Source: Tubulanus polymorphus | Lineage: Eukaryota; Animalia; Nemertea | Length of the DNA stretch: 64,000 bases | Direction: 5' to 3' | Assembly: GCF_964204645.1 (NCBI RefSeq) | Contig: NW_027437473.1 | Location: 1 to 64,000 of the forward strand | In this document: positions 1 to 64,000 of the stretch, one piece after another | Layout of the letters: every line of letters starts with the position of its first letter | Position numbering within the stretch: position 1 is the stretch's first letter | The notes under the pieces: model-generated | The model's database searches: none | What the model was told of the DNA's origin: nothing | What the model saw: only the letters and a program-made list of their open reading frames with translations | Translations under genes and position numbers: made by a program

Positions 1-63
<63 letters not shown>

Positions 64-75
64 AGAGGGAGGAAG
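1..75. repeat. (AG)n microsatellite
   Basis: Direct reading of the sequence. Confidence 0.95.
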
Positions 76-144
76 AGTTTGTTGGGCTTTAATCGTAATT
101 TCAAAGCGTTAATTAAACTAATTAATTAATTAGACTAGTAAACG

Positions 145-177
145 ATAATAATAATGATAATGATAATGATAATAATT

Positions 178-211
<34 letters not shown>

Positions 212-230
212 GTGCATGATAATGATAATT
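145..230. repeat. (ATA/ATG)n trinucleotide microsatellite
   Basis: gataataataatgataatgat... run. Confidence 0.9.
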
Positions 231-852
231 GATGGGTTTAAAATCAGTGCGTGGAAACTTCACGCGGTTTCGCCTGGATACGCGGTCTTATAGAAGACGA
301 ATTTATTTACCACATAGGTGGCGTAGGTGTTGAGGGGTCTGGGGCGTTTTGGCCCCCTTTGATCTAACCGATAATGTTTTTCAATACCCTCACCCTAAAA
401 ATATCAAACAAATTTGCCCGAGAACCTATCCGAACGGAATCGACCGCCCTGGGCCCGAATTTCTGTGGGATATATCAGTTACCCAACGCCCCCTAGAAAA
501 TAATTTTTTTGGACGCAGCCAATCGTCTGGTAATTTTCCATCGATTTGAAAGCGAGGCTGACTGGGCGCAGTGAAGATGTCGCAATAGGAGAATTACGAG
601 GATTCAGCTGGGCGTTATCGGGCGTCATCGAGCGCCATCTCGCGTCATCCGTTATCACAATTAACTCGGAAAGGACCCAGTTCTATTGTGGATCTAACAT
701 TTCATGTTTTTGGAAAGTTTTAACGAGGATTTTTCGTTGACTGACGGAGTAAAAAATTGCGGTTTTTGGAACTTTTATCAACGAACAGACTCGGAACACA
801 CGGAAATAAATTGACGCTTGCGGGATTAAAGTGAATCGCTCGGAATTATATT

Positions 853-930
853 GACTCCATGACTCTATGACTCTATGACTCCATGACTCCATGACTCCAT
901 GACTCCATGACTCCATGACTCCATGGCTCT
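853..930. repeat. 8-bp tandem repeat (GACTCCAT)n
   Basis: About 10 copies; explains the spurious ORF 683..916. Confidence 0.9.
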
Positions 931-2174
931 ATAGTAGTCATTGAATCACGTCGCAAACCGAAGAAAAACTGCAGTTCTGTGAGTTAAATTATTTATTAAC
1001 GGCTGAAATAATGTTTTATAAGTTTAGATTTTAGGGATATAATGCATTGTTGAAAAGCTTATTAAAGGATTGGGAACCGCCTGAGGGTCTCGGCTGCCAG
1101 CTGAGGGTCCCGGGGATTGGGAACCGCCTGAGGGTCTCGGCTGCCGGCTGAGGGTCCCGGGAGTCTCTACTAACTACACACTGGAAGATAAATAGCCCGC
1201 ATCACTATTTCTATATTTCGGACACCTATTTTAATATAGTATTATTAGTTTAATGAATGCGTCAATTAAACGATAATACACAGATATCTAAACAGTTACT
1301 GATGACATTTCTGTGCAGTTTAAGAGATGATATCAACACGTCGCGCAAAGTGTAAGATGGACACTGGTTCTAGTGACCTGTATTGTGTTTATGATATAAA
1401 GAAGATGATTTATAGTCGGGTGAAATGTGTCAAATGTCATTGTTTATTGTTCTCGGACAATAAGATACAAATGTCTACGTGACGCGCGCGCAGGTCACAT
1501 CCAAACCGCCATCATCCAGTTTCACTATCGCTTAGATATGTTAATGGTGTACTATTTATAAACCAATCACAGACGAGGATGACCGATTTTGCGATATAAT
1601 TATGCGAGGATATTTTGTCAGTTGGACCGGGTGTTAGTGGCTCATCATGAAAAATATCTGTATGAAATCAAAATGATCAAATTGAACTGTTATCAAAACA
1701 CGATAATTCGAATAGATAATGATAGAATCTCCCTAATTCCGATCATTGGGACCAACAAAATTCATCCGTTTTACGGCAAATCCGGATTAAAAGTCATTTT
1801 CGTGTATATTAATGATTAAATTGACTGTAAATATTATCCGGATTACACCAAAATTCGGATTAAGCCGATGCGGATTAAACGATTTAGTTTGACTGTATTA
1901 GCCAATAGAATCAGTCTTGGAATACAGAAAGACGTTCACGATTGAGTTATGTACAAATACCGATATGAGAAAAGCTTAGATTCACCTCCTAAGCCATCAC
2001 CCATGGAACTGGCCCCAGGGCACTAAAATTACCAAGAAACAAACACTGACGAGTGTTGGCCTGTTTAATAAACGCAGAAACCCTAGTTTTTGCCTGTTTG
2101 ATAAACGCAGAAACCCTAGTGTTGGCCTTGTACCACACTGACCACACGTATTCACAAACATTGTCAGTCACCAA

Positions 2175-2280
2175 ACTCAGCGGTCTAGTGGTTAGCGTGC
2201 TCGGCTGGCATGCTGGAGTTCGCAGGTTCGAGTCCTGCTAGGGTTAGGGTTACCGTCGATCTAGGGTTAGGGTTAGTGCC
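2175..2280 (+). repeat. tRNA-derived (SINE-head-like) sequence followed by TTAGGG-like repeats
   Basis: A-box-like ggtctagtggttag and B-box ggttcgagtcc, then gggttagggtt. Homologous copies at about 12185-12295 and 53715-53822. Confidence 0.6.
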
Positions 2281-2729
2281 TCAGGTTGGGGCTTATTTTT
2301 GGCCCAGCGAGGTATTTGTAGTACGATGATCATCTGTTTGACTCGGGTTATTTTTTGGTCAATAGATTCTATACTAACTTATATATTTTGAACACATATA
2401 TTTGCTTTATCTAGTGGAGGCCACTTTGTATCTAATCGTTTCATAATGGGTACGGGGTGTCCCGCGTTCGAACCAACTAATTACTGATACTGGGTCAGAG
2501 TGGTCTTGATACTGAATAGAGGATATACAGGGGTGTCCCGGGTTCAAACCCAGTAATTACTGATAACTGATTCAGAGAGGTCCTGATGCTGAATATAGGA
2601 TGTACAGGGTTGTCCCGGGCTCGAACCCAGCAATATTCTAGGTTGTTTCTCGAAAAATGATTAAATAACGCACACACGACTTACAGCAACATTTATCTAT
2701 ATTTATTCCTCATTGTCATGTAACGCACC

Positions 2730-2841
2730 AGGACCCAGTTCCACAGTTGTGAGTTAGAGTTAACTCTGAGTTAAAGTTAGTTCATTTTCAATGGGTTAAC
2801 CCAGAGTTAAATCTTAACTCAACAACTGTGGAACTGGACCC
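2730..2841. mobile_element. Small palindromic MITE-like element
   Basis: Terminal inverted repeats ccagttccacagttg ... caactgtggaactgg with further internal symmetry. Confidence 0.6.
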
Positions 2842-3687
2842 TGCCCTTTTAAGAATAGTAATGGAACAATCGAATTGAAACCCTTAGTATGGTAAGCACA
2901 GTGGAGTGATGAAAGAATCACCATTTCTAAACTCATATCAGATAAGTTCAGTGCCATCTAGCAGGATTTCACTTCCAACAGTCATAATGTCATGAAGTTA
3001 AGAGAACTGATGATTTTCTGAGAAAATAAATTCTTAAACCGATAGCAGCAGCTTCAGCAACTAGAGCTTCTTTACTCTTTGAAGGTGAATATTTTTATTT
3101 TCTCCAGTTCCAATTTGTGTTGGGCGTATTGCATTCTGGAAAGAGAAAATTATGCCAGAAAATGGTTAATGAAATAGATAGAAACTGCAACTTGTTTGTG
3201 TTCAATTGACAGAAAACCTACCAGGTTAATGAGTAGTTTATCACAATGTGTTGAGTATATGCAGATTTCTGAGAGGTTTGATGGTAGCTTTAGACTGCGT
3301 CCTCTAGTAAAACGTTGATACCTGCCAACATTGACCGATCAAAACATCATTTTCTGGACTTGATTTGAAGATCACCACAAATTACTGCAATAAATCGATA
3401 TAAAACTCACCGCTTCTGACTTGTTTGATTTGTAGAGCGCAATGTTTACTGCAAGTTCAGCTTTATTTTAGACCCTAGAATACAACAGTTGTATAATTTT
3501 GATGATTTGAACTTTGACCAGAATAGAAGTGATTGAAAATTCGCCTTCACTGATTAATGTAGCTTCTAATCAGGAAATGAGTTTATAAATGTACAGTCAA
3601 ACAGAGACTAGAATCTGTAGAGATATTTACCGGTACCGTATTTGTTTTGAGGATCTAAAGCGATGTCCATCTTAAACAAATGTGAAG

Positions 3688-4026
3688 CTGCTGCAGCTGC
3701 TGGTGGTGCTGTTGCTGCATGGTGCTGGTATTGCAGTTACTGCCAGTGCTGCTGTTGCAGCTGGTGGTGGCGCCGTTGCTGCATGGTGCTGGTACTGCAG
3801 GTACTGCCAGTGCTGCTGTTGCAGCTGGTGGTGGCGCCGTTGCTGCATGGTGCTGGTACTGCAGGTACTGCCAGTGCTGCTGTTGCAGCTGGTGGTGGCG
3901 CCGTTGCTGCATGGTGCTGGTACTGCAGGTACTGCCAGTGCTGCTGTTGCAGCTGCTGGTGGCGCTGTTGCTGCATGGTGCTGGTACTGCAGGTACTGCT
4001 AGTGCTGCTGTTGTTGCTGCTGCTGC
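3688..4026. repeat. 64-bp GC-rich minisatellite (about 5 copies)
   Basis: gcagctggtggtggcg recurs at 3757, 3821 and 3885. The unit is not a multiple of 3, so the same peptides rotate through all frames. Confidence 0.9.
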
Positions 4027-5254
4027 GGTGTGTATCTCATCCTGTAACTGAGAGTAAAACAGTAATTTTTAGTTCAAAAATAATTCAAAATATCAACAGA
4101 GACTGTGAAGAATTCTGTGGAGAAATTCATTACCAGTTTTATACTTACCTTAAATGCGCCTGTTTAAATAGTAAATTCTATTGCATTCATTTCATTCTGA
4201 AAAGAAAAAGAAACAATAATCAGTGACAATAGAGCAGAATGTAACATCTCAAATTATCAATCAATCAGACAGAAACAGTACAGGATTTCTGTAGATTAAA
4301 CTGCTGTACTTATTTCATACTGATTGTACAGTTACAGATACATGTAACATTGTGTACAGATACAGAGTACAGATCACTGCATTACTTCATCCTGTGATTG
4401 AACAGGGATTTAATGTTCTCTCATCTTCATTAGATTCCCATCCGTCTAACTAAAACATCAGAACATTTTAACTCATCTAACCTCCCGACCCTCCCAGACC
4501 CCTTCCCTCCCGCCCTCCCAGACCCCTTCCCTCCCGCCCTCCCTCGCCCCTTCCCTCCCACGCCCTCCCATCATAGCCCTCCCTCAATGCCCTCCCATCA
4601 TGCCTCCTCAACTCTCTTGTCTCCTCTTCACACACCACTCATCTGTACAATAACTACAAAACGATTTGCCATTTTTCACGATCATATCAATTTCATTTAT
4701 AAATCAAAATCCTTAATCAATTGCATCATTGATGGGACTCACAGATACTGTCTCTACACATTTTTGAGGCATTCAGATGACCTCAAATGATCATATGCCT
4801 GGGTTGGTCTTGAAAATCACATGGCTTCATTTTTACAGATGATTTCTTTATCAATTTCATCAAATTATTCCTATTATTTCTACTCCCTCTAATAAGTATT
4901 CACAATATATCTCAGTTTCACGACAAGTTGCAGCAGTCGTCTGTAAACAGATTTCATTTCATCAAATGATGCGAGTTTGAGTTATAGAGGTTGCATCTAC
5001 AAAACATCAAGCCAAATCCGAGGAACCTAATGTTGTAAGGGAGGGGGAGGTATACGGAGGGTTCACCCGAACCGAGGAAATAAGCCCGAACCAAATCTCC
5101 ACAAAAATATTGTGGGAAGGGCAAACACAAACCAAGGACAAGAATGATGGCTGAGATCAAAACAATTAATCTAAGAGTACATTCGCTTCCGATCTCATTT
5201 CGCCGTTCACTTACATCGCCTGCCCAGTCTCTAACAGGACAGCTTTCGAACCTT

Positions 5255-6500
5255 TCAACTCTTTCGCCATAACGTGTACTGAGTTCCATATTTCAAATCT
5301 TTGTGATCGTCGGATCCGTGATCACCGAATGTTTCGACTTTCTCCACCGCGCAACCGGAAACCGCGTCCGATGTGTTTTTTCGCGATGTTATATCTCTAT
5401 GTAGCGCGACATGATGCTTTCTGTTGCATATTCTGCAGCCCATCGATCGGCAATTCGCACTTCCGTGACCGAGGAGCAAACACACGAAGCATAATTTCTT
5501 ATTTCTTACTACCTCGTGACGTTGTTCGATATTCAACGGACAGCTGCTCGCCACGTGGCCGTTTTCGGCGCAAAAGTAGCAACCCAAATTAGCACCTTTC
5601 GCGAACATTTCGGCGCTACAACTTGGTCTCGATTTAGCATGCTTCTGAGAATACGGTTTTCGATCTGTCGGTTGCGACTCACAACTTTCGCCCAAATTTT
5701 CTAGCTGTTCCGTTAAACTTGCCAGATATTTTTCCACGTCAAATTTATCGCCTTGACCGCACGTTCCGATCTCTTTTGGTACTTAACGTTCAATCAGCGG
5801 TACTATAAACGAAGCGCACTGATCAATTTGAATACCGAGGTGTTGTAACGATCGGATGTCACCTTTGATCTGGTTTATAAAATGACGCAGAGACGAATAA
5901 TTAAACGACGGTGTTTTTATATCGACCACATTGTTCACGTGAGCTCTTACGATTTTCCGAGGTTGCCCGTAACTTTCTTTCAGCGTGGCGATTACGTTCT
6001 CTAAATTGTCCGATGATGTAGTTGAATTTTGTGATATTCGGATAGTTCGATTTCAAAATATCCGTTTCGATTGTTTCCCAAAACGACGCCCATTCGGTGA
6101 AATTGCCATCGAATGTCGGCAAATTTAATCGCGGCAATTTAGCGGTCGGTAACTTCTGCTCATCGTGTTTTATAATCGGTGATCTTACGGGTTCCTGTTT
6201 CTGTCTAAATCTCTTAATCGTGAGCAGTTTCTTGCGTTGCTCAATGCGATTCTCGACGATCTCATGCAAATATGCGGCGAACTTATCTGGCTGATTCTCG
6301 CAAGCCTGCTCCAGCGCTTCGTTCGTCACATTACATTTTTCATACAGTTATTTCAATTCCTCGAGCGACGTGAATTCCGTCCTCTTCACTCACAGATTTC
6401 TTCTTGAGAACATTCTCCGTTCTCCGATATTCTCTATCGAAAGCCGTTTGAAGCGCGCCAACTTTCGCCTTCAAATTCGCTATTACTGTGTCTGTCTCTG
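5255..6500 (-). mobile_element. BEL/Pao LTR retrotransposon gag relic (disrupted)
   Basis: KLPRLNLPTFDGNFTEWASFW (Pao gag/DUF1759-like) in 5901..6329. Three zinc knuckles CYFC..H..C, CFVC..H..C, CRIC..HH..LH in 5255..5737. Split by frameshifts and stops. Confidence 0.85.
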
Positions 6501-6502
6501 CC

Positions 6503-6520
6503 ATCCTGGTCACGGCACCA
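6503..6520 (-). promoter_or_regulatory. Primer-binding site (tRNA-His type) of the BEL/Pao element; the 5' LTR ends at 6521
   Basis: Minus strand reads ...ttCA TGGTGCCGTGACCAGGAT immediately upstream of gag. Confidence 0.75.
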
Positions 6521-9500
6521 TGAAGTTAATAGTGGTAACTTATAACCAGCGTTGTCGGTCGCAATAACTGTTGACCAGGGACGGCTAAAGGCTGAGACAA
6601 GACCGGGAGCCTGGGAGAGTAACAAGTCCGAACACGTTGGTTTCTTGATGTTAACTGATGATATTTATTTTGTACTACACTAACACAAACTAAAAATAGG
6701 TCACAGTCACAGTTCTCGGCCACCCAGGGGTCAGTTACTATGGCCAGCATCTGGCATGGATTAGCTATCTTACATGATGGCCCACCGAAATACCCTCAGA
6801 ATTAACTACAGGTTTACGGCGATTCATCCAGTATTCACTACCCGTCTATTATCAAAAACAAATCATGATTTATTTCTAGTTTTATGAATTGCTTTTGCAA
6901 GAATTTGTTGATACCTGTGTAGTTGATAAAGGTTCACGGTATTATTGGTGTTACGTGTTTGTTGTTAGCCACATTAAAAAACAAGTAGCACTTGCAGACT
7001 TTTCACAAATAAGAAAATCAATATCCAGGATTTCCATAGACATTTCTCTCAAAGGCTTGATATTTAACTTTTCAAGTGGCCACATCCCACTCCAGATTGT
7101 CTTTGGAAAACAAAATTTTGAAAATGTTTAATCCAATGAACCCGAAATGATAACACAATTTTAAATGTAGTCAGATGGCGCTGTATAAAATACTATTATT
7201 TTAAAGTGAATAAAATCACGGGTTTTCTGTATTTTGAACTCCTCGTGATTTGAACTGGAAATCAGATGTGTTTTTAATTGTCAGGGATTTGAAACTGTGT
7301 TCCATGTTTGAACTGTTTATCTTGTAAATTAAATAAACTCATCTCCTTCAAATTAAATACATAAAAACATCCAATAATAAATTTTCTTTGACAAAAATGT
7401 GGAACTCTGGATTTTGTGTTTCACACTCAACGCTACAGAATAAATTCGATATCTTCCGATACAGATTCAATGACCTTCAGTAGAAAATGAGAAACATCTC
7501 GTGAAATGTGTCAAAATGCCCACGTGACGCGCGGGTCCCATCGAAACCGGTTTCATCTAGTTTACATTACGCATATTTCATACCAATTAGCCAATCATCG
7601 ACGAGTATGACTAATTATGCGTCCAATCATTAATGAGGATGTTTTGGAAGCTGGACCTGGTTTTAGCGGCAAACTCAATTATTCAATTTTCAAATTAAAT
7701 CATTTTGCTATTAGAGATGTGTGATTTATACCGATATATACTTCATGCAGTTCAGAATGGATTGATTTCTTCACTAGAGTCACCGCGCAGTTTATAGAGC
7801 GAAGATGGATTATGACCAGTGACCCCAATAGTTAGATAATATGAAATATGAAGCTTCATTGTGTTCGACAATTCTTGTCGTTCGCGCAGATTATTACATT
7901 TGGGTGTCTTGTATATGTTCGCACCTGGAGGTTATCGGGATGGTGTATGGTTTACCAGTCTGGACAGTGAGGTGCTTAAACTGTCTCCCGTAAACAATTA
8001 GACACCTCTTGCGAACATATTAGGATTTATTCTGAATGTTATCTCGCTGAAACGAAAGATAAACCGTTCTCAAAAACTGAGCCGTTACTGGAAATTCAAT
8101 GGAATTTGAATTGTCTTCTTGTTCAGGATTTATTTGGAATGAAATCGCGCTGAAACTAGTTCCGGATGGATATAAACTGTGCTCAATAAACTGAACTGTC
8201 ATAAAAAACACAAGGATTCAAATTGACTCGAGGATTATCATTGGATTCATACATTACACACACAGGATTGGATAAACTGTAAGTTAGAAAAAACATTAAC
8301 AGCTGAAATTATGTTTTATAGGTTTAGTTAGTTATTAGGAACTTACTCGGTGAGTTAGTAAGTTATAGAAATGCATGAATATTAGTACAATTTCCAACGA
8401 AATGTGTAAGTTTAAGTAAAGGAATTTGGGTGCTATTTGCATCAGGGTCCTGTGGGTCTCTGGGTCTCTGGTCTTGCAGATAGAGAAAGCAGTTTGTTTA
8501 TTTCGATGCCTAATATATTTATTTTCACTAACGGTTTCACTAATGTCTCTGTCGGTCAAATAGATAAATAACAGGTTAGCCTGGCTGTATTGCGCAATGT
8601 TGAATTCAGTTGTACATGTATCATCATCAGGGTCACCGAAACCGGTTCTGTCCAGTTCAGGTCATCATTAGCTATGCGCGCCAATCAGAATTACTTATTG
8701 CGCCCCGCATCAATTATGCGGCCAATCGCCGGCCGCGATGACCAGCCGCGCACGAGCCGAGTGCAAAGCGAGCAAGGAACCCGCTTCATTAGAATCCGTC
8801 ACAATCGCGGTTTAATTTACATCATAAAACACGAAATTAAACGATAAAAAAACAATTCAGAAACGATAAAACTGATACGGATAAGATGAACGCGATTGTT
8901 AGGTGAGTTTGTCGAGATTTCCGCATCGCAAATTTCAACATATTTACGTGAATTCACGGAATTCGGAATCGATTCAATCGGAGTTCAAATTAAATCCGGA
9001 TTATTGCGATATTACAACAAACTGCGCTCATAACAAACTGTGAACTATTATCAAAAACACGAGGATAAAAACTGACTATAATTCTGAGGATCCCTGGATT
9101 CATACATTACACACACAGGATTGGATAAACTGTGAGTTAGAAAAATATTAACAGCTGAAATTATGTTTTATAGGTTTAGTTAGTTATTAGGAACTTACTC
9201 GGTGAGTTAGTAAGTTTTTAGAAAGGCATGAAAATTAGTACAATTTCCAACGAAATGTGTAAGTTTAAGTAAAGGAATTTGGGTGCTATTTGTATCAGGG
9301 TCCTGTGGGGTCTCTGGGTCTCTGGTCTTGCAGATAGAGAAAGCAGTTTGTTTATTTCGATGCCTAATATATTTATTTCAGGATCCTGTATTTTACGCTT
9401 CTATTTCCAGGGTTTCTCTCTATTTTCAGGTGTTTTCCTTTTATTTCAGAATTTCCGTTTTTTCTAATCTTTTGTTTTATAAGAAAACGACTTTCATGTA

Positions 9501-11019
9501 AAAACGTTTAGTTGAAATAAAAATGACAATTTCAGGGTCATTGCTGAGACAAGACCCCAGAAGACTAGGCCACAGAGTACGTGTCTTCACCCCCAGCACA
9601 CAACAGAGTGGCCCGATTCAGGTGCGGCCTGTATGTTCTATTTCAGTGTGAAGAACAAGACCCCCTAGTCACAGAAGATTGAATCTGAAGTTGAATGATG
9701 ATGACAGAGTGACTGAAGAATTCCGGTGCGACCTGTATAACATGTCTCTATTTCAGTATCCCCCTCCCTAACCCCTAAACCCGAGCCCGAATAGGTAGGC
9801 CGAATATAGGTTAGGTTAGAATAGTTAGTTGATAAATCTGTGAATTAGAACATAATTTCAGCTGTTTATATAAAATACAGTTGTTATTTCAAGTGGAACT
9901 TTTTAACAATAAAAGTTGCATTTATTTACAATTGAACTGGATTGAAAATGTTTGACAGTTTGTGAGTTAAGTGTGATTTGATTAAGATGAAGCGTTGAAC
10001 TGTTGAACTCTACTTCTTATAAAATACAAATGACATTTACAACTGGTTTCAGGTTCAGACAGCACCCCACCCCACCCGGTCGGGTCCTATTCCTGAGGTA
10101 CCTGGGTTTCTGGTTTATTTGGTTGAATTAATTTACTGATTTTGGTCGCGCTGTTTTTGATGTCGATATTTCTCGCGTATATTTTTAGGAGACGCGGTTT
10201 TTTTAATTGATGATTCAAATCATTGAACGATTATTATATTTAAATCATTCACACCTTGTTATTTTGAGGTCTCCTCTCAAATTAATCTCGTAATAGCAGC
10301 GGTTGTTTTTGTACCATTGAACATCAGTGTTTTATTGCAAACATAGAAATCCATTACATAAAACAGAATTAGATTCAACAATTTATTACAATTATTCTAT
10401 ATGTAGATTATAAATGTTGGATGTGGCTACGAACTTTTTAAGTCATCATTTTGAAGTCATTTCGTGTTGTTTTATTTTCCTCACGCCGATTCTAGGTAGG
10501 TCTCTGTGTATTGTAATTTCGCGAGGTCAGTTCCTCCAATTTCACAACCTTCTCGTTGTCGATAAAATTAAATTTCAAAGTTTTAAAATTCACTGTTTGA
10601 ATTCGTTATAGTTGTGACAATAAACTCAACCAAACGACCATTTCAAATTACGTAGCTGAATTAGAAATAGGCCTGAAACAAACTAAGGCTCCGATGTAAA
10701 TGTAACGACTTATCAAAATGAAATTTAATTTCACTTCTTTCAGGTTTTGGTGTCTGTGAAGAGTTCACATGCTACTCATTGCTTCCTCTAAGATGGCGGA
10801 TGTTTATAGGTTATAGGATGGATATTCTCCTCCTCCACTAGGAGGCGCTGTAGGTAAGTCGCGGCACAACAATGTTGACAAAATAGAACAAATTCAGCTG
10901 GTAAATTTTGATAGCGTTGATAGAAGAGAAAGTTTTTAATTTATTTCTGGCGGTGGCAATTTAGATCAGGTCTGATTAGAAACTGTTGTAATCAGAGAAT
11001 AATAGCGGGTAGTCAGTGA

Positions 11020-12142
11020 AGAGTCACCACATCTGACTGGTCGCCAGTCACCACAACCTGACTGGTCACTGGTCACCACACCTGACTGGTCGCCAGTCAC
11101 CGAACCTGACTGGTCACTGGTCACCACACCTGACTGGTCACTGGTCACCGCACCTGACTGGTCACCAGTCACCGAACCTGACCGGTCACTGGTCACCACA
11201 CCTGACTGGTCACCAGTCACCGAACCTGACTGGTCACCAGTCACCGAACCTGACTGGTCACTGGTCACCACACCTGACTGGTCACCAGTCACCGAACCTG
11301 ACTGGTCACCAGTCACCGAACCTGACTGGTCACTGGTCACCGCACCTGACTGGTCGCCGGTCGCCACACCTGACTGGTCACCAGTCACCACACCTGACTG
11401 GTCACTGGTCACCACACCTGACTGGTCACCGGTCACCGAACCTGACTGGTCACCAGTCACCGAACCTGACTGGTCACCAGTCACCGAACCTGACTGGTCA
11501 CCAGTCACCGAACCTGACTGGTCATTAGTCACCACACCTGACTGGTCGCCGGTCGCCACACCTGACTGGTCGCCAGTCACCACACCTGCTGACTGGTCGT
11601 CGGTCACCACACCTGACTGGTCACCAGTCACCACACCTGACTGGTCGCCGGTCGCCACACCTGACTGGTCACTGGTCACCGCACCTGACTGGTCGCCTGT
11701 CACCGAACCTGACTGGTCACTGGTCACCACACCTGACTGGTCGCCGGTCGCCACACCTGACTGGTCGCCAGTCGCCACACCTGACTGGTCACCAGTCACC
11801 GAACCTGACTGGTCACCAGTCACCGAACCTGACTGGTCACCAGTCACCACACCTGACTGGTCTTCGGTCGCCACACCTGACTGGTCGCCAGTCACCACAC
11901 CTGCTGACTGGTCGTCGGTCACCACACCTGACTGGTCACCAGTCACCACACCTGACTGGTCGCCGGTCGCCACACCTGACTGGTCACTGGTCACCGCATT
12001 TGACTGGTCGCCTGTCACCGAACCTGACTGGTCAATGGTCACCACACCTGACTGGTCGCCGGTCGCCACACCTGACTGGTCGCCAGTCGCCACACCTGAC
12101 TGGTCACCAGTCACCGCACCTGACTGGTCACCGGTCACCACA
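11020..12142. repeat. 24-bp minisatellite (about 46 copies), open as (VTGDQSGV)n on the minus strand
   Basis: Unit cctgactggtcaccagtcaccaca with an internal inverted repeat. The paralog at 53415-53670 has only about 10 copies. Confidence 0.9.
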
Positions 12143-12184
12143 CTAACCAGACAAACTTACAAACTCGGTCAGTCACTACTGATC

Positions 12185-12295
12185 TATGGTCCAGTGGTCA
12201 ACATGCTCGGCTGGTATCCTGAGGATCGGAGGTTCGAGTCCTGCTAGGGTTAGGATCGAACTAGGATTAGGGTTACCAGAGCTAGGGTTAGGGAG
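12185..12295 (+). repeat. tRNA-derived sequence plus TTAGGG-like repeats (copy 2)
   Basis: ggtccagtggtcaac ... ggttcgagtcctgctagggttagg; homologous to 2175-2280. Confidence 0.6.
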
Positions 12296-13000
12296 ATTTC
12301 AGGGTTATTTCTGTTCTTCCCAGCATGTCGTTTTGGTGAAGAAGGCGTAATTTATTACCGGGGGCGATCGGGTCTGATTAGAAATTGTTGAAATCAGAAA
12401 GATCATAACTTTTTGATATTTCACAAGCAAGATAAACTTGTTCGACTTTTATAAAACAGAAGTAGACCGTATGACGTAAACATCAAGCGATTGAAATATT
12501 CACTTAACTTTTATTTAGCAAAAAATCCTCGAGATGATTTTGTTTGCTAGATTTAAGTTGTTCAATTAAACAACGTAGTATTCAAAAATGATGGTAGTTT
12601 TGTTTTTATAATTTTCAATATAAATGGTGGGACTTACTTTTTAGAATATTTGACAACGCAATCGATGCTTCAAAAAATACCGATAGAAAAGGAGGAATTA
12701 GATATATTTATTACATAATTACATATAATTTTCTGACCGATTAGAGGGATTGAGATCGGCCCAAGTGGAATTCTAATATGAGGAGCAAACTAAGGGCAAT
12801 AGCAGCGGTAAATATCAGTAAAAATGGATGTCTAATAATAGTTTATCGCAGTTACCCGAATATTTTAAAATCTGTGTTTAATTCTATCGTTGCGAGGAAA
12901 AATGAAATTGGTTTTTTCAAAATGAAAATTGTGAATTGAAATGCTTCGAAAGTTGGTTTACGGTTTTTAGGAGAATGCTATCATTACTCACAGTGATCAT

Positions 13001-13160
13001 CTTAGTCGCGACCCGGATGACAGTTGTGTCGTCTCTTAGTCGCGACCCGGATGACAGTTGTGTCGTCTCTTAGTCGCGACCCGGATGACAGTTATGTCGT
13101 CTCTTAGTCGCGACCCGGATGACAGTTGAGTCGTCTCATAGCCGCGACCCGTCTCTTAGA
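13001..13160. repeat. 34-bp tandem repeat (about 4.5 copies; about 6 copies at 54538-54750)
   Basis: cttagtcgcgacccggatgacagttgtgtcgtct at 13001, 13035, 13069 and onward. Confidence 0.9.
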
Positions 13161-13314
13161 CCGGGCCCAGTCCATAGAAATGAAAACTTGTGTTAGATTA
13201 GACCGGGCCCAGTCTATAGAAATGGAAACTTGTGGTCCAATCTCCTCGCAATGAAAAATGCCCAGCTCCAAATAAACACCACACAACAATCTGTATAAAC
13301 TAGATGAGGCGTCT

Positions 13315-13545
13315 TTATTTACAGCAGAATATATTGGGCTTGAGGGGACTGCCCAAGCCCCAAGCGATCATTATTTTCAGCAGAATATATTGGGCTTGAG
13401 GGGACTGCCCAAGCCCCAAGCGTACATTATTTGCAGCAGAATATATTGGGCTTCAGGGGACTGCCCAAGCCCCAAGCGATCATTATTTTCAGCAGAATAT
13501 ATTGGGCTTGAGGGGACTGCCCAAGCCCCAAGAGTACATTATTTT
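13315..13545. repeat. 56-bp hairpin-containing tandem repeat (4 copies; about 3 at 31365-31550; 1 partial at about 54905)
   Basis: cagcagaatatattgggcttgaggggactgcccaagcccc at 13322, 13378, 13434 and 13490. Confidence 0.9.
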
Positions 13546-13664
13546 CACAAAACAAACAACACTCTTCACCATCAAACACCCTTTTCCTCTTAACTGACTC
13601 CATTCAGCTGCATTGCTTCATCCATGGCAAAGATTTGAGACATGATTTTAAAACAACACCCATT

Positions 13665-13882
13665 AGGCTAAACAAAAAGATGCCTTGTTTCTCCGCAGCG
13701 GCCGGGTCATTTTTTTTAAATATGAAATTTATAAACAGTTCATTTCTATAGCGGCCGGGTCTGTTATGGTAAAATTGATCACGATTTAAAAAAAAGTAAT
13801 GTATAGGGTAGATAGGCGGCCGGCCGGGTCAACATTTAAGCTCAGCAGAGCCGAGAAACAAGGTATCAATTTTTTTAGCCTT
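13665..13882. mobile_element. Short non-autonomous TIR element (MITE), absent from the paralogous block
   Basis: Ends taggctaaa... and ...tttagcctta. The paralog at about 55090 reads cccatttaattgtcg (empty site). Confidence 0.7.
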
Positions 13883-14502
13883 ATTGTCGTTTCCAAGGAT
13901 ATTTTGAGCAAACCTAAATTTGAATCATTAGCTGCAAATGAAGTCATGATCATTTCATCAAAATACAATGGATTTATACGGGATATGATGATTCCAGAAC
14001 TATTAGTGGTCGGACTACTAGATTTTCATTTTATTTGTAGCTTTTTTCTCTGCCCAAAAACGGGTAGAGCGACCCGGAAAACATAGGAATCGATACCAGT
14101 ATCACTTTTCTGTTACAACTCAAGATCGGACTGTAACCAAAATAATTTCATAGGCATTTTCCGCCTTGGTTACCATGGAGACAGTCAACAATGTTGGAGT
14201 ACAACCTTTAACAGTATGTGCTTCCATGGTAACGGAGTTTGTTTGATGTTGATGTCTCACAGCAACAGGAAAGTCGGTTATCCATTTATCCATTAATTGA
14301 AAGGATGGAGACATCCAAATCTATGGTGTCATAGCAACGACGTTTCAACAATGATGGTCATTATGATTCGTCATATGAAACACGGGCAATAAATGAATTA
14401 TGTTATTATTTAGTTAACTAAAACTGATTAATATAATTCCCGTGTCTTTGCATTAACAGAAATTTTCAGCCCTGTAAACAGCGCCCAGATTAGGTTGCTA
14501 GG

Positions 14503-14789
<287 letters not shown>

Positions 14790-15221
14790 CGTGCAAAAGG
14801 TTAACAACCTTTTAAGGTAAATTTGCAATATATTTGACGATTTTCCTTCCTAACGAATACCTCGCATTTAGCGCCCCCTATAGGTCGAAAGTGAAAAATC
14901 ACATAGTGGCAGACAGGTGTTTCAGGGGGTGGGGGAGTCTCACCTTTCATTTAAGCCCAGGTGCCAAGCTCTACCCAAAAATGCCCAAAGATTGGTCTTG
15001 GATAGCTAGGTTGAGACCTTCTCTGTCCCGTACAGTGAATAAACATTGGTTAACAATAAAATAGACACGAAATACACAATTATATAAACAATTGACTACA
15101 GCGAGCAAGATAAAAATAGTGAAACGATTAAAATCAGTAAGAAGAGAACAAAAATTGAAAAGATACATGAAGTAATAATTAGTCCATATCTCACACTTGA
15201 CGATATCTTGTGTGGTCGAAT

Positions 15222-18200
15222 GACGGTAAAATTATGGCCATCATTAACAACATGAAGCACCATCTTAGTGGCTATGCAGATTTTGATGAGATATTGAATC
15301 GTCTAGTTTGATTAATCCTGTCAAATCATAATTCCTTGATAACAATTATTATTTAGCATCTTAAAATTATTTAGGAGGAGCTAATCCTTTCATATGCTCA
15401 TGGCTTTAGTTACTCGGTATGGTTTATTGCTAATAGTATGTGCTGTGATCACATATTTTCTACATCGTCAATTTTTCTTTGCTTTCATTGATTTTTTTGT
15501 GTATACATATGCGTACTATGTTCATAATGAGCGAAATTTATTATGTAACGGTGAGTGCCGTCGAAGTATTACTATCACGCTTCAATTCCACTAGCAGATG
15601 GCCAGTCATGCACATCCTGAGTTTATCGTAGGTTCAAGTAGTAAATATTATAAGGATTTAACGCAATTATCAAAGTTTGGATTATCAAACTTCTCCTTGT
15701 TTCATCTAAATATAAGGAGTTTTAATAAGAATTTTGAGAATTTGCAATTATATTTACACTCCCTCTGTTTCAATTTTGGGATCTTAGCTTTTACTGAAAC
15801 GTGGACTAAACTTCAACATGACAACAAGTCAATGTATAATTTGCCTGATTATGAGTCGATTTTCATAAGTAGACAGGATACGCGTGGTGGTGGAATAGCG
15901 ATGTTTGTCCACAACACCATTAAATTTAGGATACTGGATGATTTTACATGTGTAAATGACACATTCGAAAGTTTATTTATAGAAATCCAATTACCACATA
16001 ATATGTCAAAACATATTGTTGGCACTATCTATCGACCGCCTGATGCAAGTGTCAATAACTTTAATACTGATTTTCTACCACTCTTAGAAAACTTAACTAG
16101 AACAGGGCGTAAGTGCTTCATTTTGGGCGATTTCAATATAAATCTTTTCAACGCCGACTCTCATAAACCGACTGGAGATTTTATTTTTAATATGCTTTCA
16201 ACTGGTTTTACGAATTTAATAGATAAGTCAACACGAGTAACCGACAGATCTTCTACTCTTATTGACAATATATATTCAAACTGTTATTCTAGTTTCGATG
16301 CAATTTCAGGGATTCTGATCTATGATATATCTGACCACTTTCCAATTTTTGCAATTATGCCGGAAATCAAAGTCAACCATACATCAACTAGGACAGTTAG
16401 TTATCGAAAAATGTCAGATCATGATATCGCTCGATTTAAACGAAAGCTAATTGCACATGATTGGACTCATGTGTTTAATATCCATGATGCTAATGTTGCC
16501 TATAACTCTTTTTATGATGTATTCTATAAATACTACACGGAATGTTTCCCTATAATCAATAGAAAGTTTTCGATATATAGGGACAAGAAACACGGATGGT
16601 TTTCTAACGGTTTATTGATTTCTTTGAAAAAGAAGGATTCTCTTTATAGAAGATACCTGTCTAGTAAACTTCAAACTGATAGAGATATCTACAATAGATA
16701 TAGAAACGTTTTTAATACTTGTATCAAAAAGGCTAAAACGCTTCACTATAACTCTATGTTAAACAATGCGAGAGATCCCAAGGAAACCTGGAAAATAATT
16801 AATGACCTAATTAATAGAAAATCATCAAATTCTAAATATCCTGATGTTTTTGAACAGAATGGTGTTATGTACAAAAATAATGTTAGTATAGCCAATGAAT
16901 TTAATAAGTGTTTTGCACAAGCGGGTCCAAATCTAGCCAATGATATTTTACCTACTAACAAAACATTTTTTTCTTTTCTGGGTCCGCCACAACAAAATAA
17001 TATCTTTTTCTCTCCCACAGATTCTTTGGAAATTGAAAATATTGTTTCAAAATTTAAAAATAGTAATAACACTGGTCATGATGGTATCAATCAAAAGATC
17101 CTTAAGAGAGTAATTGACGCTATATCTCGGCCGTTAGCTCATATTTTAAATCTAAGTTTGATTAATGGACAAGTACCTGAATCCTTCAAAATATCTAAGA
17201 TATTACCTTTGTTCAAATCTGGAGATGTTTCACATTTTTCAAACTACAGACCAATATCAATACTCCCATGTATTTCTAAGATCTTAGAAAAAGTAGTTTA
17301 CAAAAGAGTTATAAGTTTTTTGGACAAGTATAAAATACTATCTCCATGTCAATTTGGATTTAGAAAAGACCATTCCACCAACATGGCTATTACTGTTATC
17401 ATAGATAAAATTATCAATAATTTAGACAATGGCAAATCAACTATAGGAATATTTTTAGACCTTTCGCGTGCATTTGATACAGTGAATCATGAAATTCTAT
17501 TGTCTAAACTTTGCCATTATGGCATCAGAGGTACGCCATTACTCTGGTTTAGAAACTATCTTTCAAACCGTTTTCAGACTGTTCTTTTTAAAGAGACTAC
17601 TAGCACTAGCTATCCTGTATTCTGTGGAGTGCCTCAAGGATCTATTTTGGGGCCGATCCTTTTCTTATTATATATAAATGACCTTGCAAACGCATCAAGC
17701 ATTTTTAATCTTATCATGTTTGCTGATGATGCTAATGTATTCACTTCTCATATCAATATTAATGAGTTAACTATAATAGTAAATACAGAACTACACAAAC
17801 TGAATATCTGGTTTCGGGCAAATAGGCTTTCATTGAATTTGAAAAAGACTCATTTCATGTTTTTCAGTCGTGCTAAACATAAACACTCAATTTCTATCAA
17901 AATCAACAATATGTCTATATCACAAGTCTCGACAACAAAATTTCTAGGCGTTCAAGTTGACGACCAGCTTACTTGGAAGTCACACATTAATAGCATCTGT
18001 ACTAAACTATCACGGTTCATTGGTATAATGGGTAGACTTTATGGAATTTTGTCAAAAACAACTTTACTGCAGTTGTATTATTCTTTCATTTATTGCCATC
18101 TCACCTATTGTAATATTGTATGGGGTAATACTTATCCTTCAAACTTAAGAAAGCTGGAACTTCTCCAGAAGAAAGCGGTCCGCATTATCTTTAAAACCGA

Positions 18201-19030
18201 TTTTAGAGCCCATACCTCACCATTATTTAAGTCTGCAAAAATTCTTAAATTGGCAGATATAAACAATTTTCAAATTGGACAATTCATGTATCTATATGTC
18301 AATAACAAGTTACCTGAGATGTTCAATAATTTTTTTAAGACGAATGACGTTGGATACAACACTAGAAACAGCAACAACATCCGCCCTGACTCATTCAAAT
18401 CAAATCTAAAAGGTTTCTCAATAAAAGTCAACGGTCCAAATATTTGGAATATTATGAATGATTCAATTAAAAACTCCCCTTCTAATGAAAGTTTCAAAAA
18501 TCGAACAAAAAACCATTTACTTTCTCATTATTAATCGTTACAGTTTATTCATGAAAATAATAATAATGATAATTATGTATAAGGTGCAATGACCTTCTCA
18601 AATGGTACTTACTTACGCTCATATGATGTATGTATAACCTTGGAATAAACTCCAAGGTATAACTTTATGTATTTATATGTATACATTTTTGTGTGTGTGT
18701 GTGTGTCTATTTGTAAATGTGTGTGAATATATGTGTGTGGTTTTCTTATATGTGGTGGGTGTTTTGGTGTGTGCGTGTGTGCTGCTTGCTTGCGAGTGTG
18801 TGTGCGTGTGTGTGTGTTTGTGTGTATCGTGCGTATTTCATCTCTATTTGTTCCTTTTGGGGTGCCTGATATTACAAGCTCTGCTTTCCTCTGGTTGCCC
18901 TGCTGTTATTTTACATCAGTTTATATATATTTTGTATGAACCAAATTAATCATCTATTGTAATTTTGTCTGGTATCTATTTATTGATGTAAATTATTCAG
19001 GAAATAAATAAATAATAAATAAATAATAAT
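15222..19030 (+). mobile_element. Non-LTR retrotransposon (CR1/L2-like group LINE), apparently recent
   Basis: Intact APE-RT ORF, GT-rich 3' UTR and (AAAT)n tail at about 19003-19030. The flanks join to give the empty site seen at about 31740-31780. Confidence 0.85.
15598..18534 (+). CDS. LINE ORF2: apurinic-like endonuclease plus reverse transcriptase (978 aa)
   Basis: EN motifs HLNIRS, FTETW, GGG, IYRPP, GDFN, IDNI, SDHFP. RT motifs YRPISILP, QFGFR, FLDLSRAFDTV, GVPQGSILGP, FADD, FLGV. Confidence 0.95.
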   Translation: MASHAHPEFIVGSSSKYYKDLTQLSKFGLSNFSLFHLNIRSFNKNFENLQLYLHSLCFNFGILAFTETWTKLQHDNKSMYNLPDYESIFISRQDTRGGGIAMFVHNTIKFRILDDFTCVNDTFESLFIEIQLPHNMSKHIVGTIYRPPDASVNNFNTDFLPLLENLTRTGRKCFILGDFNINLFNADSHKPTGDFIFNMLSTGFTNLIDKSTRVTDRSSTLIDNIYSNCYSSFDAISGILIYDISDHFPIFAIMPEIKVNHTSTRTVSYRKMSDHDIARFKRKLIAHDWTHVFNIHDANVAYNSFYDVFYKYYTECFPIINRKFSIYRDKKHGWFSNGLLISLKKKDSLYRRYLSSKLQTDRDIYNRYRNVFNTCIKKAKTLHYNSMLNNARDPKETWKIINDLINRKSSNSKYPDVFEQNGVMYKNNVSIANEFNKCFAQAGPNLANDILPTNKTFFSFLGPPQQNNIFFSPTDSLEIENIVSKFKNSNNTGHDGINQKILKRVIDAISRPLAHILNLSLINGQVPESFKISKILPLFKSGDVSHFSNYRPISILPCISKILEKVVYKRVISFLDKYKILSPCQFGFRKDHSTNMAITVIIDKIINNLDNGKSTIGIFLDLSRAFDTVNHEILLSKLCHYGIRGTPLLWFRNYLSNRFQTVLFKETTSTSYPVFCGVPQGSILGPILFLLYINDLANASSIFNLIMFADDANVFTSHININELTIIVNTELHKLNIWFRANRLSLNLKKTHFMFFSRAKHKHSISIKINNMSISQVSTTKFLGVQVDDQLTWKSHINSICTKLSRFIGIMGRLYGILSKTTLLQLYYSFIYCHLTYCNIVWGNTYPSNLRKLELLQKKAVRIIFKTDFRAHTSPLFKSAKILKLADINNFQIGQFMYLYVNNKLPEMFNNFFKTNDVGYNTRNSNNIRPDSFKSNLKGFSIKVNGPNIWNIMNDSIKNSPSNESFKNRTKNHLLSHY

Positions 19031-19100
19031 CATCGGGTTTTTTTTAACTTGATTGAATAAATTCTCGATTTATTTAATATATCTCTATTTTTACTCTCAG

Positions 19101-21796
19101 TCATTTATTGAGTTTTTTAAGTTCTGATATGATGTAATCTCTCGTATAGCGGTCGGTGCTCCTGCAGCGGATACACAGGTCAGAAAGATGCGGAAGATTA
19201 TTGATTAATTCGACGAATAAATCGATATCGTGCTGTGTATTAATCAGCGCGAGTGAACCGTGAAACTCTAAATAACGAATTGATGAGGCGTGTTTTAGTT
19301 GTTTAAAGATGCGATTGTTCTGTTCCGGTCTAACGAGACAGCTATCAATACGGACTTCTCGCAGCTGATTTACCGCATCTGACGATAGATACCGAACAAG
19401 TGCGTCAACATGAGCTTCTGACCACAACACTATTTCTAATACAGTCAGCCGCGGCAGGTGATCTAGAACGCGGTGTATTTGTAAATTAAATCCGTAAATG
19501 CCAAGACGTTTTAGTTTCGGCATTGAACCGACACTATCACTCATTGCTGCACATTCATCTGTCGTTAGTCCGCGCAGTCCGCGCAGTCCGAGCTGAATTG
19601 TTTCGATGTCTGACGATTTTAACGTGTTGTTTAAATCATTCAATTCCTCCGAACCGATCAAATCATTATCGAATATTACTCCACCAAGACATAAGGTTTT
19701 CAAACTCAGAATGATGTTTATCAGCCCTCTGGTTGTATTTCTATCGAGCTGATATTGACACCACGATCCGAGAGATAGATGTTTTATGGATGGATACGAT
19801 TTGTGAATATTGACTAAAATATAACCTAAACGTTCCGCACTAACACCAGTATTAATAAACAGACTCTCCACTGTATTGTGTGTGTTAGTATCAACACTGA
19901 TCAACCGCGCGTCATATTCAGTGTTAATCGAGTGACCTGTCTTAATCCATTCATTATTGAGTTTCTTGTAACATTCACCAGTGTCGTGGATTCCATCTCG
20001 CCGCACAAACCAGTTTAAACTGTAGCTTTTCTTACACATAGTCAAGTACTGATCGGGTTTTGATAACTCGTATGTGTATAATATCATACCGTGAAGACTA
20101 GTGTTACTCGCTATGGCTGTTTCTAATACGCGGTATTCGTCGGGTTTCAGTTCGTGAATACCCTGTATGTAAACTAGCTCGATCTGACATTGTTTGTGTT
20201 CAAGTATTTTTGCGAGCATGTTTATCCGCGATCTGCCATATACAGATACGAACAACATTTTCTGCATGTAGGGAACTATTTCACTAATGGCGTCGTCCGG
20301 CCAGTCGGCTTCATTCAGGCAGATTAACAACTGATCAGATAAAACAGTTCTTTCGGATCGGAGTTCGATGTAGCGTTCGTATTCGGGGATGAGCACCATC
20401 TCCCTAGTAACCGTAACCAAGGACTGGTACTCATCCGCTATTGTGACTGCTTTTAAATGTTCATCTATTAAAGTCTTGAAAAGTTCACCGAGGCCGCGGT
20501 TAAACTTGTAACGATACAGCAGCCCTGACATGAATCTCGGGTATAATTCACCATATTTCACAAGTTCGTCCGGTAGTTGTTCAAACGCGCATTTATTCCA
20601 GGGTATTTCACCACTGTTGTTGAATTGTACGACCGAGTGTACCGCCGCCAGAAATTCCTGCACAGATTTGTGTATGAACCGCAGCTGGACGGAGCGGTCT
20701 GATTTCCGTCGCGGCGACATCTCTTTGCACGTCAAAGCCGTCCTCTTCGATTCGTCGAGTTCAAGACGACTTTCGCTGAAGCTGTTTTGATGCTCGATGA
20801 GCGTCTCATACGCGACTTGACAAATTTGTTTAAGCGCTTTAGAATTTTCGATATTGCGGAAAAAACATTCCTTCGACAACTCGAGGCCCTCGCGTTTACT
20901 GATCAGAAAACATGTCAAATCGATGTAGATATCGGTGAGTTTTGATGGTATCATAATTTCTTCCTTGTCCATATACAGAAAACAAAACATAAGTAGTATC
21001 AGCGGGTTGTAGTAGATACTGTTAAATAAAGGTGGCGCTGCGTCTTTAAGCCTGTAGAATAGCTGATATGGATCGCGCTCGGGGAATTTTCTCTTCATAA
21101 TATCGATGACTTCTTCCTGTTTGAAGCCGGATATCGATACAACAGTGAATTTGGGATCAGTGACGATCATGCTGCCCCCGGACTCACGTGTTGTTATGAC
21201 GATATGCGCTTTCGGTAATTCATTGGTCACGTGTACGATGTCTATTTTCGCTTTATCGCTTTTTAACTCGTCGAAGCCGTCTAGAAAAAATATCGATTTT
21301 TCTGCATTTTCCCGTAAGAATCTCTCAAAACCAATCAGCAGATTCTCTTCGATTACTCGATTCAAAAGATTTTTGTAAATGTACTTATAAATACACGCGT
21401 TATCAGCGGGCAGTTCATTTAACGGTATATAGAATAACATTGCTTTGCTACAAAACTTTGCTACAAACTCCATTGTTGATGTTGTCCAGGTTAACACTTG
21501 ATTAACTACCTGAGTAGTTTTACCCATACCGGGTTCTCCTACGAGGCACACGGGTTTCACATCACTCTCTTTATAAGTGAAAAGTTTCTCGAAATGATCG
21601 GGTAAAATCAATGACTGCTCCTCACTTCCTTCATTTTTCTTCGGGTTTCGTTTTTGGGCTCGAATTTTCGCGTTTTCTTGGGTGAAGAAGTCGTTTAAAT
21701 TGGTGACTTCATCGCTCCACGAAACCTCTTTGTAATTTTCATCATCGATCATTCGTTGATACGTTTCTTTCAGGTTCTTCTGAACTTGATCAACAT
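19101..21796 (-). CDS. NLR1 large exon: NACHT NTPase plus LRR-like C-terminus
   Basis: Walker A GEPGMGKTT, Walker B FFLDGFDE, sensor-1 VITTR, NPL motif, winged-helix FIHKSVQEFLAA, and LxxLxL repeats. Phase-1 acceptor ttttatttttacag|AT, with the exon beginning at 21796. Confidence 0.92.
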
Positions 21797-24700
21797 CTGT
21801 AAAAATAAAACCAGTTTGAGATTTTTTTAGAATTTCTATGGCGGCTGATTTTGCCTGAAAATCATAGAATCATAGAAAATGTCATGAGCTTAAATTGTAC
21901 AATTGACCGCAGTTACAAAATATGCCTAGGTACCAAGGAACTAATGAGTTATTCTGCTATTCAACGCCCCCTAGTGACCTTAAACAAAAACCAACGAACC
22001 TGAAACTCACCACAATCATACATCATGTCATGAGCTAAAACTTTGCAATTGATTGCGGTGACAAAATATGCGCCAGAAAGAATCTTTCTGTGGGGTCGGG
22101 TTAGCAACAAGTTCGATCAGAGACATTCAAGGTCCCATCTACACGAGTGGAAAAATCCTTTATTTTCAATCTACACGAGGAAAACATTTCCAAAAGTCAC
22201 CTTTAAAAAAGTCGGCTTTTTCACCTGTTTTAAAAATTATACTTAATCTAAAGATAAACGGCTTCGTTGTTTTTGGTGAACTTCACGTGTTACTAAAACG
22301 AGGGCGATATCATCACAGCTCCGCAGTAAATACTGCAAACTACGCCGCGCATCAACATGCAATTTTCAGCACAGGACAAGATGTTTATTAATCTTTCTCA
22401 TCTTTCTCAGAATTTCAGTTTGAGTCAATCGGATGACAACAATTCATTTCATTTAGTTCTTAACTTTTGAAATGAGGATTGGAAAACTGTATTAGTCACG
22501 TGATACACGATGAACCGGTTTTCTGAACACAAATCTTCGCTGCTTACGCGCATAAGAAGTGCCGGTTTTATGTCCTTGCGCATGTAAACCAAATATACTT
22601 TGTTAATTTAGATTTCATCAAGAAAATGTTTCTAGGCCTCGGATATACAATACAATAAGTAGCGGCACACTTCAATGAGTATGAATTACTTTTTTAGAAA
22701 GGCCGATCAGCCATATCGGCGTGCAAAAGTAAAGGGATATCCCGATATGACATCAGGCGGGAAAATAATTATTATTTTACAGAATTCCTTCGATTTCTTC
22801 TTTCAGAAATAAATTCATTCCTTCTTTCAATAAACCCAGGAAAGTGCAACAAATTTCCCTGAACTAATTACAAAGCTACGTATCTTGTGTCAAATAACAG
22901 AAAAAATGGGAAAATGAAGTCGAATCACTAAAACATCGCGGTCGGCGTTGCTACGCGACCCGACCACAAAAATGAAATCAGTTTGAGATATTTTAAGCCG
23001 GGTGTAAGTCGGTTGCGTCGCGATAAGTCTTTTTACAGTTGCCAGGCGCCATTTTTGGGTACCCACCGGGTCCGCATTGTTGAATTCTTGTCCCAATTTT
23101 TTCCCCAGTTTAATTTTCTTATTTCGTTCATATCTTTGGATTTGATTAAGATAGAAATAAGGTAAAAATATCGATGAACTCAGCTGATAATTAACTTTTC
23201 TATGATATCACTCATTCATAAATTTAAAGCAACAATGCGCGCTGGTGAAGTTATAAACATTCATATCCTCTTCCCGATAATTCAACTTGAATTTTTGCTC
23301 ATCTCATTCAAAAGTTCATAATTCTTACAAATCTTAATCTACATTTTCATTATTCAATTTTGAAGGCAGGGTCTGGACTACCGATCCCCAACCCCGAAGT
23401 CTGTCCTTGTTTTACTAGAACTGCCTATATATCTTTATTTGCCATTTTTTTCAAATGACTAAGTGCCCTTATTTCCATAGTTACTGAAAACTTTGATTTC
23501 AATAAAGCAGGGGCCGGTAAAATTGTGAAATTTCCTGATATAAAGAAACGATCGTACTTGCGATTGTCACGTGGTAACTAAAATTGGAACCAAACCACGC
23601 AAAGATAAAAAGTTTCGAATTCTGGCCTATTAGGGAAAATTGGGTTTCAACACAGCTATTTAGTAATAGTCATTGACTTAGAGCTAAAATAACTGGTCTT
23701 TATGGTCAAAGCAGCTTGAAAACAAATGAAAGAGATTAAATTCTCGATAAGAAATTCTACGAATCCTTCAAAAAAAATTATTTCAAAACGCATCTCACAA
23801 CTATTGTGGGTTCGAATCCCAGTATTACTGGATCAAATCGCGCATCTCCCAGTCACTAGAGCGCGTAGCCGTAGGTCTATTGCGACGATCGCGTCGCAGT
23901 AAGTAGAACATGTGCGACTTGCTGCGACTGGCGTCGTTAAAATTTCTATGCTCGCTGATTTGGTCTCCAAATTTCCGGTCGATTGAGAAAAATTAGCTAA
24001 AAGAAAATATTATTTCCAGCTTGTTCGAAAACAGCTTTTATTTGAGCGCTCACTGAAAAAAACTTATAGGTCCTGATATCAACGAGTTGATCTAAGCAAA
24101 TCAACTTTTAAATCAATTCATTGATCGCGTTTACAAAATATGCAGAGTTACCAATATAAATGGAAAATTGTATTCAACTCAATATTTAATTCTCCTGGTG
24201 GGTTGAACAAAAGACCGAAATTCCATGTCCTATGACAATGCTGATAACGACCAAATATCAAGACTAAGTTAAAATCACTAACCCACTATGTGAAAATGAC
24301 ATTTTCCCCAAAAACACCTCTTTTCATCTGTGTGCAAGAAATTACGTTAAAATTGAATGATGAAAAAAGCCTGTCTGATGTGTCAGGAAATCCCCTTTCC
24401 AAAAAATACCAATCACAAATTTCAATAGAAAATACCAAACAATTAGGAAGCTACAGGTCTCGGAATTTAGACCAAAAATAGGTACAAAAAGGTCTCAGGA
24501 CGGCCATCTTGAGTCCGATCGACCCAATTTTAACTTTTTCTTATGCTGATGTGCGCTGTGGAGATATATACTTATAAAAGATAAAGGATATTGATTAAAG
24601 TCATTCCAATTCCAATATTTGATGAATTTTCATTATAAGTAATTTGTTTATTATTAAGATTGAAATTACGTTATTTTCGTTTTTCAATTCTCAAGTTAAT

Positions 24701-25385
24701 AAAATCATTGTAACCTTTAGAAAGTATTAAATCATCATTTCTTTCTTTAAAAGGAGTTTCAAGAATATTCATTATTTTTTCATCTTAATTACCTTTATAA
24801 TCTAAAACTGTATTGAATATTTGAGGATTTCTGGAGCCATTATGGAAAGTATCTATTAGTTCAGTAATTAAATATGTTTCATTTAATAATATTTGATTAA
24901 TTACAGTAATATTATCAATTTTATTTTGTCTTCCATAAACTAAATATGTTGCTGAGATATAATTTTCAATGTTTAACAATCAAGGAATTCATGCCTGAAA
25001 TGTGGCTATAAAAACTGATCGTATGTTTACTAGATTTTGAGTAGGTGTCAGTCACAAGTTCTTCCAATAGCAATAAATATGTATGAACTGGCTGCCTGTC
25101 AGCCATCTTGATTGTGAACAGGGACAATCCGAAATAACTGGATTCCATCTACGGACGAACGGGAAAAAAGTGAAATCAACAGCCAACTGGGACTAAAGTC
25201 CCAACTGGGCTTACACAATCGTACGCCACCTGGTGGATAGAATGTCTTGATATAATTTTCTATCATTTTAGTTAAAGATTTAGAACGATCTTTAGAGACA
25301 TGGTCAAAGACTTCGGACCCGTCTTATGATTTAGGATCACATTTGGACTCAAGCACGAGTTCTGATGGTAGAAATCTATAATTAC

Positions 25386-25520
25386 CGAGATTCTCAGCAG
25401 GTCTGTCGATAGTTTGTGTATCTCCCTGGTAAACATTCATCGTATTATTGTCACCGATTTGAACCATTTTCGATTGATTTACATTTATTCCTGGATTACT
25501 CTGTGCCATAGTACCACAAA
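25386..25520 (-). CDS. NLR1 N-terminal cassette exon carrying a canonical RHIM
   Basis: cag|...CTCG|gtaatt, 135 nt, phase 1-1. Encodes (V)CGTMAQSNPGINVNQSKMVQIGDNNTMNVYQGDTQTIDRPAENL. Confidence 0.85.
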
Positions 25521-26021
25521 CTGACAAACAGGATTTAGAATTCAGTCATTTTATCTCAATAAGTGCAGCACATTTTTCCTGACCTAATTGTTTTGTCCAG
25601 TATTTACACAATCAGCCTCTACTCATATTCAGACTGAAGTTTTCTTTATTTCCGCTAAAAGTCGTTTTTCCGATAAACTGTTTATATGTTTTTATATTTA
25701 CCCTGGACTGATAAACAAACTGTGTCACCAGATCTGACTGTTTTTATTCCTACTCGAGACTGATAAACAAACTGTGTCACCAGATGTGATAAGAGACCAT
25801 AATTCAAAATACCGATTATATAACCAGACCCTGACAGTATTAGTCAAAGATTTAAAACAATCGAGTTGGTGGGTCCATTTTGGTCCTCAGAATTTTGCCA
25901 AAGACAATGTATTACTTTCGCCTCAAAACTTTATACCGGTTTTATATGCGAGATCACATTTAGACTCAAGTCACATCATTCTGTACTGAACTGAACTCTG
26001 ATGGTTAAAATCTATAATTAC

Positions 26022-26165
26022 CGAGATTCTCAGCAGGTCTGGTGCTGGCTTGTGTAACTGCGGGGATAATTTGAGTCACTGTCGTCGTATTATTGTCACC
26101 CCTTACACTTAAGTTAGAATTGTCTGCATTTATTCCTGGATTACTCTCCGCCATAGTACCGTTTA
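26022..26165 (-). CDS. NLR1 upstream cassette exon (degenerate RHIM-like); probable start ATG at 26154
   Basis: 144 nt, phase 1-1, same splice context. Encodes (V)NGTMAESNPGINADNSNLSVRGDNNTTTVTQIIPAVTQASTRPAENL, with Kozak-like ACTATGG. The spliced model gives 987 aa. Confidence 0.75.
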
Positions 26166-26783
26166 CTGAAAAACAGAATTTAGAATTCAGTCATTTTATC
26201 TCAACAAGTGCAGCACATTTTTCTGACCTAATTGTTTTGTCAAGTTTTTACACAATTAGCCTTTATCAGGGTTCTATGGTGGCTGATAAGGGCCAAATGC
26301 ATTAATTAATAACACGACCTCGATTACAGAAAAACGCAAATCGAAACCTACCTGCTACCGCGCAAAAACGAACTTTTCGTAAAAACGAAAAACCGCGCAA
26401 AAACGAAATATTATAGAGCAAAAACGAATATTTTCGTTTTCAATTTGTCAATCGGTTTGTCTTATTGTTACAAGACACATCTATGCTATATATAGACTCA
26501 CTCAGGTGATTACTAACAAACACAGCCATATATAGTACTCTAACCTTTATTCGCACACACAAAATGTCAAAAATACAAAAAAATAACTTTTTGTTTTTTT
26601 TTTCATAAAAATCAAGACAAATACTGGCTATGATTTTTTTTAAACATACGAATAAATAGCGACTTGAAACTAAATGAATACACCCGCTACGAACATGTGA
26701 CATCTGAATATGAATAGGGTCTATTCACATTCAGACGTCACGAGTTGAAAGTGACAAAATCGAGGAAATGAACAGCAACAATT

Positions 26784-28410
26784 AGCTATCAGACAGTTCA
26801 CTAGCTGTCAGACAGTTCACTAGCTGTCAGACAGTTCACTAGCTATCAGACAGTTCACTAGCTGTCAGACAGTTCACTAGCTGTCAGACAGTTCACTAGC
26901 TGTCACACAGTTCCCTAGCTGTCAGACAGTTCACTAGCTGTCAGACAGTTCACTAGCTGTCACACAGTTCACTAGCTGTCACACAGTTCACTAGCTATCA
27001 GACAGTTCACTAGCTATCAGACAGTTCACTAGCTGTCAGACAGTTCACTAGCTGTCAGACAGTTCACTAGCTGTCAGACAGTTCACTAGCTATCAGACAG
27101 TTCACTAGCTATCAGACAGTTCACTAGCTGTCAGACAGTTCACTAGCTGTCAGACAGTTCACTAGCTATCAGACAGTTCACTAGCTGTCAGACAGTTCAC
27201 TAGCTGTCAGACAGTTCACTAGCTGTCACACAGTTCCCTAGCTGTCAGACAGTTCACTAGCTGTCAGACAGTTCACTAGCTGTCAGACAGTTCACTAGCT
27301 GTCACACAGTTCACTAGCTATCAGACAGTTCACTAGCTATCAGACAGTTCACTAGCTGTCAGACAGTTCACTAGCTGTCAGACAGTTCACTAGCTGTCAG
27401 ACAGTTCACTAGCTATCAGACAGTTCACTAGCTATCAGACAGTTCACTAGCTGTCAGACAGTTCACTAGCTGTCAGACAGTTCACTAGCTATCAGACAGT
27501 TCACTAGCTATCAGACAGTTCACTAGCTGTCAGACAGTTCACTAGCTGTCAGACAGTTCACTAGCTGTCAGACAGTTCACTAGCTATCAGACAGTTCACT
27601 AGCTATCAGACAGTTCACTAGCTGTCAGACAGTTCACTAGCTGTCAGACAGTTCACTAGCTGTCAGACAGTTCACTAGCTATCAGACAGTTCACTAGCTA
27701 TCACACAGTTTACTAGCTGTCACACAGTTTACTAGCTGTCACACAGTTCACTAGCTGTCAGACAGTTCACTAGCTGTCACACAGTTCACTAGCTATCAGA
27801 CAGTTCACTAGCTGTCAGACAGTTCACTAGCTATCAGACAGTTCACTAGCTATCAGACAGTTCACTAGCTGTCACACAGTTCACTAGCTGTCACACAGTT
27901 CACTAGCTGTCACACAGTTCACTAGCTGTCACACAGTTCCCTAGCTGTCAGACAGTTCACTAGCTGTCAGACAGTTCACTAGCTATCAGACAGTTCACTA
28001 GCTATCAGACAGTTCACTAGCTGTCAGACAGTTCACTAGCTGTCAGACAGTTCACTAGCTGTCACACAGTTCACTAGCTATCAGACAGTTCACTAGCTGT
28101 CACACAGTTCACTAGCTGTCACACAGTTCACTAGCTGTCACACAGTTCACTAGCTGTCACACAGTTCACTAGCTGTCACACAGTTCACTAGCTGTCACAC
28201 AGTTCACTAGCTGTCACACAGTTCACTAGCTATCAGACAGTTCACTAGCTGTCACACAGTTCACTAGCTATCAGACAGTTCACTAGCTGTCACACAGTTC
28301 ACTAGCTATCACACAGTTCACTAGCTGTCACACAGTTCACTAGCTATCACACAGTTCACTAGCTATCACACAGTTCACTAGCTGTCACACAGTTCACTAG
28401 CTATCACACA
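26784..28410. repeat. 19-bp satellite array (about 85 copies)
   Basis: Unit agctRtcaSacagttcact with period 19. Confidence 0.95.
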
Positions 28411-28790
28411 TTGTGAGAGTGTATCTTTATGAAAACACCCCCTCCCCTCCTACCTAAATCACAATCGCGTTCTGTTCACAAAAATGACAAGAATATTTAA
28501 ACAACATACCTCTCAATATGACAAAACTGTAAGATGAATATATACTGTTTCAAAACCGTACACGTCCACAGGACTCACTACTGCTCAATAATAAACCATA
28601 CTAAACAAAAAAACTCCTCTCGATGGCAAAATCATCAACTGGTTGATGATGGCCATAAATTGGTTGAAGTAGAATAAGTCTGAACTGCGCACTTATACCG
28701 ATCGATATAAAACCGCACCCCTGTCACGTGATCTATTTTTGGATATGATCGTCACGTGTCCTGTAAAACCGGTCCTGTAAAATTTACAGT

Positions 28791-28970
<180 letters not shown>

Positions 28971-30179
28971 CGACGTTACAAGAGTCCTCCCGGAACTCCC
29001 ACAGCTTGAGGTGAAACAGCATCACGCCTAGGGTGACCCCCGGGGCCTTATCCGGTGATCCTCTACTGCCGAGGTCCGCATGAACACACCTGCTACACCA
29101 CAATGCAGGGGTACTCGCACATATAAATCAGCCACAAACAACCAAAATCAACCTTAATGACCACGAGGAAAATGAATCGATGTACACTATATTTTTATTA
29201 GAAATACACTAAACGTAATATCGGACTGATCGACTATATAAACTGCTCTCTTCCACTAGCGGCGACTCAGCCCTATCTATGTCGACACTAAATTGTGAGG
29301 CTCCCATCTGCTCAGCGGAGCGTACCGGTGAGAAAGAAGGAAATAACTCTTGACTTTATATACGCGGACTTAATTATCCCGTGACACCGAAACTTTCGCG
29401 AAGCACGCGACTCAAGGTTCGTCATACAAAACGTTACGGGAACATATAATTATTTCACACTATCAAACGAGGTCATCTCGACACATTAACATTGCACGTA
29501 TAAACTTTATTTATCCACTTATTCCTGCATCATAGGGCGTTAAACATTAAACTACGACTAAGGGACACATATTTCCCTTGGAAACATATAGGGGACTTGT
29601 TTTACTATATACACAAATGTACGGACGACTCAACTACGACGCGCCTACATAGATAGAAAATGGCCTGTTGACATCTAAGCGAAAGTCCGGCAATGGCGGC
29701 GGGTCTGTGCTAGTGAAACGGGTTTCGTCTTTGAAGCGAGTTGTTCTCCCGTGTTCGAGTGAGTAGTTATCTCCGGGGGTCGAATGTAAGTGAAACGAGA
29801 AACAGTTGATTGAGTATATCTTATTCTCTTTATTCTTCCGGGGTGTTCCGTCCGATGAGTCTCCGATGAGTTGTGTGTGTTCGCTCTCAATCAGGAGTCA
29901 CGAGTCTCGAGTCTCCCACTTTGCTACTGACCAGCCTATTTATACAGATCCCAGCCCCCTTTGTTCTACTGTGACAGATGGCTTCATTAGTTCCAAAGAG
30001 GGGGCTGTATTTGTTCTGGTAAGTGCCAAAGTTACTAAATTTAGAACAAATCGATAAAATATGAATTTAGGGAGACACGCGCCGTAGTGGCTGTTATTCA
30101 ATAATTGTGGTCAGATGTTGACACGTGGTGACGCGTGCCTCCCAGGGAAGACTGCCTTTGTGTCACTAGGTACGGTTTA

Positions 30180-30720
30180 CCATATAGCCTTTTGCATGTG
30201 ACACATTTTGTGTAATACCTTTTTAACCAACGATCTGAGAGATGGTATCCAAAAACGCCCGCGAATTTGGCTCAGTCACACCTGGGCCACAGTGCAGAAC
30301 TGAAAGATGGGCATTTCTCACAATTAGCGTAGCTAAGTAGGAATCTAAGTAGGATTTCTGCGGGCCGTTGAGACGTCTGCGTTTTGCAGTCGGTCTGCGC
30401 ACCTAAGATAGCCTTGGCCGTCTCTAGATATGCCCAATTGTCTAATTATAGCGAGTCCTTTGGTGGATTTATTGGAGTAAATATGCTCCGTGACATCAGG
30501 GAAGAGCAAGGTTTGAGCATCTTGCACCCACAATTTTTCTGCTTCGAAGATATCGACGGAAGAGACCTCGCATGTAGCCTGGTTGGGACTTGGTTTGAAA
30601 GCTTGTTTCACTATCGCTGTCACGCGTAGAAGTCGCCTATAATCGTTAAACTAGTGTATGTCAATAGCATTGCTGATGCGAGGCTTGGCCTCCGTGATAT
30701 CCGTGTTTGCGAAGTCATTT
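30180..30720 (-). mobile_element. BEL/Pao pol relic (RNase H to integrase region)
   Basis: EAEKLWVQDAQ...QLGISRDGQGYLRCADRLQNA, followed by degraded H..G...QIRGRFWIP...C integrase zinc-finger-like text. Confidence 0.7.
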
Positions 30721-30735
30721 TCAATTTCGCTGCTG

Positions 30736-30938
30736 TGTCTGCGGGTAAGATTCATTATTCATAGACATGAATCTAATTATCGCCGGTGTCTGCGGGTAAG
30801 ATTCATTATTCATAGACATGAATCTAATTATCGCCGGTGTCTGCGGGTAAGATTCATTATTCATAGACATGAATCTAATTATCGCCGGTGTCTGCGGGTA
30901 AGATTCATTATTCATAGACATGAATCTAATTATCGCCG
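30736..30938. repeat. 51-bp tandem repeat (4 copies)
   Basis: tgtctgcgggtaagattc at 30736, 30787, 30838 and onward. Confidence 0.9.
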
Positions 30939-31809
30939 GAGACTCCTCGTCACAGAATTAATCATTCGATTTTACATAGTAAATAATGTGTGAAAACTGT
31001 GACTGACTCCGGACGCGCGGCCTTCCGTTCCGTGTGCAAAACCATACTGAAGCAAATCACCCAAAATATCTGAATGAAAACAGAACATTTACTGTTTGTC
31101 AATGAATCGTGAAAAGGAATTTCATTTAATTTTTTGAAATGACATAAGCCGCAATTACGGGGAGACGATTTGAGACAATTTAGAAATGGAAACTTGTGTA
31201 AGATTAAACCGGGCCGTCCATTTTAGAAACGGAAACTTGGGTAAGATTAGACCGGGCCCAGTCTATAGAAATGGAAACTTGTGGTCCAATCTCCTCACAA
31301 TGAAAAATGCCCAGCTCCAAATAAACACCACACAACAACCTGTATAAACTAGATGAGGCGTCTTTATTTTCAGTAGAATATATTGGGCTTGAGGGGACTG
31401 CCCAAGCCCCAAGCGTACATTATTTTCAGTAGAATATATTGGGCTTGAGGGGACTGCCCAAGCCCTAAGCGTACATTATTTTCAGTAGAATATATTGGGC
31501 TTGAGGGGACTGCCCAAGCCCTAAGCGTACATTATTCTTAGCAGAATATAGGTCGAGACCTTCTCAGTCCCGTACAGTGAATAAACATTGGTTAACAATA
31601 AAATAGACACGAAATACACAATTATATAAACAATTGACTACAGCGAGCAAGATAAAAATAGTGAAACGATTAAAATCAGTAAGAAGAGAACAAAAATTGA
31701 AAAGATACATGAAGTAATAATTAGTCCATATCTCACACTTGACGATATCTTGTGTGAGATCGAATCATCGGGTTTTTCAAATTGATTGAATAAATTCTTG
31801 ATTTATTTA

Positions 31810-34523
31810 CTATATCTGTATTTCTACTCTCAGTCTTTTATTGAGTTTTTTAAGTTCTGATTTGATGTAATCTCTCGTCGTATAGCGGTCGGTGCTCCAG
31901 CAGAGGATATACAGGTCAGAAAGATGCGGAAGATTATTGATTAATTCGACGATTAATTTGACGAATAAATCGATATCGTGCTGTGTATTAATCGGCGCGA
32001 TTGGTGAACGGTGAAACTCTAAATAACGAATTGATGAGACGTGTTTTAGTTGTTTAAAGATACGATTGTTCTGTACCGGTCTATCGGGATAGCTATAAAT
32101 ACGGACTTGTCGCAGCTGATTTACCGCATCTGACGATAGATACCGAACAAGTGCGTCAACATCAGCTTCTGACCGCAACACTATTCCTAATACAGTCAGC
32201 CGCGGCAGGTGATCTAGAACGCGGTGTTTTTGTAAATTAAATCCGTTAATGACAAGACGTTTTAGTTTCGGCATTGAACCGACACTATCACTCATTGCTG
32301 CACATTCATCTGTCGTTAGTCCGAGCCGTCCGAGCTGAATTGTTTCGATGTGTGAAGATTTTATCGTGTTGTTTAAATCATTCCATTCCTCCGAACCGAT
32401 CAAATTCTTATCGAATATTAATCCACTAAGACATAAGGTTTTCAAACTCGGAATGATGTTTATCAGCCCTCTGATTGTATTTCTATCGAGCTGATATTCC
32501 CACAGAGATCTGAGAGATAGATGTTTTATGGATGGATACGATTTGTGAATATTGACTAAAATATAACCTAAACGTTCCGCACTAACACGAGGATCAATAA
32601 ACAGACTCTCCACTGTATTGTGTGTGTTAGTATCAACACTGATCAACCGCGCGTCATCTTCAGTGTTAATCACGTGACTTGTAATAATCCATTCATTATT
32701 GAGTTTCTTGTAACATTCACCAGGGTCTAATCCACCTCGCTCCACAAACCAGTTTATACTGTTGCTCTTCTGACACATAGTCAAGAACTGATCGCGTATT
32801 GATGACCTGTATGTAACTAATATCATACCGTGAAGACTAGTGTTACTCGTTATGGCTGTTTCTAATACGCGGCATTCGTCGGGTTCCAGTTCCTTATAAC
32901 TGTGAATAATGTAAACTAGCTCGATCTGACATTGTTTGTGTTCGAGTATTTTTGCGAGCATGTTTATCCACGATCTGCTATATACAGATACGAACAACAT
33001 TTTCTGCATGTAGGGAACTATTTCACTAATGGCGTCGTCCGGCCAGTCGGCTTCATCCATGCAGATTGACAACTGTTCAGATAAAACAGTTCTTTCGGAT
33101 CGGAGTTCGAAGTAGCGTTCGTAATCGGGAATGAGCGCCATCTCCCTAGTAACCATATCCAAGGAATCGTACGTCATACTATCCGCTATTGTGACTGCTT
33201 TTAAATGTTCATCTATTAAAGTCTTGAAAAGTTCACCGAGGCCGCGGTTATACTTGTAACGATACAGCAGCCCTGACATGAATCTCGGGTATAATTCACC
33301 ATATTTCACAAGTTCGTCCTGTAGTTGTTCAAACGCGCATTTATTCCAGGGTATTTCACCGCTGTTGTTGAATTGCACGACCGAGTGTACCGCCGCCAGA
33401 AATTCGTGCACAGATTTGTGTATGAACCGTAGCTGGACGGAGCGGTCTGATCTCCGTCGCGGCGACACCTCTTTACACGTCAAAGCCGTCCTTTTCGATT
33501 CGTCGAGTTCAAGACGACTTTCGGTGAAGCTGTTTTGATGCTTGATGAGCGTCTCATACGCGACTTGACAAATTTCTTTAAGCGCTTCGGAATTTCCGAT
33601 ATTGCGGAAAAAACATTCCTTCGACAACTCGAGGCCCTCGCGTTTACTGATCAGAAAACATGTCAAATCGATGTAGATATCGGTGAGTTTTGATGGTATC
33701 ATAATTTCTTCCTTGTCCATATACAGAAAACAAAACATATGTAGTATCAGCGGGTTGTAGTAGATACTTTCAAATAAAGGTGACGCTGCGGCTTTAAGCT
33801 TGTCGAATAGCTGTTCTGGATTGGGGAATTTTCTCTTCATAATATCGATGACTTCTTTCTGTTTGAAGCCGGATATCGATACAACAGTGAATTTGGGATC
33901 AGTGACGATCATGCTGCCCCCGGACTCACGTGTTGTTACGACGATATGCGCTTTCGGTAATTTATTGGTCACGTGTACGATGTATTCCTTCGCTTTATCG
34001 CTTTTTAACTCGTCGAAGCCGTCTAGAAAAAATATCGATTTTTCTGCATTTTCCCGTAAGAATCTCTTAAAACCAATCGGCAAATGCTCTTCGATTTCTC
34101 GACTCAAAAGATCTTCGTAAATGTACTTATAAATACACGCGTTATCAGCGGGCAGTTCATTTAACGGTATATAGAATAACATAGGAAATCTTTTCAGAAA
34201 CGGTGATCGCTCCCATGACAACACTTGATTAACTACCTGAGTTGTTTTACCCATACCGGGTTCACCTACGAGGCACACGCGTTTCATAGCACGCTCGTCA
34301 TAAGTGAAAAGCTTCTCGAAATGATCGGGTAAAATCACTGGCTGCTCCTCACTTCCTTCATTTTTCTTCGGGTTTCGTTTTCGGGGTCGAATTTTCGCGT
34401 GTTCTCGGGTGAAGAAGTCGTTGAAATTGACGAATTCATCGCTCCACGAAACCTCTTTGTAATTTTCATCATCGATCATTCGTTTATACGTTTCTTTCAG
34501 GCTCTTCCGAACTTGATCAACAT
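31810..34523 (-). CDS. NLR2 large exon: NACHT plus LRR
   Basis: Same NACHT motifs (GEPGMGKTT, LDGFDE, FIHKSVHEFLAA). Phase-1 acceptor with the exon beginning at 34523. Confidence 0.92.
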
Positions 34524-37500
34524 CTGTAAAAATAAAATCAGTTTGAGATTTTTTAGAATTTCTATGGCGGCTGATATTACCTGAAAATCATAGAATCATA
34601 GAAAATGTCATGAGCTTAAATTTTACAATTAACCGCAGTTACAAAATATGCCTAGGTACCAAGGAACTAATGAGTTATTCTGCTATTCAACGCCCCCTAG
34701 TGACCTTAAACAAAAACCAACGAACCTGAAACTCACCACAATCATACATCATGTCATGAGCTAAAACTTTGCAATTGATTGCGGTGACAAAATATGCACC
34801 AGAAAGAATCTTTCTGTGGGGTCGGGTTAGCAACAAGTTCGATCAGAGACATTCAAGGTCCCATCTACACGAGTGGAAAAATCCTTTATTTTCAATCTAC
34901 ACGAGGAAAACATTTCCAAAATCACCTTTAAAAAAGTCGGCTTTTTCACCTTTTTGAAAATAATACTTAATCTAAAGATAATTTAGCTGATTTTGGTGAG
35001 CTTCACGTGTTACTAAAACGAGGGCGCTATCATCACAGCTCCGCAGTAAATACTGCAAACTACGCCGCGCATCAACTTGCAATTTTCAGCACAGGACAAG
35101 ATGTTTATTAATCTTTCTCATCTTTCTGTGAATTTCAGTTTGAGTCAATCGGATGACAACAATTCATTTCATTTAGTTCTTAACTTTTGAAATGAGGATT
35201 GGAAAACTGTATTAGTCACGTGATACACGATGAACCGGTTTTCTGAACACAAATCTTCGCTGCTTACGCGCATAAGAAGTGCCGGTTTTAAGTCTTAGCG
35301 CAGGTAAACCAAATATACTTTGTTAATTTAGATTTCACCAAGCAAATGTTTCTAGGCCTGGGATATACAATACAATAAGTAGCGGCACACTTCAATGAGT
35401 ATGAATTACTTTTTAGAAAGGCCGATCAGCCATATCGGTGCGCAAAAGTAAAGGGATATCCCGATATGACATCAGGCGGGAAAATAATTATTATTTTACA
35501 GAATTCCTTCGATTTCTTCTTTCAGAAATAAATTCATTCCTTCTTTCAATAAACCCAGGAAAGTGCAACAAATTTCCCTGAACTAATTACAAAGCTACGT
35601 ATCTTGTGTCAAATAACAGAAAAAATGGGAAAATGAAGTCGAACCACTAAAACATCGTGGTCGGCGTTGCTACGCGACCCGACCACAAAAATGAAATCAG
35701 TTTGAGATATTTTATGCCGGGTGTAAGTCGGTTGCGACGCGATAAGTCTTTTTACAGTTGCCAGGCGCTATTTTTGGGTACCCACCGGGTCCGCATTGTT
35801 GAATTCTTGTCCCAATTTTTTCCCCAGTTTAATTTTTCTTATTTCGTTCATATCTCTGGATTGGATTAAGATAGAAATGAGGTAAAAATATCGATGAACT
35901 CAGCTGATAATTAACTTTTCTATGATATCACTCATTTATAAATTTAAAGCAACAATGCGCGCTGGTGAAGTTATAAACATTCATATCCTCTTCCCGATAA
36001 TTCAACTTGAATTTTAGCTCATCTCATTCAAAAGTTCGTAATTCTTACAAATCTTAATCTACATTTTCATTATTCAATTTTGAAGGCAGGGTCTGGACTA
36101 CCGATCCCCAACCCTGAAGTCTGTCCCTGTTTTACTAGAACTGCCTATATATCTTTATTTGCCATTTTTTTCAAATGACTAAGTGCCCTTATTTCCATAG
36201 TTACTGAAAACTTTGATTTCAATAAAGCAGGGACCGGTAAAATTGTGAAATTTCCTGATATAAAGATAGGATCGTACTTGCGATTGTCACGTGGTAACTA
36301 AAATCGGAACCAAACCACGCAAAGATAAAAAGTTTCGAATTTCTGGCCTATTAGGGAAAATTGGGTTTCAACACAGCTATTTAGTAATAGTCATTGACTT
36401 AGAGCTAAAATAACTGGTCTTTATGGTCAAAGCAGCTTGAAAACAAATGAAAGAGATTAAATTCTCGATAAGAAATTCTACGAATCCTTCAAAAAAAATT
36501 ATTTCAAAACGCATCTCACAACTATTGTGGGTTCGAATCCCAGTATTACTGGATCTAATCGCGCATCTCCCAGTCACTAGAGCGCGTAGCCGTAGGTCTA
36601 TTGCGACGATCGCGTCGCAGTAAGTAGAACATGTGCGACTTGCTGCGACTGGCGTCGTTAAAATTTCTATGGTCGCTGATTTGGTCTCCAAATTTCCCGT
36701 CGATTGAGAAAAATTAGCTAAAAGAAAATATTTGTTACAGCTTGTTCGAAAACAGCTTTTATTTGAGCGCTCACTGAAAAAAACTTATAGGTCCTGATAT
36801 CAACGAGTTGATCTAAGCAAATCAACTTTTAAATCAATTCATTGATCGCGTTTACAAAATATGCAGAGTTACCAATATAAATGGAAAATTGTATTCAATT
36901 CAATATTTAATTCTCCTGGTGGGTTGAACAAAAGACCGAAATTCCATGTCCTATGACATTGCTGATAACGACCAAATATCAAGACTAAGTTAAAATCACT
37001 CACCCACTAAGTGAAAATGACATTTTCCCCAAAAACACCTCTTTTCATCTGTGTGCAAGAAATTACGTTAAAATTGAATGATGAAAAAAACCTGTCTGAT
37101 GTGTCAGGAAATCCCCTTTCCAAAAAATACCAATCACAAATTCCAACAGAAAATACCAAACAATTAGGAAGCTACAGGTCTCGGAATTTAGACCAAAAAT
37201 AGGTACAAAAAGGTCTCAGGACGGCCATATTGAGTCCGATCGACCCAATTTTAACTTTTTCTTATGCTGATGTGTGCTGTGGAGATATATACTTATAAAA
37301 GATAAAGGATATTGATTAAAGTCATTCCAATTCCAATATTTGATGAATTTTCATTATAAGTAATCTGTTTATTATTAAGATTGAAATTATGTTATTTTCG
37401 TTTTTCAATTCTCAAGTTAATCAAATCATTGTAACCTTTAGAAAGTATTAAATCATCATTTCTTTCTTTAAAAGGAGTTTCAAGAATATTCATTATTTTT

Positions 37501-38683
37501 TCATCTAAATTACCTTTATAATCTAAAACTGTATTGAATATTTTAGGATTTCTGGAGCCATTATGGAAAGTATCTATTAGTTCAGTAATTAAATATGTTT
37601 CATTTAATAATATTTGATTAATTACAGTAATATTATCAATTTTATTTCGTCTTCCATAAACTAAATTTGTTGCTGAGATATAATTTTCAATGTTTAACAA
37701 TCGAGGAATTCATGCCTGAAATGTGGCTATAAAAACTGATCGTATGTTTACTAGATTTTGAGTAGGTGTCAGTCACAAGTTCTTCCAATAGCAATAAATA
37801 TGTATGAACTGGCTGCCTGTCAGCCATCTTGATTGTGAACAGGGACAATCCGAAATAACTGGATTCCATCTATGGACGAACGGGCAAAAAGTGAAATCAA
37901 CAGCCAACTGGGACTAAAGTCCCAACTGGGCTTAAACAATCGTACGCCACCTGGTGGATAGAATGTCTTGATATAATTTTCTATTATTTTAGTTAAAGAT
38001 TTAGAACGATCTTTAGAGACATGGTCAAAGACTTCGGACCCGTCTTATGATTTAGGATCACATTTGGACTCAAGCACGAGTTCTGATGGTAGAAATCTAT
38101 AATTACCAATTGATATTGTGCAACTCGATACTAACGACTATAGCCGCGATCACGGGGAGACGATTTGACCCGGGCTGCAAAATTGGTACGGATCAGGTCC
38201 GAGTCAAATTGGCCTTAGAGATTGCATTCACACGCAAACCTCTCACTTGATACTAAACAAAACGAAGTGAGTCACTACCGGAACCAGTTGACCCGCACCT
38301 GGTCCGACGTTTTTGGTCAAATTGGGCCCAGGTCCATTTTGAATTATAGGGTTAGGATTGAAACGTGATAGTATCTGATCACGGTAACTTTCACTCTTAT
38401 TTTACTGTTAACAGTATTTATACTGTTAATCTGTTTTTATTCCTACTCGAGACTGATAAACAAACTGTGTCACCAGATGTGATAAGAGACCATAATTCAA
38501 AATACCGATTATAGAACCTGACCCTGACTGTTTTAGTCAAAGATTTAAAACAATCGGGTTGGTGGACAATATATTACTTTCGCCTCAAAACTTTACACCG
38601 GATTTATATACGAGATCACATTTAGACTCAAGTCACATCATTCTGTACTGAACTGAACTCCGATGGTTAAAATCTATAATTAC

Positions 38684-38779
38684 CGAGATTCTCAGCAGGT
38701 CTATCGACGGTTTGCTCCTCGTCATCGCGAACATTTTCTGCATTTATTCCTGGATTACTCTGTGCCAAAGCACCACAAA
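38684..38779 (-). CDS. NLR2 cassette exon 6 (RHIM-less acidic type)
   Basis: 96 nt, AG/GT, phase 1-1; (V)CGALAQSNPGINAENVRDDEEQTVDRPAENL. Confidence 0.7.
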
Positions 38780-39815
38780 CTGAAAAACAGGATTTAGAAT
38801 TCAGTCATTTTATCTCAACAAGTGCAGCACATTTTTCCTGACCTAATTGTTTTGTCCAGTATTTACACAATCAGCCTCTACTCATATTCAGACTGAAGTT
38901 TTCTTTGTTTCCGCTACTGATAAAGGATAATGGAATGTAGGAAAAAAATGGCCGAGGAAAATTTATGAGAACTACTGACAATGTTAATAAAACATTAAGC
39001 CTTCAAATTAATGACATCATATATTTTTCATGGGGCTTAAAACAATTAAAATCGGTATTAATGAGATCAGAAATTTGATTAACTTACATTTCATTTCATT
39101 ACAGGATTGCTACATTGGAGAGTCATTGAATCCTATGTCTGAACTCAACTAACCCATGATGAGTTCACTCCTACATGTAGCAATCCTCCACCTAATATCA
39201 ATTATATCTGATATTGTGCAACTCGATACTAACGACTATAGCCGCGATCGCGGGGAGACGTTTTGACCCGGGCTGCAAAATTGGTACGGATCAGGTCCGA
39301 GTCAAATTGGCCTTAGAGATTGCATTCACACGCAAACCTCTCACTTAATACTAAACAAAGCGAAGTGAGTCACTACCGGAACCAGTTGACCCGCACCTGG
39401 TCCGACGTTTTTGGTCGGGCCAAATTGGGCCCAGGCCCATTTTGAATTATAGGGTTAGGATTGAAACGTGATAGTATCTGATCACGGTAACTTTCACTCT
39501 TATTTTACTGTTAACAGTATTTATACTGTTAATCTGTTTTTATTCCTACTCGAGACTGATAAACAAACTGTGTCACCAGATGTGATAAGAGACCATAATT
39601 CAAAATACCGATTATATAACCAGACCCTGACAGTATTAGTCAAAGATTTAAAACAATCGGGTTGGTGGGTCCATTTTGGTACTCAGAATCTTTAAAGACA
39701 ATATATTACTTTCGCCTCAAAACTTTACACCGGATTTATATGCGAGATCACATTTAGACTCAAGTCACATCATTCTGTACTGAACTGAACTCTGATGGTT
39801 AAAATCTATAATTAC

Positions 39816-39953
39816 CGAGATTCTCAGCAGGTCTGTCGCTGGCTTGAGTAACTGCGTGGATAATTTGATTCACTGTATTATTGTCACCGATTATACTTAA
39901 ATTAGAATTGTCTGCATTTATTCCTGGATTACTCGCCGCCATAGTAACGTTTA
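39816..39953 (-). CDS. NLR2 cassette exon 5 (RHIM-like variant)
   Basis: 138 nt, phase 1-1; (V)NVTMAASNPGINADNSNLSIIGDNNTVNQIIHAVTQASDRPAENL. Confidence 0.72.
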
Positions 39954-40287
39954 CTGAAAAACAGAATTTAGAATTCAGTCATTATATCTCAACAAGTGCA
40001 GCACAGTTTTCCTGAAAGAAATATGCTGGTTGGCCAAATTGTAAATTAGTACATATCACATGCAGAAGACCAGATAACAATGATAAAAGCTTACTATAAT
40101 ACAAGTGTAGCAACCCAATCTCAATAATTACAATAATGAAATGTATGAATTTGTGAGCAGTATTCGCCTGTTAATAATAAGACATAAACTACATGAAACA
40201 CATTCTAGCCACAAATATTACCAGTCTCGCTAGCCATATACTCATTCTGTACTGAACTGAACTTTGATGGTTAAAATCTATAATTAC

Positions 40288-40383
40288 CGAGATTCTCAGC
40301 AGGTCTATCGACGGTTTGCTCCTCGTCATCGCGAACATTTTCTGCATTTATTCCTGGATTACTCTGTGCCATAGTACCCAGTA
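40288..40383 (-). CDS. NLR2 cassette exon 4 (acidic type)
   Basis: 96 nt, phase 1-1; (V)LGTMAQSNPGINAENVRDDEEQTVDRPAENL. Confidence 0.68.
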
Positions 40384-41227
40384 CTGAAAAACAGGATTTA
40401 GAATTCAGTCATTTCATCTCAACAAGTGCAGCACATTTTTCCTGACCTAATTGTTGTGTCCAGTATTTACACAATCAGCCTCTACTCATATTCAGACTGA
40501 AATTTTCTTTGTTTCCGCTACTGATAAAGGATAATAGACTAAACTTCAACATCTCCATCACAAGTTCGCATTTGGAACGTTAGATAATTTGACCTCCTTA
40601 GAGATTTCCGGCGACGTTACAAAACACAGTTGAAATTGTTTATTAGGTTTTTATCGTGTGAAAAACGCATTCAGATAACGCGCCAGGGACGGTCATCGAC
40701 TGAGATATCAAATCACAAGCCACAACAGGTCGCCATCCGCAAATCACTGACTTTATTTTCTAAAAATGCCTGAAGAATACTGTCTTAATTTGCTGGATTA
40801 GTTTTAAAGAGGCGCACACTCGACAATCTGACATCGAAATGTAACCAGCATTGGTTTCTTTCAAGGATTTTACGTAGAAAAAAAACTGTGTCAACGAGAA
40901 GACTTGTATCTTCTAAATCACTGAATACTGTTTTAACCTGCCGGAGGAAGGGGCGCATACTCGACAGTCTTACATTGGAATGAATGTAATTAGGATCAGT
41001 TTTTTCTTTCATGGATTTTAATGTAAAAAATAAATGATTCTAAAAGTTGATTTCATTGACATTCATTACGCAGGAAGGGAAGCTGCTTTGTTAAAGTCAG
41101 GCATAAACGTGTGACTCAGTCACACGTCTCAAAACTTTACACCAGTTTTATATACGAGATCACATTTAGACTCAAGTCACATCATTCTGTACTGAACTGA
41201 ACTCCGATGATTAAAATCTATAATTAC

Positions 41228-41323
41228 CGAGATTCTCAGCAGGTCTATCGACGGTTTGCTCCTCGTCATCGCGAACATTTTCTGCATTCATTCCTGGATT
41301 ACTCTGTACCAAAGCACCACAAA
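41228..41323 (-). CDS. NLR2 cassette exon 3 (acidic type)
   Basis: 96 nt, phase 1-1; (V)CGALVQSNPGMNAENVRDDEEQTVDRPAENL. Confidence 0.68.
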
Positions 41324-42325
41324 CTGAAAAACAGGATTTAGAATTCAGTCATTTTATCTCAACAAGTGCAGCACATTTTTCCTGACCTAATTGTTTTGTC
41401 CAGTATTTACACAATCAGCCTCTACTCATATTCAGACTGAAGTTTTCTTTGTTTCCGCTACTGATAAAGGATAATGGAATGTAGGAAAAAAATGGCCGAG
41501 GAAAATTTATGAGAACTACTGACAATGTTAATAAAACATTAAGCCTTCAAATTAATGACATCATATATTTTTCATGGGGCTTAAAACAATTAAAATCGGT
41601 ATTAATGAGATCAGAAATTTGATTAACTTACATTTCATTTCATTACAGGATTGCTACATTGGAGAGTCATTGAATCCTATGTCTGAACTCAACTAACCCA
41701 TGATGAGTTCACTCCTACATGTAGCAATCCTCCACCTAATATCAATTATATCTGATATTGTGCAACTCGATACTAACGACTATAGCCGCGATCACGGGGA
41801 GACGATTTGACCCGGGCGGCAAAATTGGTACGGATCAGGTCCGAGTCAAATTGGCCTTAGAGATTGCATTCACACGCAAACCTCTCACTTGATACTAAAC
41901 AAAGCGAAGTGAGTCACTACCGGAACCAGTTGACCCGCACCTGGTCCGACGTTTTTGGTCAAATTGGGCCCAGGTCCATTTTGAATTATAGGGTTAGGAT
42001 TGAAACGTGATAGTATCTGATCACGGTAACTTTCACTCTTATTTTACTGTTAACAGTATTTATACTGTTAATCTGTTTTTATTCCTACTCGAGACTGATA
42101 AACAAACTGTGTCACCAGATGTGATAAGAGACCATAATTCAAAATACCGATTATAGAACCTGACCCTGACTGTTTTAGTCAAAGATTTAAAACAATCGGG
42201 TTGGTGGACAATATATTACTTTCGCCTCAAAACTTTACACCGGATTTATATACGAGATCACATTTAGACTCAAGTCACATCATTCTGTACTGAACTGAAC
42301 TCCGATGGTTAAAATCTATAATTAC

Positions 42326-42421
42326 CGAGATTCTCAGCAGGTCTATCGACGGTTTGCTCCTCGTCATCGCGAACATTTTCTGCATTTATTCCTGGATTAC
42401 TCTGTGCCATAGTACCCAGTA
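42326..42421 (-). CDS. NLR2 cassette exon 2 (acidic type)
   Basis: 96 nt, phase 1-1; (V)LGTMAQSNPGINAENVRDDEEQTVDRPAENL. Confidence 0.68.
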
Positions 42422-43286
42422 CTGAAAAACAGGATTTAGAATTCAGTCATTTTATCTCAACAAGTGCAGCACATTTTTCCTGACCTAATTGTTGTGTCCA
42501 GTATTTACACAATCAGCCTCTACTCATATTCAGACTGAAATTTTCTGTTTCCGCTACTGATAAAGGATAATAGACTAAACTTCAACATCTCCATCACAAG
42601 TTCGCATTTGGAACGTTAGATAATTTGACCTCCTTAGAGATTTCCGGCGACGTTACAAAACACAGTTGAAATTGTTTATTAGGTTTTTATCGTGTGAAAA
42701 ACGCATTCAGATAACGCGCCGGGGTCGGTCATCGACTGAGATATCAAATCACAAGCCACAACAGGTCGCCATCCGCAAATCACTGACTTTATTTTCTAAA
42801 AATGCCTGAAGAATACTGTCTTAATTTGCTGGATTAGTTTTAAAGAGGCGCACACTCGACAATCTGACATCGAAATGTAACCAGCATCGGTTTCTTTCAA
42901 GGATTTTACGTAGAAAAAAAACTGTGTCAGCAAAAGACAGACTTATGTTAGATGTTGCAACGAGAAGACTTGTATCTTCTAAATCACTGAATACTGTTTT
43001 AACCTGCCGGAGGAAGGGGCGCATACTCGACAGTCTTACATTGGAATGAATGTAATTAGGATCAGTTTTTTCTTTCATGGATTTTAATGTAAAAAATAAA
43101 TGATTCTAAAAGTTGATTTCATTGACATTCATTGCGCAGGAAGGGAAGCTGCTTTGTTAAAGTCAGGCATAAACGTGTGACTCAGTCACACATCTCAAAA
43201 CTTTTCTCTGGTTTTATATACGAGATCACATTTTGACTCGAGTCACATCATTCTGTACTGAACTGAACTCTGATCTCAATAATTAC

Positions 43287-43382
43287 CGAGATTCTCAGCA
43301 GGTCTATCGACGGTTTGCTCCTGGTCATCGCGAACATTTTCTGCATTTATTCCTGGATTACTCTCCGCCATAGTAACGTTTA
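43287..43382 (-). CDS. NLR2 cassette exon 1 (acidic type); probable start ATG at 43371
   Basis: 96 nt, phase 1-1; (V)NVTMAESNPGINAENVRDDQEQTVDRPAENL with ACTATGG context. The all-exon model gives 1106 aa. Confidence 0.65.
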
Positions 43383-44221
43383 CTGAAAAACAACATTTAG
43401 AATTCTTCAGTCATTTCATCTCAATTTAAGTGCAGCACATTTTTCCTGACCTAATTGTTTGTAATACATCTATAAACAAGTTGACTATCCATTGTCAACT
43501 GCTGTTGCTGGCGCGGTAACTATCTCTAAATATTGGAATCGTCGGTCGATTTAGAAATATCAAATTAGAAACAATGGACCCTGTACGGCGTGGAATCAGA
43601 AATTGTCTTTACTGTTAAATAATCTCTGCATGACTAACAAAGATACATTCTTTTTGCGACAGCCGACCGAACTAACCGACAATGCGCCTAGAAATTATGA
43701 CTCGAAGAATGATAAATTTATGTCGTTTTGTGTCGGAGACCTGGTATAAAATACATCAAGCTCCTAACCTTGTATTGTGTAGTTACTCCATAATTCTGTA
43801 GTGACGTAATAAGAGGGATGGGAATCGTTTAAAATAATAATTGCGAGTGAATGAACTACATGTATTATATATTACACGATAAAGATATCTATCACTGATG
43901 TCAGAAAATCTCGTTAAAATTATCATTAACTCTGAAACGCTGAGATCTAAGTTTACCACCAACGATTATGTAAACTCATACATTATCAATTTCGCCCTTG
44001 TGATGCAAAAGTTTAAGAGTTCTACTTTTTTGCACTTTTTTGTTGTTTAGATATAAAAGGATGTAAGGTTTTAACCTGATAAACTCTAGATATAAAACTA
44101 GTCTCATTCTGTGTTATGAACCGACGCCCCCCTCCCCCCCTAATCAGAATCGCGTTCTGTTCAAACACAATTCCGCATTCACTAAATTGACTAGAATATT
44201 TCTACAGTAAATTAAAGATAT

Positions 44222-45852
44222 TTAGGCCAAAAAAAAAATTATGTTTCTGGTCAGGCCCTTCTGCACAAAATGATGTGTTTAAAAAAAATCCTACTTTGAC
44301 TATCGAGTGTGATGGATTAGTCGACAGGAACAAGTCCAAACGCACGTACAGTAGCCGGCCCTTGCAAAATTGATATCTTTTGGTTTTTATTCACTATCAG
44401 ACGAGCTCAGACCACTATTCCAAAATCTTCTATATCCTATAATAAAAACAAGAAATTCGAGAGTTTAGTTCATATATAAGCGCGTAAATTCAGGGGAAAT
44501 CCTGCTTATGGCTCATAGGCCAGCATCTTAGCTACGCATTGAAGTGGTTTTCGCCCCACATATCCAACCTAACTTTTGAAATAATCAAACCTTTAGAAAG
44601 GAGGGGTATCCCAGTACAGGTATGCCAGTACATCCGAGCCAAATATCTAAGGGAATCCCCCACCGTGTTTGGTACCCTTACTCCAAGCAAAAAAAGTCCA
44701 GGGAATCCCTTATTTCATCATCGATCTGTCTCTTTCTCAGGATCAATGCAGGGGCGTAGCCACAAATATTACCGGACATATGTCGCACCAATGATTGAAA
44801 AACCCATTATGCTAAAACGTCATAATAAACGTTATTCTGTATTTACATTGGGGGGGGGGGGTATCAAGTTCTTTTGAAGATGTCAGTGGTGCTAATACAG
44901 AGGCGTTGGTAATGAGATTTTCGGTGTAGGCCACATCCAACCCAGTGACTCCAGCGAGTTTTGTTTATAAGTGTTTACGGTATCACATCTGGACCATGAA
45001 CCTGATCTCACAGTATCAAAGTTGCCGAATTCAGATCCAGCCTACCACTTGTATCGAGGGGTACTCAGGTTTGCCCTTCTAGTTTTCTAGTTCGTGATTT
45101 TGACAGGCTCTTGTACTAACATGAATGTTTTATTGCGGGCAAGTATTCTGGAAGTAGTATAGAAACTTCAAGGGAGATAGACTTTAAGCCCCAAATATGC
45201 TTAAAGATTGCATCTTAGAACCTTGAAAAATCAAAATTTTCTGGGGAGTGCCCCCAGGTCCCCCGTTTTGTGCTATAACCTTGAGATAACCTTGGCTTAG
45301 AGGCATTGATTATATTATCTACAGAAAAATTATTCAAATATGAGCTCTCAGCCATCAGAACGCATCTCAGACGTTTTAATGTTCAAAATTTTCTTGGGGG
45401 AGGGCCCCAAACCCCCCTACAAGACATCGCGATGTGCGCTCCCGATTGTCGCGCCATTTTGAATTTAGGTGGCTACGCCCCTGCCTGCAATGGAATTCAT
45501 TATAAGATAACCGAAATTCGTTTTCTATCCCATTCGCAGAAATTATTGCAATATTTATCGGGGACCTCTTCTTCACTCTAGGTACTATTTTTAGGCCAAT
45601 TGTGGTCTGATACCGGACAATAGCAATGAATATTTGGACTCATATGAACCTGTTTCGTTTGACTGCTTCTGCGTGAACACTTCTACGGTTTTACTTCCGC
45701 GTTTGAGCGCATCGCTCACTAGATGGCGCTAGCGCACGGTGCGCGAATTTCGGAGCCGATTTTCTTTCCGAAAAAACAAATTCCGACGGGGGTTCTAGAT
45801 CGACCGCGCGCGCTGACCAGAAACAGCTGAATGCAATTTTTGTTTGCCCTTA
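44222..45852. mobile_element. Putative non-autonomous TIR DNA element
   Basis: Left end taggccaaaaa...tgtttctggtcag and right end ctgaccagaaaca...tttgtttgccctta are imperfect inverted repeats. The termini resemble those of the 13665-13882 MITE. Confidence 0.45.
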
Positions 45853-46379
45853 TATAAATAGTATTTACCTCTTCATCTCAAAGACGACTAATTACTACCC
45901 GATTTGAACTTGGACTCATGTGAAGAGCATAAAATAGAGTCTTGAACTAGGGATAAACAGTAATGGGCTAATCCAGTTAAAAAATGGCAACGGAACTATT
46001 GCCACCAGAAAAAATGCCACCAGAAAAAATGCCACCATAAAAAATGACACCGTTAAAAATGCCACCAACGACTTTTAACCACATTTTTTCAACAGTTTAA
46101 AATGAACAAATGATGATAATAAAATTCCACAGTTTATGTTCAGACATTTCCTGTCCAGACGTTCAAAATCACTACTTTACTACTGATCATGAATTTTATT
46201 TTAACTAGGAATAGACTAATAATATTATGTTATTAATAATTAGAGTTAGGTTTAGGAGTTAGGGTTAGGAGTTAGGTTTATGAGTTAGGTTTAGGAGTTA
46301 GGTTTAGGAGTTAGGGTTAGGAGTTAGGTCGAAATTTAATTACGGAGAACTGAGTGAGAAGAGTAATTATAAATGATGA

Positions 46380-47345
46380 TAATTAATAACTAAGTGAGTG
46401 AGTAGATAATTAATTAATTAAGGAACAACAAACTAAAACAAATCAAAGAGAAATAAATCAAAATGAAACTATATCAAAGTAAAATAAACAGATGGTATCT
46501 AAGAGCAACGAATAACAAGAAATGGAAGTCCGGTTACAATGAATAACAAACGAAATTAGGTTCTGTATCGGGACATGAATCCTAGATCGCGATTGAGGCC
46601 AAGATTAACAGGATCACCGCGTTGAATAAGTTTTTGTTCCATGATTTCGCGCGATTGTTTATTAGAAGTGTTCATTTTATGTAACGCGGTCACTTTAAGG
46701 TTACTGATGGTGTTGTTCGGAAGATTGAAATGTTCGCCGATAGGTTTATCCATTTTCTTGTGTCTGATATCAAATTTGTGACCATTTAAGCGTTGACGTA
46801 ATGTTTGTCCAGTTTCTCCGATGTAGATGGTTCCAGGGCTAAACAACGTTGGTGGAGTCGCATGTGCAGGGTTCAGTGACTTTGAGTTGTTGGTTGTTGG
46901 TTGCGGTGACGGTCGGTGATGAGTTGATGAGAGGGCAGAGTTGACATCTAGATTTATTGCAGGGGCTCGTGTATTTGTTATCTGAGTCTTCTACGGTGGA
47001 TAGTTTGCTGCTGATGAGGAGTTTTCTAAGGTTAGCTGGTTTGCGGTACGCGATGACTGGTCTCAGTGGTAGTATGTCGCGTAGATTATTCGACTATGGG
47101 TTGGAGATCTGATATGATTCGTTGGATTCTGCGCAGGCGCGGACTGTAGGTGACTGCGATGGGGATTCGCTCAGTTTCTCTAGACGTTGCGGATTGGAGT
47201 GTTGTTTCTCTGGGTATGTGAGTAGCGCGAGTGATTTGTTGGTCGATGATTTCAGGGTTGTACTGGAGTTGGTGGAACGCATTTTTCAGTTGTTGAATGT
47301 GTTGGTCGCGGTCTTGAGTGTTGGAGCAGAACATTTTCTTCTCAC
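46380..47345 (-). mobile_element. Penelope-like retroelement relic (RT C-terminus plus GIY-YIG endonuclease)
   Basis: IYIGETGQTLRQRLNGH...PIGEHFN (GIY-YIG) in 46556..46846, and CSNTQDRDQHIQQLKNAF...YNP (PLE post-RT region) in 47086..47358. Frameshifted and 5'-truncated. Confidence 0.85.
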
Positions 47346-48367
47346 AGCATCGGCCCAAAAAATGCCTTTTTTCGTTTTACTTTTCATGCCTTTTAAATTG
47401 GATATGGTGCCGCCCCGTTAACTGTCACGGGGACCTAGGGTTGACCAGTAACAGTGCCCTTTTTCATGAGATCATCCGGAATTTGGGCCCTTTGAAACAA
47501 ATTGTCATCGTATAATAGGCCCATACAAAGTGTGCTTTTATTTGTCCTTTTTACTTTATGTTCCCTTTTCATTGGATATGGTGCCCTTTTTATCTGTGTT
47601 CACCAATCGTCTCGGGGTTGATTTTGTTTTCACAGAAATCTAATGCTTTGATTTTAAAAGGGTATTTTGGAAATTCGTATCCTTCCTTCCGGAAGGCATG
47701 GAAGGTAAGCTGGATGCGACCCTGATCCGCACGAATCATGAATTCAACTCAGATGCGGATTGGTCGACGACCTTTTCTTGGTTACATCGTTCTCATGTCT
47801 GTGATAAACGGGTCTGGAATCTACTGTACTGTGTCACTGGTCTGCTTGTCTTGTTCACGTTAGGAGCGTTCCTGATAGCGATAAGTCGCAGATTCCGCAG
47901 TTTACCTCACGCTATCTATCCGATCGCTTTGTGTCTCAGTGATTCCTTGCACTTTATCAAATTAACACTGATGCCTGTTTAACAGTTCGTTCTCTTTCGC
48001 GATAAAGGCGTTCCTATATTCATCACGAATTCACTGATCAGTTGTCAAATATATGATCTGTGATGTCACTTGCAGGCTGTAATAGTTAATCGAGACTCGG
48101 AGCCACGGCACGAAATTTGCGGCGCTCAGATTGTTCGAATGCGTCGATTTTATTTCGGGGCCGTAGTTTTAGGTGTACAATCAAAGAGAGTTGACAAATT
48201 TGCAAACAACACAAACACCTGAATACGGACCACGTTACGCCCCCTAGTGGACGATAAAGTATATAGCGAACAGAGAAAAGAGGTCAGAAGATTATGTTGT
48301 ATCCACTTTTTATACGATTAGAATTCAATTCCTTTAGGAATTAGCGAAATATCGGAAAAAAAACATC

Positions 48368-48492
48368 TTAGTTAGGACAACAAACTCCCAAGAAGGCAGT
48401 GCAACATCTGGTGTCGCAACAACCACCAAACCAATATGTGCCGGTTTTCCCATGACATTGACACGGAGTTCCTCTCTTTTCAATCTGAATTT
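48368..48492 (-). CDS. Secreted cysteine-rich peptide, last exon (propeptide end, KR, 34-aa mature peptide); APETx/BDS defensin-fold-like
   Basis: tttacag|AA ATT CAG ATT GAA AAG AGA GGA ACT CCG TGT... reads (E)IQIEKR GTPCQCHGKTGTYWFGGCCDTRCCTAFLGVCCPN*. The phase-1 acceptor matches the upstream exon. Confidence 0.8.
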
Positions 48493-48558
48493 CTGTAAAT
48501 AGATTGATCTATATTGATTTAACTTGTAAGCAAAATATAAACTCGTGTTTTAAAAAAC

Positions 48559-48644
48559 CTAACGAAATAACTTCAGTTGCCGCGACAGAAGCTCCAACGA
48601 CCATAAACAAGGCCAAGGCGATGAACAGAGTTTTAGTAAACAAT
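48559..48644 (-). CDS. Signal-peptide exon of the cysteine-rich peptide gene
   Basis: ttcag|A TTG TTT ACT AAA... reads LFTKTLFIALALFMVVGASVAATEVISL, then G|gt, with a 66-nt intron to the next exon. The expected ATG reads TTG. Confidence 0.7.
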
Positions 48645-49147
48645 CTGAAAGTGAATTTGAAATGTTGAAAATAGCCACTGAGATATAACACTGTAACAGT
48701 TACTAGAATGGTCGATTTAATCCTTTCGTTATTCGCACTTAATTCGCAAATTTTTACCGTCAAAAAAGTGAAAATATTGTAAACAGATAAAATGGGTACT
48801 TGTTCCTTATTGGAACGGAATGTTTAATATAAGAAACGAGTAACTTACTTAACTGCGGTTTTGTTTTGGTGACAAATCACGGATTTATACGAGAAATTCA
48901 CAAGCTGGAATAGAAACAAATAAATCCGAGATATTTGGACTGATTTCCAGCAGTCATCAAAAATATTCAATACATCTCTAATTGATCATAAAACCTAGCA
49001 AAATTTAACAGAATCAAATACACAATCCTACAAATAGAAATAAGTTTTGATATTTCAAAAATATTTTATCATTTCTCTCTAGAAACAGCAACAAAATATC
49101 AGATCAATGTTGACTCGATGATTCAACAGCATCAAAATTGAACTTAC

Positions 49148-49204
49148 CTTCGAATACAAACGATTCCAAGTCGATGATATGTTGATGAAACTGATTGGTT
49201 TATA
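49148..49204 (-). promoter_or_regulatory. TATA box and short non-coding first exon of the peptide gene
   Basis: TATAAA at 49204-49199 (minus) and a strong donor GAAG|gtaagtt at 49148/49147. AATAAA lies at 48154-48149, downstream of the stop. Confidence 0.55.
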
Positions 49205-49304
49205 TTGACTGTGTCCGCACCACCCGCCTCTCATCTCAAACTGGGTGAAATTATCAAAGCAGAAATTTACAATCGATCCTTTTTTGTCGAATCAGAAATT
49301 GAAA

Positions 49305-52300
49305 AAGTGAATAAAATCACGGGTTTTCTGATATTTTGAACTCCTCGTGATTTGAACTGGAAATCAGAAGTGTTTTTAATTTTTCAGGGATTTGAAACTG
49401 TGTTCGATGTTTGAACTGTTTATCTTGTAAATTAAATAAACTCATCTCCTTCCAATTAAATACATAAAAACATCCAATAATAAATTTTCTTTGACAAAAA
49501 ATGTGGAACTCTGGATTTTGTGTTTCACACTCAACGCTACAGAATAAATTCGATATCTTCCGATACAGATTCAATGACCTTCAGTAGAAAATGAGAAACA
49601 TCTCGTGAAATGTGTCAAAATGTCCACGTGACGCGTGGGTCCCATCGAAACCGGTTTCATCTAGTTTACATTACGCATATTTCGTACCAATTTGCCAATC
49701 ATCGACGAGTATGACTAATTATGCGTCCTATCATTAATGAGGATGTTTTGGAAGGTGGACCCGGTTTTAGCGGCAAACTCAATTATTCAATTTTCAAATT
49801 AAATCATTTTGCTATTAGAGATGTGTGATTTATACCGATATATACTTCATGCAGTTCAGAATGGATTGATATCTTCACTAGAGTCACCGCGCAGTTTATA
49901 GAGCGAAGATGGATTATGACCAGTGACCCCAATAGTTAGATAATAATATGAAATATGAAGCTTCATTGTGTTCGACAATTCTTGTCGTTCGCGCAGATTA
50001 TTACATCTGGGTGTCTTGTATATGTTCGCACCTGGAGGTTATCGCGATGGTGTATGGTTTACCAGTCTGGACAGTGAGGTGCTCAAACTGTCTCCCGTAA
50101 ACAATTAGACACCTCTTGTGAACATATTACGATTTATTCTGAATGTTATCTCGCTGAAACGAAAGATAAACCGTTCTCAAAAACTGAGCCGTTACTGGAA
50201 ATTCAATGGAATTTGAATGTTTTCTTGTTCAGGATTTATTTGGAATGAAATCGCGCTCAAACTAGTTCCGGATTGATATAAACTGTGCTCAATAAACTGA
50301 ACTTTTATCAAAAAACACAAGGATTCAAATTGACTCAAGGATAATCATTCATACATTACACACACAAGATTGGATAAACTGTAAGTTAGAAAAAACATTA
50401 ACAGCTGAAATTATGTTTTATAGGTTTAGTTAGTTATTAGGAACTTACTCGGTGAGTTAGTAAGTTAAAGAAATGCATGAAAATTAGTACAATTTCCAAC
50501 GAAATGTGTAAGTTTAAGTAAAGGAATTTGGGTGCTATTTGCAACAGGGTCCTGTGGAGTCTCTGGGTCTCTGGTCTTGCAGATAGAGAAAGCTGTTTGT
50601 TCATTTCGATGCCTAATATCTTTATTTTCACTAACGGTTTCACTAATGTCTCTGTCGGTCAAATAGATAAATAACAGGTTAGCCTGGCTGTATTGCGCAA
50701 TGTTGAATTCAGTTGTACATGTATCATCATCAGGGTGACCGAAACCGGTTCTGTCCAGTTCAGGTCATCATTAGCTATGCGCGCCACTTGACCAATCAGA
50801 ATTACTTATTGCGCCCCGCATCAATTATGTGGCCAATCGCCGGCCGCGATGACCAGCCGCGCACGAGCCGAGTGCAAGGCGAGCAAGGAACCCGCTTCAT
50901 TAGAATCCGTCACAATCGCGGTTTAATTTACATCATAGAACACGAAATTAAACGATAAAAAAACAATTCAGAAACGATAAAACTGATACGGATAAGATGA
51001 ACGCGATTGTTAGGTGAGTTTGTCGAGATTTCCGCATCGCAAATTTCTAGATATTTACGTGAAAAAGTAAGTTGATTTTCACACGTGTGAAACCCAGCAA
51101 TGTAAACGGCATATAAACTTCTACTCGTTACTTATAGACTATTCAGATACAAGGGTAGATGCAGGATTAATTTGCAGGGGGGGGGGCAACATACGTGGGG
51201 TACCTTTTCGATTACAAGGGGCACTCCCCCCCCCCCCGTAAAGCGAGTGCAGTGAGGCGCGAAGCTGTGAGGGGTTTTTGCCCGGGAAATGAATTTATCG
51301 GTATTTCGACTATGGTTGTTTGAATTTCTTCTTTGTTTTATTTTTCAGGCTTCACGGAACTTGGAATCGATTCAATCGAAGTTCAATTTAAATCAGGATT
51401 ATTGCGATATTACAACAAACTGCGCTCATAACAAACTGTGAACTATTATAAAAAACACGAGGATAAAAACTGACTATAATTCTGAGGATCCCTGGATTCA
51501 TACATTACACACATGATTGGATAAACTGTGAGTTAGAAAAACATTAACAGCTGAAATTATGTTTTATAGGTTAAGTTAGTTATTAGGAACTTACTCTGTG
51601 AGTTAGTAAGTTTTTAGAAAGGCATGAAAATTAGTACAATTTCCAACGAAATGTGTTAGTTAAAGTAAAGAAATTTGGGTGCTATTTGTATCAGGGTCCA
51701 GTGGAGTCTCTGGGTCTCTGGTCTTGCAGATAGAGAAAGCAGTTTGTTTATTTCGATGCCTAATATATTTATTTCAGGATCCTGTATTTTACGCTTCTAT
51801 TTCCAGGGTTTCTCTCTATTTTCAGGTGTTTTCCTTTTATTTCAGAATTTCCGTTTTTTCTAATCTTTTGTTTTATAAGAAAACGACTTTCATGTAAAAA
51901 CGTTTAGTTGAAATAAAAATGACAATTTCAGGGTCATCGCTGAGACAAGACCCCAGAAGACTAGGCCACAGAGTACGTGTCTTCACCCCCAGCACACAAC
52001 AGAGTGGCCCGATTCAGGTGCGGCCTGTATGTTCTATTTCAGTGTGAAGAACAAGACCCCCTAGTCACAGAAGATTGAATCTGAAGTTGAATGATGATGA
52101 CAGAGTGACTGAAGAATTCCGGTGTGACCTGTATAACATGTCTCTATTTCAGTATCCCCCTCCCTAACCCCTAAACCCGAGCCCGAATAGGTAGGCCGAA
52201 TATATAGGTTAGGTTAGAATAGTTAGTTGATAGATCTTTGAATTAGAACATAATTTCAGCTGTTTATATAAAATACAGTTGTTATTTCAAGTGGAACTTT

Positions 52301-55300
52301 TTAACAATAAAAGTTGCATTTATTTACAATTGAACTGGATTGAAAATGTTTGACAGTTTGTGAGTTAAGTGTGATTTGATTAAGATGAAGAGTTGAACTG
52401 TTGAACTCTACTTCTTATAAAATACAAATGACATTTGCAACTGGTTTCAGGTTCAGACAGCACCCCCCACCCGGTCGGGTCCTATTCCTGAGGTACCTCG
52501 GTTTCTGGTTTATTTGGTTGAATTAATTTACTGATTTTGGTCGCGCTGTTTTTGATGTCGATATTTCTCGCGTATATTTTTAGGAGACGCGGTTTTTTTA
52601 ATTGATGATTCAAATCATTGAACGATTATTATATTTAAATCATTCACACCTTGTTATTTTGAGGTCTCCTATCAAATTAATCTCGTAATAGAAGCGGTTG
52701 TTTTTGTACCAGTGAACATCAGTGTTCTATTGCAAACATAGAAATCCATTACATAAAACAGAATTAGATTCATCAATTTATTACAATTATTCTATATGTA
52801 GATTATAAATGTTGGATGTGGCTACGAACTTTTTAAGTCATCAGTTTGAAGTCATTTCGTGTTGTTTTATTTTCCTCACGCCGATTCTAGGTAGGTCTCT
52901 GTGTATTGTAATTTTGCGAGGTCTGTTCCTCCAATTTCACAACCTTCTCGTTGTCGATAAAATTAAATTTCAAAGTTTTAAAATTCACTGTTGAATTCGT
53001 TATAGTTGTGACGATAAACTCAACCAAACGACCATTTCAAATTACGTAACTGAATTAGAAATAGGCCTGAAACAAACTAAGGCTTCGATGTAAATGTAAC
53101 GACTTATCAAAATGATATTTAATTTCACTTCTTTCAGGTTTTGGTGTCTGTGAAGAGTTCACATGCTACTCATTGCTTCCTCGTAAGATGGCGGATGTTT
53201 ATAGGTTATAGGATGGATATTCTCCTCCTCCACTAGGAGGCGCTGTAGGTAAGACGCGGTACAACAATGTTGACAAAATAGAACAAATTCAGCTGATAAT
53301 TCTTGATAGCGTCGATAGAAGAGAAAGTTTTTAATTTATTTCTGGCGGTGGCAATTTAGATCAGGTCTGATTAGAAACTGTTGTAATCAGAGAATAATAG
53401 CTGGTAGTCAGCGAAGAGTCACCACATCTGACTGGTCACCAGTCACCGAACCTGACTGGTCACTGGTCACCACACCTGACTGGTCACTGGTCACCACAAC
53501 CTGATTGGTCACTGGTCACCACACCTGACTGGTCGCCGGTCGCCACACCTGACTGGTCGCCAGTCACCACACCTGCTGACTGGTCACTGGTCACCGCACC
53601 TGACTGGTCATCAGTCACCACACCTGACTGGTCACCAGTCACCGCACTTGACTGATCGCCGGTCACCACACTAACCAGACCAACTTACAAACTCGGTCAG
53701 TCACTACTGATCTATGGCCCAGTGGTCAACATGCTCGGCTGGTATACTGAGGATCGCAGGTTCGAGTCCTGCTAGGGTTAGGATCGAACTAGGATTAGGG
53801 TTACCAGAGCTAGGGTTAGGGAGATTTCAGAGTTATTTCTGTTCTTCCCAGCATGTCGTTTTGGTGAAGAAGGCGTAATTCATTACCGGGGGCGATCGGG
53901 TCTGATTAGAAATTGTTGAAATCAGAAAGATCATAACTTTTTGATATTTCACAAGCAAGATAAACTTGTTCGACTTTTATAAAACAGAAGTAGACCGTAT
54001 GACGTAAACATCAAGCGATTGAAATATTCACTTAACTTTTATTTAGCAAAAAATCCTCGAGATGATTTTGTTTGCTAGATTTAAGTTGTTCAATTAAACA
54101 ACTTAGTATTCAAAAATGATGGTAGTTTTGTTTTTATAATTTTCAATATAAATGGTGGGACTTACTTTTTAGAATATTTGATAACGCAATCGATGCTTCA
54201 AAAAATACCGATAGAAAAGGAGGAATTAGATATATTTATTACATAATTACGTATAATTTTCTGACCGATTAGAGGGATTGAGATCGGCCCAAGTGGAATT
54301 CTAATATGAGGAGCTAACTAAGGGCGATAGCAGCGGTAAATATCAGTAAAAATGGATGTCTAATAAAAGTTTATCGCAGTTACCCGAATATTTTAAAATC
54401 TGTGTTTAATTCTATCGTTGCGAGGAAAAATGAAATTGGTTTTTTCAAAATGAAAATTGTGAATGATTTGAAATGCGTCGTTAAAAGTTGGTTAAAACGG
54501 TTTTTGGGAGAAGGCTATCAATACTCACAGTGATCAGCTTAGTCGCGACCCGGATCACAGTTGTGTCGTCTCTTAGTCGCGACCCGGATCACAGTTGTGT
54601 CGTCTCTTAGTCGCGACCCGGATCACAGTTGTGTCGTCTCTTAGTCGCGACCCGGATCACAGTTGTGTCGTCTCTAAGTCGCGACCCGGATCACAGTTGT
54701 GTCATCTCTTAGTCGCGACCCGGATCACAGTTGTGTCGTCTCTTAGACCGGGCCCAGTCCATATAGAAATGGAAACTTGTGTAAGATGAGACCGGGCCCA
54801 GTCCATATAGAAATGGAAACTTGTGGTCCAATCTCCTCACAATGAAAAATGCCCAGCTCCAAATAAACACCACACAACAATCTGTATAAACTAGATGACA
54901 CAGTCTTTATTTTCAGCAGAATATATTGGGCTTGAGGGCACCATCTTTTCCAAGTAACAACTTTTCCGTACCCTTCTTTTCACAAAACAAACAACACTCT
55001 CCACCATCAAACACCCTTTTCCTCTTAACTGACTCCATTCAGCTGCATTCATCCATGGCAAAGATTTGAGACATGATTTCAAAACAACACCCATTTAATT
55101 GTCGTTTCCAAGGATATTTTGAGCAAACCTAAATTTGAATCATTAGCTGCAAATGAAGTCATGCTCATTTCATCAAAATACAATGGATTTATACGGGATA
55201 TGATGATTCCAGAACTATTTATTAGTGGTCGGACTACTAGATTTTCATTTTATTTAAGTTGTAGCTTTTTTCTCTGCCCAAAAACGGGTAGGGCGACCCG

Positions 55301-56150
55301 GAAAACATAGGAATCGATACCAGTATCACTTTTCTGCGACAACTCAAGATCGGACTGTAACCAAAATAATTTCATAGGCATTTTCCGCCTTGGTTACCAT
55401 GGAGACAGTCAACAATGTTGGAGTACAACCTTTAACAATATGTGCTTCCATGGTAACGGAGTTTGTTTGATGTTGATGTCCCACAGCAACAGGAAAGTCG
55501 GTTATCCATTTATCCATTAATTGAATCTAAATCTATGGTGTCATAGCAACGACGTTTCAACAATGATGGTCATTATGATTCGTCATATGAAACACGGGTA
55601 ATAAATGAATTATGTTATTATTTAGTTAACTAAAACTGATTAATATAATTCCCGTGTCTTTGCATTAACAGAAATTTTCAGCCCTGTGAACAGCGCCCAG
55701 ATTAGGTTGCTAGGCAGCAGCCAACAATATATGATTTTAAACGTTGGATTCCTGGGTTTGACAAAACATGTATAAGCGTATATATATATATGAAACCATA
55801 CTCTGCTGACGCGCAAAAGGTTAACAACCTTTTAAGGTTAATTTGCAATATATTTGACGATTTTCCTTCCTAACGAATACCTCGTATTTAGCGCCCCCTA
55901 TAGGCCGAAAGTGAAAAATCACATAGTGGCAGACAGGTGTTTCAGGGGGTGGGGGGAGTCTCACCTTTCATTTAAGCCCGGGTGCCAAGCTCTACCCAAA
56001 AATGCCCAAAGATTGGTCTTGGATAGCTGACTATATAGGTTGAGACCTTCTCTGTCCCGTACAGTGAATAAACATTGGTTAACAATAAAATAGACACGAA
56101 ATACACAATTATATAAACAATTGACTACAGCGAGCAAGATAAAAATGGTG
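49305..56150. repeat. Segmental duplication, block B (paralog of about 7203-15120)
   Basis: Collinear and near-identical to block A, including all tandem-repeat loci. Confidence 0.95.
53415..53822. repeat. Short 24-bp minisatellite plus tRNA-derived/TTAGGG module (paralog of 11020-12295)
   Basis: Same unit, about 10 copies, then ggcccagtggtcaac...ggttcgagtcctgctagggttagg. Confidence 0.8.
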
Positions 56151-57006
56151 AATATCAGATTATCTGCATTTGTTGAGATTTATTGCCATGGTGACCGCAA
56201 AATGTTTGATTTTCTCATTCGGAAAATATGACTGTGGATCATGGAATTCGGGCTCGAATACTTGTGCTGTCCAAATCAATGTTTGCAGTTGCGCCCTTCA
56301 GACGTGTGGTTTTAATGATCCTACAGTAGGAGGTAAAATCTTTGGATCAATTTTACCTCCCATCTCAACTACGGTATATTAGTCATGTTCGATGTTATAT
56401 TCAAAATGTACCAAATAATGTGGAGAAGATGTTTCAAGAAAAAGATGGTTTAAAACCTGTGAGGCAACTCAAATATATGCAACAACTATATTTGCCGAAA
56501 AAAAACACACACAAAATGAGAAAATCAAAGATTTGCGATTGCCATGGCAATAAATCTCAACAAATTCAGATTTTTTTCCGAGATAATCTGATACCGCGTG
56601 TAAAGTTTACTTCAATTTCCGACAATAAGATTTCACACATATATAATGTGAATTCCAAAATCTAGGCCCCAATGACCATATGGTCACTTTTTGGAAATTT
56701 GGATACAAAACGGTTGCTATGGCAACGACGGTAACAATGAAAATTGGGCAGCGGTCATTTTCGTGTTCAGGGAAGTCCACTGAACTACCCGACATGCGGG
56801 CTGCCAAGCTGTAACATGCCATACATAACAACCCACAATTCAGAAGATAAGCTCTAGGATAAACTGCGGTTTAATATCAGTTCAGTTTCTGTTGTGTTTC
56901 TAGAGAAGTGACGTTTTACAAAATGCGCGTTAGTCGATTGAATCTTATAAATCGATGAATCTACTTAATTTGCGTCACTGAGCTCCGATATCGATGATAT
57001 ATCAGA

Positions 57007-59876
57007 TTAATCAGATTCATCTGATGAATCAGATGAATCAGATGAATCTGATAATACAGATGCTGGGTAGTAAACCCCTATTATTACTCTCAGTCTTTTA
57101 TTGAGTTTTTTAAGTTCTGATATGATGTAATCTCTCGTCGTATCGGGGTCGGTGCTCCAGCAGCGGATATACAGGTCAGAAAGATGCGGAAGATTATTGA
57201 TTAATTCGACGATTAATTTGCCGAATAAATCGATATCGTGCTGTGTATTAATCAGCGCGAGTAAACCGTGAAACTTTAAACAACGAATTGATGAGACGTG
57301 TTTTAGTTGTTTAAAGATGCGATTGTTCTGTTCCGGTCTATCGAGACGGCTATCAATACGGACTTGTATCAGCTGATTTACCGCATCTGTTGATAGATAC
57401 CGAACAAGTGCGTCAACATCAGCTTCTGAACACAACACTATTTCTAATACAGTCAGCCGCGGCAGGTGATCTAGAACGCGGTGTTTTGGTAAATTAGATC
57501 CGTTAATGACAAGACGTTTTAGTTTCTGCATTGAACCGACACTATCACTCATTGCTGCACATTGATCTGTCGTTAGTTCGCGCAGTTCGCTCAGTTCGAG
57601 CAGTTCGCGCAGTTCGCGCAGTCCGCGCAGTCCGCGCAGTCCGCGCACTCCGAGCTGAATTGTTTCGATGTCTGACGATTTTATCGTGTTGTTTAAATCA
57701 TTCAATTCCTCCGAACCGATCAAATCTTTATCGAATATTACTCCAAAAAGACATAAGGTTTTCAAACTCGGAATGATGTTTATCAGCCCTCTGATTGTAT
57801 TTCTATCGAGCTGATATTCCCACAGCGATCTGAGATATAGATGTTTTATGGATGGATACGATTCGTGAATATTGACTAAAATATAACCTAAACGTTCCGC
57901 ACATATACGAGGATCAATAATCAGACTCTCCACTGTATTGTGTGTGTTAGTATCAACACTGATCAACCGCGCGTCATATTCAGTGTTAATCTCGTGACTT
58001 GTAATAATCCATTCATTATTGAGTTTCTTGTAACATTCACAAATGTCGTCGAGGTATCTACCTCGCCGCACAAACCAGTTTATACTGTTGCTCTTCTTAC
58101 ACATAGTCAAACACTGATCGGGTTTTGATGACCCGTATGTATCTAATATCATACCGTGAAGACTAGTGTTACTCGCTATGGCTGTTTCTAATACGCGGTA
58201 TTCGTCGGGTTTCAGTATCATATAACCCTTTATGTAAACTAGCTCGATCTGACATTGTTTGTGTTCGAGTATTTTTGCGAGCATGTTTATCCACGATCTG
58301 CTATAATATGCAGATACGAACAACATTTTCTGCATGTAGTGAACTATTTCACAAATGGCGTCGTCCGGCCAGTCGGCTTCATTCATGCAGATTAACAACT
58401 GATCAGATAAAACAGTTCTTTCGGATCGGAGTTCGATGTAGCGTTCGTAATCGGGGATGAGCGCCATATCTGCCGATTCCCTAGTAACCGTAACCAAGGA
58501 CTCTAACCTATCCACTATTGTGACTGCTTTTAAATGTTCATCTATTAAAGTCTTGAAAAGTTCACCGAGGCCGCGGTTATACTTGTAACGATACAGCAGC
58601 CCTGCCATGAATCTCGGGTATAATTCACCATATTTCACAAGTTCGTCCGGTAGTTGTTCAAACGCGCATTTATTCCAGGGTGTTTTCCAGGGTATTTCAT
58701 TACTGTTGTTGAATTGTACGACCGAGTGTACCGCCGCCAGAAATTCGTGCACAGATTTGTGTATGAACCGCAGCTGGACGGAGCGGTCTGATTTCCGTCG
58801 CGGCGACACCTCTTTGCATGTCAAAGCCGTCCTTTTCGATTCGTCGAGTTCAAGACGACTTTCGGTGAAGCTGTTTTGATGCTCGATGAGCGTCTCATAC
58901 GCGACTTGACAAATTTCTTTAAGCGCTTCGGAATTTCCGATATTGCGGAAAAAACATTCCTTCGACAACTCGAGGCCCTCGCGTTTACTGATTAGAAAAC
59001 ATGTCAAATCGATGTAGATATCGGTGAGTTTTGATGGTATCGTAATTTCTTCCTCGTCCATATACAGATAACGAAACATAAGTAGTATCAGCGGGTTGTA
59101 GTAGATACTGTTAAATAAAGGTGACGCTGCGTATCTAAGCTTGTCGAATAGCTGATATGGATCGCGCTTGGGGAATTTTCTCTCCAGAATTTCGATGACT
59201 TCTTTCTGTTTGAAGCCGGATATCGATACAACAGTGAATTTGGGATCAGTGACGATCATGCTGCCCCCGGACTCACGTGTTGTTATGACGATATGCGCTT
59301 TCGGTAATTCATTGGTCACGTGTACGATGTCTTTCTTCGCTTTATCACTTTTCAACTCGTCGAAGCCGTCTAGAAAAAATATCGATTTTTCTGCATTTTC
59401 CCGTAAGAATCTCTCAAAACCAATCAGCAGATTCTCTTCGATTACTCGATATAAAAGATTTTTGTAAATGTACTTATAAATACACGCGTTATCAGCGGGC
59501 AGTTCATTTAACGGTATATAGAATAACATAGGAAACTTTGCTACAAACTCCGTTGTTGATGTTGTCCAGGTTAACACTTGATTAACTACCTGAGTAGTTT
59601 TACCCATACCGGGTTCACCTACAAGGCACACGGGTTTCACATCACTCTCTTTATAAGTGAAAAGTTTCTCGAAATGATCGGGTAAAATCAATGACTGCTC
59701 CTCACTTCCTTCATTTTTCTTCGGGTTTCGTTTTTGGGCTCGAATTTTCGCGTTTTCTTGGGTGAAGAAGTCGTTTAAATTGGTGACTTCATCGCTCCAC
59801 GAAACCTCTTTGTAATTTTCATCATCGATCATTCGTTGATACGTTTCTTTCAGGTTCTTCTGAACTTGATCAACAT
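57007..59876 (-). CDS. NLR3 large exon: NACHT plus LRR, with an acidic Ser/Asp tail
   Basis: Same NACHT motifs; phase-1 acceptor with the exon beginning at 59876. The ORF-track start at 59940 is probably intronic read-through. Confidence 0.92.
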
Positions 59877-62800
59877 CTGTAAAAATAAAACCAGTTTGAG
59901 ATTTTTTTAGAATTTCTATGGCGGCTGATTTTGCCTCCAAATCATAGAATCATAGAAAATGTCATGAGCTTAAATTGAACAATTGACCGCAGTTACAAAA
60001 TATGCCTAGGTACCAAGGAACTAATGAGTTCTTCTGCTATTCAACGCCCCCTAGTGACCTTAAACAAAAACCAACGATCCTGAAACTCACCACAATCATA
60101 CATCATGTCATGAGCTAAAACTTTGCAATTGATTGCGGTGGCAAAATATGCACCAGAAAGAATCTTTCTGTGGGGTCGGGTTAGCAACAAGTTCGATCAG
60201 AGACATTCAAGGTCCCATCTACACGAGTGGAAAAATCCTTTATTTTCAATCTGCACGAGGAAAACATTTCCAAAAGTCACCTTTAAAAAAGTCGGCTTTT
60301 TCACCTTTTTTAAAAATTATACTTAATCTAAAGATAAACGGCTTCGTTGATTTTGGTGAACTTCACGTGTTACTAAAACGAGGGCGATATCATCACAGCT
60401 CCGCAGTAAATACTGCAAACTACGCCGCGCATCAATATGGAATTTTCAGCACAGGACAAAATGTTTATTAATCTTTCTCATCTTTCTCAGAATTTCAGTT
60501 TGAGTCAATCGGATGACAACAATTCATTTCATTTAGTTCTTAACTTTTGAAATGAGGATCGGAAAAATGTATTAGTCACGTGATACACGATGAACCGGTT
60601 TTCTGAACACAAATCTTCGCTGCTTACGCGCATAAGAAGTGCCGGTTTTATGTCCTTGCGCAGGGAAACCAAATATACTTTGTTAATTTAGATTTCATCA
60701 AGAAATTGTTTCTAGGCCTGGGATATACAATACACTAAGTAGCAGCACACCTCAATGAGTATGAATTACTTTTTTTAGAAAGGCCGATCAGCCATATCGG
60801 TGCGCAAAAGTAAAGGGATATCCCGATATGACATCAGGCGGGAAAATTATTATTATTTTACAGAATTCTTTCAGAAATAAATTCATTTGTTCTTTCAACA
60901 AACCCAGGGAAGTGCAACAAATTTCCCTGAACTAATTACAAAGCTACGTATCTTGTGTCAAATAACAGAAAAAATGGGAAAATGAAGTCGAACCACTAAA
61001 ACATCGTGGTCGGCGTTGCTACGCGACCCGACCACAAAAATGAAATCAGTTTGAGATATTTTAAGCCGGGTGTAAGTCGGTTGCGACGCGATAAGTCTTT
61101 TTGCAGTTGCCAGGCGCCATTTTTGGGTACCCACCGGGTCCGCATTGTTGAATTCTTGTCCCAATTTTTCCCCATTTTAATTTTTCTTATTTCGTTCATA
61201 TCTCTGGATTGGATTAAGATAGAAACAAAGTAAAAATATCGATGAACTCAGCTGATAATTAACTTTTCTATGATATCACTCATTCATAAATTTAAAGCAA
61301 TAATGCGCGCTGGTGAAGTTATAAACATTCATATCCTCTTCCCGATAATTCAACTTGAATTTTTGCTCATCTCATTCAAAAGTTCGTAATTCTTACAAAT
61401 CTTAATCTACATTTTCATTGTTCAATTTTGAAGGCAGGGTCTGGACTACCGATTCCCAACCCCGAAGTCTGTCCTTGTTTTACTAGAACTGCCTATATAT
61501 CTTTATTTGCCATTTTTTTCAAATGGCTAAGTACCCTTATTTCCATAGTTATTGATTTCAATAAAGCAGGGGCCGGTAAAATTGTGAAATTTCCTGATAT
61601 AAAGAAACGATCGTACTTGCGATTGTCACGTGGTAACTAAAATTGGCACCAAACCACGCAAAGATAAAAAAAGTTTCGAATTTCTGGCCTATTAGGGAAA
61701 ATTGGGTTTCAACACAGCTATTTAGTAATAGTCCTTGACTTAGAGCTAAAATAACTGGTCTTTATGGTCAAAGCAGCTTGAAAACAAATGAAAGAGATTA
61801 AATTCTCGATAAGAAATTCTACGAATCCTTCAAAAAAAATTATTTCAAAACGCATCTCACAACTATTGTGGGTTCGAATCCCAGTATTACTGGATCAAAT
61901 CGCGCATCTCCCAGTCACGAGAGGGCGTAGCCGCAGGCTTATTGCGACGATCGCGTCGCAGTAAGTAGAACATGTGCGACTTGCTGCGACTGGCGTCGTT
62001 AAAATTTCTATGGTCGCTGATTTGGTCTCAAAATTTCCGGTCGATTGAGAAAAATTAGCTAAAAGAAAATATTTGTTACAGCTTGTTCGAAAACAGCTTT
62101 TATTTGAGCGCTCACTGAAAAAAACTTATAGGTCCTGATATCAACGAGTTGATCTAAGCAAATCAACTTTTAAATCAATTCATTGATCGCGTTTACAAAA
62201 TATGCAGAGTTACCAATATAAATGGAAAATTGTATTCAATTCAATATTTAATTCTCCTGGTGGGTTGAACAAAAGACCGAAATTCCATGTCCTATGACAT
62301 TGCTGATAACGACCAAATATCAAGACTAAGTTAAAATCACTCACCCACTAAGTGAAAATGACATTTTCCCCAAAAACACCTCTTTTCATATGTGTGCAAG
62401 AAATTACGTTAAAATTGAATGATGAAAAAAACCTGTCTGATGTGTCAGGAAATCCCTTTTTCAAAAAATACCAATCACAAATTCCAACAGAAAATACCAA
62501 ACAATTAGGAAGCTACAGGTCTCGGAATTTAGACCAAAAATAGGTACAAAAAGGTCTCAGGACGGCCATATTGAGTCCGATCGACCAAATTTTAACTTTT
62601 TCTTATGCTGATGTGCGCTGTGGAGATATATACTTATAAAAGATAAAGGATATTGATTAAAGTCATTCCAATTCCAATATTTGATGAATTTTCATTATAA
62701 GTAATCTGTTTATTATTAAGATTGAAATTATGTTATTTTCGTTTTTCAATTCTCAAGTTAATCAAATCATTGTAACCTTTAGAAAGTATTAAATCATCAT

Positions 62801-63447
62801 TTCTTTCTTTAAAAGGAGTTTCAAGAATATTCATTATTTTTTCATCTAAATTACCTTTATAATCTAAAACTGTATTGAATATTTTAGGATTTCTGGAGCC
62901 ATTATGGAAAGTATCTATTAGTTCAGTAATTAAATATGTTTCATTTAATAATATTTGATTAATTACAGTAATTTTATCAATTTTATTTCGTCTTCCATAA
63001 ACTAAATTTGTTGCTGAGATATAATTTTTAATGTTTAACAATCGAGGAATTCATGCCTGAAATGTGGCTATAAAAACTGATCGTATGTTTACTAGATTTT
63101 GAGTAGGTGTCAGTCACAAGTTCTTCCAATAGCAATAAATATGTATGAACTGGCTGCCTGTCAGCCATCTTGATCGTGAACAGGGACAATCCGAAATAAC
63201 TGGATTCCATCTATGGACGAACGGGCAAAAAGTGAAATCAACAGCCAACTGGGACTAAAGTCCCAACTGGGCTTAAACAATCGTACGCCACCTGGTGGAT
63301 AGAATGTCTTGATATAATTTTCTATTATTTTAGTTAAAGATTTAGAACGATCTTTAGAGACATGGTCAAAGACTTCGGACCAGTCTTATGATTTAGGATC
63401 ACATTTGGACTCAAGCACGAGTTCTGATGGTAGAAATCTATAATTAC

Positions 63448-63582
63448 CGAGATTCTCAGCAGGTCTGTCGATAGTTTGTGTATCTCCAAGGTAAACATTC
63501 ATCGTATTATTGCCACCCATTTGAACCATTGATTCATTTACATTCACTTTATTTACATTACTCTGTACCAAAGCACCACAAA
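63448..63582 (-). CDS. NLR3 N-terminal cassette exon carrying a RHIM; further exons probably lie beyond the window
   Basis: 135 nt, phase 1-1; (V)CGALVQSNVNKVNVNESMVQMGGNNTMNVYLGDTQTIDRPAENL. Confidence 0.83.
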
Positions 63583-64000
63583 CTGAAAAACAGAATTTAG
63601 AATTCAGTCATTTTATCTCAACAAGTGCAGCACATTTTTCCTGACCTAATTGTTTTGTCCAGTATTTACACAATCAGCCTCTACTCATATTCAGACTGAA
63701 GTTTTCTTTGTTTCCGCTACTGATAAAGGATAATGGAATGTAGGAAAAAAATGGCCAAGGAAAATTTATGAGAACTACTGACAATGTTAATAAAACATTA
63801 AGCCTTCAAATTAATGACATCTTATATTTTTCATGGGGCTTAAAACAATTAAAATCGGTATAAATGAGATCAGAAATTTGATTAACTTACATTTCATTTC
63901 ATTACAGGATTGCTACATTGGAGAGTGATTGAATCCTATGTCTGAACTCAACTAACCCATGATGAGTTCACTCCTACATGTAGCAATCCTCCACCTAATA

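Follow-up and report, generated by a model that had tools for sequence, protein, structure and literature searches.

The window analysed here, 64,000 nucleotides of a 68-kb contig left unplaced in the assembly of the nemertean Tubulanus polymorphus, carries three paralogous NACHT-LRR genes (NLR1, NLR2 and NLR3) and is best explained as a recently expanded cluster of immune-receptor genes, each with one large NACHT-LRR exon. Upstream of these exons lie short cassette exons, one of which encodes a canonical core of the RHIM, a short amyloid-forming motif of mammalian necroptosis proteins. Our main reading, to which a probability of roughly 0.55 is given, is that this is a cluster of NLRs with optional RHIM cassette exons that would signal through RHIM assembly, presumably by an amyloid step. 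The features concerned are as follows.

19101..21796, minus strand: terminal coding exon (NACHT-LRR) of NLR1, LOC141914658 (open reading frame, acceptor, Pfam, RefSeq tblastn)
25386..25520, minus strand: type A cassette exon, 135 nt, phase 1-1, canonical RHIM core KMVQIGDNNTMNV (sequence, splice sites, Pfam)
26022..26165, minus strand: type B cassette exon, 144 nt, core LSVRGDNNT (sequence; start codon of RefSeq X1)
31810..34523, minus strand: NACHT-LRR exon of NLR2, LOC141914657 isoforms X1 and X3 (Pfam NACHT, 59.8 bits)
38069..38107, minus strand: orphan intron flank, donor side, of a type A exon that NLR2 has lost (exact 39-base copy)
38684..43382, minus strand: six-cassette array upstream of NLR2 (donor-pattern matches and translations)
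57007..59876, minus strand: NACHT-LRR exon of NLR3, LOC141914657 isoform X2 (Pfam NACHT, 56.5 bits)
63448..63582, minus strand: cassette exon of NLR3, 135 nt, RHIM variant core SMVQMGGNNTMNV (sequence, RefSeq CDS)

Thirteen RefSeq proteins of T. polymorphus match the genes of the window. The NACHT-LRR exon of NLR1 follows ...ttttacag at 21796 and ends with a stop codon at 19101-19103; its acceptor is of phase 1, as the first-pass annotation had proposed, because the first two bases of the exon finish a split codon. By tblastn, it matches P0001 and P0014 at 100%, as do the NLR2 exon with P0017 and P0006, and the NLR3 exon with residues 106-1061 of P0002. Pfam places a NACHT domain (PF05729, 48.3 bits) over residues 81-238 of NLR1, and the P-loop of this NTPase, GEPGMGKT, is readable in the ORF. 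The LRRs score below threshold in Pfam (LRR_14, 21 bits versus 40); the C-terminal third of the protein (residues 600-942), however, resembles the LRR portions of several ESM Atlas clusters, those of NLRC4 and NLRP included (TM 0.59-0.73), and with this structural match NLR1 is identified as NACHT plus LRR. The NACHT-LRR ORFs are unbroken at dS values of 0.04-0.06, and their dN/dS of 1.2-1.45 is as expected for diversifying immune receptors.

Approximately 3.6 kb upstream of the NACHT exon, the predicted 135-nt exon of phase 1-1 was found at 25386-25520, bordered by ...tttgtcag on its acceptor side and gtaattat on its donor side and encoding ...INVNQSKMVQIGDNNTMNV.... With the curated Pfam cut-off of 20 bits adopted as the threshold for RHIM membership, its peptide matches the RHIM model (PF12721) at 22.0 bits (E 1.1e-4); a genome scan located the match at 25435-25488 with 21.9 bits. 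Over the six frames of the 268-Mb genome, five matches exceeded the cut-off, three of them being NLR cassette exons, while the same six-frame search of 14 control genomes returned none. Aligned to RIPK3 (VNIYNCSGVQVGDNNYLTM), the exon residues V, V, Q, I, G, D, N and N fall on I452, V458, Q459, V460, G461, D462, N and N, and the RHIM positions found essential for nucleation in a deep mutational scan, the source of which also gives a RHIM consensus, are among these RIPK3 columns. The consensus, (V/I)-Q-(V/I/L/C)-G between an aliphatic residue upstream and N residues downstream, is present as VQIG, preceded by NVN and followed by DNN. A profile to which both the NLR exons and three further RHIMs of the genome contributed had RHIM segments of RIPK3, RIPK1 and TRIF as its best seven PDB matches, a result that depends on three sequences themselves chosen by the RHIM model; a profile of the NLR exons alone had no PDB match. 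At the level of sequence, the motif at 25386-25520 is supported as a RHIM; amyloid nucleation by it is a prediction.

The cassettes of the cluster differ in how closely they approach this motif. The homologous exon of NLR3 lies at 63582-63448, where it had been placed, and encodes ...VNVNESMVQMGGNNTMNV...; its core is VQMG, with M outside the canonical third position. Whereas the Pfam check proposed in the first-pass annotation succeeded with the 25386-25520 peptide, that of 63448-63582 had no RHIM match even at E 10, and it is filed as a putative RHIM variant solely through its 77% identity to the scoring peptide. The related exon at 26165-26022 does supply an ATG in strong context (26152-26154; A at -3, G at +4) and a phase-1 donor; it has no Pfam RHIM match. 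The NLR2 array consists of five cassettes with the RHIM core deleted (type C) and one of type B (39816-39953). Judged by their sequences, type A is a RHIM, type B a degenerate version of it, and type C a form without the core. The conserved splice donor and its flank occur nine times in the window against zero expected, and the orphan copy at 38069-38107 is identical to the 39 bases 3' of the RHIM exons at 25386 and 63448; in the alignment of NLR2, this flank is retained and the type A exon is replaced by unrelated sequence. In the five loci with type A, no other cassette lies closer to the NACHT exon. All five exons agree in the core residues V, Q, G, N, N, T, M and N, and differ in their flanks. 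All copies have intact splice signals, and the exon order is identical at independent loci on two other contigs (C6 and C8).

RefSeq models join the phase 1-1 cassettes serially to the NACHT exon, including four of the six of the NLR2 array (P0017 and P0006). A RHIM-variant exon is thereby joined to the NACHT exon within the CDS of LOC141914657 X1/X2, LOC141909594 and LOC141907592 (P0002, P0017, P0004 and P0020), and that at 63448-63582 is within the CDS of P0002 and P0017. For the focal gene, LOC141914658, the proposed junction 26022>25520 is unsupported: isoform X1 (P0014) is spliced from 26022 straight to 21796, skipping the RHIM exon, with residues 1-44 mapping to 26154-26023 and the NACHT exon following directly. 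Isoform X2 (P0001) begins at a Met at 25440, just past the RHIM core, and the last 18 codons of the 25386-25520 exon are all that lies within annotated CDS. The canonical VQIG core is absent from all RefSeq models retrieved, and the C6 paralog with a canonical VQIG exon has no matching RefSeq protein. The public sequencing runs that contain the stretch also cover its introns, and hence are DNA; given this, the skipping in X1 and the late start of X2, the canonical core is only putative in mRNA, as is a canonical RHIM in the finished protein of the focal gene. One isoform splices past an entire NACHT exon, over 22 kb. Inclusion of cassettes looks optional.

Under the main reading, the N-terminal tail of each receptor would be built from short symmetric cassettes of phase 1-1, either serially joined or skipped. 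Ligand sensing by the LRRs would lead to oligomerization of the NACHT domains, which would cluster the N-terminal RHIMs and nucleate their cross-beta assembly. Such an assembly could then recruit RHIM adaptors, for which a TRIF/TICAM-like TIR-RHIM protein and the product of a gene with RHIM-like and death-domain exons are candidates, and from which the signal would pass on to animal-type pathways. Whether the RHIM cassette is included or skipped would determine if a given isoform can signal via the RHIM.

The surroundings of these exons were searched for other N-terminal domains and for partners. The statement that no CARD, PYD, DEATH or TIR exon is visible stands: none of these domains matched in eight frames of 71-105 aa, among the longest that are open on the minus strand from 21797 to 31809, a check that could miss exons shorter than about 70 aa, nor do they occur in the RefSeq models. 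The 68-kb contig bears no further RHIM gene, in agreement with the earlier view that the partner lies outside the window; non-NLR RHIM matches are found elsewhere in the genome (contigs C3, C7 and C8). The suggested search for other RHIM proteins, made here on the genome, yielded both a TIR-like plus RHIM ORF and a RHIM-like/Death locus. The former, a single ORF of 418-422 aa on C3 (RHIM 21.7 bits), resembles the TIR domains of TICAM1/2 over its first 175 residues (Atlas features 0.91; structure TM 0.66-0.69), and all ten of the structural matches listed for it are with the TIR or TRIF family; on these models it is a candidate adaptor, a putative TRIF/TICAM-like TIR-RHIM protein. On C7, a death-domain exon (50.7 bits) is preceded, about 700 nt upstream, by a RHIM-like exon (16 bits), and a further RHIM match of 19.4 bits, just under the cut-off, adjoins unknown helical repeats. 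The four RHIM classes of Tubulanus have VQ[IL]G..N.. in common, and three of them also an NTM.V tail. Neither HeLo (PF14479) nor MLKL_N (PF22215) was matched in a six-frame search of the genome; as that search was made exon by exon, this absence is provisional. The downstream logic looks animal-like, because the candidate partners carry TIR-like and death domains rather than HeLo or MLKL.

An alternative that we regard as unlikely, albeit a serious contender, is that the cassettes are fast-evolving disordered N-terminal spacers, with type A decaying or mostly skipped and its likeness to RHIM residual or convergent, without amyloid signalling. The skipping of the RHIM exon in isoform X1 and the lack of the core in X2 are consistent with this, as are the loss of the type A exon from NLR2 and the failure of types B and C and of the VQMG variant to score as RHIMs. 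Moreover, the dN/dS of the type A exon is about 0.7-3.3, on very few sites, and the exon (82-93% identity in most pairs, 99% in one) is less conserved than its own downstream intron flank (96-99% among four of the five loci). Against this reading, the VQ.G.NNTMN residues are invariant across five type A exons between variable flanks, the splice signals are whole in all copies, and the exon keeps its place beside the NACHT exon in five loci; the Pfam score above a curated cut-off that is very rarely exceeded genome-wide, and the similar cores of other RHIM proteins in the genome, likewise count against it.

It is rather improbable that the repeated SNPGIN...VQIGD units form a folded intramolecular beta-solenoid, acting as a structured oligomerization or effector domain instead of a templating amyloid motif. 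This possibility is raised by a paralog on contig C9 (P0013) with seven 21-aa units ahead of its NACHT domain, by a single-sequence AF2 model with two strands per 21 residues (pLDDT 70.5, pTM 0.70), and by weak PDB neighbours that include many solenoid folds (beta-helices and LRRs). However, the genes of the window have one to few cassettes with polar linkers in place of a tight 21-aa array, the PDB matches all fell short of E 0.001, and the AF2 model was built without an alignment; a HET-s-like solenoid is, in any case, itself an amyloid fold, and to that extent overlaps with RHIM assembly. More improbable still is an artefact of annotation or assembly, whereby the contig would represent the C8 cluster a second time, as a haplotig or a decaying duplicate, and the multi-cassette models would stem from ambiguously mapped RNA reads. 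It is unplaced and only 68 kb long, its 63448 exon is 99% identical to an exon on C8, donors and flanks are identical among cassettes, the 22-kb splice spans a whole NACHT exon, and dN/dS is at or above 1; yet three ORFs of ~890-980 aa are still unbroken although each pair differs by 130-180 substitutions, the same exon order recurs at the independent C6 and C8 loci, and public DNA runs cover the stretch.

RHIM-dependent signalling by optional cassettes is preferred, and a bolder form of it is possible but doubtful: that RHIM amyloid templating is how a whole spiralian family of NLRs signals, the choice of symmetric cassette (RHIM, degenerate, null or long tandem arrays) determining for each isoform if it can nucleate and to what degree, and that, together with the amphioxus case, RHIM-tipped NLRs, as the receptor side of the fungal and bacterial scheme, were present in the bilaterian ancestor, wired in animals to TRIF-like and death-domain adaptors instead of pore formers. 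In reviews of amyloid signalling, amyloid motifs coupled to NLRs are ascribed to fungi and bacteria, and the RHIM of animals to kinases and adaptors. The many RHIM-tipped NLR genes of a second animal phylum, distant from the first, provide a tractable set of natural variants (canonical core, VQMG core, degenerate core, core-less cassette and tandem arrays), which bears on whether animal NLRs can nucleate RHIM amyloids and on whether the link between NLR and RHIM is ancestral or convergent; the same genome offers a TRIF-like RHIM adaptor as their counterpart.

The proposed fungal-style design in an animal is not new: a RHIM-NACHT-repeat protein of Branchiostoma floridae (BF82280) has been described, along with further RHIM proteins of amphioxus (Kajava, Klopffleisch, Chen, Hofmann 2014; PMC4262963). 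Its detection relied solely on a sequence profile, and the analogy with fungal NWD2 was drawn explicitly (PMC4262963); no experimental follow-up of the report was found in the literature. Because of this precedent, the Tubulanus genes add a spiralian case to a kind already described, one in which the modularity of the cassettes is unusual. Like BF82280, they are of the animal STAND/NLR type and have a RHIM in the position commonly taken by a death-fold domain. Their nearest foreign NACHT relatives come from amphioxus and starfish; those retrieved from amphioxus had no Pfam RHIM match. Unlike it, they belong to another phylum (Nemertea, Spiralia), the comparison being one of architecture, and their RHIM occupies its own symmetric cassette beside variant and core-less ones, with inclusion that looks optional.

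The fungal NWD2/HET-S and PNT1/HELLP pairs and the bacterial BASS-NLR pairs likewise include a repeat receptor of the NACHT/NB-ARC type whose N-terminus is a short amyloid-type motif, and the PP/BASS3 motifs are regarded in the reviews as homologues of RHIM. In those pairs, the effector gene adjoins the NLR, and its product joins the motif of the receptor to an executioner domain, HeLo/HELL or another. In Tubulanus, by contrast, no effector lies beside the NLRs and no pore-forming HeLo/HELL/MLKL four-helix-bundle domain (HeLo or MLKL_N) was matched in the genome search; its other RHIM genes carry TIR-like or death domains. With mammalian RIPK1, RIPK3, TRIF/TICAM1 and ZBP1, the exon shares the core (V/I)Q(V/I/L/C)G and the flanking aliphatic and N residues, and with TRIF the genome shares a TIR-plus-RHIM ORF. 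The mammalian RHIM belongs to kinases, to a TIR adaptor and to a sensor of Z-nucleic acids, and we know of no mammalian NLR with a RHIM. Finally, the cRHIM proteins of Drosophila (PGRP-LC, PGRP-LE and IMD) are named in PMC4262963. The fly receptors are peptidoglycan-recognition proteins rather than NLRs, and their motif consensus differs, but they too exemplify an invertebrate relay from receptor to a death-domain adaptor via RHIM-like motifs, comparable to the pairing of RHIM-like and Death exons on the C7 contig of Tubulanus.

The stretch takes up bases 1-64000 of contig C56, an unplaced 68-kb piece of a 268-Mb assembly, and its NACHT-LRR open reading frame is 100% identical to RefSeq proteins of Tubulanus polymorphus (Nemertea). 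Three paralogous NACHT-LRR exons are arranged on the minus strand, together with retroelement insertions:

19101-21796, minus strand: NACHT-LRR exon of NLR1 (LOC141914658, the focal gene)
31810-34523, minus strand: NACHT-LRR exon of NLR2 (LOC141914657)
57007-59876, minus strand: NACHT-LRR exon of NLR3 (LOC141914657)
15598-18534, plus strand: LINE-type ORF2 (endonuclease and reverse transcriptase), a retroelement insertion between genes
5255-5737, minus strand: zinc-knuckle ORF, a retroelement insertion in the cluster

Among the three NACHT-LRR exons (19104-21794, 31813-34479 and 57010-59940, minus strand), dS was found to be 0.04-0.06 and dN/dS 1.2-1.45 with all frames still open; diversifying selection fits this divergence better than decay. 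A 24-nt minisatellite at 10966-12141 (minus strand) would translate as approximately 48 copies of VTGDQSG(S/V) and matches the Pfam T4 gp5 beta-helix repeat at 67.7 bits.

Upstream of the NACHT-LRR exons lie short cassette exons, identified by a donor and flank of which the window has nine copies, where none would be expected. By translation, the nine exons fall into three types: type A, which carries a RHIM core (exons 25386 and 63448), type B, in which LSVRGDNNT or LSIIGDNNT stands as a degenerate core (exons 26022 and 39816), and type C, in which the core is deleted (five copies, 38.7-43.3 kb). Three of them concern the reading most directly:

25520-25386, minus strand: RHIM cassette, type A, 135 nt, phase 1-1, with a good acceptor and a gtaattat donor, encoding INVNQSKMVQIGDNNTMNV within its peptide
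26165-26022, minus strand: related cassette, type B, 144 nt, with an ATG flanked by A at position -3 and by G at +4
63582-63448, minus strand: type A copy of NLR3 (VQMG variant), encoding SMVQMGGNNTMNV within its peptide

The acceptor of the NACHT exon at 21796 is in phase 1, and every structural element described in the first-pass annotation, namely the exons, this acceptor, the 135-nt phase 1-1 exon, its homolog at 63448-63582 and the ATG in strong context, was found to be present. Its statement that no exon for a CARD, PYD, Death or TIR domain is visible likewise held: eight minus-strand open frames of 71-105 aa, among the longest within 21797-31809, matched none of these domains. In five loci on C56 and on two further contigs of the genome (C6 and C8), the cassette nearest to the NACHT exon is always of type A. 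At NLR2, which has no type A exon, the intron flank that follows the donor is kept exactly at 38069-38107 (minus strand) and unrelated sequence occupies the place of the exon; the RHIM cassette has been lost from this paralog. The 200 nt of intron 3' of the type A exon (25186-25385, 63248-63447, 38069-38107 and below, and the corresponding positions in the extracted stretches L015 and L016) show 96-99% identity among four of the five loci compared, and the exon reaches 82-93% identity in most pairs, with one pair at 99%. As the identity of the exon is below that of its downstream flank, the exon is diverging faster, which could reflect a conserved splicing element in the flank, gene conversion bounded by the exon, or selection acting on the exonic sequence.

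Assignment of the type A core as a RHIM begins with the Pfam profile PF12721, to which the peptide of exon 25386 scored 22.0 bits (cut-off 20); the VQMG variant at 63448 and the type B and type C exons obtained no score on this profile, so the proposed Pfam match holds for the first of the two type A exons and fails for the second. Scanning the entire genome in six frames gave only five RHIM matches above cut-off, three of them in NLR cassette exons, one in a TIR-like ORF and one in an uncharacterised gene, and the same scan over 14 control genomes returned none. With a profile built from the five type A exons and three other RHIMs of this genome (A1), the seven best matches in the PDB were RHIM segments of RIPK3, RIPK1 and TRIF, aligned exactly on the core, in a test that is partly circular; the NLR-only profile A2 and single peptides of 44 aa and 21 aa retrieved no RHIM chain from the PDB. 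Residues of exon 25386 line up with I452, V458, Q459, V460 and G461 of RIPK3, and a recent deep mutational scan identified the aliphatic tetrad as essential to nucleation and the flanking glycines as key for the fold. A match of the RHIM exon to EAD10 (15.2 bits; cut-off 24.1) was dismissed as sub-threshold.

Whether the cassettes enter proteins was followed through RefSeq proteins mapped to the window, the only source of joined models, the exons having been searched individually:

26154-26023 then 21796-19104, minus strand: LOC141914658 isoform X1 (P0014), RHIM exon skipped
start Met at 25440, minus strand: LOC141914658 isoform X2 (P0001), beginning directly after the RHIM core
a pair of type C exons lying past 64 kb, 63582-63448 and the 59876 NACHT exon, minus strand: LOC141914657 isoform X2 (P0002)
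the three leader exons of P0002, four array cassettes at 38-41 kb and the 34523 NACHT exon, minus strand: LOC141914657 isoform X1 (P0017)

By this mapping, the junction 25386>21796 and serial splicing of cassettes are annotated. P0004 and P0020, which are paralogs from C8 and C6, likewise have the variant exon spliced to their NACHT exon. Of the two junctions predicted for NLR1, that from 26022 to 25520 was absent from the RefSeq models retrieved, X1 joining 26022 to 21796 instead, as was inclusion of the canonical VQIG core; the C6 paralog with a VQIG exon had no matching RefSeq protein. Three public sequencing runs cover introns and exons of the stretch alike (DNA), one small presumed RNA run gave zero coverage of it, and an exact-product look-up for P0014 returned no record. 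P0017 leaves out the NLR3 NACHT exon, its junction from 63448-63582 to 41229-41323 (minus strand) jumping the whole of that exon, some 22 kb, into the NLR2 array. If this splice holds, the leader exons are common to two receptors; it may also be an artefact of mapping among near-identical cassettes.

An exhaustive homologue search with P0002 yielded 578 NACHT relatives, and among the best 150 of these the cassette motif was confined to Tubulanus paralogs. The best relatives beyond Tubulanus, amphioxus and starfish proteins of 23-29% identity, contained neither the cassette motif nor a Pfam RHIM. Distant paralogs on contig C9 carry tandem 21-aa units (MAESNPGINAENAEIVQIGDK), seven of them in P0013:

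G000:C9:3605386-3606159 (5386-6159 of stretch L017), plus strand: tandem 21-aa RHIM-like units in one 258-aa open frame just upstream of a NACHT exon

Single-sequence AF2 modelled the seven-unit array as a regular solenoid with two strands per repeat (pLDDT 70.5, pTM 0.70), and the model had no significant neighbour in the PDB. In P0007, P0012 and P0018 (C6), paralogs of this NACHT-LRR exon, the cassettes are replaced in the annotation by a signal peptide, an extensive extracellular region and a transmembrane segment.

The search for other RHIM proteins proposed in the first-pass annotation gave these candidate partners:

G000:C3:26755416-26756684 (7417-8685 of stretch L011), minus strand: single-exon TIR-RHIM ORF of 418-422 aa, RHIM 21.7 bits (GVQLGNSNTMTV), acidic repeat tail
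G000:C7:3976836-3977870 (8819-9870 of stretch L013), minus strand: RHIM-like exon NVQIGNNN after a hydrophobic segment, 16 bits, below cut-off
G000:C8:4552373-4553065 (1486-2178 of stretch L004), minus strand: RHIM at the end of a 231-aa open frame (CVQLGNGNTMEV), scoring 19.4 bits and so narrowly missing the cut-off of 20

The motif VQ[IL]G..N.. is common to the four RHIM classes of the genome, and three of the four share an NTM.V tail. By ESM Atlas features, the N-terminal 175 residues of the C3 ORF were placed with TICAM2 (0.91, 178 shared), and by ESM Atlas structure the N-terminus fell with TICAM1/TRIF and other TIR clusters (TM 0.60-0.69); neither Pfam nor phmmer against the PDB detected a TIR, and a single-sequence AF2 model of the domain failed (pLDDT 33). 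Since the TIR reading comes solely from the ESM Atlas and Pfam gives no TIR, it is counted as a lead, and the ORF as a candidate TRIF/TICAM-like adaptor. A search for proteins homologous to it found none. When its TICAM-like RHIM segment was co-folded with the peptide of the NLR RHIM exon, the score was 0.02, which is evidence neither way. On C7, a death-domain exon (50.7 bits) lies approximately 700 nt downstream of the RHIM-like exon, and the locus could encode a membrane RHIM-death-domain protein. Downstream of the C8 RHIM (stretch L012) are several open frames of approximately 270 aa that contain helical repeats and match nothing in Pfam. No match to HeLo or MLKL_N was obtained in the genome search.

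The exon layout, RHIM profile match, domain identities and annotated joins are observed, and upon them a mechanism may be proposed in which the NACHT domain would drive clustering of the RHIM, TIR-like or death-domain adaptors would be recruited, and cassette splicing would serve as a switch. The observation made in the first-pass annotation is confirmed, and its interpretation of the genes as RHIM-NACHT-LRR receptors that nucleate amyloid signalling is partly supported. The concept is published, the annotated isoforms of the focal gene lack the core, and amyloid function is a prediction.

The concept was set out by Kajava et al. (2014; PMC4262963), who described an extensive RHIM family of Branchiostoma, among whose members is the RHIM-NACHT-repeat protein BF82280, with the RHIM in the position usually occupied by a death fold and with other invertebrates having subsets of the families, and who likened the design to that of fungal NWD2; the first-pass reading of a fungal-style design in an animal is consequently not new. 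Reviews published since then continue to describe amyloid motifs linked to NLRs as fungal and bacterial, and a literature search found no paper on nemertean NLRs. Given the precedence of the amphioxus report, the Tubulanus genes would constitute a further, spiralian instance of a design known from one bioinformatic report. The Branchiostoma protein is of the same kind, and what is distinctive in Tubulanus is the provision of the RHIM on cassette exons and their optional inclusion.

Follow-up and report, generated by a model that had tools for sequence, protein, structure and literature searches.

In the ribbon worm Tubulanus polymorphus, the gene NLR2 (LOC141914657) has six minus-strand mini-exons, E6 to E1, upstream of its NACHT-LRR exon, and the question raised by this locus is whether such exons let a receptor vary how many amyloid motifs, and of which type, it carries N-terminally. 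Amyloid-type signalling by NLRs is well understood for fungi and bacteria. For mammals this kind of signalling is, to our knowledge, known solely through RHIM adaptors, and we know of a single sequence survey to date that deals with RHIM-bearing animal NLRs.

On a sober reading, the array is a record of recent recombination and not a demonstrated regulatory device. The account proposed here, to which a probability of roughly 55% is given as a whole, is one of genuine coding cassettes that derive from one ancestral exon, form a recombination mosaic, have lost the canonical RHIM exon (V type) and were probably amplified recently and largely without selection. Within it, the sequence comparisons described below demonstrate how the exons are built, how their types are related by descent, that the array is a mosaic and that the V-type exon has been lost. 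Positions are those of the window, meaning the whole stretch of 64,000 nucleotides analysed.

Anatomy of the exon array

The coordinates of the six exons, five of 96 nt and one of 138 nt, were borne out, all on the minus strand (Table 1). They share the acceptor ...ttttcag/ and the donor /gtaattat, which is moderately weak with no G at +5, and each is stop-free and of phase 1-1, forming a single open frame with 2 nt left at its start and 1 nt at its end. The flanks SNPG(I/M)NA ... DRPAENL are common to all six exons, while the acidic centre is present in five of them and reads DDQEQ in E6 as against DDEEQ in the rest. The phase-1 start of the NACHT exon at 34523 lets any cassette join it in frame, and with symmetric phase and AG/GT borders the skipping of any cassette would likewise preserve the frame. 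The lengths of all nine cassettes of the window, including three outside the array, are divisible by 3, and an in-frame ACTATGG occurs in six of the nine (E6, E5, E3, E2, 26022 and 25386), both as originally predicted. These regularities stem from common descent, and a test against chance is therefore beside the point.

Table 1. Features of the NLR2 locus and further cassettes of the window (a slash marks an exon border).
Feature	Position	Strand
E0, non-coding first exon	donor (3′ end) 44295; 44295..44400; 5′ end probably near 44440	-
E6, acidic cassette with ATG (NVTMAES..., DDQEQ variant)	43287..43382, 96 nt	-
E5, acidic cassette with ATG (LGTMAQ...)	42326..42421, 96 nt	-
E4, chimeric acidic cassette	41228..41323, 96 nt	-
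E3, acidic cassette with ATG	40288..40383, 96 nt	-
E2, R-type cassette (core ...LSIIGDNNTV..., then QIIHAVTQAS)	39816..39953, 138 nt	-
E1, acidic cassette without any ATG	38684..38779, 96 nt	-
V-type exon relic, last base and donor, G/GTAATTA (donor's eighth base at 38099)	38100..38107	-
NLR2 NACHT-LRR exon, phase-1 acceptor, frame intact to stop	31810..34523	-
Further window cassettes	25386-25520 (135 nt), 26022-26165 (144 nt), 63448-63582 (135 nt)	

The boundary of E0 comes from an RNA-like run (X4) with GT..AG joints from 44295 to 43382 and from 44295 to 41323, the depth in the bin 44221-44400 being 72. The exon has no ATG and carries a TAA in the cassette frame 8 codons 5′ of its donor, and copies of it are found in NLR3 (99% identical) and in the C8 gene LOC141909593 (99.5% identical). 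Most of the cassettes also have close counterparts in these genes. A single nucleotide separates E6 from the first coding exon of NLR3. E5 and E3 match each other and the second exon of that gene over 96/96 nt, as E4 does with the first coding exon of LOC141909593. The 5′-most 26 nt of E4 match the V-type exon and its ACTATGG is gone, but it has gained an in-frame ATG (GMNA), which is the start in RefSeq isoform X3 (P0001), a protein beginning with MNAENV. The 5′ end of E1 is unique among the sampled loci.

The NACHT-LRR exon of NLR2 is 100% identical to that of P0001. It encodes a NACHT domain (PF05729, 59.8 bits) with the Walker A motif GEPGMGKT, present in P0001, which places NLR2 among the NLRs, receptors with such a domain ahead of a repeat region; the LRR signal itself is weak and was seen with NLR1 only (PF23598, below its cut-off). 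With its open frame intact and a dN/dS above 1, NLR2 is not obviously decaying, and it is a young, fast-evolving NACHT-LRR gene.

Cassette types and their descent

The presence of a RHIM was assessed with Pfam PF12721 at its curated cut-off of 20 bits. The V-type exon at 25386 passes (22.0 bits) and serves as positive control; the model is matched by three of six V-type exons and by none of the seven R-type exons, E2 included, and neither E2 nor the acidic exon gave a PF12721 match at E≤10. The core of the V type is VQIG or VQMG. A RHIM core is a tetrad, (I/V)-Q-(I/V/L)-G, with x-x-N after it; E2 instead has S-I-I-G-D-N-N, with no Q and a polar first position, and the other R-type exons have SVRG, SISG, RKSG or SVSG. 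E2 nevertheless aligns with the 25386 RHIM exon at 62% identity (E 1.7e-7); it is related to the RHIM exons, although Pfam does not recognise it as a RHIM.

The acidic exon is without the entire RHIM core. DNA alignment presents it as a V or R exon minus about 13 core codons, with ENVRDDEEQTVDRP aligning with MNVYQGDTQTIDRP, and the five acidic exons of the array are thus copies of an amyloid-signal (RHIM) exon stripped of the signal. Flanks, splice sites and phase match those of the RHIM-positive exons, so that membership in a RHIM-derived cassette family is found in terms of descent, not function. Each acidic exon has a net charge of -5, and it is from this charge that the cassettes may be suspected of acting as spacers or aggregation suppressors. 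Where three cassette types had been described, the array has two and the genome more than three.

Of the twelve intact acidic exons found genome-wide, NLR2 holds five and NLR3 two, the remaining five being single copies in the other arrays that have the type. Coding begins in an acidic exon in NLR3 and in the C8 genes LOC141909594 and LOC141909593, and an acidic exon opens three arrays on C6; in all six of these other acidic-bearing genes the foremost cassette is thus an acidic one, and the start codon lies in it. The number of cassettes per gene ranges from 1 to 6 exons across the family, and one exon of a paralogue holds ten 21-residue RHIM units. Outside the family, just two unrelated open frames in the genome (C3:26.756 Mb and C8:4.552 Mb) match the RHIM. 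There are also three near-identical R-type exons on C1 with no NACHT exon within 10 kb and surroundings without an assigned domain.

In the proposed account all cassettes go back to one first coding exon that had a well-contexted start codon and a RHIM-type amyloid motif. Three derivatives are present in the cluster, namely the V type, which keeps the RHIM core, the degenerate R type including E2, and the acidic type, which supplies the start codon in the six other genes that have it. Since all cassettes share about 25 nt of 5′ flank and about 23 nt of 3′ flank, and their introns end alike, they are continually reshuffled in frame, on this account by gene conversion or by crossing-over between unequal copies. 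V-type cassettes probably signal by RHIM-like templating. For NLR2 the predicted protein would begin with a tail that is disordered and strongly acidic; this tail has a single R-type motif and lacks a canonical RHIM. AlphaFold2, run on the first 140 residues of P0001 as a single sequence, gave a mean pLDDT of 41 with no confident N-terminal fold, a value compatible with disorder though weak as evidence for it. Profile searches of the V and R types against sequences of solved structures returned no RIPK or ZBP1 chain, even for the RHIM-positive V type, such searches having no power with a 20-residue motif.

Recombination history and use of the cassettes

Tandem duplications are real in the assembly, with blocks of 0.3-1.4 kb, identities of 86-98.4% and spacings of 430-2544 bp. 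From 46008 to 41298 NLR2 is colinear with NLR3 at 97%, and the break falls inside E4, while the segment 42047-43797, with E5 and E6, is an insertion relative to LOC141909593. A conserved 3.7-kb last intron begins at the V-type donor in NLR3, NLR1 and both C8 genes. In NLR2 the homology to this intron begins at 38107, and the counterpart of NLR3 64011-63449 (563 bp, intron end plus exon) is absent. The canonical RHIM exon of NLR2 has thus been lost through a 563-bp deletion, and unequal crossovers have made the array as a whole a mosaic whose break points lie within or next to exons. In the proposed account this process fused an NLR3-like front (E0-E6-E5), inside E4, to an array like that of LOC141909593, added the further acidic copies E3 and E1 and removed the terminal RHIM exon. 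As introns of the paralogous genes are 97-100% identical, these events were all recent. Positions 21-96 of the acidic exon show no conservation beyond that of the adjacent intron, non-homologous intron stretches set aside, and the amplification is probably a largely unselected by-product of array instability. A DNA joint from 42046 to 43798 in run X1 was considered as a haplotype lacking E5 and E6 and was set aside as unproven, since LOC141909593 natively has the same junction.

The array lies on an unplaced scaffold of 68 kb (C56) that shares its gene order with C8:100-140 kb, the spacers being 95-98% identical. It could consequently be asked if the repeat was expanded falsely or mis-joined in the assembly, or if a haplotype copy of the C8 cluster was stitched wrongly, and short-read depth from another animal is indeed patchy (0.1-43 over the array against about 30 beside it, with 59% of placed reads continuing into unlike sequence). 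That patchiness arises because the reads come from a different animal, 1-5% diverged, and map to multiple copies. Between the duplicated blocks, however, divergence is 1.6-14%, and their intron types (a, b and c) and break points differ, which is not what false duplication of the same reads would give, and the neighbouring NLR3 has the same order of E0 and two acidic exons. An artefact has the lowest probability of the readings weighed here. As for C56 being a second haplotype of C8:100-140 kb, each C56 gene is about equally close to both C8 genes, and the NACHT-LRR proteins of the two scaffolds are 82-88% identical. Depth in the independent DNA run X5 is no measure of copy number, the supposedly unique flank being 94-97% identical to three other loci, which leaves no single-copy baseline.

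The RefSeq proteins of LOC141914657 join just the four proximal exons (E4, E3, E2 and E1), with E3 and E2 included in X3 and X1 and E1 joined to the NACHT exon; E5 and E6 are absent from every RefSeq protein. The computed isoform X1 runs from 63448 to E4, passing over a whole NACHT-LRR exon, and the computed models X1-X4 of the paralogue LOC141909593 differ by whole cassettes. RNA-like contigs have GT-AG joins of the expected kinds, E0 being joined to two cassettes at similar depths (42.6 for the E6-type join versus 46.1 for E4), and the joint contigs carry just 27-29 nt on one side. Because E0, E4, E5/E3 and, bar 1 nt, E6 have identical twins in NLR3 or in C8 genes, these joins cannot be assigned to NLR2. 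In a 2014 run from another animal an acidic (GINA) exon is joined directly to an R-type exon, which in the reference corresponds either to E3 joined to E2 or to exon skipping in LOC141909594. The E2-specific variant at 39863 occurs in none of four runs, and protein word searches with the NACHT exon, the cassette region and the cassette-NACHT start returned RefSeq models of T. polymorphus alone and no transcript-derived fragment.

The original prediction stands in that the N-terminal cassettes are coding, symmetric, able to be shuffled and made by local duplication, with number and type differing among paralogues. It is not supported here for variation in amyloid motifs, as the sole motif-bearing exon, E2, fails the Pfam RHIM and the V exon is deleted, which leaves little scope for such variation in NLR2. 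A regulated, tunable N-terminus, in which skipping or alternative first coding exons would set the number of acidic units before the motif as spacers or charge brakes, is unlikely. The common phase and moderately weak donor, the skipping isoforms of LOC141909593 together with X1 and X3 of NLR2, the two cassette types reached from E0, the acidic to R-type join, the charge of the acidic exons and the replacement ATG of E4 all speak in its favour. Yet constitutive splicing in NLR3 and LOC141909593 explains both E0 joins, multi-mapped reads can produce RefSeq isoforms in a multi-copy region, no pair of skipped and included forms was seen at NLR2, and the canonical RHIM exon on which a brake would act is gone. 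A bolder version is improbable; here the acidic cassettes form a copy-number-variable charge brake before amyloid motifs, and cassette choice, including gene-to-gene splicing of the kind modelled in isoform X1, would set the nucleation threshold of each receptor.

Slightly less credible than a regulated N-terminus is a set of duplicated pseudo-exons, skipped or untranslated, comprising E5 and E6 or the entire N-terminal tail, with NLR2 a signalling-dead gene on its way out. This would fit with the RefSeq proteins, in which X3 begins in E4, with the deleted RHIM exon, with the E2 allele found in no run and with copies conserved no better than intron flanks. The frames of E5 and E6 are open, however, their splice sites are those of used exons, the E0 to E6-type join is about as deep as that to E4 (though possibly derived from NLR3), and the NACHT-LRR frame and Walker A motif are kept. 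The recombination mosaic is the preferred account, with most NLR2 cassettes probably included constitutively. It should be mentioned that intact frames, identical splice sites and the compensating ATG of E4 could reflect selection for use, which would count against unselected amplification.

Comparison with known receptor systems

Compared with the RHIMs of ZBP1, RIPK1, RIPK3 and TRIF (PF12721), the V-type exon at 25386 scores above the cut-off with a VQIGDNN core, which we take to be much like that of RIPK3, and E2 and the acidic exons are unmatched. This worm family displays at gene level how amyloid modules are built and rebuilt, a symmetric mini-exon being duplicated, swapped, emptied of its core or repeated ten-fold within one exon. 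With the natural variants of one genome it can be tested whether a signalling threshold depends on the number of motifs, and likewise whether charged flanks hold back nucleation.

In fungal NWD2/HET-s and in bacterial NLR amyloid systems, a short N-terminal motif of a NACHT/STAND receptor templates a partner (PMC4262963). In T. polymorphus the amyloid nature of the motifs is predicted from sequence, and no partner protein with an R-type or acidic sequence was found in the genome. Zebrafish NLR-B30.2 genes have N-terminal peptide repeats of about 30 residues, each on one exon, before a large NACHT exon (Howe et al., 2016, PMC4852459); these are of two or more types, vary in number per gene and are shuffled as exons among the family (PMC4852459). 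The array of T. polymorphus has the same architecture, a likeness of layout and not of sequence, whereas no link to the RHIM is known for the repeats of zebrafish, whose genes also carry FISNA and B30.2.

The amphioxus RHIM-NACHT protein (Branchiostoma BF82280) has its RHIM in the usual death-fold position, N-terminal to NACHT and repeats (Kajava et al., 2014, PMC4262963), and invertebrate proteins can have two to three tandem RHIMs with disordered linkers (PMC4262963). This layout fits NLR1, NLR3 and the C8 genes of T. polymorphus. The nemertean differs in that its motif is a separate symmetric mini-exon and that NLR2 is without a canonical RHIM, a RHIM-less derivative having multiplied instead; protein searches found no cassette outside T. 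polymorphus. Earlier work has thus described both RHIM-NACHT proteins, in amphioxus, and N-terminal repeats borne on separate exons, in zebrafish NLRs. New to these are E0, the origin of the acidic exon as a core-deleted RHIM exon, the failure of E2 as a RHIM, the deletion of the V exon and the crossover mosaic.

Anatomy and types of the NLR2 cassette exons

NLR2 (LOC141914657), one of the three NACHT-LRR genes of the window, has six cassette exons (E6 to E1 in transcript order) before its NACHT exon. The cassettes share a conserved 3′ flank and donor (...AGACCTGCTGAGAATCTCG/GTAA), of which nine copies lie on the minus strand of the window, six within 38684-43382 and three outside the array (135, 144, and 135 nt). 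Upstream of each donor is a single open frame which closes a few codons past a ...TTTTCAG acceptor and has two bases over at the start of the exon and one at the end, all cassettes being of phase 1-1. The large downstream exon of NLR2 starts at 34523 after ...TTTACAG and is of phase 1, so that any cassette joins it in frame. This exon reading bears out the original prediction of six open exons, five of 96 nt and one of 138 nt, and the in-frame ACTATGG noted in six cassettes is present in six of the nine. Searches were run with single-exon models, the only multi-exon proteins being the stored RefSeq entries P0001 and P0014.

Positions and Pfam results of the features discussed (RHIM, PF12721, cut-off 20 bits); L numbers are sections cut from other T. 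polymorphus genome sequences
Feature	Position	Strand	Length	Pfam result
E6, acidic	43287-43382	-	96 nt	
E5, acidic	42326-42421	-	96 nt	
E4, acidic	41228-41323	-	96 nt	
E3, acidic	40288-40383	-	96 nt	
E2, R-type	39816-39953	-	138 nt	RHIM, no match
E1, acidic	38684-38779	-	96 nt	
Acidic exon				RHIM, no match
V-type exon	25386			RHIM, 22.0 bits
V-type exons overall				RHIM, 3/6
R-type exons overall				RHIM, 0/7
NACHT-LRR exon	19101-21752	-		
NACHT-LRR exon, NLR2	31810-34479	-	889 codons	NACHT (PF05729), 59.8 bits
NACHT-LRR exon	57007-59940	-		
Longer cassette	L006:5894-6049	+		
Longer cassette	L012:5246-5404	-		
C1 R-type exons (19.745 Mb)	L013:2861-2998, 4940-5077, 7019-7156	-		
C9 ten-unit exon	L015:5410-6162 (C9:3605410-3606162)	+		
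C9 NACHT-LRR exon	L015:6446-9355			
C3:26.756 Mb open frame	L016:4417-5685	-		RHIM, 21.7 bits
C8:4.552 Mb open frame	L017:4871-5560	-		RHIM, 19.4 bits
LINE-type open frame	15598-18534	+		
gp5-like repeat frame	10966-12141	-	391 codons	PF22178, 67.7 bits

In DNA alignment, the acidic exon equals a V-type exon (canonical RHIM core) or R-type exon (degenerate core) minus its central 39-48 nt, and the remainder after the gap (NVRDDEEQTVDRP) aligns with the V-type exon past its core (NVYQGDTQTIDRP), which marks it as a core-deleted, acidified RHIM exon. Each acidic exon has seven acidic and two basic residues (net -5), and its centre is without a hydrophobic stretch on an aggregation scale that is indicative only. 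E2 had been described as RHIM-like; its kinship with the RHIM exon is clear from sequence (62% identity, E 1.7e-7), although this does not extend to a Pfam match. Its core reads SIIG-DNN against VQIG-DNN in the RHIM exon, other R-type cores being SVRG, SISG, RKSG, and SVSG, and conservation among R-type exons is best further along (...AVTQAS). AlphaFold2 gave no confident fold for the first 140 residues of isoform X3. The three predicted types do differ at the centre, but the family has more than three, as a further cassette of 156-159 nt on C6 and C32 carries a centre of its own (...EIDQISSTNK...THEY...) between the usual flanks.

Gene models, start codons and reads

The NLR2 open frame is 100% identical to the NCBI entry 'uncharacterized protein LOC141914657 isoform X3' (Tubulanus polymorphus) on the 68-kb contig, an unplaced scaffold of which the window is the first 64 kb. 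Isoform X3 (P0001) is built as M(in E4)-E3-E2-E1-NACHT. Isoform X1 (P0014) begins in the three cassettes of NLR3 and then enters E4 (63448 to 41323), leaving out the NACHT-LRR exon of NLR3, a small gene that lies between, and E0, E6, and E5; this could reflect genuine read-through or arise from multi-mapped reads. Isoform X2 is the NLR3 gene, and no RefSeq protein contains E5 or E6.

The non-coding first exon E0, absent from the original prediction, was found via the RNA-like run X4, which has depth on 44221-44400 and GT..AG joints from 44295 to 43382 (E6) and to 41323 (E4). As E0 is without an ATG and has a TAA in the cassette frame, the start codon must lie in whichever cassette is joined to it first. 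For E6 this is its own ACTATGG; in E4 the motif is lost (GCTTTGG) and an ATA has become ATG nineteen bases further on, the start used in RefSeq.

Four sequencing runs were placed on 38450-44400. X4 has a depth of 57-217 in exon bins and one close to zero in most intron bins, and it shows joins from E0 to E6-type and E4-type acceptors and from an acidic donor to an E5/E3-type acceptor, and a variant join (RGT...) which is that of the C8 paralogue LOC141909594. Each joint in the X4 contigs has one side of only 27-29 nt. The copies of E0 in NLR3 and in the C8 paralogue LOC141909593 match it at 99-99.5%, E4 is identical to an exon of LOC141909593, E5 and E3 are identical to the second exon of NLR3, and E6 differs from its first by one base; ordinary splicing of the neighbours therefore accounts in full for both E0 joins. 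In X8, a 2014 run from a different animal, a 182-nt contig has a join between an acidic (GINA) exon, contributing 76 nt, and an R-type exon, contributing 106 nt, and this fits either E3 to E2 of NLR2 or one-cassette skipping in LOC141909594. At 39863 (and 39854) in E2, all four runs, including the best DNA run, carry the paralogue letter (NQNIH..., against NQIIH... in the window), so that E2's own allele was not observed; the X4 contig there carries the LOC141909594 variant, and the reads of the reference animal are probably not among the four runs. Two DNA-run joints also belong elsewhere, 42046 to 43798 being the native structure of LOC141909593 and the join going back 37 at 43371/43335 a within-exon repeat of C9. 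Splicing of such cassettes is supported at the family level; beyond RefSeq's computed models, use of the NLR2 array is putative, the X4 joins being assignable to paralogues.

Construction of the array and its relatives

Self-comparison gives three intron types, namely a (after E6 and E4), b (after E5, E2, and E1), and c (after E3). The duplicated blocks, of 86 to 98.4% identity, bear out the tandem duplication first proposed. Colinearity with the front of NLR3 (~97%) extends from 46008 to 41298 and takes in the promoter region, E0, two acidic exons, and both introns; it stops 26 nt inside E4, making this a chimeric exon. E4 is 96/96 identical to the first coding exon of LOC141909593, relative to which 42047-43797 (E5 and E6) is an insertion. 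NLR3, NLR1, and both C8 genes share, with 97% conservation, a 3.7-kb intron that runs from the V-type donor to the NACHT exon. NLR2 picks up this homology at 38107, where G/GTAATTAT is all that is left, and nothing in it corresponds to 64011-63449 of NLR3 (563 bp); the canonical RHIM exon of NLR2 has thus been lost. At positions 21-96 the five acidic exons vary at two columns only, their first 20 nt falling into three old types, a pattern to be expected of break points within the shared stretch that encodes SNPGINA. A short high-copy repeat in b-type introns (~39380-39440, 38270-38330, 41920-41980; short-read depth 115 vs ~30 alongside; hundreds of loose ends at 39388-39437) could help the array to mis-pair.

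The cluster consists of NLR-plus-spacer units of ~22 kb (NLR2 to NLR1 ~13 kb). Over 5 kb, the NLR3-NLR2 spacer (47200-52200) matches C8:114400-119400 with 98% identity, and part of it recurs after NLR1 (7203-8952) and on C32 and C9. Non-coding DNA of the scaffold is 95-98% identical to C8:100-140 kb, to which it is not clearly allelic. The three genes have introns of 97-100% identity to one another, and the whole cluster is accordingly young. The NACHT-LRR exons are 88-97% identical against 97-100% for the introns before them, and their pairwise dN/dS, 1.2-1.6 overall and 1.7-3.0 over the final ~290 codons, suggests that the repeat end is under diversifying selection. Also in the window are a LINE-type frame with endonuclease and reverse-transcriptase domains and, an odd find for an animal genome, a frame whose repeats match the C-terminal trimerisation domain of phage T4 gp5. 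The C6 RefSeq models P0007 and P0010 place a signal peptide, an Ig-like ectodomain, and a transmembrane helix before the same NACHT-LRR body, and may be either membrane-anchored NLRs or annotation fusions of neighbouring genes.

Cassettes per gene range from one (NLR1 isoforms X1 and X2) to six (NLR2), and the array is expandable across the family as claimed. Twelve intact acidic exons occur genome-wide, five in NLR2, two in NLR3, and one in each of five other arrays. On C1, three R-type exons lie 2079 bp apart, two of the units having 3 differences in 2138 bases; neither a NACHT exon nor E0 was found within 10 kb on either side, nor a Pfam domain in nearby open frames, and these could be orphans or belong to a non-NLR gene. 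A second, within-exon way of expanding the same module is seen on C9, where ten tandem 21-residue units (MAESNPGINAENAEIVQIGDK) lie in a single exon together with a full V-type unit; every one of the ten has an IVQIG-type RHIM tetrad, and the GT donor of the exon lies ~280 nt before the NACHT-LRR exon. Seven of the units are retained in RefSeq P0013, and the paralogue P0008 has two. Outside the cassette arrays, the C3 (GVQLGNSNTMTV) and C8 (CVQLGNGNTMEV) RHIM frames, in which no second domain was recognised, are candidate partners for RHIM-type signalling.

Interpretation and comparison with known systems

On the favoured reading the array is a recent mosaic in which in-frame, flank-sharing cassettes have recombined unequally, and an acidic exon ordinarily serves as the start-codon exon. 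The five acidic copies of NLR2, together with its lost RHIM exon, look like a by-product of instability in the array and not a tuned device, with a probability of about 0.55. A regulated, tunable N-terminus with the acidic units as 'brakes' appears unlikely beside it, and somewhat more doubtful still is a state in which the exons are partly dead or the gene is signalling-dead. An assembly artefact is the least credible explanation, since the copies differ by 1.6-14% and their junctions are distinct.

The NLR2 gene models are already in RefSeq; what is new is a RHIM-less exon descended from a RHIM exon and amplified in a gene whose own RHIM has been lost. A non-exhaustive, word-based search found no cassette in proteins outside T. 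polymorphus. In amphioxus, RHIMs replace death-fold domains on NACHT proteins, and tandem RHIMs occur in invertebrates (2014; PMC4262963), while in zebrafish N-terminal repeats of ~30 residues, one per exon, form arrays and are shuffled among NLR genes (2016; PMC4852459). New, too, is that these two themes, RHIM-NACHT and exon-repeat, are combined in a nemertean.
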